A stretch of DNA of 24,000 nt from an uncultured Pirellulales bacterium (GTDB lineage Bacteria > Planctomycetota > Phycisphaerae > Sedimentisphaerales > Anaerobacaceae). The position numbers and the translations under genes were made by a program. Where the stretch lies: NCBI GenBank assembly GCA_964462945.1, contig CAYWZW010000001.1, positions 123,570 through 147,569 on the forward strand. Reading direction: 5' to 3'. Shown piece by piece: positions 1-24,000 of this stretch (the first letter of the stretch is position 1; every line of letters starts with the position of its first letter). The notes under the pieces were generated by a model. The model searched no databases and was not told where the DNA came from. It was given only the letters and a program-made list of their open reading frames with translations.

Positions 1-55
1 CGCATACAATATTCTGCGGCGAAGCGACTTCTTCCCCAACAGGGATTCTCTAAAC

Positions 56-403
56 GTGGCCCACGCCGAAAACGGCCTGCTGGTGATGAGTGGCGTGGGG
101 CTGCTCATCGCGGCCGGCTATGCCGTGAGCCAGGGCAAGTCGTTTGGACTGACCCTGACTTTGTTCGTCCTGGCGCTCGTCTTTCTTGTTGCCTCTTTCT
201 GGGCCGAATGGATTCAACATTCGGTGGAATGCTCGATAATCAAGGACCGCCCTGTAGAAGCGATGAAGATTCTGGCAAACACGGGCATCCTTCGCACAGA
301 GGACATCCACGCGACGATGGAACTGCAAGATCTCAAGGACAGCGAAACGCTGGAAGAAGATACCGTTGGCAGGGAGCAGACTTCCGACCCGGATACAACA
401 TGA
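56..403 (+). CDS. hypothetical small membrane protein, possibly the 3' part of a gene starting upstream of the window
   Basis: ORF-track ORF of 115 aa with GTG at 56. The frame has no stop back to position 2. Two hydrophobic helices (GLLVMSGVGLLIAAGYAV; LTLTLFVLALVFLVASFW). Third codon positions are G/C-rich. No family recognised. Confidence 0.4.
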   Translation: MAHAENGLLVMSGVGLLIAAGYAVSQGKSFGLTLTLFVLALVFLVASFWAEWIQHSVECSIIKDRPVEAMKILANTGILRTEDIHATMELQDLKDSETLEEDTVGREQTSDPDTT

Positions 404-420
404 CTTGGCTTAGGCGACAA

Positions 421-454
421 GAAGGGCTGCGAGCCTCCGCGCCCGCGGCCCTTC
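421..454 (+). terminator. GC-rich stem-loop downstream of the 56-403 ORF, possible terminator
   Basis: 421-431 (GAAGGGCTGCG) pairs with 444-454 (CGCGGCCCTTC): an 11-bp stem with one G:U and a 12-nt loop, 18 nt after the stop. There is no clear U-tract, so the function is uncertain. Confidence 0.25.
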
Positions 455-644
455 CTTGCTATCATATCCTAATATTATACAAAATGCGGCCTGTGCATTC
501 CTATTGTGGTGACTGCGTATTTTCACATCAAACGGGGCCTTCCAGAGAAAATTGACTTATCGGACTATCTTAACAGCCTTTCTTTCTCCGGAAGGGGTGG
601 ACAATAAGGGCTCAACCGCCATCAAAGGAGCATAGTGAACGGTT

Positions 645-1097
645 TTATAGGGCTTTCTCAACAGCCAAGCATAGGTGGGCTTTGACAAGGCTGTAAATGC
701 TTCCGTTGCTTAATGAAGCCTGACGGAGAAAAAATGGCTGATTAGCAGCTTTGTGGTCTTCGAAGGACGTTGCACATCTGCCCCCGCACCGTCCGCTCAA
801 CACTAAGGAACCGTTTAGAGCCAAAAGCTGAAGATAGGGAAAAGGCCGGGGGACGTGAGCCAAGGCGAAAACAAAGACCGCCCGGCTGACAGAGGCCAGC
901 GGGTCAGCGAAAGACTCACTGACCATATCCCCCCTTGTGGCGCTCCAGAACCAGCCTATCTCGACAGCATTGATGAAACCCACAGAGCTAACAACTGCGG
1001 AGTCTTCCGAGGGGAAGGTGTGCAGTCCGGCAGAAGTACTCGCCGTGTGCAGCAAGCAAATAGCTTCAATCATGCAAATTGCCAGTAACTTCTTCAT
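645..1097 (-). CDS. hypothetical secreted protein with N-terminal signal peptide
   Basis: 150-aa ORF. The N-terminus MKKLLAICMIEAICLLHTASTSA looks like a signal peptide. GGAG lies 7 nt upstream of the ATG (minus strand reads GGAGAAGTAGA-ATG). No family recognised. Confidence 0.5.
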   Translation of the reverse strand: MKKLLAICMIEAICLLHTASTSAGLHTFPSEDSAVVSSVGFINAVEIGWFWSATRGDMVSESFADPLASVSRAVFVFALAHVPRPFPYLQLLALNGSLVLSGRCGGRCATSFEDHKAANQPFFLRQASLSNGSIYSLVKAHLCLAVEKAL

Positions 1098-1166
1098 TCT
1101 ACTTCTCCTTCAGGCAGCAGGACGGGACTGTTTTGGCAAATTCTGCTTTTTTTCACCTGGTTCCCT

Positions 1167-1194
1167 TTGAAGTTGAGAATTGTTCTGCTATATT
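1167..1194 (+). promoter_or_regulatory. sigma70-like promoter candidate for the STAS gene
   Basis: TTGAAG (1167-1172), 16-nt spacer, TATATT (1189-1194). It sits about 95 nt upstream of the preferred start at 1289. Confidence 0.35.
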
Positions 1195-1288
1195 TTAGTT
1201 AGAGGGTTGGATGTGCCGCACAGAAACCGATTCCGATAATAAACGTGAAGCAGCCCCATGCACGCCTGCTCAGGCGGAGGGAGCAGAA

Positions 1289-1648
1289 ATGGGAATTCAG
1301 AACTTCTCAAAAAATATCGTCCTAATCACTTTGCCGGAACAGCCACAATACGGGGACGAGCTTGAAGTGGTCAACAACATGCTCTGCGAGACGGTTGACC
1401 GCGATGTGGTGATCGACTTCGCCAAAGTCCAAATGCTCACCTCCGAGACTATCTGCGGTCTGATGATCCTGGACAGACTGCTCGGAGGGACCGGACATCA
1501 GCTTGTTCTGTGCAATCTTTCCTCAGCAATCAAACAAATCTTTGTGCGAACTGGTCTTGTGACGGTGTTCCAGTTTGCCGACGACGAGCTGGCCGCACTG
1601 GGATATCTGCGGAGCAGACATCTATCGTGGGCTGAAAGTCAACCGTGA
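1289..1648 (+). CDS. STAS-domain protein (anti-sigma-factor antagonist, SpoIIAA-like)
   Basis: Residues from MGIQNFSKNIVLITLPEQ... to ...LVLCNLSSAIKQIFVRTGLVTVFQF match the STAS/SpoIIAA fold pattern. GGAGG (1276-1280) lies 8 nt before the ATG at 1289. The ORF-track start at 1211 lies almost on the predicted transcription start. Confidence 0.75.
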   Translation: MGIQNFSKNIVLITLPEQPQYGDELEVVNNMLCETVDRDVVIDFAKVQMLTSETICGLMILDRLLGGTGHQLVLCNLSSAIKQIFVRTGLVTVFQFADDELAALGYLRSRHLSWAESQP

Positions 1649-1785
1649 TTTGCGAGCTGAGCCCGTTGTTTTCGGCTCTTTCACTTTTTCCTGATGCACG
1701 TTGTGCTTTCGAGCCGGATCCAGGAACACCTGCTGCGCTGCAAAGAATACCCTGGAAGGCCCTTCTTGGGCAGTCGCTTCGGAAC

Positions 1786-3564
1786 CTACGGCACGGCTTT
1801 AGCCGGTGTATTGGAGACCGACGTCTCGACAGACGGGGCGTTTTCTCCGGCACTGCCCTGAGCCTGTTTTTCTTCCGTTGCCGACCGCGACGCTTGTCTC
1901 GATTCGGAAGCCGGTTCTGACTGAGCGACTCGGGGCGGATTCAACAGGACACTCTCGCCGACTTCCAAACCACTGACGATCTGAACAAAGGTGTTATTGA
2001 ACGCTCCCGTTTGCACCTCGCGTTCTTCGGGACCTCGCTCGGTCGCAACATAGCAAATCTTCTTGCCGCCCCTATTTTCGACCACCTGAACCGGCACGAT
2101 CTTCACGTCGTACAACCGCTCCACGAGAATCTCGATTTTCGCTGACATTCCCGGTTTGAGGACATCATGAGATCCGTCGATCGTGACCTGTGTTGTGTAA
2201 ACCTTGACTCCGGGGTCGAACCAGCCGTGCTGGGGATCGGGCAACGGCGCAACCTTGAGCACCTTGCCGTAGAATGGTGTGTCCGGAAAGGCTTCCACGG
2301 TAATTGTCGCAGGCTGGCCCGGGAGAACCATATTCACCGACGACTCATGAACACGCAGCTCGGCGCCCATGACAGTGGAGTTGGGAATGGTGAAAATCTT
2401 CTGGCCCTTGTGGACCGCGTCCCCGACTTCGACAGGGTCATCTCGCCTTTGGTACCAATCGGCGCTGCTGCCATAGATCACGATGCCCGGGCTTGGCGCG
2501 CGTATTATACACGCGGCAATCTGGCGCTCCAGCTTATCGACGTGGCTCTTCTGCAAATTATAAGAGGCTTCCATGCTCGCAAGCTTTGCCTGGGCCTGGG
2601 CTAACTTGGATCGGGTGCGAGCCAGAGTTCGTTCCAATTCACGTTTGGCTTCGTGGTAATCGCTCAGAAGCTGCTTTGCCTGCTTTGGAAAATCGTAGCG
2701 CTTGTAAAGGTCCAGAGCATCTGACGCCTGCTCATGCTGGATCTTGTAGCTTTTTACGGCCAGCTCTTTTTGCCTGACCTCTATTTCGGGAGCATAATTC
2801 GCTTCGTAGAGCTTCCTGCTGGAATCCAGCTCGCTCTGGGCCTGTGTGAGTCTTTCCTCTGCAAGAATAATGCTGTCATTAAGTTGTTTCAGCTTCTGCT
2901 TGGCCCCGCCTCCCTCGCTGTTGGGATCATCGAGAAACTTTAGCATTGCGGCCATGTCGATGGTTACGTTGGGGTCTGTCATCATCTTGTCGATGAGCTT
3001 CTGCGAAGCCACCTCGCCCAGGTAGTTTCGCAGATCCATCAGGCTGAATTCAACCGCCAGCTCGGCAGTGGCAACGTCGGATTCGTTCTGTTTCTTTTGG
3101 ATCAGGTACGCCTCCTGAGCCTCCAAGTAGTTCGCTTGTGCAGCCGAGAAATCTATCTGCTCTCTGTTGTAGAAGTCCTGAAGGTCGGATGCGTTCAATT
3201 GACAAAGGATTCTTCCGTTCTTAACATCCTCCGGCGTGATCACCGTGCCTTCGGGGATGATACTGGCGATTTCGACGCCGCGTCCCTCCACCTCGCACAT
3301 AACATCCGTGGACTCCTGGGCCTTGATGCTGCCGCTCTCGGTCACGGTGATGACCAGGTCATCGGTACGCACGGTGAACGTGCTCATCACCTTGCCGGCA
3401 TCAGCCGACGCCGGCGCCCGCATCCATCCCAACAGAGCAAGTGCCGCCGCAACGATGAACAGCACGAAAAGGGCTATCCAAAATCGCTTCCCGGTGCCTA
3501 CCCCCATACGACCGCCCTGCTGCCCGCCTCGGTTGTCTATCTGGCCTTTGTTGTGTTGTGCCAT
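1786..3564 (-). CDS. efflux-transporter periplasmic adaptor subunit (HlyD/MacA family)
   Basis: 592 aa. N-terminal TM (FWIALFVLFIVAAALALLGW) and lipoyl-like halves (VITVTESGSIKA...; IRAPSPGIVIYG...GDAVHKGQKIFTI) flank a long coiled-coil hairpin. A beta-barrel/MP-proximal part follows (ATITVEAFPD..FYGKV; LKPGMSAKIEI), then a low-complexity S/E/A-rich tail. Confidence 0.85.
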   Translation of the reverse strand: MAQHNKGQIDNRGGQQGGRMGVGTGKRFWIALFVLFIVAAALALLGWMRAPASADAGKVMSTFTVRTDDLVITVTESGSIKAQESTDVMCEVEGRGVEIASIIPEGTVITPEDVKNGRILCQLNASDLQDFYNREQIDFSAAQANYLEAQEAYLIQKKQNESDVATAELAVEFSLMDLRNYLGEVASQKLIDKMMTDPNVTIDMAAMLKFLDDPNSEGGGAKQKLKQLNDSIILAEERLTQAQSELDSSRKLYEANYAPEIEVRQKELAVKSYKIQHEQASDALDLYKRYDFPKQAKQLLSDYHEAKRELERTLARTRSKLAQAQAKLASMEASYNLQKSHVDKLERQIAACIIRAPSPGIVIYGSSADWYQRRDDPVEVGDAVHKGQKIFTIPNSTVMGAELRVHESSVNMVLPGQPATITVEAFPDTPFYGKVLKVAPLPDPQHGWFDPGVKVYTTQVTIDGSHDVLKPGMSAKIEILVERLYDVKIVPVQVVENRGGKKICYVATERGPEEREVQTGAFNNTFVQIVSGLEVGESVLLNPPRVAQSEPASESRQASRSATEEKQAQGSAGENAPSVETSVSNTPAKAVP

Positions 3565-3852
3565 TTGCTGCTCGCGAATCCCTTACATGAACTATTTGCC
3601 AGGCTATTCACACCTTTATTCTTACCAAAGTACAACATCCAATGGGAATTTTCAACCCTTTTCTGCCTCTTGGACTGATTTTGCGGCTTGGTTTGAGTCC
3701 TGAGGCCATAGAGTATTCACAAGGCGTTGTAAAAAAATGCTCACCGAGAAAGGGGGATTGAGATCCGCCGCACTCTCGTAACCAATTGTATTTCCATGAA
3801 TTAGCCTTCTTCCACAACCGTCCTATAATAGAATTTTGCGAAAATCCAAAAA

Positions 3853-3922
3853 AAAGTGGCATTGAATGTTGACATGGTGGCGGAAAGTGGTAGAATTACC
3901 CACCTTGAATAGGTTAAGTGGG
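3853..3922 (+). promoter_or_regulatory. helically phased (A)AGTGG boxes, putative MraZ operator
   Basis: GTGG cores at 3856, 3877, 3887 and 3918, spaced 21, 10 and 31 nt apart. Three of the four read AAGTGG. They overlap the -35/-10 candidate. This resembles the published 10-bp-periodic MraZ repeats (AAAGTG[G/T] and TGGGN types). Confidence 0.45.
3869..3896 (+). promoter_or_regulatory. sigma70-like promoter candidate for the mraZ/dcw operon
   Basis: TTGACA (3869-3874), 16-nt spacer, TAGAAT (3891-3896). A weaker second candidate is TTAGCC (3801-3806), 17 nt, TATAAT (3824-3829). Confidence 0.45.
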
Positions 3923-3931
3923 ACAGATGCC

Positions 3932-4405
3932 ATGCTATTACTAACAGGCGAATATCAGCACGTTGTCGATGGCAAGAGCAGAGTCCTCATCTCGAACAAG
4001 TTAAGAAATCAAATTGACGTCGATGAGCACGGAAGCAATTTCTATCTCATCCTCGGGGCGAATGGCGTACTTTGTCTGTACCCTGAGAAATATTTCGAGC
4101 AGATCGCCCTTGCGGTCACCCCCGGAACCACGGCACCGGACGAGGCCGTGGCGTTCGAGCGAATGAGTTTTGCTCTGGCCAGCAAGGTGGAATTGGACGG
4201 ACAGGGCCGGCTGTTGCTGAACGAGAAACTGAGAAAGAGGGCCGGATTGAAAGACAACATCACGCTTGTCGGCGTCCGAGACCACATCGAACTGTGGAAC
4301 AGTGAAAGCTGGGAGCAGTACCTCTGCGACCACATGGCTCAGTATCAGAAACAAATGGAGCAGGCGCGTCAGGTGGTCCTGCAGAAACAGAACGAAGAAC
4401 TTTAA
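3932..4405 (+). CDS. mraZ: transcriptional regulator MraZ
   Basis: Two SpoVT/AbrB-type halves, each with the DxxGR signature (VVDGKSRVLISNKLR; ELDGQGRLLLNEKLRKRAGL), and ...HIELWNSESWEQY. It lies first in the dcw block. The ATG at 3932 gives a canonical N-terminus; the ORF-track start at 3866 would overlap the promoter and operator. Confidence 0.85.
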   Translation: MLLLTGEYQHVVDGKSRVLISNKLRNQIDVDEHGSNFYLILGANGVLCLYPEKYFEQIALAVTPGTTAPDEAVAFERMSFALASKVELDGQGRLLLNEKLRKRAGLKDNITLVGVRDHIELWNSESWEQYLCDHMAQYQKQMEQARQVVLQKQNEEL

Positions 4406-4429
4406 CCTTTGCAGTGGAGACAAGACACA

Positions 4430-4639
4430 ATGATTGGAACGGATTCGAACCATTGCCGGATTGTCGCTGAGAGTCTTGCCGGCAGAAGAGAGATTGACGA
4501 GCAGACACTTGACGCGCTGGCAGCTCTCGGTGAGAAGCTGGAACAGTTAAGGGGACTCGACGGCGTTTTTTCAGGCGTGGAATTCTCCCCTTATGTTGAG
4601 AAGCTTCGAAGTCACAAGAGCCCCATAGCCGTGGGCTGA
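4430..4639 (+). CDS. hypothetical small protein in the mraZ-rsmH spacer
   Basis: 69 aa from the ATG at 4430 (the ORF track gives 4409). GGAG lies 10 nt upstream. Predicted helical and acidic. No family recognised, so this could be non-coding. Confidence 0.25.
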   Translation: MIGTDSNHCRIVAESLAGRREIDEQTLDALAALGEKLEQLRGLDGVFSGVEFSPYVEKLRSHKSPIAVG

Positions 4640-4735
4640 CTCTTGACCTCCGGCGCGTGCTGGGTATTGCACGAGGTCCCGATGCACAGGGACCTGAAAC
4701 GATAGGCGGCGTACAATGTATGGCGCACCAGACAG

Positions 4736-5632
4736 GTGAATGGTTCGACAGTAGAGCATATTCCGGTTCTTGCCGGGACGTTGGCTGAGCGGATAGCCTT
4801 GCCGTCAGACGGCGTGATCGTCGATGCGACCGTAGGACAAGGAGGTCACAGCTTTCTGCTCGGCAAAGCTTTGGGCCCCGAGGCGGTTATCGTCGGTATG
4901 GATATTGATCAGAATGCCGTCCAAAGGGCCCAAGCTAAATTGAGGCCGCTGGCCTGCAAGGTCATCCTTCTTCACTCGAATTTCTCTCAAATCCGCGAGC
5001 AGCTCGACCACCAGGGCATACAGAAGGTCGATCTCATATTGGCGGATCTGGGTGTTTGCTCGGCGCAGTTGGCGGATGCCGGCTTCGGGCTCAGTTTTAA
5101 GGCAAATATGCCCCTGGACATGAGAATTGACAAAAGATTGCAGCGTACCGCTGCCGATATAGTGAATGATACAGACGAAAAATCTCTGGCTGATCTGATT
5201 TACAGGTTTGGTCAGGACCGAGCATCGCGACGGATCGCCCGTTTTATCGTTCAGGAACGCCGGGCCGAGCCAATCACGACAACGGGCCGGCTGGCCGAGA
5301 TCGTCTGTAAGGCGCTGAGAAAAAGTCGAAGAAGCAGGATACACCCAGCGACCCGGACCTTCCAGGCACTGAGAATCGCAGTCAATGACGAGCTGGAGAA
5401 TTTGAAGAAACTGCTGGCCTCGGCACCGGGGCTGCTGAACAAGAATGGGTACATCGCGATCATGAGCTTTCACAGCTTGGACGACGGATTGGTGAAGCGC
5501 GATTTCATACAGAACGCCAAGGCCGGCGTTTACAGGATCCTCACGAAGAAGCCGCTTGTGCCGACCCGAGGTGAAATCGAGGAAAACCGACGAGCAAGAA
5601 GTGCAAAACTGAGGATTGCACAGAAACAATAG
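4736..5632 (+). CDS. rsmH: 16S rRNA (cytosine1402-N4)-methyltransferase RsmH (MraW)
   Basis: HIPVL, VDATVGQGGHS (SAM motif), ADLGVCSAQL and FHSLDD signatures. Canonical position after mraZ. Confidence 0.9.
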   Translation: MNGSTVEHIPVLAGTLAERIALPSDGVIVDATVGQGGHSFLLGKALGPEAVIVGMDIDQNAVQRAQAKLRPLACKVILLHSNFSQIREQLDHQGIQKVDLILADLGVCSAQLADAGFGLSFKANMPLDMRIDKRLQRTAADIVNDTDEKSLADLIYRFGQDRASRRIARFIVQERRAEPITTTGRLAEIVCKALRKSRRSRIHPATRTFQALRIAVNDELENLKKLLASAPGLLNKNGYIAIMSFHSLDDGLVKRDFIQNAKAGVYRILTKKPLVPTRGEIEENRRARSAKLRIAQKQ

Positions 5633-5671
5633 TCGCATTGTGCAATAGTCGAAAGGAAATGGAGTCTCATT

Positions 5672-6613
5672 ATGACCTCGGACGCAAAGATTGGATTGTT
5701 GTTAGGTCTGATATTCATATTTGTGATTGCGTTCATAATCAACGGTCTGCCGCGTTTTCAAGGCGTCAAGAACAGCAGCGAGCTGACCACCACCATGGTC
5801 AGCGCCCAGAACGGCACGCTCGGTATCGGGGGCAACGAACGCAAAGTGCAGGAAGACTTCGACCGGCCCGCCCCGGCCAACGAACAGCCACGTGCAAATG
5901 CAGAGATGCCCATCGAGAACAAAGAGGACATCCGCTTCACAATGAAACTACCCCAGGAGACTTCGGTCATCACGGAAACTGCGATTGTGGAAACGGCCGG
6001 AGAAGCGGAGCCCACGTCCACGCAATCCGTCGAGCCGGCGGCTCCGGCGACGCCGCAGGAGAAAGTGCAGGTCAACAAATCCGAGCCGGTCAAGCCGGCT
6101 CCGCCAAAAGAATACACTGTGTCCGAAGGCGATACTCTGGCCGAGATAGCCAAGAAGTTCTATGGACCCGAGGAAGGCAACAAGCGAGCAGGCGTCATGC
6201 GGATATTTGAGGCCAATCGCCAACTGCTGAAATCGCCTGACCAGATCCCCGTCGGGCAGAAGCTGACGATCCCCTCGCCCGGGGCCTCGCCGCCGGATGC
6301 GAGCAAGAATGAGAGCGTATTCTCGGGTTCAATATTTGAGAAGGCAATATCCATCGGCAGGAAGCACCTGTCGCCTGACAGCGGTTCGGCCCTCCGTAAG
6401 GAATCCCCAGGACTGATCTCGCCGCCGAAGGGCAGCAAAGGCAAGCCGGCCGCAGAGTACCTCGTCCAGGAAGGTGATAGCCTCTCGCGGATTGCCGCTC
6501 AGCAGCTCGGGGACGCCAACCGGTACCCGGAGATAGCCAAACTCAACGCCGACACTCTGACGGACGAGGATAGTCTGACGGTCGGGATGCGATTGAAAAT
6601 GCCCGCTCGATAA
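5672..6613 (+). CDS. membrane-anchored protein with two LysM peptidoglycan-binding domains
   Basis: N-terminal TM (IGLLLGLIFIFVIAFIING), a P/E/A-rich linker, then two LysM motifs (YTVSEGDTLAEIAKKFYG...VGQKLTIP; YLVQEGDSLSRIAAQQLG...VGMRLKMP). GGAG lies 8 nt before the ATG. Confidence 0.8.
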   Translation: MTSDAKIGLLLGLIFIFVIAFIINGLPRFQGVKNSSELTTTMVSAQNGTLGIGGNERKVQEDFDRPAPANEQPRANAEMPIENKEDIRFTMKLPQETSVITETAIVETAGEAEPTSTQSVEPAAPATPQEKVQVNKSEPVKPAPPKEYTVSEGDTLAEIAKKFYGPEEGNKRAGVMRIFEANRQLLKSPDQIPVGQKLTIPSPGASPPDASKNESVFSGSIFEKAISIGRKHLSPDSGSALRKESPGLISPPKGSKGKPAAEYLVQEGDSLSRIAAQQLGDANRYPEIAKLNADTLTDEDSLTVGMRLKMPAR

Positions 6614-6616
6614 GAA

Positions 6617-6700
6617 CGATTGCCGATCGCCGATTGTGGATTTGCGATTTGAGTCAAGCCAATCGGCATTCGCAAATCAGCAACTGACAATCGCAAATCG
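6617..6700. repeat. dyad-symmetric heptamer array (12 units, 84 nt) filling the lysM-ftsL gap
   Basis: CGATTGC CGATCGC CGATTGT GGATTTG CGATTTG AGTCAAG CCAATCG GCATTCG CAAATCA GCAACTG ACAATCG CAAATCG. The left arm is CGATTnn and the right arm is nnAATCG. It lies between the stop at 6611-6613 and the ATG at 6704. Confidence 0.85.
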
Positions 6701-6703
6701 AAA

Positions 6704-6937
6704 ATGCAAATGTCCCAATTCCGTTTTGTTTTTGTTGTTTTTTGTTTTACGGCGGTCCTGATCCTGGCCGTTTATCTGCGGAGTGCCAACAACCGGGTTT
6801 TCTACGAGCTTTGCTCGTACAACGTCGAACAAGGGCGATTGAAACAGCAGTTGGGCGCCAAGCAGCTGTTGCTCGAAAGTCTAATAAATCCCGCCTCCGT
6901 GTCACAGCATCTGGACAAGTTGAAAACCGGCGACTGA
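6704..6937 (+). CDS. ftsL: FtsL-like cell-division protein (single TM plus short coiled coil)
   Basis: 77 aa. TM (FVFVVFCFTAVLILAVYL) followed by a helical Q/L-rich segment. It occupies the canonical ftsL slot directly before ftsI. The call rests on topology and synteny only. Confidence 0.5.
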   Translation: MQMSQFRFVFVVFCFTAVLILAVYLRSANNRVFYELCSYNVEQGRLKQQLGAKQLLLESLINPASVSQHLDKLKTGD

Positions 6938-6940
6938 AAG

Positions 6941-8626
6941 TTGAAAAGCGTTCGAATTACCATCATTGTCTCGCTGCTTTTGATCGGATCATTTCTGGCC
7001 CTGATCGGTCGGTGTTTCTACCTTCAGTACTATCGGGGCGACCATTATATCGATGCTTGCCGTAGACAGCAGGTGTACACGAGTCGGCAACCTCAGCGCG
7101 GTGCGATCCTTGACAGCCGGGGCAGGGTTCTCGCCGCAAGCAATAAGATCCAAGTCATTAAGGCCGAACCTCGAATCATAGATGATCCCAAGGAAGTCTC
7201 AAGCAGGCTCGCTCCCATCATTGATATGGGCGCACACGAAATCTGCAAGCTCATTGTGGACAGAAAGGATAAGCGCTACGTCAGAATCAAGACCGGTGCT
7301 GACCCGTGTGAGTGCAGTCTGGCCGAACGAATTCATCGCGGAATCGCGGTAGAGTCTGATTGGCAAAGGCATTATCCAATGGGATCTCTGGTGGCCAACA
7401 TTGTCGGCTTCACGGATCCCTACAACCGCGGCCTCGAAGGCATTGAGCTGAAATACGACAAAGCCCTTAGCGGTTCGGCCGCCCAAAACGTATTCTTTGC
7501 AGACGTCCGCCGCCGGCCCATTGCCCTCAAACAGCAGGAGGGCGTTCTGACGAACGGCGTTGGAATCATCCTGACCATCGACTCGACCGTCCAGCAGTTC
7601 GTCCGGGAGGAGCTTGTAAAACAGTATGAAAGCTATGAGGCCGAGTCGGCGGTGGCCGTTGTAGCTGAGCCGAAAACGGGGGCCATTCTGGCGATGGTCT
7701 CGCTGCCCGACTTTGACCCTGCGCTGCGGAACTGCGATCCGAACAACTTCCGCAGCCGGGCGATCACGGATTGGTACGAGCCGGGCAGTATCATAAAGCC
7801 GGTCATAGTCGCGATTGCACTGGATGCCGGCGTCGTCAATAGAACCGAGAGAATATTCTGCGAAAACGGAAGCTACTCCGGCAAAGGATTCGGGCGGATC
7901 GGCGAATACCGCGAAGGCTTCGGCGATTTGAGCGTGAGCGAGATTCTCATCAAATCCAGCAATATCGGAATGGCCAAGATCGGACAGAGGCTCGGCAAAG
8001 ATAAGCTTCACAACGGCCTGTCGCTCTTCGGCTTCGGCAAAAAGACGGGCATCGAGCTGCCCGGCGAGGTCGAGGGCCTTCTGAGGCCGGCCGCCCAGTG
8101 GGACGGCTTCAGCGTCACCCGCATCCCGTTCGGCCAGGAAATCTGCGTCACCAGCATGCAATTGGTCCGGGCCTTCTGCATACTCGCCAACGGCGGGCGA
8201 CTCGTGCGCCCTTTTATGGTCAGGGCCATCGTTGACAATGACGGGAAGATTACGGAGCTTAACGAGCCGCCGCCTCCCGTCGGCTACATCATCAGGCCCG
8301 AGGTCGCTAAGTGGATTGTGACCGAGGCCATGGTCGGCGTTGTGACGGACGGAACCGGCAAGAGAGCCAAGCTCGACAAGTGGCAGGTGTTCGGCAAAAC
8401 CGGAACGGCGAACATCGCACGAAGCGACGCAAGAGGGTATTCGGAGAACGATTTCGTCGCGTCCTTTGTCGCCGGCGCCCCGGCCGATGACCCGGCCATC
8501 GTGGTGCTGGTCTCGATCCGCAAGCCGAATCGGGCGCTCGGTAAAGGCTATACAGGCGGCACCGTGGCCGCACCCGTCGCGGCTGAGATAATCGAAAAAA
8601 CGCTCAATTACTTCGGCGTTGAGTAA
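6941..8626 (+). CDS. ftsI: peptidoglycan D,D-transpeptidase FtsI (class B PBP, PBP3-type)
   Basis: N-terminal TM, a PBP dimerisation region, and the transpeptidase motifs SxxK (GSIIKP), SxN (KSSN) and KTG (GKTGTA). TTG start directly after the ftsL stop. Confidence 0.85.
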   Translation: MKSVRITIIVSLLLIGSFLALIGRCFYLQYYRGDHYIDACRRQQVYTSRQPQRGAILDSRGRVLAASNKIQVIKAEPRIIDDPKEVSSRLAPIIDMGAHEICKLIVDRKDKRYVRIKTGADPCECSLAERIHRGIAVESDWQRHYPMGSLVANIVGFTDPYNRGLEGIELKYDKALSGSAAQNVFFADVRRRPIALKQQEGVLTNGVGIILTIDSTVQQFVREELVKQYESYEAESAVAVVAEPKTGAILAMVSLPDFDPALRNCDPNNFRSRAITDWYEPGSIIKPVIVAIALDAGVVNRTERIFCENGSYSGKGFGRIGEYREGFGDLSVSEILIKSSNIGMAKIGQRLGKDKLHNGLSLFGFGKKTGIELPGEVEGLLRPAAQWDGFSVTRIPFGQEICVTSMQLVRAFCILANGGRLVRPFMVRAIVDNDGKITELNEPPPPVGYIIRPEVAKWIVTEAMVGVVTDGTGKRAKLDKWQVFGKTGTANIARSDARGYSENDFVASFVAGAPADDPAIVVLVSIRKPNRALGKGYTGGTVAAPVAAEIIEKTLNYFGVE

Positions 8627-8671
8627 GGCCGGGACTCGAACCTCCGAACCCCGGCCCGGAGTCCGTTGAAA

Positions 8672-9754
8672 ATGGCCCGAATAATCTACGGCGTCGCGGG
8701 GGAAGGATTCGGTCACAGCAGCCGGTCCCACTTGATCGGACAGCGATTCCTCGATGCCGGCCACGATGTGATGTTCGTCGGGTCACAGAAGTCACTTCTT
8801 TACCTCAAGCAGTACTTTGGCGAGCGTGTGAAAGAGATATTCGGCCTTTCCTTTGCCTTTGAAGGCCAGCGCATAGACAAATCGCAGACACTCAAGAGAA
8901 ACCTGCTAAGGCTGCCCGAGGCCAACCGGCAGAACGATGAGCTTTTCAAGAAGCATTTCGAGCCGTTTGAGCCGGAGCTGGTCATATCGGACTTCGAGCC
9001 GTTCAGCGCGTGGTGGGCCTGGCGAAAGAACGTGCCGTTCGTCAGTATCGACCACGAGCACATGCTCACACTCTGCAAGCTGGAGCATCCGTCCAGGAAC
9101 TGGTTCTCACGCATAACGGCCAGCGTAGTCACCGAATGTCACTATGTAGGTGCGGCGGCGTACATCATCCTGAATTTCTTCAAGGCCCCGCTGCGGATCG
9201 ATTCGGCGATCCTGGCGCCGCCCATCGTCAGGCCCGTCGTCGCCGGACTGAAGGCGACGCAGGGTGAGCATATTCTGCTGTACTCCACGACTGGGACGGA
9301 TCAGGACCGGCTGCGGGATGTCCTGCGCAAATTCAGCGGCCAGACATTCCACGTTTACGGCTTTAACGAAGACGCCGAATTTCGCAACTGCATTTTCAAG
9401 AAGCGTTCCACCGAAGGCTTTCTCGCGGACCTGGCGTCAGCCCGGGGCGTGGTCGCTTCAGCGGGCTTTTCGCTGATCAGCGAGTGCATGTACCTCAAGA
9501 AAAAGATGCTCCTGCTGCCTCTGGCCGGCCAGTACGAGCAAATCATCAACGCACATTATATCGAAAAGCTCGGTCTGGGACTCTCAACAGAGATGCTCGA
9601 TGAACCGATCTTGGCCCGATTCCTCGACGAGCTCGACAAGCCCATGCCGGACGATGAAACAATCCTCTGGCCCGACAACGACAAATTCTTCGGTACCCTC
9701 CAGGATGAGCTGAGCAAACTTCACACACCCGTAAGTATCGAATGCCCGAAATGA
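8672..9754 (+). CDS. GT-B glycosyltransferase, MurG-like (GT28-related, MJ1255/Glyco_trans_1_3 type)
   Basis: N-terminus MARIIYGVAGEGFGHSSRS (G-x-G-x-G-H loop). The C-terminal half ...ASAGFSLISECMYLKKKMLLLPLAGQYEQIINAHYIEKLGLG matches the GT28 C-terminal nucleotide-sugar pattern. ATG at 8672 is preferred over TTG at 8666. Confidence 0.7.
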   Translation: MARIIYGVAGEGFGHSSRSHLIGQRFLDAGHDVMFVGSQKSLLYLKQYFGERVKEIFGLSFAFEGQRIDKSQTLKRNLLRLPEANRQNDELFKKHFEPFEPELVISDFEPFSAWWAWRKNVPFVSIDHEHMLTLCKLEHPSRNWFSRITASVVTECHYVGAAAYIILNFFKAPLRIDSAILAPPIVRPVVAGLKATQGEHILLYSTTGTDQDRLRDVLRKFSGQTFHVYGFNEDAEFRNCIFKKRSTEGFLADLASARGVVASAGFSLISECMYLKKKMLLLPLAGQYEQIINAHYIEKLGLGLSTEMLDEPILARFLDELDKPMPDDETILWPDNDKFFGTLQDELSKLHTPVSIECPK

Positions 9755-9809
9755 CTTTCTTTTCCGCATTTTGGACATTGCATTTCGGTTCTTCCGTATC
9801 TCTCGGTCC

Positions 9810-10565
9810 TCAGTCCGGCTTCCACCGCAAGCGGTCCAAGCCTTGTGTCTTGACGAATTCCACGTGGGAATCGACAAAGAGGACGTGGCAGCCGTCGGCT
9901 TGGTGGCTGTCGGTGGTCAGGATTTCGGGGCCACCCGCCTGGTTCCAGCCGGGATGCGTCTCGAAGAGCAGCACCATATCAGGCGGGGCGGAGGTCCCAA
10001 GCTCCAACACGTTCTTGTTCATTGCGTAATTGCAGGGGCCTTCCATCGCGCCCCGGCAACTGAACGTCATGCGGTCCACCCCGGCGTGCTCGATAAGCAG
10101 ATCGCACCATTTTGAGCTTGTCGGAAACTTGTCATCGTAATCGTTGGCGTAGATCAGCATGGCCTTGCCGAGGCCGGACATATTCGTGCCGCACGTCATT
10201 CTTTGGGCAAGGTGTTTTGTCCTGACAAGGGCCGGCATCGTAATGCCCAACATCAGCGGCAATATGAACACCCCTGCAACGACCGGCACAACAATCCCCG
10301 TGACGGCAAAACCGTTGCCCCTCAATCTGCCGCCGCTGTTGGCGATCTTCACCAGCCCCACAATCCCTAAGATGATGGCCGGCAGCGCCGTGATGAACAA
10401 GGTGCATAAGCTAAGGATTCCGAGCACGAATGAAGCAATCGCCAGCCCGCTGGTCTTGGCAACCGCGGGGGGCGCTGTTGCAGAAATACTCGGCAGCAGC
10501 CAATTGCACGCGCTACACACCTGGGCGTTATCCGGATTTTCTTTGCCGCATCTTGGACAGTACAT
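9810..10565 (-). CDS. zinc-ribbon / DUF4190 membrane / pseudopilin-like (DUF1559, H-X9-DG-like) protein
   Basis: MYCPRCGKEN..CSACNW (CxxC...CxxC). DUF4190-like helices (LAIASFVLGILSLC...ILGIVGLVKIANSGGRLRGNGFAVTGIVV). A pilin-like core (AQRMTCGTNMSGLGKAMLIYANDYDDKFP). C-terminus HQADGCHVLFVDSHVEFV. AAGGAG lies 7 nt before the ATG. Confidence 0.8.
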   Translation of the reverse strand: MYCPRCGKENPDNAQVCSACNWLLPSISATAPPAVAKTSGLAIASFVLGILSLCTLFITALPAIILGIVGLVKIANSGGRLRGNGFAVTGIVVPVVAGVFILPLMLGITMPALVRTKHLAQRMTCGTNMSGLGKAMLIYANDYDDKFPTSSKWCDLLIEHAGVDRMTFSCRGAMEGPCNYAMNKNVLELGTSAPPDMVLLFETHPGWNQAGGPEILTTDSHQADGCHVLFVDSHVEFVKTQGLDRLRWKPD

Positions 10566-10705
10566 TTTGATTCTCCTTTCGACGGAAGTCTCCTTATTTC
10601 ACTGGTTTCTTGTTTCTTATTTACGACTTATCTGCTATCGCGATACTCTCACCCGCGGCAGTCTTCATTGATAAATCTTGGACTACGATGTTACCTACAT
10701 CTGCA

Positions 10706-11827
10706 TTATTCTCTGCCAGGCCCAGGAGGTTCCATTACTGAGCGGCTACCCTGGCCGTCGTGTACAAGCAATGAATCCGTCCTGTCCTTTGGCTCACTCC
10801 CGATTTGCGGCGGATGGCCATATCGTATGTCTCCGCCGTCCCAGAAGGTGTAGAGATTGTCACCGTTGATACCACAAAACGAGTGTTTTTCAAACTGCAC
10901 GTGGTTGTCCACGAACAAGACATTCTGTCCATCTTCCTGGTGTTGGATTGCGTTGCCGGCCTTGACTGCTCTTCTACCACCGTCCACGCGAAAACCGCCA
11001 GGAAAGTCTTTAGCCTTTGCAGATGGGGAGTCCATCCAGGGATTCCTGTCAGCCGCCGCTGCCAGACTGGGTTCGCTCGACGTGGTCAGGCGATAGAAGC
11101 TAAAAGGTATGTGATACGAGTAGCTGCAATGCTTTTGTGGCTCGGGGCCGAAATCCCAAAAATCAATCAATTCTCGACCACCCATGCCCTCGTCGGTGGG
11201 ATTAAACGCCGTCACCCCAGTATCACCCCAGCAGACGAACGACTTGGGGCTCTCTTTGGCATACTTGACCAGGAGGTAGAAACAGGATGAGATGCTACCC
11301 TGACCTCCGCTGCCGTCCGCGGCCAGGCCGTATGCGACGGACCGATCGTTGGCCTTCCAGTCAGGTATCTGCATGGCCCACGGGCTTTCCTTGCCGCCGG
11401 AACGAGGCAATTGCCCGTCATAATCATTGGCGTAGGTGAGCATCGCCATTCCGATAACGGACAGGTTCGTGGCGCAGGCCAATCGAAACGCTACCTGCCT
11501 CATTCTTAACATCGCCGGCACCACGATCCCACATGATAGAACGATTGGCAACACGACCCCGAGAACGGCGAAGTTTCTTCCGGTCAGTCTGCCACCGCTC
11601 TTTTCTATGAGGATGAAGCTGATAATACCCAAGACTATGGCGGGTACGGCTGTCAGGCCGCAGGTGAAAAGACTCAGGATACCGAGCACGAATGCAGCGT
11701 TGGCCAACCGGCTTGTTCTTGGCACAATATCTCCGGAAGGCATGGGAGCTTCTAACAACTGAGCACCGCAGGATCGGCATACCTGGGCATCAGCGGGGTT
11801 TTCTGTTCCGCATTTTGGACAGTACAT
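10706..11827 (-). CDS. zinc-ribbon / DUF4190 membrane / pseudopilin-like (DUF1559, H-X9-DG-like) protein, longer paralog
   Basis: Same architecture as 9810-10565: MYCPKCGTEN..CRSCGA, AAFVLGILSLFTCG...ILGIISFILIEKSGGRLTGRNFAVLGVVL, FRLACATNLSVIGMAMLTYANDYDGQLP, and HQEDGQNVLFVDNHVQF. GGGAG lies 6-7 nt before the ATG at 11827; the ORF-track TTG at 11848 is less likely. Confidence 0.8.
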   Translation of the reverse strand: MYCPKCGTENPADAQVCRSCGAQLLEAPMPSGDIVPRTSRLANAAFVLGILSLFTCGLTAVPAIVLGIISFILIEKSGGRLTGRNFAVLGVVLPIVLSCGIVVPAMLRMRQVAFRLACATNLSVIGMAMLTYANDYDGQLPRSGGKESPWAMQIPDWKANDRSVAYGLAADGSGGQGSISSCFYLLVKYAKESPKSFVCWGDTGVTAFNPTDEGMGGRELIDFWDFGPEPQKHCSYSYHIPFSFYRLTTSSEPSLAAAADRNPWMDSPSAKAKDFPGGFRVDGGRRAVKAGNAIQHQEDGQNVLFVDNHVQFEKHSFCGINGDNLYTFWDGGDIRYGHPPQIGSEPKDRTDSLLVHDGQGSRSVMEPPGPGRE

Positions 11828-11890
11828 GATATTCTCCCATCGATTCAAAAATCCCGCAAGTCACAGAAAACTCGCGAGCCATCGCGCTTT

Positions 11891-11990
11891 GTCATCCTGA
11901 GCCGAAGGCGAAGGATCTGGCCAACGAATGGGATGCTCGTTAAGTACGCAGCCCAGATCCTTCATGCCGCTTCGCTCCATTCAGGATGAC
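11891..11990. repeat. imperfect palindromic element (GTCATCCTGA...GAAGGATCTGG / CCAGATCCTTC...TCAGGATGAC)
   Basis: Left arm 11891-11920, right arm 11953-11990. The outer 10-bp and inner 11-bp blocks are exact reverse complements. It lies between the mrdA stop (12103) and the next start (11827). Confidence 0.7.
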
Positions 11991-12102
11991 AACCTTTGCA
12001 GCGAAATTCCACAACTCACTTGGAACATAAGATAGACTCTCGGCGATTATTGTTCAATAGTCTTTTTGTCCTGGGGACTCCTTGCGGAGGACCGAAAGCA
12101 CG

Positions 12103-14325
12103 TCATTGCGACCGAAGTGAGGTATTCTCCATGACGGGTTTGCCGATGTATCCGGCTTCGATGCAGAACTGGATGATGTCCCGGGCCAAGGGTGCGGCGT
12201 CGCTCGAGCCGTGCTGGCCGCCTTCGACGATGACGGCGATGGCAATCTTTTGGGCGGCGCTATCCTGGGCAAAGCCGGCGAACCAAGCGTGCTCCGGCCG
12301 TTCCGTCGAGCCGGTCTTGCCATAGACTTTCACATCCTCGGCGGCGAGGGTCCGCAGGAAAGGTTCAAACTGGGTGTAAGCCGTGCCGCCCACGTCGTTC
12401 ACTACGGCGCTCATTCCGTCGTAGATGACGGCCAACGTCTCTAAGCGGACGCCCAAATCGATTGCCGATTGCCGATTGCCGGCTGCCGATTGAAGATCGA
12501 AAATCCGTGGCGCAATATAGACGCCTTCTCGCGCGAGGGCCGCCATAGCATTTGCAACCTGCAGTGGCGTGACACGCAGACTGCCCTGGCCGATACCGAA
12601 CATTCGCCTCTCGCCTGGTCGCAGCGGCGGCAGGTCCGCGAAGCTTCGGATGGCCCCTCGCGGAATCGTGCTGGAGATCGTCCCGGACAACTGGTCGAAA
12701 TTCCTGTCCAGCCCACTTAAATTTGAAATTTGAAACTTGAAACTTGAAACTTCCTTGAGAAAGTCGGGCACAAACAAGATGTCCCGCCCATAGCCGAACT
12801 TAAAGAGCCATTGCTGCAAAGCGTTCGGATCGACCCTATCGGCCAAGCGGGAGAAATAAATGTTACAACTGCCCTTGATGGCATTGCGAGCGTTATTTTC
12901 CCACCGATTGTCATGACCCACTCTTGCTCTTCTAAATATCAAGCACTTCGGCCATCCTTCAGGGGGCGCTTCAGGCGGACAACTAATGATTTCTTCCGGG
13001 GTTATATGACCGCTTTCGAGCCCGGCGATGAGAATCAAGGGTTTAACAACCGAGCCGGGCGGATACTCCTCGTTGATCGCCCGGTTAATCAGCGGCTTGC
13101 GCGGGTCGGCCACCAGATCGCCGTAGTCGTAGCGCACGCGGTTCAAATCATAGACGGGCAGTGAAACCAGAGCGAGTATGTCAGACGTCCCGACCTCGAT
13201 TATAACGGCCGACATTCCGGGACCGCAATTCGGATCATGGGGATAGCGAGTCAGGTAGTCTTCTATTCTTTTCTGCAACTCGATGTCCAGCGTCAGCTTA
13301 ACATCGTCGCCGAGCTGAGCTGGGATTTGGTTGACGAGCTGCCGGTCCAAATCTTTGACCTCTTCGCCTCGTCTGCCGCGAAGGACGCCCTCGCAGACGT
13401 ACTCGACGCCGTCCTCTCGTCCGCAAAGCTCGCCCTCCAGATAGCTTAGCAATTCATCGTCCTCGAGAAGCTCTTTATCCCGCTGCTGCGTCGCCGGTCC
13501 GACCCAGCCTATGGTCTGGGCGGCCACCGTGCCGTACGGATAGAACCGGTGCTCCTGCGGCAGAATCGCAACGCCGTCGGTGTCCAGAAATTCCAATTGG
13601 GCGGCAAAGATATCGTCGTCGGTTTGCAGCTCCAGCAGGGGCCAGTTCCTGTGCATTTCCGCAATATCGACTTTGCTCGCAAGCTCACGCCGTTTGACCA
13701 GGTCGGGCTCTTTGGCCTCGAAATCAGCTATGGCCACGGAAAGCGGGACGCCGTTCCTGCTCGCGTAATGGCCAAACACTTCTGAATTCGGGAAGTTTCT
13801 TCGCCACGCTTGAAACGTCCGGCTGTCCCACACCAGATCGTTGACCTTTTGTATTTCGCCTCTGATTTGCGAGGGATCCACTGCTCCCAGCCGGGCACAC
13901 TTGTTGATGATCTGCTCCAAATCTTCGAGCTTGGCGCTGATTTCTTCTTTGGTCTTCGCTATGGTCTTGTCCGGATCGGCTTGGCCGGCGGCCCTGTCAA
14001 GAAGGTTTTGCCGGACCCGTTCATCCAAATATGAGCACAGTCTGTAATTGATATGCACGGAGAACCGGGCTTCATCGATCGCCAGCACTCTGCCGTTTCT
14101 GTCAAGTATTTTGCCGCGAATGGTCTTGAGCTGTTTGGATTGGCCCCTTTGACGCTTGAGTTCGGCGATTTTCTCCTGGACGGATGAGGCGGTCAGTAAT
14201 TGCATCTGTGCCAGGCGGAGCAAACACAGCCCCAGAAGCAAAACGCCGAACATCACAAGAATTTTGACTCGCTTGCTGTACATAATCAGCGCCCACGAAA
14301 GTGGCTTATTCTTATGCCCATCCAC
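12103..14325 (-). CDS. mrdA: penicillin-binding protein 2 (elongasome D,D-transpeptidase MrdA)
   Basis: 740 aa. N-terminal TM and class B PBP motifs SxxK (GSVVKP), SxN (GSCNIY) and KTG (GKTGST). It follows mreBCD. GTG at 14325 overlaps the mreD 3' end; the ATG at 14283 (2 nt after the mreD stop) is an equally plausible start. Confidence 0.85.
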   Translation of the reverse strand: MDGHKNKPLSWALIMYSKRVKILVMFGVLLLGLCLLRLAQMQLLTASSVQEKIAELKRQRGQSKQLKTIRGKILDRNGRVLAIDEARFSVHINYRLCSYLDERVRQNLLDRAAGQADPDKTIAKTKEEISAKLEDLEQIINKCARLGAVDPSQIRGEIQKVNDLVWDSRTFQAWRRNFPNSEVFGHYASRNGVPLSVAIADFEAKEPDLVKRRELASKVDIAEMHRNWPLLELQTDDDIFAAQLEFLDTDGVAILPQEHRFYPYGTVAAQTIGWVGPATQQRDKELLEDDELLSYLEGELCGREDGVEYVCEGVLRGRRGEEVKDLDRQLVNQIPAQLGDDVKLTLDIELQKRIEDYLTRYPHDPNCGPGMSAVIIEVGTSDILALVSLPVYDLNRVRYDYGDLVADPRKPLINRAINEEYPPGSVVKPLILIAGLESGHITPEEIISCPPEAPPEGWPKCLIFRRARVGHDNRWENNARNAIKGSCNIYFSRLADRVDPNALQQWLFKFGYGRDILFVPDFLKEVSSFKFQISNLSGLDRNFDQLSGTISSTIPRGAIRSFADLPPLRPGERRMFGIGQGSLRVTPLQVANAMAALAREGVYIAPRIFDLQSAAGNRQSAIDLGVRLETLAVIYDGMSAVVNDVGGTAYTQFEPFLRTLAAEDVKVYGKTGSTERPEHAWFAGFAQDSAAQKIAIAVIVEGGQHGSSDAAPLARDIIQFCIEAGYIGKPVMENTSLRSQ
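12454..12507. repeat. heptamer array translated in frame inside mrdA
   Basis: CAAATCG then CGATTGC x3 (12459-12479), CGGCTGC, CGATTGA, AGATCGA, AAATCCG. It is read on the minus strand as PRIFDLQSAAGNRQSAIDLG. Confidence 0.8.
12718..12752. repeat. heptamer array (5 units) translated in frame inside mrdA
   Basis: TAAATTT GAAATTT GAAACTT GAAACTT GAAACTT. It is read on the minus strand as EVSSFKFQISNL. Confidence 0.8.
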
Positions 14326-14777
14326 CAGGCTGACGGCGGAAACAAGAATGGCCCCACGAAGCCAGAGTACAGAGACGTTACAAAAACAACGACATATATG
14401 TTCTGCAAAAGCGGCTCGCTCTTGTTCAGAAAGGCGAGCAGGTGCGTCACGACGCCGACCAGAAGTCCCGTCACAAAGATCGCCATCGCCTGATAGGGCA
14501 TTCGTCTGATGGCGATCACGCGGTGCAGGTACGCCAATAGGGTGCCGAATACGCCAAAACTGATCATGTGGGGACCCATCGGCAAGGGCGAGCCGATGAG
14601 GTCGGCGGCGAAACCGATTGAAAAAGAGCTGATGACGGCGTCCGAGGTATTGAAGTAGATTGCCGAAAACACCAAAACGATAAGCAGCAAATCAGGCTTG
14701 TTATCCCAACGGGCCAGCACGCCTTTTTGCAAAACGGTCACGGTAAGAATTAGAACTGCAAACCGAAGCCATCGCAT
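14286..14777 (-). CDS. mreD: rod shape-determining protein MreD
   Basis: 163-aa polytopic membrane protein located between mreC and mrdA. GAGGA lies 6 nt before the ATG. The call rests on synteny and topology. Confidence 0.7.
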   Translation of the reverse strand: MRWLRFAVLILTVTVLQKGVLARWDNKPDLLLIVLVFSAIYFNTSDAVISSFSIGFAADLIGSPLPMGPHMISFGVFGTLLAYLHRVIAIRRMPYQAMAIFVTGLLVGVVTHLLAFLNKSEPLLQNIYVVVFVTSLYSGFVGPFLFPPSAWWMGIRISHFRGR

Positions 14778-14805
14778 TCTGTTTCCTCAGCCGGTTCAAA
14801 CCTGA

Positions 14806-15606
14806 CTACTTCTGCGGATTCATGATGATCACGGCTACGTCCTCGAGATTCTGTATGTCACAAGCCGGTTCGACCGTTATGTCCCAGACCGAGGCATTCC
14901 GGGTGTTCCTTTCACACCGGGACACTTTGCCCACGATAATCGGGGCGTCCAGGAATCCCCCCTCCTTCAGCTTCTTCAGCGCGAAAACGTTCTCTCCGAC
15001 CTTAACTTCGTTCTTGATCTTGAGCATCTCAATCCGGGCGGTATAGTTGCCGTTGCCCGTCATGATGGTTTTTACCCCCGCAACCTCGACGGGTATCTTG
15101 GACGTCGAGTCGGTAATCAGCTTAACCTGGGCTTTGGCCAGTTGGGGAAAAACGTCGGAAATCGTCCCGACGACACTTTCGTCGCCCAAGACGTACTGGC
15201 CCTTCGCCAGGCCGTCGGGCTTGCGGCAGTCTATCGTCAGCTCGTTGATCGTCGCCGTGATGACGTCAGCCACCGCGAAATCCGCGCCTTCCCAAACATA
15301 GGTATTGTGCAGTCCGTACAGCTTCTCGAACTTGCTGACCTGTTCATTGAGCGTTTGCTGAAGGTTCGCCACATAGTTGCGATATTGGGTCTGGCCGCGA
15401 TCCACAGCACCTTCCGTCGGCGGCTGCGTGCGTGCCGTCAGCGCGACGTTGCCGCCGAGACTCAAAGGCCACCGAAAAACGTGCACGAACGCGAGCTGGA
15501 ATTTTCCGGTAAACTCTTGCGGGGCAAACAGCAGGATCAGCCCGGTCAACATAAACCAGGTAAACAACATTCTCCGCGAGACTTTTGTATGCTTCCTTGC
15601 CATCAT
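14806..15606 (-). CDS. mreC: rod shape-determining protein MreC
   Basis: Start at MMARKHTKVSRRMLFTWFMLTGLILLF (basic N-terminus plus TM), then a coiled coil and two beta-barrel-like repeats. The ORF-track start at 15759 would overlap 100 nt of mreB and adds non-MreC-like sequence. Confidence 0.8.
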   Translation of the reverse strand: MMARKHTKVSRRMLFTWFMLTGLILLFAPQEFTGKFQLAFVHVFRWPLSLGGNVALTARTQPPTEGAVDRGQTQYRNYVANLQQTLNEQVSKFEKLYGLHNTYVWEGADFAVADVITATINELTIDCRKPDGLAKGQYVLGDESVVGTISDVFPQLAKAQVKLITDSTSKIPVEVAGVKTIMTGNGNYTARIEMLKIKNEVKVGENVFALKKLKEGGFLDAPIIVGKVSRCERNTRNASVWDITVEPACDIQNLEDVAVIIMNPQK

Positions 15607-15658
15607 CGCACGTCGTGTGTCTTCTATGCAACAGGCATCGCGCGCCGCCGGCGACGAA

Positions 15659-16714
15659 TCATTCCCATCCGTACTCGTTGTGGTCCATGGTATCTTTCCA
15701 CAGCTCCAGATTCTCCAGATAGACGCTGGTGCCGCGCGCCACACTGCTGAGCGGGTCATCCACGGTTTGGACCTTCAGGCCGGTCGCATTGGCCAGAACG
15801 GTATCCATACCTCGCAGCAGTGAGCCGCCGCCGCAGATGTGGATGCCGTTGTCAATGAGGTCCGCCGCCAGTTCCGGCTCGGCTTTTTCCAGTGTGCCGG
15901 TCACCGCGTCGATAATCGCGGCGACCGGATCGCGCAGGGCCTCGCGGATTTCCTCGCTGGTGATCACGATTTTTCTCGGCAGGCCCGATATGGTGTCCCG
16001 CCCGGCGATCTCCATCGTCAATTCCTCTTCCAGCGGAGCGGCCGAGCCGATCTGGATCTTGACCTTCTCAGCTCGTGGCTCACCGATCAGAAGGTTATAG
16101 GTTTTCTTGAGGTGGTTGATCACCGCTTCGTCCATATCGTCGCCGCCGATGCGGATGGACGTGGCGGTGGCAATGTCGGCCAGACTCATGATCGCCACTT
16201 CGGTAGTCCCCCCGCCGATATCGACAATCATCGAAGCGGTAGGGTCGGTAATGGGCAGCCCCGCTCCGATTCCCGCCGCCATCGGCTCAGCGACCAGATA
16301 GACTTTGCGGGCGCCCGCACGTTCAGCACTATCGATAACCGCCCGGCGTTCGACGGCGGTGATCCCGCTTGGCACAGCAATGACCACCCGGGGCCTGACG
16401 AGTCCGCCCCGGCCGTGGACTTTCCGGATGAAGTAGCTCAACATCGCTTCGGTGATCTCGAAGTCGCTGATCACGCCGTCCTTGAGAGGCCGGATGGCAC
16501 TAATCGAGCCCGGCGTCTTGCCTAACATTTCACGCGCCACCAGCCCGACGGCTTGCCCGTTGTTCAGGACGATGTTGGTTCCTTTGCGGACGGCAACGAC
16601 GGAGGGTTCATTGAGGACAATACCTTTGCCGCGGACACAAACGAGGGTCGTACACGTTCCAAGGTCGATACCCATGTCCATGCTGAACCAACCTAAGATT
16701 GTGTCCAATAGCAC
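15659..16714 (-). CDS. mreB: rod shape-determining actin homolog MreB
   Basis: GIDLGTCTTLV (phosphate 1), DIGGGTTEVA (phosphate 2), GGGSLLRG. AAGGAG (16726-16721) lies 6 nt before the GTG at 16714. The TTG at 16744 from the ORF track lacks a properly spaced SD. Confidence 0.9.
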   Translation of the reverse strand: MLLDTILGWFSMDMGIDLGTCTTLVCVRGKGIVLNEPSVVAVRKGTNIVLNNGQAVGLVAREMLGKTPGSISAIRPLKDGVISDFEITEAMLSYFIRKVHGRGGLVRPRVVIAVPSGITAVERRAVIDSAERAGARKVYLVAEPMAAGIGAGLPITDPTASMIVDIGGGTTEVAIMSLADIATATSIRIGGDDMDEAVINHLKKTYNLLIGEPRAEKVKIQIGSAAPLEEELTMEIAGRDTISGLPRKIVITSEEIREALRDPVAAIIDAVTGTLEKAEPELAADLIDNGIHICGGGSLLRGMDTVLANATGLKVQTVDDPLSSVARGTSVYLENLELWKDTMDHNEYGWE

Positions 16715-16783
16715 GTTCGACTCCTTTCTGAATATCCGATACAAACCTTTGCAGAGGTAAGGATTTCTGATCGGCTATTTCTC

Positions 16784-16812
16784 TATATAATTGTAGAGAG
16801 CGGTATTGTCAA
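16784..16812 (-). promoter_or_regulatory. sigma70-like promoter candidate directly upstream of mreB
   Basis: The minus strand reads TTGACA (16812-16807), 17-nt spacer, TATATA (16789-16784). It is about 70 nt upstream of the mreB GTG. Confidence 0.45.
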
Positions 16813-16823
16813 TAGAGATTCGG

Positions 16824-16982
16824 CTATTGTATCCTAAAAATCGTCTGGTACTGGGTATAGCATTGATACGCCACAAACACGGCCGTCGCAAGGACACCAC
16901 AGAATGCCACGGCCAGAATGACCGTATAAATGCTATCAGGTGCGGTTATTTTCTTACCACGACTCGGCACGGCAGGACTCAT
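16824..16982 (-). CDS. 52-aa single-pass membrane micro-protein, below the ORF-track size cutoff
   Basis: Own translation: MSPAVPSRGKKITAPDSIYTVILAVAFCGVLATAVFVAYQCYTQYQTIFRIQ*. Basic N-terminus plus one TM. GAGG lies 7 nt before the ATG at 16982. It sits between the coiled-coil gene and mreB on the same strand. Confidence 0.4.
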   Translation of the reverse strand: MSPAVPSRGKKITAPDSIYTVILAVAFCGVLATAVFVAYQCYTQYQTIFRIQ

Positions 16983-17025
16983 ATATCAACCTCGCATAGC
17001 CACGCATCGAAGCACGATGACGTTC

Positions 17026-17907
17026 TCACAAATTAGTGTTGACCTGGTCGTTGACTCTCGGCTGATGTTCGGGCGCATCGGCAAGCAGCTCAAGCCAGCC
17101 GACCGCCTTTTCGGGTTCGACGTCCAAAATCACAACGTCGCAAACGAACTTGTCGCTGCGGGTGGCATGGAATCGCATCCCTTCCTTGACGCCGTCCGCC
17201 TCACCAATGGATATTTCGGCCAGAAGGTTCTTCATGTCCACCACGGTGATCAACCCCTTCAAGTCGATGTTTTGGGTGGGAGGCGCCACGCGAGCGTCCT
17301 CTTTCATCGCCGTGACCGCAACGGCCGGAGCAACAACCTTACCATACTCCCGCAGAATCCCGTCGAGCTTATTCTGAAGTTCGGTCTTTTCTTCGAGCAG
17401 ACGTTTCGATTTGTCCTCCAGCACGCTTATAATCGCCATTTTCTCCAGAAGAGCGGTTGAGGTCTGTTCGTGTTCGGCTCGTTCCTTGATCAGCTCAGCC
17501 GTGGTTTTCTGCTGCTCGGCGATGGCACTGTTTCTTAACTGGTCGTTTGTTTCGATAGTCTTGGAGAAATCCTTTACCACCGCTTCCCAGCCGTCTGCTT
17601 TTCGTTGAGCATCGTCTCTGGCTATTTCAGCCTGCTTGAGTTTCGCCTCCAGACTCCCAATCTCCTGCTGGAGTGCGCCAACCTTCTCGCCAAGTGCCAG
17701 CTTTTCCTCATCCGTCTTGCTTTTCAACTCGTTAAACTGCTTGTTGGCGTTGTTTTCACTCTGCTTGGCAGCCTGAAACCCGCTGTAAAGCCCGTCGTAT
17801 TTCTCTTTGTAGTCAACAGCGCTGGCGACGTATGTTACCACAATACCGCAGAGAAAAATTGAGGCGATTGTAAGCAGGACTATTAGGACCTTTGTGAGAG
17901 TACTCAA
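17026..17907 (-). CDS. N-terminally membrane-anchored coiled-coil protein with a small C-terminal beta-rich domain
   Basis: 293 aa. TM (VLIVLLTIASIFLCGIVVTYVASA), about 170 aa of heptad-rich K/E/Q/A sequence, then LITVVDMKNLLAEISIGEADGVKEGMRFHATR..VCDVVILDVEPEKAVGWL. TTG start with AGGAGG 5 nt upstream. No family recognised. Confidence 0.7.
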   Translation of the reverse strand: MSTLTKVLIVLLTIASIFLCGIVVTYVASAVDYKEKYDGLYSGFQAAKQSENNANKQFNELKSKTDEEKLALGEKVGALQQEIGSLEAKLKQAEIARDDAQRKADGWEAVVKDFSKTIETNDQLRNSAIAEQQKTTAELIKERAEHEQTSTALLEKMAIISVLEDKSKRLLEEKTELQNKLDGILREYGKVVAPAVAVTAMKEDARVAPPTQNIDLKGLITVVDMKNLLAEISIGEADGVKEGMRFHATRSDKFVCDVVILDVEPEKAVGWLELLADAPEHQPRVNDQVNTNL

Positions 17908-18096
17908 AACAACCTCCTTTCACCGAACCCGTCATGTCTTTTCATTCACACCCGTTACCCAGCGGCAGAGCATCTGGGACGGACACAAGGACGTCCGAAA
18001 AAGCTCCAGCTTGCGCCGCACATATCAGGCATTTTGTTTAGCTCGTGCGAGCCGCCCGCTTGGAACCCAAGCCCTGACACGCACGTGTATATGACA

Positions 18097-18125
18097 ATTT
18101 TACGCTTAAAACCCGGAAAGGTCAA
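18097..18125 (-). promoter_or_regulatory. sigma70-like promoter candidate for the coiled-coil/mreBCD-mrdA block
   Basis: The minus strand reads TTGACC (18125-18120), 17-nt spacer, TAAAAT (18102-18097). It implies a 5' UTR of about 180 nt. Confidence 0.45.
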
Positions 18126-18213
18126 GTTAAATCTGGCAAATAGCCTAAATTAAAATCCTGGGTTGGCGGAAGGCTTCGTATGGTCTTATAACATATCGTT
18201 TTTCAGGGTCAAA

Positions 18214-19233
18214 CTATCTCATATCGCACTGAAAAACGGCCTTGGCAGCCGCAATACGGACGTATTTCGACTCGTTTTTCAAAAGCGGGGGCAAATATTT
18301 TGTAAGGGCAGGTGTCCGAATCTGACCGATCGCCAGCGCCGCAAGCACATTGACCCGTTCGCTGGCCTGTTTGTCAGGGCCGGCGGCGAGGTTCTTTTCA
18401 AAGACCTCGAGCACTTCCGGCTCACCGGTCTTGTCTCCAAGCTTGCCGAGCTGTTCCGCCGCAGCCAGCCGAACCTCCAGTACAGCGTCATCCAACTTGG
18501 TGACCAGGATATCTCTGGCTCGCGGCGTGCCCAGTGCTCCTATTGCCCGTATGCCCAGAATCCTGTCGTCGGCGTAAGCGCTATAAACAACGGCCCATAG
18601 TCTCTGAAGGACTTCCTCATCCCCGAGCCGGGCCCTGGCCTCCAGCACCTGGAACCGGACCTTATCGCCCGAGTATTTGTCGTCCTGTACCGATTTCAGC
18701 ACGTTCAGCAATCGCCGGTCTCCGATTTTCCCGAGCAGGAAGACGGCATTGGCTCTGACCGTCTCGTCCTTGCTTTCCGCTGCTTCACGGACAACCTTGT
18801 AATACTCAGCAGCACCAAGCCTGCCCATTGCATAAGAGGCGGCGACAATGACGTTCGAATCCTCATCTTTCAGCAATGGGCCCAGCGCCCTCTGTGCGGG
18901 AGAGTACTGCAGGTCACCGACGGCCAAAGCCGCCGCAAATCGAACCGGCGAGAATTGATCCTGGACCAGCCGCTGCACCTTCGGCATCAAATCGACGCGC
19001 CCGGTGGTGCCCACCACTTCGATGGCGTTCACCCGGGCCACCGGATCACTATCAGCCAGGGCCTCCTCAATAACGTGCTTGGCCTCGCCGTAGGCGGAGG
19101 CGACGTTCGTGACGTAGAAATCTCCTAACATGGATTGCGAAGAATCCTCGCATCCGAACAGGAGCGTTGCCAGGAGAGCCGGGATCAGGATGCGATAAAT
19201 ACAAGCAAGTGTATTTCTGTGCTTGTTCTTCAT
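18214..19233 (-). CDS. HEAT-repeat lipoprotein
   Basis: MKNKHRNTLACIYRILIPALLATLLFGC is a signal peptide with a lipobox-like LFGC. At least seven HEAT-like units follow (DPVARVNAIEVVG, SPVRFAAALAVG, DETVRANAVFLLG, VLEVRLAAAEQLG, SKYVRIAAAKAV...). The ATG at 19233 overlaps the lnt TGA as ATGA. Confidence 0.75.
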   Translation of the reverse strand: MKNKHRNTLACIYRILIPALLATLLFGCEDSSQSMLGDFYVTNVASAYGEAKHVIEEALADSDPVARVNAIEVVGTTGRVDLMPKVQRLVQDQFSPVRFAAALAVGDLQYSPAQRALGPLLKDEDSNVIVAASYAMGRLGAAEYYKVVREAAESKDETVRANAVFLLGKIGDRRLLNVLKSVQDDKYSGDKVRFQVLEARARLGDEEVLQRLWAVVYSAYADDRILGIRAIGALGTPRARDILVTKLDDAVLEVRLAAAEQLGKLGDKTGEPEVLEVFEKNLAAGPDKQASERVNVLAALAIGQIRTPALTKYLPPLLKNESKYVRIAAAKAVFQCDMR

Positions 19234-21071
19234 TTGACCACCTTGCCAAACGAGTTCTTCCCCTTCCGGCGATGGAAAAACCTCACCGAAAGCGGCACTA
19301 TTATGAGCAGAATAACACACAGCTCACAACAAAAATCCAGCCATTCGCCGTATTTGCTGAAAAAAGTCGCTCTCTTGTCGATAGGCACCTTGTCCATGAG
19401 CCACCCGGCCATACCCGTTCGTGCCATCGCCTCTTGCGGCAAGGTTCCGCCCACGTACCCGTCTCGAACGCGCCCGAGGCTGTCGATCACACAGCTTATG
19501 CCGGTATTCACGCTTCGCAGCACGGCAAGCCTGTTCTCCACGGCCCTGAAAGCGCAGACCGCGGCGTGCTGAGGAAGCTCCTCGCTGGGCAAGACTTGTT
19601 CATCTTTGAACCGGACAAACCAGCCGTCGTTGCTTATGTTCACAAGCCAGTCGAGCCTCTTTTGCCCATGCTCGTCCAGGGCAAATCGCCGGGCAATCGC
19701 CGGGACGGTGTCCTCATAACAAATCATGACGCCGAATCTGTGAACTCGATTATTTTCTGCCACCAAGACACCAAGACCCGAAGAATCATTTTGTTTCTTA
19801 TCTATATCTAATTGGCTTTGTGACTTCGTGACTTCGTGGCTAATCTCCTCATATTCGCGCCCGGCCATTTCAAACACCGTGTATTCGCTGCCGTAGTCGA
19901 GCGAGTAATCGAAATTGTAGGGAATGAACTTGACCTTCATCAAAAGCTCATAAAACCACGCCAAGGGCCTGCGTAACGGCAGCACCTCCCCGAAGGGCAC
20001 CAGGTGAATCTTGTCGTACCGCTTTGCGTCCCGCTGTCCATCGGGCCGGTAGAGAAACGCCGAGTTGTATCTGGCCAGATAGCGGTCTGCGCCGTTTTGT
20101 TGAATCTCGGCGCCGTAGGCGCCCACAAGCACATACGCATTTCCTTGTGCGTGCTCTCCAAGGGCCTTGTCAAAAACTTCATGCTCCTGGGGAGAAACCA
20201 GGAATCGCCATACCGCCGCATCCAAATAAGCCTGCACCATGGTCTCGGGCCAGACAATCAGCTCGGCTCCGGCCGCGACGGCGGCCTTGCTGTGCTCCAT
20301 CAATCCGTTGAACAAATTGTCGCCCGACTCAAACGTCCTCTTCACCGACTGAGGGACGTTCGACTGCAGCGACGCAACCAACGGGCCGGCCTCGACGCAA
20401 TCACCCTCCTGACCGATCCGCCAGCGCCCATAGACGACGGCGGCGACCACCGCGGAACCGACAACGGCAAATGACAATAATGAATATCGAATGTCGAATG
20501 TCAAACGACGAACCTGACGAGCCGCCAAGATCAACTCAGCTAACAGGCCGTTGACCATCGCGATCAGAAACGAGACCCCGCCGGCCCCGAATAGGTCGGC
20601 GATCTGGATGAGCGTGATGTTTTGATATTGGCTGTGCGCCAGGAACCGCCAGAAGAAGCCGCCCAAGAATAAGCCCTGCATCCGTTCGACGCCGACGATT
20701 AACACAGCCGAGGCCAGAAACAACGGAATTTTCTTTATCCGGCAATAACGCAGGCAAAGGGCCAGGATGGGCCACAGCAAAGCGGTGTACAGGCAAAAGA
20801 CCAGCCAGCCGACAATCGTCACCGGAGCGACCCAGTAGAGATTACCCAGCCAGTAGAATAGCGAAACAACATAGCTCACAAAAAACAGACGCCGCGGCTT
20901 CGCTTCGGGTGAGCTGGCCAGAATAAAGGGCACGAACGACACCCACGCTAACGGCGCCCAGCCTATCGGCGCCTGGATCACCGTCAGCATCACCGCACTG
21001 ACCACCAGGAAGATTTTCGATTTTCGATCGGCAATCGGCATTCGGCAATCGGCATTCGGCGAGATCTTCAT
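19230..21071 (-). CDS. lnt: apolipoprotein N-acyltransferase Lnt
   Basis: Polytopic N-terminal half plus a CN-hydrolase domain with the E-K-C triad context (LIVWPE; YDKIHLVPFGE; VMICYED). At 613 aa it is longer than typical Lnt, owing to repeat-derived segments. The ATG overlaps the methyltransferase TGA as ATGA, and GAGGA lies 7 nt upstream. Confidence 0.85.
   Translation of the reverse strand: MKISPNADCRMPIADRKSKIFLVVSAVMLTVIQAPIGWAPLAWVSFVPFILASSPEAKPRRLFFVSYVVSLFYWLGNLYWVAPVTIVGWLVFCLYTALLWPILALCLRYCRIKKIPLFLASAVLIVGVERMQGLFLGGFFWRFLAHSQYQNITLIQIADLFGAGGVSFLIAMVNGLLAELILAARQVRRLTFDIRYSLLSFAVVGSAVVAAVVYGRWRIGQEGDCVEAGPLVASLQSNVPQSVKRTFESGDNLFNGLMEHSKAAVAAGAELIVWPETMVQAYLDAAVWRFLVSPQEHEVFDKALGEHAQGNAYVLVGAYGAEIQQNGADRYLARYNSAFLYRPDGQRDAKRYDKIHLVPFGEVLPLRRPLAWFYELLMKVKFIPYNFDYSLDYGSEYTVFEMAGREYEEISHEVTKSQSQLDIDKKQNDSSGLGVLVAENNRVHRFGVMICYEDTVPAIARRFALDEHGQKRLDWLVNISNDGWFVRFKDEQVLPSEELPQHAAVCAFRAVENRLAVLRSVNTGISCVIDSLGRVRDGYVGGTLPQEAMARTGMAGWLMDKVPIDKRATFFSKYGEWLDFCCELCVILLIIVPLSVRFFHRRKGKNSFGKVVK
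19761..19838. repeat. AT-rich palindromic insert with 8-nt tandem arms, in frame in lnt (78 nt = 26 codons)
   Basis: Left arm CACCAAGA x2 (19761-19776). Right arm GTGACTTC x2 plus GTG (19820-19838). The reverse complement of the right arm matches the left arm at 13 of 17 positions. The centre is AT-rich. Confidence 0.6.
20482..20516. repeat. heptamer array (GAATATC type) translated in frame in lnt
   Basis: GAATATC GAATGTC GAATGTC, then degenerate AAACGAC GAACCTG. It is read on the minus strand as RRLTFDIRYSLL. Confidence 0.6.
21012..21060. repeat. heptamer array (7 units) encoding the first ~20 residues of Lnt
   Basis: GATTTTC GATTTTC GATCGGC AATCGGC ATTCGGC AATCGGC ATTCGGC. It is read on the minus strand as MKISPNADCRMPIADRKSKIF. 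Confidence 0.85.
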
Positions 21072-22060
21072 TCTAAATCCTCTAAAGCCGTCGCCATTTC
21101 TTTTGTGCTATAGTGCTTGCGGTTGCTCATCCGCACCGTAAATTGACTGGTAAAAAGCCTTAAGAGATTTCTGTCGGCGGCGATTTCTCGCGGTGGTATT
21201 TGCATGTCACGTGAGAGCCGTTTGACCTCATCCAGCTCCGCTTTCGATTTGCGATTTGCGATTTGCGATTTGCGATTTTCAATCGGCAATCGGCAGTCGG
21301 CAATCGGCAGTCGCCAATCGGCCTTCAATCGGGCCAGACGTCTGTCTGAATTCTCGACGTACGTCTGCGATATTTCGACGCCGACATAGTTTCGGCCCAG
21401 TTGATACGCTGCTGCTGCGGTGGTCCCGGAGCCGCTAAAGGGATCCAGCACGCAGTCTCCCGGATTAGAGCTTGCCGCGATGATCCTCTTGAGCAGGCCC
21501 TCCGGCATCTGACAGGGATGCCAGCCGGCACGTTCCTTAAACGTCCCACAGACCCGCGAGTATCCGTCCCACACGTCATCCGGCATTTTTCCCGCGGGGT
21601 TGGCGCGTCTGTCGTTATAGATAAGCTGTCGGTCCGAAGGCACGCGCACGGCCCGGTCATTGAACGTGAAGTGCTTATGGTCATGGGCGAAGTAAAAGAT
21701 GTGCGTGTGCGCTCGTGCGAATTTGTTTTTCGTCTGCTGGCCGAAGGTGTAGTGCCATATTATCCAGTTCCGCATGAAAAGGCCCAGCTCGTCGGCTATG
21801 ATTTTGACATGGGCGGCGTAGTCATCGCCGATGGCTATGTAGAATGAGCCGTGCGGCTTCAAGACCTTCTTGCAGACGGCCATCCACTCTCTCGTCCAGG
21901 CAACGTATTTGTCGGTGGTGACTTCATCGTGGTACTTGTCGTATTTGTAGCCGATATTGAACGGCGGATCGGCAAAGATCAGGTCCGCAAAAGGCTCCCT
22001 GACCTCGCCCAGCACCTCGATACAATCGCCGCATATAATCCTGTTGAGAAGCTCTTGCAT
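21068..22060 (-). CDS. orphan beta-class DNA methyltransferase (N6_N4_Mtase family, DPPF motif, probably N6-adenine)
   Basis: Motif IV (IFADPPFN) precedes motif I (LDPFSGSGTT), which is beta-class order. HPCQMPEGLLKRII is also present. No restriction endonuclease is adjacent. The C-terminal part is a repeat-encoded linker plus a tail of about 57 aa. Confidence 0.85.
   Translation of the reverse strand: MQELLNRIICGDCIEVLGEVREPFADLIFADPPFNIGYKYDKYHDEVTTDKYVAWTREWMAVCKKVLKPHGSFYIAIGDDYAAHVKIIADELGLFMRNWIIWHYTFGQQTKNKFARAHTHIFYFAHDHKHFTFNDRAVRVPSDRQLIYNDRRANPAGKMPDDVWDGYSRVCGTFKERAGWHPCQMPEGLLKRIIAASSNPGDCVLDPFSGSGTTAAAAYQLGRNYVGVEISQTYVENSDRRLARLKADWRLPIADCRLPIENRKSQIANRKSKAELDEVKRLSRDMQIPPREIAADRNLLRLFTSQFTVRMSNRKHYSTKEMATALEDLE
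21245..21332. repeat. dyad-symmetric heptamer array translated in frame in the methyltransferase gene
   Basis: CGATTTG x4, CGATTTT, then CAATCGG CAATCGG CAGTCGG CAATCGG CAGTCGC CAATCGG (11 in-phase units, 21245-21321), plus an extra CAATCGG at 21326-21332. It is read as ADWRLPIADCRLPIENRKSQIANRKSK. Confidence 0.9.
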
Positions 22061-22066
22061 GGCGCT

Positions 22067-22094
22067 ATATTAAGAGCTCGCCGCAACTTTGCAA
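22067..22094 (-). promoter_or_regulatory. promoter candidate abutting the methyltransferase ATG, possibly giving a leaderless mRNA
   Basis: The minus strand reads TTGCAA (22094-22089), 16-nt spacer, TAATAT (22072-22067). The ATG at 22060 lies 7 nt after the -10, and there is no SD upstream. Confidence 0.3.
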
Positions 22095-22226
22095 GGGAGA
22101 ATTGATTTCACTGGCGCCACCCCGAATAAAGCGCCACCCGGCTAACAATCTCATCTCTTGTGGGACAAGTCCTTCGGTGCTGCCTGAGAACAGATAGGCA
22201 TACGGCCCTCCGGTCCGTGAGAAACC

Positions 22227-22931
22227 CTACTGACTCTGGCGAGGCTTGATGGCTTTTTGTTCGTTGAAGACCCGGCCGGTGAGGTAATCGGTGAAGGTGA
22301 CCTTGACCGTCAAGGGCCCATCTCCCGATGCGTCGGGGTCGATTTTTGCGGCGACGTCGAACGTCAATCTGTAGTTGATGGTCAGCACGGTGTCAAACCA
22401 GAGCTTTCTAAGCTCACCCGAAGTCACGTGCCACTGGCCGAGCAGGGCGCCGTCTTGCGTCTTGTTCAGGTCCCAGAGCTGGACGTCCACGTCGCCGGCG
22501 GCCTTTATTTTATCGCCCTCCTCGTCCATCGGCTGGATATAGACAATCAGCTTTTCCTTCTTGCCGTCATTGTCCTTGTCGTAGAAGCCCGTGTATCTGC
22601 CGATCTTGACGCTCGTAAGACGCCGGAGGTTTTCGAGCTTGACCTGCTCGGGCAGGCCGGAGAGGACCTGCACCTGCTCTTTGAGCTGCTTGTTTTCGGC
22701 CTGGGACTGGTCGATTTGCTCCTGCTGTTGGGTCTTTTCCTGCGTCAACTGCTCAATTTGTGCAGCCAGCGCGTCTTTTTCCTGCGTGTTCTGGCAGCCC
22801 GCAAGGGACAGAACACAGAACACAAAAGGCAGGACTAAGAATATCGAATATCGAATAACGAATTTCCAAGTCAGAAGTTCTTGAATCAGCGTTCGATATT
22901 CGATATTGGACATTCGATATTGGACATTCAT
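22227..22931 (-). CDS. lipoprotein with coiled-coil segment and C-terminal beta-rich domain
   Basis: Perfect lipobox LSLAGC. A Q/E-rich coiled coil ([32 protein letters not shown]) is followed by a globular domain. The ATG at 22931 overlaps the clpP TGA as ATGA. The long pre-lipobox N-terminus is repeat-encoded. The only other ATG start (M7) has no SD. Confidence 0.65.
22839..22929. repeat. dyad-symmetric heptamer array (13 units, 91 nt; GAATATC / GATATTC arms)
   Basis: GAATATC GAATATC GAATAAC GAATTTC CAAGTCA GAAGTTC TTGAATC AGCGTTC GATATTC GATATTG GACATTC GATATTG GACATTC. The arms are mutual reverse complements. It covers codons 1-31 of the lipoprotein. Confidence 0.85.
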
Positions 22932-23581
22932 TGTCGTTCTTGCTCCGGCTGCTCGGGCTGCTCCGGCCGGCGGACGATTTCGGGGGCTTTTTGCAGGACC
23001 CTGTCGGCCAGTCCGTATTCAATCGCCTCGGCGGCGTCCAGCCAGAGGTTCCGGTCGCAGTCCTTTTCGACTTTCTCGGCCGCCTGGCCGGTGTGCTTGG
23101 CCACGATGTCATAGAGCCGGGCTCGCAGCCGCAATATTTCCTGGGCCTCGATGTCCAGGTCGGTCGCCGGCCCGATCAACTGCCCGGAGATGAGCGGCTG
23201 GTGCAGGAGAATTCTGTTGTTGGCCAGGAGGAACCGCTTGCCGGGCTTGCCGCCGGCCAGTAAGACGGCGGCCATGCTGGCCGCCTGCCCGACGCAGTAG
23301 GTCGCCACGTCGCATCGCAGAAACTGCATCGTATCGTAGATCGCCAGCCCCGCCGTGATCGAGCCGCCCGGGGAATGGATGTAGAATTGAATATCGGTCT
23401 TTGAGTCTTCATTGCTCAGGAAAAGCATCTGGGCGATGATCAGGTTGGCGGTGACATCGTCGATCGGCCCGCCGAGAAAGACGATTCTGTCTTTGAGCAG
23501 TCTCGAATAGATGTCGTAGGCCCGCTCGGTTCGACCGCTTTTCTCAATAACTATCGGCACCAAATTCTGATTCAAGCTCAT
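22928..23581 (-). CDS. clpP: ATP-dependent Clp protease proteolytic subunit ClpP (second copy)
   Basis: Catalytic contexts [11 protein letters not shown] (Ser), LLHQPL (His) and [13 protein letters not shown] (Asp). AGGAG lies 7 nt before the ATG. The C-terminal tail is [14 protein letters not shown]. Confidence 0.9.
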
Positions 23582-23601
23582 TTGCTACTCCTGTGTGAGA
23601 A

Positions 23602-23685
23602 GATTTTCGATCTGCGAATGCCGATTTTCGATTTGCGATCGGCAATCGGCAAGCGGCAATCGGCAAGCGGCAATCGGCAATCGCC
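23602..23685. repeat. dyad-symmetric heptamer array (12 units, 84 nt) filling the clpP-clpP gap
   Basis: GATTTTC GATCTGC GAATGCC GATTTTC GATTTGC GATCGGC AATCGGC AAGCGGC AATCGGC AAGCGGC AATCGGC AATCGCC. A further GCAATCG lies at 23691-23697. Confidence 0.9.
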
Positions 23686-23699
23686 CCTTGGCAATCGCG

Positions 23700-24000
23700 T
23701 TACTTCTTTTCGTCCTTTTTCTCTTTATCTTTTTCTGCACGTTTTTCTTTGTCTTCTTCCTGCAGCACCTCGTCGATCAGGCCGTATTCGTGCGCCTCCT
23801 GGGCCGTCATGTATCTGTCTCTCTCGGTCTCAGCGATGATTCTCTCGACCGGCTGGCCCGTGTGTTTGGCGAGAATTTCATTGATCATTTTCTTGGCTTT
23901 GAGGATCTCTTCGGCCTGGATTTTGATATCGGCCGCCTGGCCGCTCACTCCGCCCCAGGGCTGGTGAAGCATCACTTTGGCGTGCGAAAGGGCGTGTCGT
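23700..24000 (-). CDS. clpP: ClpP proteolytic subunit (first copy), 5'-truncated by the window end
   Basis: The frame is open to position 24000. ...[34 protein letters not shown]...[22 protein letters not shown] is the ClpP C-terminal half (His and Asp contexts). It ends in the K/E-rich tail [19 protein letters not shown]. Confidence 0.85.

Follow-up and report, generated by a model that had tools for sequence, protein, structure and literature searches.

The window, the whole 24-kb stretch of DNA that was analysed, carries on its reverse strand a gene for a class B penicillin-binding protein in which two tandem arrays of heptanucleotide units are translated in frame. The open reading frame (ORF) matches the Pfam families PF03717 (PBP_dimer, E = 7e-18) and PF00905 (Transpeptidase, E = 5e-45), and its closest PDB matches, in both sequence and fold, are the MrdA proteins of E. 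coli, Yersinia and Pseudomonas. The features of the locus, located by Pfam, translation, ortholog alignment or Tandem Repeats Finder (TRF), are as follows.

12103–14325, reverse strand: PBP2/MrdA gene (class B penicillin-binding protein; Pfam PBP_dimer and Transpeptidase)
13042–13053, reverse strand: SxxK catalytic motif SVVK, S425–K428 (translation)
12862–12870, reverse strand: SxN motif SCN, residues 486–488 (translation, ortholog alignment)
12715–12752, reverse strand: array A, GTTTCAA-type, 5.6 units, in loop 1 of the transpeptidase domain (TRF)
12493–12506, reverse strand: degenerate left arm of array B, GATTTTC GATCTTC (direct reading)
12459–12492, reverse strand: array B, CAATCGG-type, 4.9 units, at the β-hairpin tip of loop 2 (TRF)
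12310–12318, reverse strand: KTG motif, residues 670–672 (translation, ortholog alignment)
14286–16744, reverse strand: mreB (15659–16744), mreC (14806–15759) and mreD (14286–14777) (Pfam MreB_Mbl, MreC and MreD)

The mreB, mreC and mreD genes lie directly upstream of PBP2 and give it the context of an elongasome operon, a gene order that is shared by L001, L085 and L211; rodA was not found adjoining PBP2 in the window. A second class B protein, FtsI-like, is encoded at 6941–8626. The SxxK, SxN and KTG motifs of PBP2 are all intact and are invariant across 45 orthologs, and by analogy with other bacteria the enzyme would be essential. An earlier, sequence-only reading of this DNA had described PBP2 as an over-long protein of 740 aa. 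That figure is the length of the ORF from a GTG, but the likely product has 726 aa (E. coli PBP2 has 633 aa), with translation probably starting at the ATG at 14283 (M15); this start agrees with gene callers, and other aligned orthologs begin at the MYS residues. The implied link between the arrays and the length of the protein is mostly wrong, as the main excess over E. coli PBP2 is a confidently modelled helical insert in the pedestal domain (approximately residues 95–225), and the net gain from the arrays relative to array-free relatives is approximately 8 and 4 residues.

Both arrays were detected by TRF with a period of 7, array A with 90% matches (unit ACTTGAA on the forward strand, GTTTCAA on the coding strand) and array B with 85% matches (CGATTGC and CAATCGG, respectively), and the two score 54 and 55. 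On the coding strand, array A consists of three copies of GTTTCAA followed by ATTTCAA and ATTTAAG, and array B consists of CAATCGG, CAGCCGG, CAATCGG, CAATCGG and CAATCGA, so that the longest run of perfect consecutive units is three in array A and two in array B. The left arm of array B is in register with the array and overlaps the conserved PRIF codons, and the unit of array A was not found elsewhere in the 24-kb window. Because 7 is not a multiple of 3, successive units are read in all three phases, which gives a seven-residue period for every three units (VSSFKFQ in array A and QSAIGNR in array B). Codons 525–537 of array A encode EVSSFKFQISNLS, codons 612–623 of array B encode QSAAGNRQSAID, and the wider codons 606–623 give PRIFDLQSAAGNRQSAID. 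The sequence-only reading had given EVSSFKFQISNLS and PRIFDLQSAAGNRQSAID exactly, and its placement of both arrays between the SxN and KTG motifs agrees with the coordinates above. It had also foreseen that gain or loss of one or two units would frameshift the gene, and a stop indeed arises before KTG when either array changes by ±7 or ±14 nt, whereas a change of ±21 nt leaves the frame as it is. This latent liability is real.

At the RNA level, the folds of the PBP2 arrays are not distinguishable from those of shuffled sequences (z −0.69 for array B, and −1.57), and a scan of the whole window at the Rfam gathering thresholds returned no match. The heptamer A_AAT_TTA within array A (12718–12724), of the in-frame X_XXY_YYZ type, was considered as a programmed frameshift site, but we set this reading aside and take the heptamer to be incidental to the A/T-rich unit; there is no evident stimulatory structure, and a shift at this point would exchange the conserved GIGQG/TPLQ region for other sequence.

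In an AlphaFold2 model, pLDDT falls below 50 at residues 518–543 and 609–618, and the adjoining core is modelled at 72–97. The array A segment, part of a connector from helix to coil that follows the FGYG motif, has a pLDDT of 35–36, and the array B segment, at a β-hairpin tip before DLGV, has a pLDDT of 46 between flanks of 72–92. The ortholog P0017, which has no arrays, forms only a short hairpin at loop 2, with a pLDDT of 84–90, and its loop 1 is modelled at 81 and 58. An HMMER alignment to E. coli PBP2 leaves query residues 515–566 unaligned. Mapping onto a model, as the sequence-only reading had proposed, thus places both segments, at low confidence, between confident core elements. We infer that the array-encoded loops are surface-exposed. 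They are probably disordered and functionally neutral filler, with neutrality being assumed, and their low predicted confidence may in part reflect a lack of alignment signal.

The orthologs show that these two sites are hot spots. Among 81 distinct orthologs, 29 period-7 arrays lie within the PBP2 gene, and 25 of them fall in the two loops, 10 at residues 521–538 and 15 at residues 612–619, segments that together make up roughly 6% of the protein. Loops 1 and 2 are the two length-hypervariable segments of the Sedimentisphaerales PBP2 family. In loop 2 alone, at least eight unit families are found in different lineages (AATCGGC, AAATCTC, AATTTCG, AAATCGG, AATACGC, ATCGAGN, ACGAGCS and GGGACGA). 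In array-free orthologs (for example, L004–L012), the loops have 19 and 12 residues, which differ from those encoded here, and the underlying DNA shows no periodicity. The suggestion that the segments are lineage-specific insertions is therefore borne out by the alignment; array-free orthologs do not conserve the same residues.

Comparisons between relatives also indicate how the loops change in length. The loop-2 DNA of L055, which serves as the base state, contains a two-copy proto-repeat, GAAATTCGAAATTC, and L013/L023, L045 and L054 carry five copies of units related to this seed in loops that are exactly seven residues longer. The loop of L065 is likewise seven residues longer than that of L073, and loop 2 of L210 exceeds that of the window by 21 nt (7 aa) through three more left-arm units (four in total) of the CAATCGG composite that both carry. 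A perfect array in L077 and a decayed array in L082 encode loops of equal length (39 residues), and in the ortholog L001, which is 80% identical, array B has the same length and differs by point changes. Length changes between PBP2 relatives thus step by 21 nt, that is, by three units or seven residues, a rule that rests on a few clear pairs and carries no statistic, because sampling at 70–80% identity is too sparse and the comparison of length steps with the nearest array-free neighbours is noisy. The net inserts in this gene relative to its nearest short-loop relatives are +24 and +12 nt, which are not multiples of 21 and therefore need additional indels.

These observations make it likely, in our judgement, that the two arrays are frozen, tolerated loop insertions in PBP2 that were born by slippage, and not a switch of the NeuO kind; lineage specificity, the hypervariability of the loops, low pLDDT and invariance among seven conspecific assemblies (below) all speak for the first of the options that the sequence-only reading had offered. 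Slippage as the mechanism of growth is what we infer. Heptanucleotide simple sequence repeats (SSRs) would expand by strand slippage within the PBP2 coding sequence, and the two loops would be the sole sites in the transpeptidase domain where added residues can be accommodated. Selection would keep only alleles with a net length change that is a multiple of 3 nt, which in practice would mean three-unit (21 nt) steps or a slip with a compensating indel, and the unit would have to lack stop codons in the coding orientation. After fixation, point changes would build up in the arrays; with few perfect units left, further slippage would decrease, which would account for arrays that are now stable. 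The process that supplies heptamer arrays is itself clade-wide in Sedimentisphaerales.

A preference for period 7 extends well beyond PBP2. A lag-self-match scan of the window returned six period-7 arrays and four rows at period 14, which are the same arrays doubled, and at the remaining periods between 2 and 15 it returned no arrays; 30 order-1 (Markov) shuffles per period returned none. In total, the window holds about ten heptamer arrays, with CAATCGG at five loci, and the unit CAATCGGCAATCGG has 22 matches with at most two mismatches against 0.32 expected. Across 82 related loci (581 kb), 40 arrays have period 7, 24 have period 14 and between 0 and 3 have each other period. Sedimentisphaerales genomes therefore make tandem arrays of period 7 and essentially of no other period, and these are found between genes, at the ends of genes and in those loops of proteins that are permissive. 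The arrays of the window outside PBP2 are as follows.

6614–6700, no strand assigned: inverted array pair (CCGATTG)n(GATTTGC)n ... (CAATCGG)(GCAAATC)n, intergenic
21012–21060, forward strand: (GATTTTC)2(ATCGGCA)5 composite at the methylase–lnt junction (TRF)
21245–21322, forward strand: (CGATTTG)5(CAATCGG)6 composite in the C-terminal linker of the DNA methylase (TRF)
22808–22929, forward strand: heptamer arrays ACAGAAC, GAATATC and TTCGATA at the 5′ end and in the leader of a lipoprotein gene (TRF)
23602–23683, forward strand: (GATTTKC)n(ATCGGCA)6.6 composite that fills the spacer between two clpP genes (TRF)

The inverted pair lies between a LysM-protein gene and a small gene upstream of ftsI, and its RNA fold (−27 kcal/mol) has a z of −1.5; the clpP spacer composite, at −2.5, is the only array that reaches that level. 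The composite at 21012–21060 forms the 5′ leader and first codons of lnt, and the resulting Lnt N terminus, MKISPNADCRMPIADRKSKIF, is not present in the L001 ortholog. The composite at 21245–21322 is translated from the reverse strand as DWRLPIADCRLPIENRKSQIANRKS, past the N6_N4_Mtase domain (residues 26–237) of the methylase. The CAATCGG unit, which is open in all six frames and has no G-tracts, is also found in at least 120 unrelated metagenome contigs. When the 70-nt flanks of (CAATCGG)n were inspected in 75 metagenome contigs, the reverse-complement core CGATT was counted 62 times upstream and 5 times downstream, where the background rate is 0.13 per 70 nt. Among the metagenome CAATCGG arrays, 30 of 63 lie in frames that stay open on either side for 60 codons or more, a count that we regard as uninformative because spurious long frames are frequent at high G+C.

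The CAATCGG unit recurs at five loci of the window, in a composite with the same left and right arms, and the unit is also found in at least 120 unrelated metagenome contigs, which local slippage from local seeds alone does not explain. Contributions may come from copy-paste events, from gene conversion or from a generator with a sequence bias, and array B is the likelier of the two to have received them. In one such scenario, to which we give a minor share of the probability, a pre-formed composite, (GATTTKC)n(CAATCGG)n, which is common in this genome, entered loop 2 by insertion or gene conversion and was then tolerated, a fate comparable to that of Rickettsia palindromic elements. The composite does occur with the same polarity at 21012–21060, 21245–21322 and 23602–23683 and as the inverted pair at 6614–6700; loop 2 of L210 holds a 4 + 4 unit version, and the polar placement of CGATT in the metagenome contigs points the same way. 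However, terminal repeats and a target duplication are both absent, the flanks have nothing in common outside the arrays, and array B folds no better than its shuffles. Part of the left arm, moreover, is ancestral coding sequence, given its overlap with the conserved PR(I/L)F codons, and other lineages grow stepwise in situ at the same site from a two-copy seed.

A second possibility, which we regard as similarly doubtful, is that an active, sequence-biased generator of 7-nt arrays, distinct from ordinary slippage, operates in Sedimentisphaerales and in many uncultured bacteria of soils and sediments. Such a generator would make pairs of fixed polarity in which an AATCG-core array comes after a CGATT-core array, the two together forming an imperfect hairpin, and would seed spacers, leaders and, where frame and fold permit, protein loops; the 7-nt register and the choice of units would be determined either by a dedicated protein or by some property of the machinery for replication (the replisome) or repair. 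Were this true, it would continually supply de novo peptide sequence, with essential enzymes such as PBP2 among the recipients.

It is less probable still that diversifying selection maintains the array-derived loops as functional segments that alter partner contacts or evade a docking inhibitor or toxin, with arrays being favoured as a fast route to new periplasmic surface loops on PBP2. The density of period-7 arrays is 0.164 per kb inside PBP2 against 0.062 per kb in the flanks, and the concentration in two loops, with at least eight unit families and rapid turnover among orthologs that are 70–80% identical, would fit this idea. However, arrays also occur in intergenic DNA, leaders, the methylase linker and the Lnt N terminus, and their presence at many sites outside PBP2 suggests that occurrence tracks tolerance and not the function of one protein. 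In addition, the loops have no conserved residues, loops of 12–19 residues suffice in many orthologs, and the segments are of low confidence in the model. To our knowledge, no partner or inhibitor of these loops has been described.

The tolerated-insertion reading is further distinguished from a switch by the stability of the arrays. Seven conspecific assemblies (L083–L089), obtained from different samples and with different pipelines in a few related studies, are 99.7–99.99% identical and differ by up to 20 SNPs, 10 of which lie in PBP2. Among these seven, no change in unit number was found in the roughly ten heptamer arrays covered, at the level of consensus sequences, in which low-frequency variants would be missed; the sole indel, of 27 nt, lies outside the arrays. 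Both encoded segments are invariant in five cluster members, and three-unit differences are found only between species-level relatives. SxN and KTG share one frame in 82 of 82 PBP2 genes, and out-of-frame alleles were found in neither the seven conspecific assemblies nor the 82 orthologs. A contingency locus, in which the arrays would slip often by one or two units and toggle PBP2 in subpopulations as the AAGACTC repeat does in neuO, is consequently very improbable. The frame arithmetic would allow it, because KTG is lost through truncation when the length changes by 7 or 14 nt and the frame is recovered at 21 nt, and neuO sets a precedent for a heptamer array that is ON only if the unit number is divisible by three (PMC13001214). 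However, the PBP2 arrays have approximately five units, with at most three (array A) or two (array B) perfect units in a row, against 3–53 units in neuO (PMC13001214), of which 65.6% of genomes are OFF; their lengths are fixed in the seven assemblies despite the SNPs, and the unit count of array B has not changed since the split from L001. They also occupy the middle of a gene that belongs to a housekeeping operon, and not the 5′ end of one with a surface or modification function. The switch that the sequence-only reading had entertained is not supported, as a working switch, by these comparisons. Finally, although tandem repeats in general can cause assembly errors, we give almost no weight to mis-assembly or to a PBP2 pseudogene, as the arrays are identical in seven independent assemblies, the ORF is intact with all catalytic motifs present, and orthologs also show arrays.

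Rickettsia palindromic elements (RPEs), which the sequence-only reading had invoked for comparison, are dispersed palindromic elements of roughly 100–150 bp that are inserted as a unit, and Ogata et al. are reported to have placed them, in 2000, in frame within protein genes. The comparison is apt as to outcome, as selfish or neutral repeat DNA is in both cases tolerated in frame, within essential or presumably essential proteins, at fold-compatible positions. It fails as to membership: the PBP2 inserts are 34–38 nt tandem arrays of 7-nt units that are able to grow in situ and show no significant hairpin, and they are not dispersed palindromic elements.

The neuO gene of E. coli K1, carried on the CUS-3 prophage, has its AAGACTC repeat in the 5′ coding region, with 3–53 units and 65.6% of genomes OFF (PMC13001214). 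It resembles PBP2 in having a heptamer array in frame, a unit number quantized in threes and a seven-residue period per three units. By contrast, the neuO array is a true switch in an accessory gene, with perfect units at the 5′ end and high polymorphism, whereas the PBP2 arrays are mid-gene, have approximately five imperfect units, do not vary from strain to strain and are in frame in every case; neither a long perfect tract nor coexisting ON and OFF alleles among strains was found.

Heptanucleotide repeats are the most abundant class of long SSRs (LSSRs) in many bacteria, and polymerase slippage has been proposed for them (Mrazek 2007, via PMC4679880 and PMC4692102). The LSSRs and the cyanobacterial STRR heptamers (Mazel 1990; Mrazek 2007; as summarised in PMC4679880 and PMC4692102) are similar to the arrays here in having head-to-tail 7-nt units, repeated from a few to some tens of times, numerous arrays in each genome, a favoured period of 7, few preferred units and a proposed origin by slippage. 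The present arrays likewise have at least three copies of 7-nt units beyond chance and belong to a genome-wide family, but the unit-number polymorphism among strains was not seen in the seven conspecific assemblies. The known arrays are described as mainly intergenic and under-represented in coding sequence, whereas those reported here are translated in folded-domain loops of a housekeeping enzyme. The Sedimentisphaerales clade and units such as CAATCGG and GTTTCAA were not found in the literature searched.

The G-quadruplex (G4) heptamer GGGNATC of Xanthomonas and Nostoc (PMC4692102) and the heptamer TAACTGA of Beggiatoaceae, cyanobacteria and Bacteroidetes (PMC4679880) also form genome-wide families with one preferred tandem heptamer, often near gene ends and in distant taxa. 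However, those units either form G4 structures or are rich in stops; they are essentially non-coding, with a regulatory role proposed for them, whereas CAATCGG is typically paired with an upstream array that has a complementary CGATT core. Borg tandem repeats (bioRxiv 10.1101/2022.05.18.492195) are similar in that fast-arising in-gene repeats add disordered or low-complexity segments to proteins, but they are described from archaeal extrachromosomal elements, whereas here the unit is 7 nt, the arrays are on a bacterial chromosome and the frame rotates through three phases.

Heptanucleotide SSRs are thus already known; what is new is their recurrent in-frame use in the loops of a presumably essential enzyme, together with a widespread CAATCGG array that has a polar inverted partner. 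Searches for heptamer repeats of Planctomycetes, Sedimentisphaerales or Phycisphaerae and for the CAATCGG string returned nothing relevant in the literature searched, and we flag both the clade-wide period-7 process and the polar CAATCGG pair, neither of which was found there. For annotation, the heptamer arrays are to be treated as genuine coding sequence and not as frameshift errors. The hot spots provide a map of insertion-tolerant sites in the PBP2 transpeptidase domain, which is useful for tagging. In an enzyme that is otherwise 60–80% conserved, two loops have been refilled many times with unrelated units, which offers a natural example of loop gain in which a non-triplet microsatellite grows within a gene, frame-compatible lengths are kept and point mutation freezes the result.

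Translation of the minus strand places both heptamer arrays within the gene for PBP2 (MrdA). By sequence and by fold, the top solved relatives of this ORF are the MrdA/PBP2 proteins of E. coli, Yersinia and Pseudomonas. Judged by its named homologs, the organism belongs to the Sedimentisphaerales (Phycisphaerae, Planctomycetota). The motifs below were located by translation and the arrays by Tandem Repeats Finder (TRF).

12103..14325, minus strand: PBP2/MrdA ORF with Pfam PBP_dimer and Transpeptidase domains; mreB, mreC and mreD precede it
13042-13053, minus strand: SxxK motif, SVVK
12862-12870, minus strand: SxN motif, SCN
12715-12752, coding strand minus: array A, period 7, 5.6 copies, 90% matches
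12459-12492, coding strand minus: array B, period 7, 4.9 copies, 85% matches
12310-12318, minus strand: KTG motif
21012-21060, 21245-21322, 22808-22929 and 23602-23683: further heptamer arrays

On the coding strand, the units of array A are GTTTCAA, GTTTCAA, GTTTCAA, ATTTCAA and ATTTAAG, and those of array B are CAATCGG, CAGCCGG, CAATCGG, CAATCGG and CAATCGA. The order along the protein is SVVK, SCN, array A, array B and KTG, which bears out the sequence-only reading that both arrays lie between SxN and KTG. The translated peptides (EVSSFKFQISNLS, codons 525-537, for array A; QSAAGNRQSAID, codons 612-623, for array B) agree with those it quoted. Its protein length of 740 aa has to be revised, as M15 is almost certainly the true start, giving 726 aa. 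Nor do the arrays explain the excess length over E. coli PBP2, their net share being only ~8 and ~4 residues; most of the difference is a helical insertion within the pedestal domain (residues ~95-225). This insert (window ~13650-14040) is clade-specific and confidently modelled as helical (pLDDT 81-90). PBP2 is assumed to be essential here by analogy with other bacteria. As had been anticipated, making array A or B longer or shorter by 7 or 14 nt in a simulation puts a stop before KTG, whereas a change of ±21 nt leaves the frame intact.

Array A also holds an in-frame X_XXY_YYZ-type heptamer, A_AAT_TTA (12718-12724, minus strand), the canonical -1 frameshift pattern, and the +1-nt frame at this site is open up to ~codon 650. 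The heptamer probably just reflects how A/T-rich the unit of array A is. Downstream of PBP2, at 9810-11848 (minus strand), lie two paralogous genes encoding a zinc ribbon, DUF4190 and a C-terminal region that resembles planctomycete DUF1559/prepilin-like proteins; gene calls there vary among conspecific contigs (373 + 251 aa versus 345 + 196 aa).

An alignment of 45 PBP2 orthologs (65-100% identity) revealed two segments that vary in both length and sequence: loop 1, between FGYG and RNFxQ, and loop 2, between PR(L/I)F and DLG(V/I). Array A falls exactly on loop 1 and array B on loop 2. When every period-7 array within 81 distinct orthologous genes was mapped to the residue numbers of the window protein, 10 fell at residues 521-538 and 15 at 612-619, with only four outside both loops (residues 10, 121, 559 and 735). 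The units in the loops vary by lineage and include AATACGC, GCAACGA, CGAGAAT, AAATCTC, AATTTCG, AAATCGG and ACGAGCC, among others. Array A is restricted to the window's species. Array B is also present in L001, the locus of an 80%-identical ortholog, with an equal unit count and point changes, and its peptide is common to the ortholog proteins P0007 and P0011. The array-encoded residues are not conserved in orthologs without DNA periodicity (for example, L004-L012), in which the loops are short (19 and 12 residues) and their residues unrelated; the refuting condition set by the sequence-only reading thus comes out in favour of lineage-specific insertions. In a further related locus (L211, encoding ortholog P0015), both loops contain a 9-nt repeat instead of heptamers (SDx: SDLSDMSDRSDLSD and SDKSDLSDRS), indicating that the loops accept triplet-compatible repeats too.

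The lengths of loop 2 in related loci form a series. Its base state of 12 residues in L055, encoded by AAGGAAATTCGAAATTCAGATGAA, already contains two GAAATTC copies; L044, whose loop 2 is equally long, has 2.4. In L013/L023 (AAATCTC), L045 (AAATCGG/A) and L054 (AATTTCG), loop 2 is exactly 19 residues with ~5 copies, a gain over the base of 21 nt, or three units. Seven residues also separate L073 (13 residues) from L065 (20) and the window (16) from L210 (23), in the latter pair by three extra GAYTTYC units in the same composite. Loop length is 39 both in L077, with a near-perfect 12-unit array, and in L082, with a decayed array. This series is the pattern expected from local slippage combined with a frame filter: slippage would expand the arrays, and in PBP2 only frame-preserving lengths would survive. 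The '+7' residue rule rests on clear pairs because a nearest array-free-neighbour statistic is too noisy at this sampling density. Under the proposed mechanism, the unit would also have to be free of stops in the coding orientation. A stop interrupts GTTTCAA when it is read in reverse, whereas none of the six frames of CAATCGG contains one, and the window makes use of this unit in either orientation.

An AlphaFold2 model of PBP2, made from the 45-sequence alignment, matches solved PBP2 structures. Its transpeptidase core is confident (pLDDT 83-97 in most 10-residue blocks), and pLDDT is below 50 at residues 518-543 and 609-618. The array-free ortholog P0017 has a short beta-hairpin (pLDDT 84-90) as loop 2 and a short helix plus coil (81 and 58) as loop 1. 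In the HMMER alignment to E. coli PBP2, residues 515-566 have no counterpart, and loop 2 is matched to a segment of the E. coli protein that is longer and contains gaps. Taken together, the pLDDT values, the comparison with P0017 and the alignment support the view that the array segments are tolerated and probably disordered, at a putative surface position.

A lag-self-match scan of the window found six arrays at period 7 and four at period 14, the latter being the same arrays. No arrays were found at other periods from 2 to 15, or in order-1 (Markov) shuffles of the window. Across 82 related loci with PBP2 orthologs (581 kb), the scan yielded 40 period-7 arrays versus 0-3 at other periods, save 14 (the double); therefore, the clade produces 7-nt tandem arrays and essentially no other. 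Within the window, the GTTTCAA-type unit of array A is found in PBP2 alone. CAATCGG, the unit of array B, occurs at five loci, with 22 matches versus 0.32 expected. Its arrays are usually preceded by a GATTTKC-type array (21012-21060, 21245-21322 and 23602-23683), and at 6614-6700 two GATTTKC/CAATCGG composites face each other. Their CGATT and AATCG cores are reverse complements, which makes the composites imperfect inverted arrays. The left arm of array B is short, namely GATTTTC GATCTTC (12493-12506), and the composite in loop 2 of L210 is a 4+4 version.

At least 120 metagenome contigs, with G+C contents of 40-72%, contain exact (CAATCGG)x3. In 80 of these, among the matches listed, 143 arrays have period 7, whereas no other period exceeds 7 arrays. 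Among the 75 contigs whose flanks are complete, the 70 nt before (CAATCGG)n contain 62 CGATT occurrences in all, versus 5 on the downstream side; the background is 0.13 per 70 nt. This polarity and the reuse of one unit are beyond simple local slippage, which leaves room for copy-paste, or for a sequence-biased generator, behind the CAATCGG arrays. Heptamer composites are also translated in the C-terminal linker of a DNA methylase (21245-21322, minus strand; DWRLPIADCRLPIENRKSQIANRKS) and as the first codons of Lnt (21012-21071, minus strand; MKISPNADCRMPIADRKSKIF), and both segments are missing from the L001 orthologs.

Several other features of the window were observed. The spacer between two clpP paralogs (23582-23700) consists almost wholly of heptamer arrays; its gene-strand RNA has a more stable fold than shuffled sequences (-38.3 kcal/mol, z -2.5) and may be a processing or terminator-like hairpin. 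At 22808-22929, three different arrays (ACAGAAC, GAATATC and TTCGATA) cluster in a lipoprotein gene (lipobox LAGC), at its leader and N-terminal extension; the corresponding region of the L001 ortholog contains another array, CTGTMTT. Lnt carries a ~30-residue insert, EYEEISHEVTKSQSQLDIDKKQNDSSGLGVLVAENNRV (residues ~403-443; 19742-19862, minus strand), which is absent from L001 and overlaps small period-8 repeats (TRF, 19761-19777 and 19816-19838); L001 Lnt has its own 42-residue insert at another position.

The window's species is represented by seven independent conspecific assemblies (99.7-99.99% identical) from several samples and pipelines. Relative to the window they carry 1-20 SNPs, of which 10 lie in PBP2, and they show no change in array A, array B or the other covered heptamer arrays. 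Both array-encoded segments are invariant in five cluster members. The sole indel is a non-array one of 27 nt near 17450 (TTCTGGAGAAAATGGCGATTATAAGCG, ~17424-17450); over 18 kb, the window and conspecific L085 differ in length nowhere else. One conspecific contig, L084 (ENA ERZ25039515 contig_92401), is ~80% identical to 12898-13336 over part of the transpeptidase region, 100% identical to the window downstream of that stretch, both arrays included, and has unrelated genes upstream; the contig represents a recombinant allele or else an assembly chimera. The lack of array change, the lineage specificity and the low-confidence loops make it likely that arrays A and B are frozen, tolerated loop insertions. 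That they act as a phase switch of PBP2, the other reading raised from the sequence, is highly improbable: SxN and KTG share one frame in 82/82 genes, and whereas the neuO heptamer switch carries its 3-53 perfect units at the 5′ end and is OFF in 65.6% of genomes (PMC13001214), the PBP2 arrays have at most three perfect units, lie mid-gene and do not vary across assemblies.

The PBP2 arrays belong to a known kind of heptanucleotide repeat. Such repeats are described as the commonest long-SSR class in many bacteria, with polymerase slippage over ~7 nt as the proposed cause (Mrazek 2007, as relayed in PMC4679880 and PMC4692102). Known families include the cyanobacterial STRRs, GGGNATC in Xanthomonas and Nostoc, over-represented in non-coding DNA (PMC4692102), and TAACTGA in Beggiatoaceae, mostly upstream of start codons (PMC4679880). 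The arrays of PBP2 and the window share their period, multiplicity and genome-wide spread. In contrast to these families, however, the PBP2 arrays are translated in the folded catalytic domain of a housekeeping enzyme, recur in two fixed loops across the clade and lack strain-level polymorphism. The proposed likeness to Rickettsia RPEs holds for the outcome and not otherwise. Neither CAATCGG nor any heptamer repeat of Planctomycetota was the subject of a paper in the literature searched, which is not proof of novelty. The lead opened by the PBP2 arrays is the widespread and apparently undescribed CAATCGG family, with its polar inverted architecture. The PBP2 loops themselves are a quantised example of how a non-triplet microsatellite can give rise to a loop, here in an enzyme presumed to be essential.

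Follow-up and report, generated by a model that had tools for sequence, protein, structure and literature searches.

Heptanucleotide tandem arrays dispersed in spacers and reading frames of an uncultured Sedimentisphaerales planctomycete

Ten tracts of tandem 7-nt units were found in a 24-kb stretch of DNA (the window) from an uncultured Sedimentisphaerales planctomycete, and the 8.4 kb of L001 that adjoin it contain another two. On balance, the arrays are best regarded as heptanucleotide SSR arrays of the STRR/long-SSR class and not as a transposon; they would have arisen by slippage together with templated copying and been kept where translation tolerates them. They belong to a known class, which includes STRR, the GGGAATC repeats of Xanthomonas and the TAACTGA repeats of Beggiatoaceae, and do not represent a new type of element. 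Knowledge of heptanucleotide repeats dates back to 1990. According to a paper from 2015, a detailed literature on them did not exist (PMC4692102). The placement in frame at hypervariable sites, the turnover of units, the shared layout and the recurrence in many phyla go beyond the literature that was searched. The behaviour of the whole genome is extrapolated here from about 32 kb of it.

Period, position and layout of the arrays

When s[i] was compared with s[i+p] in sliding segments for periods of 2-15, and segments with at least 24 matches of 28 were counted as high-scoring, p=7 yielded 46 of them, p=14 yielded 31 and the remaining periods yielded none; 7 and its harmonic 14 were the only enriched local periods in the window. 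The tandem-repeat finder TRF recovered the arrays at the coordinates given in the original prediction with scores of up to 78, and added two period-7 tracts to its list (6724-6748 and 22808-22824). Tandem heptanucleotide units at many dispersed loci of a genome, the hallmark of STRR, were thus present, as was the head-to-tail repetition of a 1-11 nt unit beyond the chance length of the genome that marks long SSRs. The ten tracts are:

6617..6707, plus strand: array A, an AATCG-type dyad between the LysM gene and an FtsL-like ORF, in the order (CGATTGC)-type units, CGATTTG units, centre AGTCAAGC, CAATCGG/CAAATCG units, ATG at 6704/6710; same sequence in 10 population contigs.
6724..6748, plus strand: TTTTGTT x3.3 (TRF), coding for the hydrophobic FRFVFVVFCF of the FtsL-like ORF.
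12454..12510, plus strand: array E, the same composite as the other AATCG-type copies, in reversed orientation inside the PBP2 ORF; (GCCGATT)n, then GAAGATC GAAAATC on the plus strand, coding for FDLQSAAGNRQSAIDLG in a hypervariable transpeptidase loop; an orthologous array is present in L135 and not in L133.
12713..12757, minus strand: direct array (AAGTTTC/AAATTTC)n inside PBP2, without dyad partner, coding for KEVSSFKFQISNLSG in a second hypervariable loop.
20480..20521, minus strand: direct array (GACATTC/GATATTC)n inside Lnt, coding for part of QVRRLTFDIRYS, a loop with a hydrophobic segment on either side.
21009..21063, minus strand: array B, (GCCGAAT GCCGATT)x2, GCCGATC, (GAAAATC)x2, TTC, at the Lnt N-terminus, coding for residues 5-20, PNADCRMPIADRKSKI; unrelated sequence instead in L131 and L133.
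21235..21332, minus strand: array C, (GCCGATT/GCCGACT)x6, GAAAATC, (GCAAATC)x4, inside the DNA methyltransferase ORF, coding for ADWRLPIADCRLPIENRKSQIANRKSKA, a linker 3' of the catalytic domain.
22808..22824, minus strand: remnant (GTTCTGT)n tract, coding for part of the hydrophobic region of the lipoprotein signal peptide, VFCVLS; long (TTCTGTC)n arrays at this site in relatives.
22839..22931, minus strand: second-type dyad (AATATCG/AATGTCC)n, 27-nt centre, (GATATTC)n, starting at the ATG of the lipoprotein (this ATG and the clpP2 stop overlap); fold z = -3.7 and -3.1.
23599..23690, minus strand: array D, a 12-unit composite in the clpP1-clpP2 spacer, (GCCGATT/GCCGCTT)x6, GCCGATC, GCAAATC, GAAAATC, GGCATTC, GCAGATC, GAAAATC, then TTCTCACACAGGAGTAGCAA and ATG.

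The five AATCG-type copies have one ordered layout in common, (GCCGATT)n, GCCGATC, (G[CA]AAATC)n, some of them ending in ATCGAAAATCTTC, and another pair lies beyond the window in L001; the dispersed repeat family within this genome is genuine. As predicted, the 13-mer GAAGATTTTCGAT opens the loci at 21009 and 23599, the 16-mer ATTTTCGATTTGCGAT stands at 23624 and in reverse complement at 6690, and the GCCGATT arm comes first in the transcript at four of the five loci, 12454-12510 being reversed. The two copies described as purely intercistronic and 84 nt long (6617-6700 and 23602-23685) each consist of 12 units in one continuous 7-nt register, but the former is not purely intercistronic, as 6617-6707 reaches the start codon of the FtsL-like ORF. 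To call the arrays strictly periodic was too strong, given point variants in the units and a non-repeat unit at the centre of 6617-6700. The copies are 8 to 12 units long and carry private variants with no consensus beyond the unit, including one private alternate unit per copy that is amplified at period 14 (ATTCGGC, AGTCGGC or AAGCGGC). Their shared layout suggests copying within the genome.

The proposed pairing of the arms as 5-bp helices was borne out by the predicted fold of 21240-21335 (plus strand), in which such helices lie between 2x2 internal loops. Fold z-scores of the arrays are modest, from -0.2 to -3.7. A second unit type with the same dyad logic was found at 22839-22929 as claimed; 20482-20516 and 12718-12752, which had been assigned to it, are direct arrays and lack a fold signal (z = +0.6).

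Arrays within reading frames

Seven of the ten tracts lie in frame within genes (PBP2, Lnt, the DNA methyltransferase, the lipoprotein and the FtsL-like ORF); that the majority of arrays stand within ORFs of essential genes had been overlooked. The host ORFs of these seven show Pfam domains to either side of the tract or have conserved orthologues, and the arrays contain no stop codon on the gene strand; as read from the reading frames, they are very probably translated. The units have no stop codon in any of six frames. The tracts occur only in places that can accommodate additional sequence: spacers within operons, tails at N-termini, linkers between domains, and loops at the surface or in the cytoplasm, the length of which varies among orthologues. 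In 80 orthologous loci the sites within genes, namely linkers, tails and loops, are hypervariable, and alignments of orthologues placed the arrays of Lnt, the methyltransferase and PBP2 at hypervariable sites. Compared with E. coli Lnt, the hydrophobic segments flanking the Lnt loop presumably correspond to transmembrane helices five and six. In the 80 related loci, units free of stops on the gene strand made up 65 of 70 arrays compared with an expectation of 69-74%, and no enrichment for units stop-free on both strands was found; the reading frame of the lipoprotein stays open across the dyad in 24 of 28 relatives. In a protein-level lag-7 screen of 120 PBP2 homologues, the arrays were too short for two peptide periods.

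Variation among relatives and within the population

The arrays are not confined to the window: the 80 related loci contained 70 period-7 arrays against 0-6 at the other tested periods (36 at the harmonic 14), and the AATCGGC unit occurs in other phyla. Relatives have period-7 arrays at the same gene-relative sites, built from different units, and each genome fills its sites with a unit family of its own; at the Lnt loop (20480..20521), arrays of other units were found in 14 of the 80 loci (12 distinct sequences). In the methyltransferase linker and at the Lnt N-terminus the arrays stand in for unrelated sequence of similar length in the closest relatives. In comparison with L131 and L133, 34 nt and ~88 nt of resident sequence were replaced; no target-site duplication was found in this comparison, and no terminal inverted repeats beyond the dyad itself. 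The methyltransferase carries a full 82-nt array where the closest relatives have none, and array C was gained in this lineage only, in place of the 34 nt of the relatives. The end ATCGAAAATCTTC was also found at different sites in L135, L137 and L140. A genome scan returned at least 120 loci; a close relative of the window was absent among the matches listed.

Tandem-unit dyads were kept in the clpP1-clpP2 spacer in five of seven lineages, and a sense-strand z of -2 or below was obtained at the clpP2-lipoprotein junction in 13 of 28 loci, in both cases without sequence conservation. The sense strand folded more stably, by over 3 kcal/mol relative to the antisense strand, at 16 loci, and the reverse held at 2. 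The survival of these dyads through a complete turnover of sequence, together with the stabler sense strand, is a hint of selection acting on the RNA structure, as opposed to neutrality.

Within the population, a JGI contig of 26.5 kb and Logan assemblies of several runs had the same arrays, which were, with one exception, identical over ~20 contig observations. The exception is L008 (one sample), in which 14 nt at 23667-23680 in array D are missing, a single event and an exact change in whole units. This sole length variant is intergenic; the coding arrays did not differ among the population contigs.

Relation to described repeat families

Among the analogies named in the original prediction, that to the STRR heptamers was right. 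The STRR1-3 units are CCCCAGT, TTGGTCA and CAACAGT and their hosts heterocystous cyanobacteria; the units here are GCCGATT, GCAAATC, GAATATC and others in a Sedimentisphaerales host. Tandem 7-nt units, many dispersed loci, genome-specific units and slippage as the proposed origin are shared with STRR and long SSRs (Mrazek et al. 2007, as cited in PMC4679880 and PMC4692102), whereas the planctomycete host, other units, the mostly in-frame position within ORFs and the two-arm layout set the present arrays apart. As summarised in these two papers, heptanucleotides are the most abundant class of long SSRs in most prokaryotic genomes (Mrazek et al. 2007) and polymerase slippage is the proposed cause of heptanucleotide long SSRs (PMC4679880, PMC4692102); in the long-SSR survey, as reported there, the repeats likeliest to fall within coding regions were those with a unit length divisible by three.

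The GGGAATC arrays of Xanthomonas and the GGGGA(C/T)T arrays of Nostoc are heterogeneous, include some inverted pairs and keep orthologous intergenic sites between species with varying length and sequence (PMC4692102). GGGAATC is one base from GGCAATC, and the Xanthomonas arrays resemble those described here in heterogeneity, inverted pairs and retained sites; in contrast, the Xanthomonas and Nostoc units are rich in G and were investigated for G-quadruplex formation, and their arrays were reported as mainly intergenic (PMC4692102), whereas the present units have no G-tracts. The general class had thus been described, inverted pairs included. For the unit itself, a literature search in all rotations returned chance matches in eukaryotic papers only, and a search on heptamer repeats in PVC bacteria and Acidobacteria returned nothing specific. 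The direct TAACTGA repeats of marine Beggiatoaceae, Cyanobacteria and Bacteroidetes likewise form a heptamer family across distant phyla, often end few nucleotides 5' of a start codon and are translated at protein termini in a few reverse-orientation copies (PMC4679880). They have forward stops in all three frames and are therefore almost wholly intergenic, and a single indirect repeat was reported (PMC4679880). The units here are, in contrast, stop-free in six frames and lie in interior loops of essential proteins.

The comparison with the RPEs of Rickettsia was fair for the in-frame copies. In 2000, Ogata et al. reportedly described RPEs as palindromic repeats lying in frame in conserved genes at peptide-tolerant sites. 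Arrays take such in-frame positions here in PBP2, in Lnt and in the methyltransferase; the AATCGGC unit, which recurs in many phyla, does so in other phyla in PheT, ValS, MetG, DnaG and AddB (and also in an ABC ATPase). RPEs occur only in Rickettsia and have a fixed length of ~100-150 bp, a consensus sequence and no 7-nt periodicity, whereas unit number varies here, with private variants and without a fixed-length consensus. The REPs of REP/BIME elements are linked to RAYT transposases. As outlined in PMC3733652, they are extragenic, species-specific palindromes of 20-40 bp with a GTAG or CGTC tag, and form hairpins between genes of operons in positions like those of arrays A and D; here, however, the array ends carry no GTAG/CGTC tag, seven of the ten tracts lie in ORFs, and the ORFs of the window, as had been noted, contain no transposase, integrase or reverse transcriptase domain. 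Nor was the MITE pattern seen of terminal inverted repeats, target-site duplication and clean insertion relative to empty sites, the sequence of L131 and L133 being replaced without duplication. Finally, the AAGACTC array of neuO is also a heptanucleotide array in a 5' coding region, translated when in frame, that is, only if the repeat number is divisible by 3, and spans 3 to 53 repeats among strains (PMC13001214). It is a single hypervariable contingency locus on a prophage, whereas the present arrays lie in core genes and are stable in the population.

Origin of the arrays

Under the preferred explanation, arrays would grow, shrink and be homogenised by replication slippage, and new copies would arise by template switching or gene-conversion-like copying of existing arrays. 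Such copying would account for the common ordered layout within one genome and for the replacement of resident sequence without target duplication. Translation would then select the surviving units and sites, leaving low-complexity peptides with a 7-residue period (e.g. LPIADCR, NRKSQIA). The inverted arrangement would give imperfect hairpins, and those at the two clpP operon junctions may have been co-opted for expression tuning, for which the evidence is modest; function is not required to account for most copies. Slippage alone explains neither the own unit family at the sites of each genome nor the appearance of a mature array, with two arms and 12 units, at a site that lacks one in the closest relative; the template-switching step is one that we infer.

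The two-arm layout with its common end here and in L135, L137 and L140, the 82-nt methyltransferase array that the closest relatives lack and the lineage-own unit families at shared sites, reminiscent of REP families, could also be produced by a non-autonomous mobile element (REP/BIME- or MITE-like) of heptamer units, the hairpin of which would be recognised by a transposase encoded elsewhere and which would insert in genes as well. This we hold to be unlikely: resident sequence was replaced rather than interrupted, the same sites were reused with different units, target-site duplications and additional terminal inverted repeats were not seen, the window has no transposase, copies vary in length, in other phyla 83% of the AATCGGC arrays are simply direct and lack an inverted arm, and REPs are extragenic by definition. 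Spread as a mobile element is therefore unsupported. A doubtful though arguable alternative is that the arrays are functional cis-acting elements, which would control how strongly adjacent cistrons are expressed relative to each other by way of mRNA stability, processing or translational coupling. At junctions inside operons, four of the ten tracts come to within ~25 nt of a start codon, the clpP dyads and the stabler sense strand described above fit such a role, the AATCGGC strand in other phyla leads into an ORF start within 40 nt downstream in 34 of 107 arrays (opposite strand, 13 of 107), and TAACTGA repeats likewise sit just 5' of start codons. However, this start-proximal fraction of 32% is barely above the 25% obtained at random positions in a crude ORF test, filtering for permissive sites alone predicts enrichment at gene ends, the AATCG-type fold z-scores are weak without strand preference, and a regulatory role is not evident for the majority of copies, which are in coding regions. 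Moreover, Rfam at gathering thresholds gave no match in the window, and none of nine terminator-like matches (a G+C-rich hairpin followed by a T run) in 19000-24000 coincided with an array.

Lnt and the lipoprotein have arrays in the 5' part of their coding sequence, a position that recalls neuO and raises the question of phase-variation (contingency) loci, in which gain or loss of units shifts the frame and toggles the gene. This reading is highly improbable and largely refuted, since the hosts are core housekeeping genes (PBP2 and Lnt; tRNA synthetases and primase in other phyla), the arrays are short and broken by variant units, and frequent frame-switching unit changes, as in the 3 to 53 repeats of neuO, were not found in the invariant coding arrays. 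The probability of an assembly or sequencing artefact is next to nil: short-read contigs do break in or near arrays (L003 and L006 at 21249, L004 at 21284, several near 6753), but independent JGI and Logan assemblies of different samples carry identical arrays and refute such an artefact, the AATCGGC unit is present in long-read MAGs and genomes of cultured isolates, and the reading frames of essential genes are intact. Speculatively, and with low probability in our estimate, tandem-unit dyads might form a distinct self-propagating sequence class, which would spread by transposase-free templated copy-and-paste into the junctions of operons and the linkers of proteins throughout Sedimentisphaerales (and, as AATCGGC, in many phyla), be kept at clpP1-clpP2, clpP2-lipoprotein and similar junctions while their sequence turns over completely, because the hairpins set the expression ratio of adjacent cistrons, and steadily supply new peptide loops to essential proteins. 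Arrays as targets of the neighbouring methyltransferase (GANTC/GATC-type) were also considered and rejected, as inspection by eye found no GANTC in the units and GATC in single variant units only.

This locus and its 80 orthologues, with the same sites and different units by species, offer a starting point for the question of the origin and any function of heptanucleotide repeats, as array gains can be dated against close relatives and arrays are written into essential proteins as additional loops. If the pattern is genome-wide, 7-nt slippage arrays would be a regular source of insertions in conserved proteins and would account for numerous unusual stretches of low complexity, spurious small ORFs and contig breaks in MAGs.

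The AATCGGC unit in viral contigs and protein databases

Perfect three-unit arrays were counted in viral contigs, giving 13 for GGCAATC, 2, 0 and 7 for its permuted controls, 3 for GGGAATC and 107 for TAACTGA. The preference for GGCAATC is only modest, and therefore neither horizontal transfer nor a special status of AATCGGC is claimed. A protein search with NRQSAIG x6 returned mainly tiny spurious ORFs and shows the unit in cultured isolates.

Heptanucleotide arrays in the window

The 7-nt periodic arrays of the original prediction were found to be real by a sliding test (s[i]=s[i+p]) and by Tandem Repeats Finder. In the sliding test, high-scoring windows numbered 46 for period 7 and 31 for the harmonic period 14, and no other period from 2 to 15 gave any; Tandem Repeats Finder returned period-7 tracts starting at 6724, 12459, 12715, 20482, 21012, 21027, 21245, 21280, 22808, 22839, 22892, 23602 and 23638. 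The units are not uniform and include point variants. The 13-mer and the 16-mer said to be shared between loci were recovered exactly where expected, and the two 84-nt copies consist of 12 units each in a single register.

The window encodes MraZ, RsmH, a LysM protein, an FtsL-like ORF, FtsI, a glycosyltransferase, two zinc-ribbon/DUF4190/DUF1559-like proteins, PBP2, MreD, MreC, MreB, a HEAT protein, Lnt, an N6/N4 DNA methyltransferase, a lipoprotein and two ClpP paralogues. The closest named homologues of PBP2 (65-75% identity) belong to Sedimentisphaerales MAGs (Planctomycetota, class Phycisphaerae).

Heptanucleotide tracts and their location (window positions)
6617-6707: array A, spacer between the LysM gene and the FtsL-like ORF, reaching into the start codon
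6724-6748: FtsL-like tract, transmembrane segment of the FtsL-like ORF
12454-12510 and 12713-12757: PBP2 tracts, two loops of the transpeptidase domain
20480-20521: Lnt loop tract, between two hydrophobic segments
21009-21063: array B, N-terminal tail of Lnt
21235-21332: array C, methyltransferase, linker C-terminal to the catalytic domain
22808-22931: lipoprotein tracts, N-terminal extension and signal peptide
23599-23690: array D, clpP1-clpP2 spacer

Only arrays A and D are intergenic; all other tracts lie within long ORFs with the frame kept, a location which the original prediction had overlooked. The hydrophobic segments flanking 20480-20521 presumably correspond to transmembrane helices 5 and 6 of E. 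coli Lnt. Predicted array-encoded peptides include LPIADCR, NRKSQIANRK and FDLQSAAGNRQSAIDLG. The ATGA stop/start overlaps at 21068-21071 (methyltransferase to Lnt) and 22928-22931 (clpP2 to lipoprotein) suggest translational coupling straight into array-encoded N-termini. An ordinary in-frame 9-nt repeat (TGCTCCGGC, three copies, 22941-22967) encodes the PEQPEQPEQ tail of ClpP2 and adjoins the heptamer dyad. The adjacent ORFs 9810-10565 and 10706-11848 are paralogous; both carry a zinc ribbon at the N-terminus together with DUF4190, and the former has a weak DUF1559-like C-terminus in addition.

In the transcript register, four of the five AATCG-type copies (arrays A to D and 12454-12510 in PBP2) read (GCCGATT)4-6, often a GCCGATC transition, and then (G[CA]A[AG]ATC)2-5 in one unbroken 7-nt register. 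The predicted common polarity of four loci was thus observed, and the PBP2 copy carries the identical unit order on the opposite strand. Arrays B and D share the terminus ATCGAAAATCTTC, and a further CGATTTN...NAAATCG pair with the terminus AATCGAAAATCTC is located in the same genome just beyond the window (positions 528-706 of the population contig L001). In each of three copies a private variant has been amplified with a 14-nt period: array B has GCCGAAT, array C GCCGACT and array D GCCGCTT. The shared layout and terminus together with the private variants point to a common composite origin of the copies and later local change.

As proposed, 21240-21335 on the plus strand folds into a series of 5-bp helices with 2x2 internal loops between them; fold z-scores of the arrays are modest overall (-0.2 to -3.7). 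The dyad logic proposed for a second unit type was not borne out at 20482-20516 and 12718-12752, which are direct arrays with neither a dyad partner nor a fold signal.

Population stability and translation

Array A was identical in 10 of 10 contigs of the population and array D in 9 of 10, one sample lacking 14 nt; the coding arrays showed no variation among population contigs. The main units of the window contain no stops in all six frames, with the exception of AAGTTTC, which is open on the coding strand only. Among array units of relatives, 65 of 70 were stop-free on the gene strand versus 69-74% expected, and no enrichment was found for stop-freeness on both strands (42/70).

Outside the arrays, the DNA methyltransferase of one population (L002, JGI 3300048782) has lost 7 nt at 21840-21846, and the resulting frameshift splits it into ORFs of 72 and 270 aa. 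The 293-aa ORF 17026-17907, which has a coiled-coil appearance and no Pfam match, is polymorphic for an in-frame deletion of 27 nt (17424-17450, L001).

Same sites with other units in relatives

With Lnt as query, 80 syntenic loci at 62-85% identity were retrieved from metagenome contigs. The family is not confined to the window, since the period-7 excess was present in these loci too: period 7 accounted for 70 arrays and its harmonic 14 for 36, versus 0-6 for each of the remaining periods tested (5-13). The arrays recur at matching gene-relative sites, and their units differ (e.g. AAGACAG, AAGTCAG, AGCATCG, GACGAGG).

The Lnt loop has a basal length of about eight residues, and many lineages carry heptamer-encoded inserts (e.g. 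LDxRxSxLDxR), others an unrelated inserted element instead. At the Lnt N-terminus, the window array stands in place of about 88 nt of unrelated sequence in the related contigs L131 and L133. An (AAAATCG)n array occupies this site in L137, and L135 and L140 have one in another Lnt loop; all three terminate in ATCGAAAATCTTC. Both PBP2 array sites are hypervariable loops, and the AATCGGC array (12454-12510) was also found in L135, not in L133. In the methyltransferase linker, where other lineages have different inserts, the 82-nt array of the window replaces 34 nt of L131, L133 and L141, and this comparison revealed no target duplication.

An unrelated in-frame element, translated as '...HPERSEGS...FASLRMT' or 'HSERSEESL...', was observed in hypervariable loops that hold heptamer arrays elsewhere: in the Lnt loop (L133, L154, L174, L179, L185, L186, L195), the methyltransferase linker (L161, L163) and the PBP2 loop (L205). 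It looks like a second small dispersed palindromic repeat.

Dyads at the clpP operon junctions

At the clpP2-lipoprotein junction, all four close relatives inspected carry a short tandem-unit dyad of unrelated sequence: GACGAGG/TCGTCCA in L131, CAAATAT/CATTTTG in L133, GATTAGA/TCTAATC in L135 and an 8-9-nt CTAAAGTG-type unit in L140. Heptamer dyads were found in further relatives (e.g. GTCAGAA/TTCTGTC). The fold z-score of this junction, as the median of 28 loci, was -1.8 for the sense versus -1.1 for the antisense strand. A stability difference of more than 3 kcal/mol favoured the sense strand in 16 loci and the antisense strand in 2. The lipoprotein frame is open across the dyad in 24 of the 28 loci; among those with a gap of 59 nt or more, this applies to 13 of 14.

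The clpP1-clpP2 spacer contains a hairpin-forming tandem-unit dyad in five of seven lineages; in the window as well as in L135 and L140, a Shine-Dalgarno region with the conserved sequence CACAGGAG comes after it. The dyads at the two junctions in L135/L140 are built from 8-9-nt units (CTAAAGTG / CACTTTAG) and not from heptamers, which suggests that junction dyads are not strictly tied to period 7. The strongest indication of a function comes from the clpP junction dyads, though it is of a modest, statistical kind.

The AATCGGC unit in other phyla

The pattern GGCAATCGGCANNCGGCAATCG was detected at 120 or more loci of a species-genome collection, with about one expected by chance. The matches listed, long-read assemblies among them, derive from Acidobacteriota (many Pyrinomonadaceae), Verrucomicrobiota, Planctomycetota, Chloroflexota, Cyanobacteria, Bacteroidota, Proteobacteria and others, and a peptide search showed that cultured isolates also carry the unit. 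Other arrays in the loci listed are mostly variants one mutation from AATCGGC. Among these matches the majority are simple direct arrays, an inverted CGATT-type partner within 150 nt being present for 18 of 107 (1.6% by chance), and at 33 of the 120 loci listed an array is embedded in a long ORF by 70 codons or more. Bona fide domains were identified in 9 of 10 array-bearing ORFs tested, the array typically being located at a domain boundary. Hosts include PheT, ValS, an IleS/ValS-type synthetase, MetG, DnaG, AddB, an ABC ATPase, a PSCyt protein and a TPR protein. One contig (L061, CALQJI020000032.1), labelled as a Klebsiella pneumoniae MAG, yet with planctomycete-type PSCyt1, PSCyt2 and PSD1 domains, is probably mis-binned.

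In viral contigs, taken as a control, GGCAATC formed 13 perfect three-unit arrays; three permuted units formed 2, 0 and 7, GGGAATC formed 3 and TAACTGA 107. The unit is only somewhat favoured and not exceptional, so independent origin is sufficient for its spread across phyla.

Relation to known repeats and likely origin

Heptanucleotide repeats are described, in the accounts of Mrazek et al. 2007 given in PMC4679880 and PMC4692102, as the most abundant long simple-sequence repeats of most prokaryotic genomes, with polymerase slippage as proposed cause and a coding location likeliest for unit lengths that are multiples of three. The window arrays belong to this known class, whose described families include the cyanobacterial STRR heptamers of the suggested analogy. 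Xanthomonas GGGAATC, one base off GGCAATC of the window, has inverted pairs and is kept at orthologous intergenic sites (PMC4692102); Nostoc GGGGAYT is another such family (PMC4692102), and Beggiatoaceae TAACTGA is located directly upstream of start codons and now and then translated at protein termini (PMC4679880). In the literature searched, the AATCGGC unit was not found in a bacterial context and the unit family is undescribed; its copies have an ordered dyad layout. The window arrays also document with unusual clarity that arrays reside in frame within essential genes and that sites are retained as their units turn over.

The likeliest mechanism, favoured here with some caution, is that arrays would be driven by slippage, now and then be copied by templating into new permissive sites and then be filtered by translation. 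Hairpins at the clpP junctions may have been recruited to control expression; regulation as the primary function of the arrays is considered unlikely. Slightly less probable still is a REP-like element mobilised in trans; as predicted, the window encodes no transposase, integrase or reverse transcriptase. Phase variation at neuO-type contingency loci is effectively excluded, as neuO varies between 3 and 53 repeats among strains (PMC13001214) and the coding arrays do not vary among population contigs.

An assembly artefact, to which the tendency of short-read contigs to stop at arrays might point, is effectively excluded as well: a 26.5-kb JGI contig and Logan assemblies of several sequencing runs contain this locus with 99-100% identity, and their arrays are the same as in the window. 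Short-read contigs end inside or just past arrays at 21249 (L003, L006) and 21284 (L004) and near 6753 (L356-L359, L361). In MAGs of these lineages, heptamer arrays are likely to be a frequent reason why contigs break.
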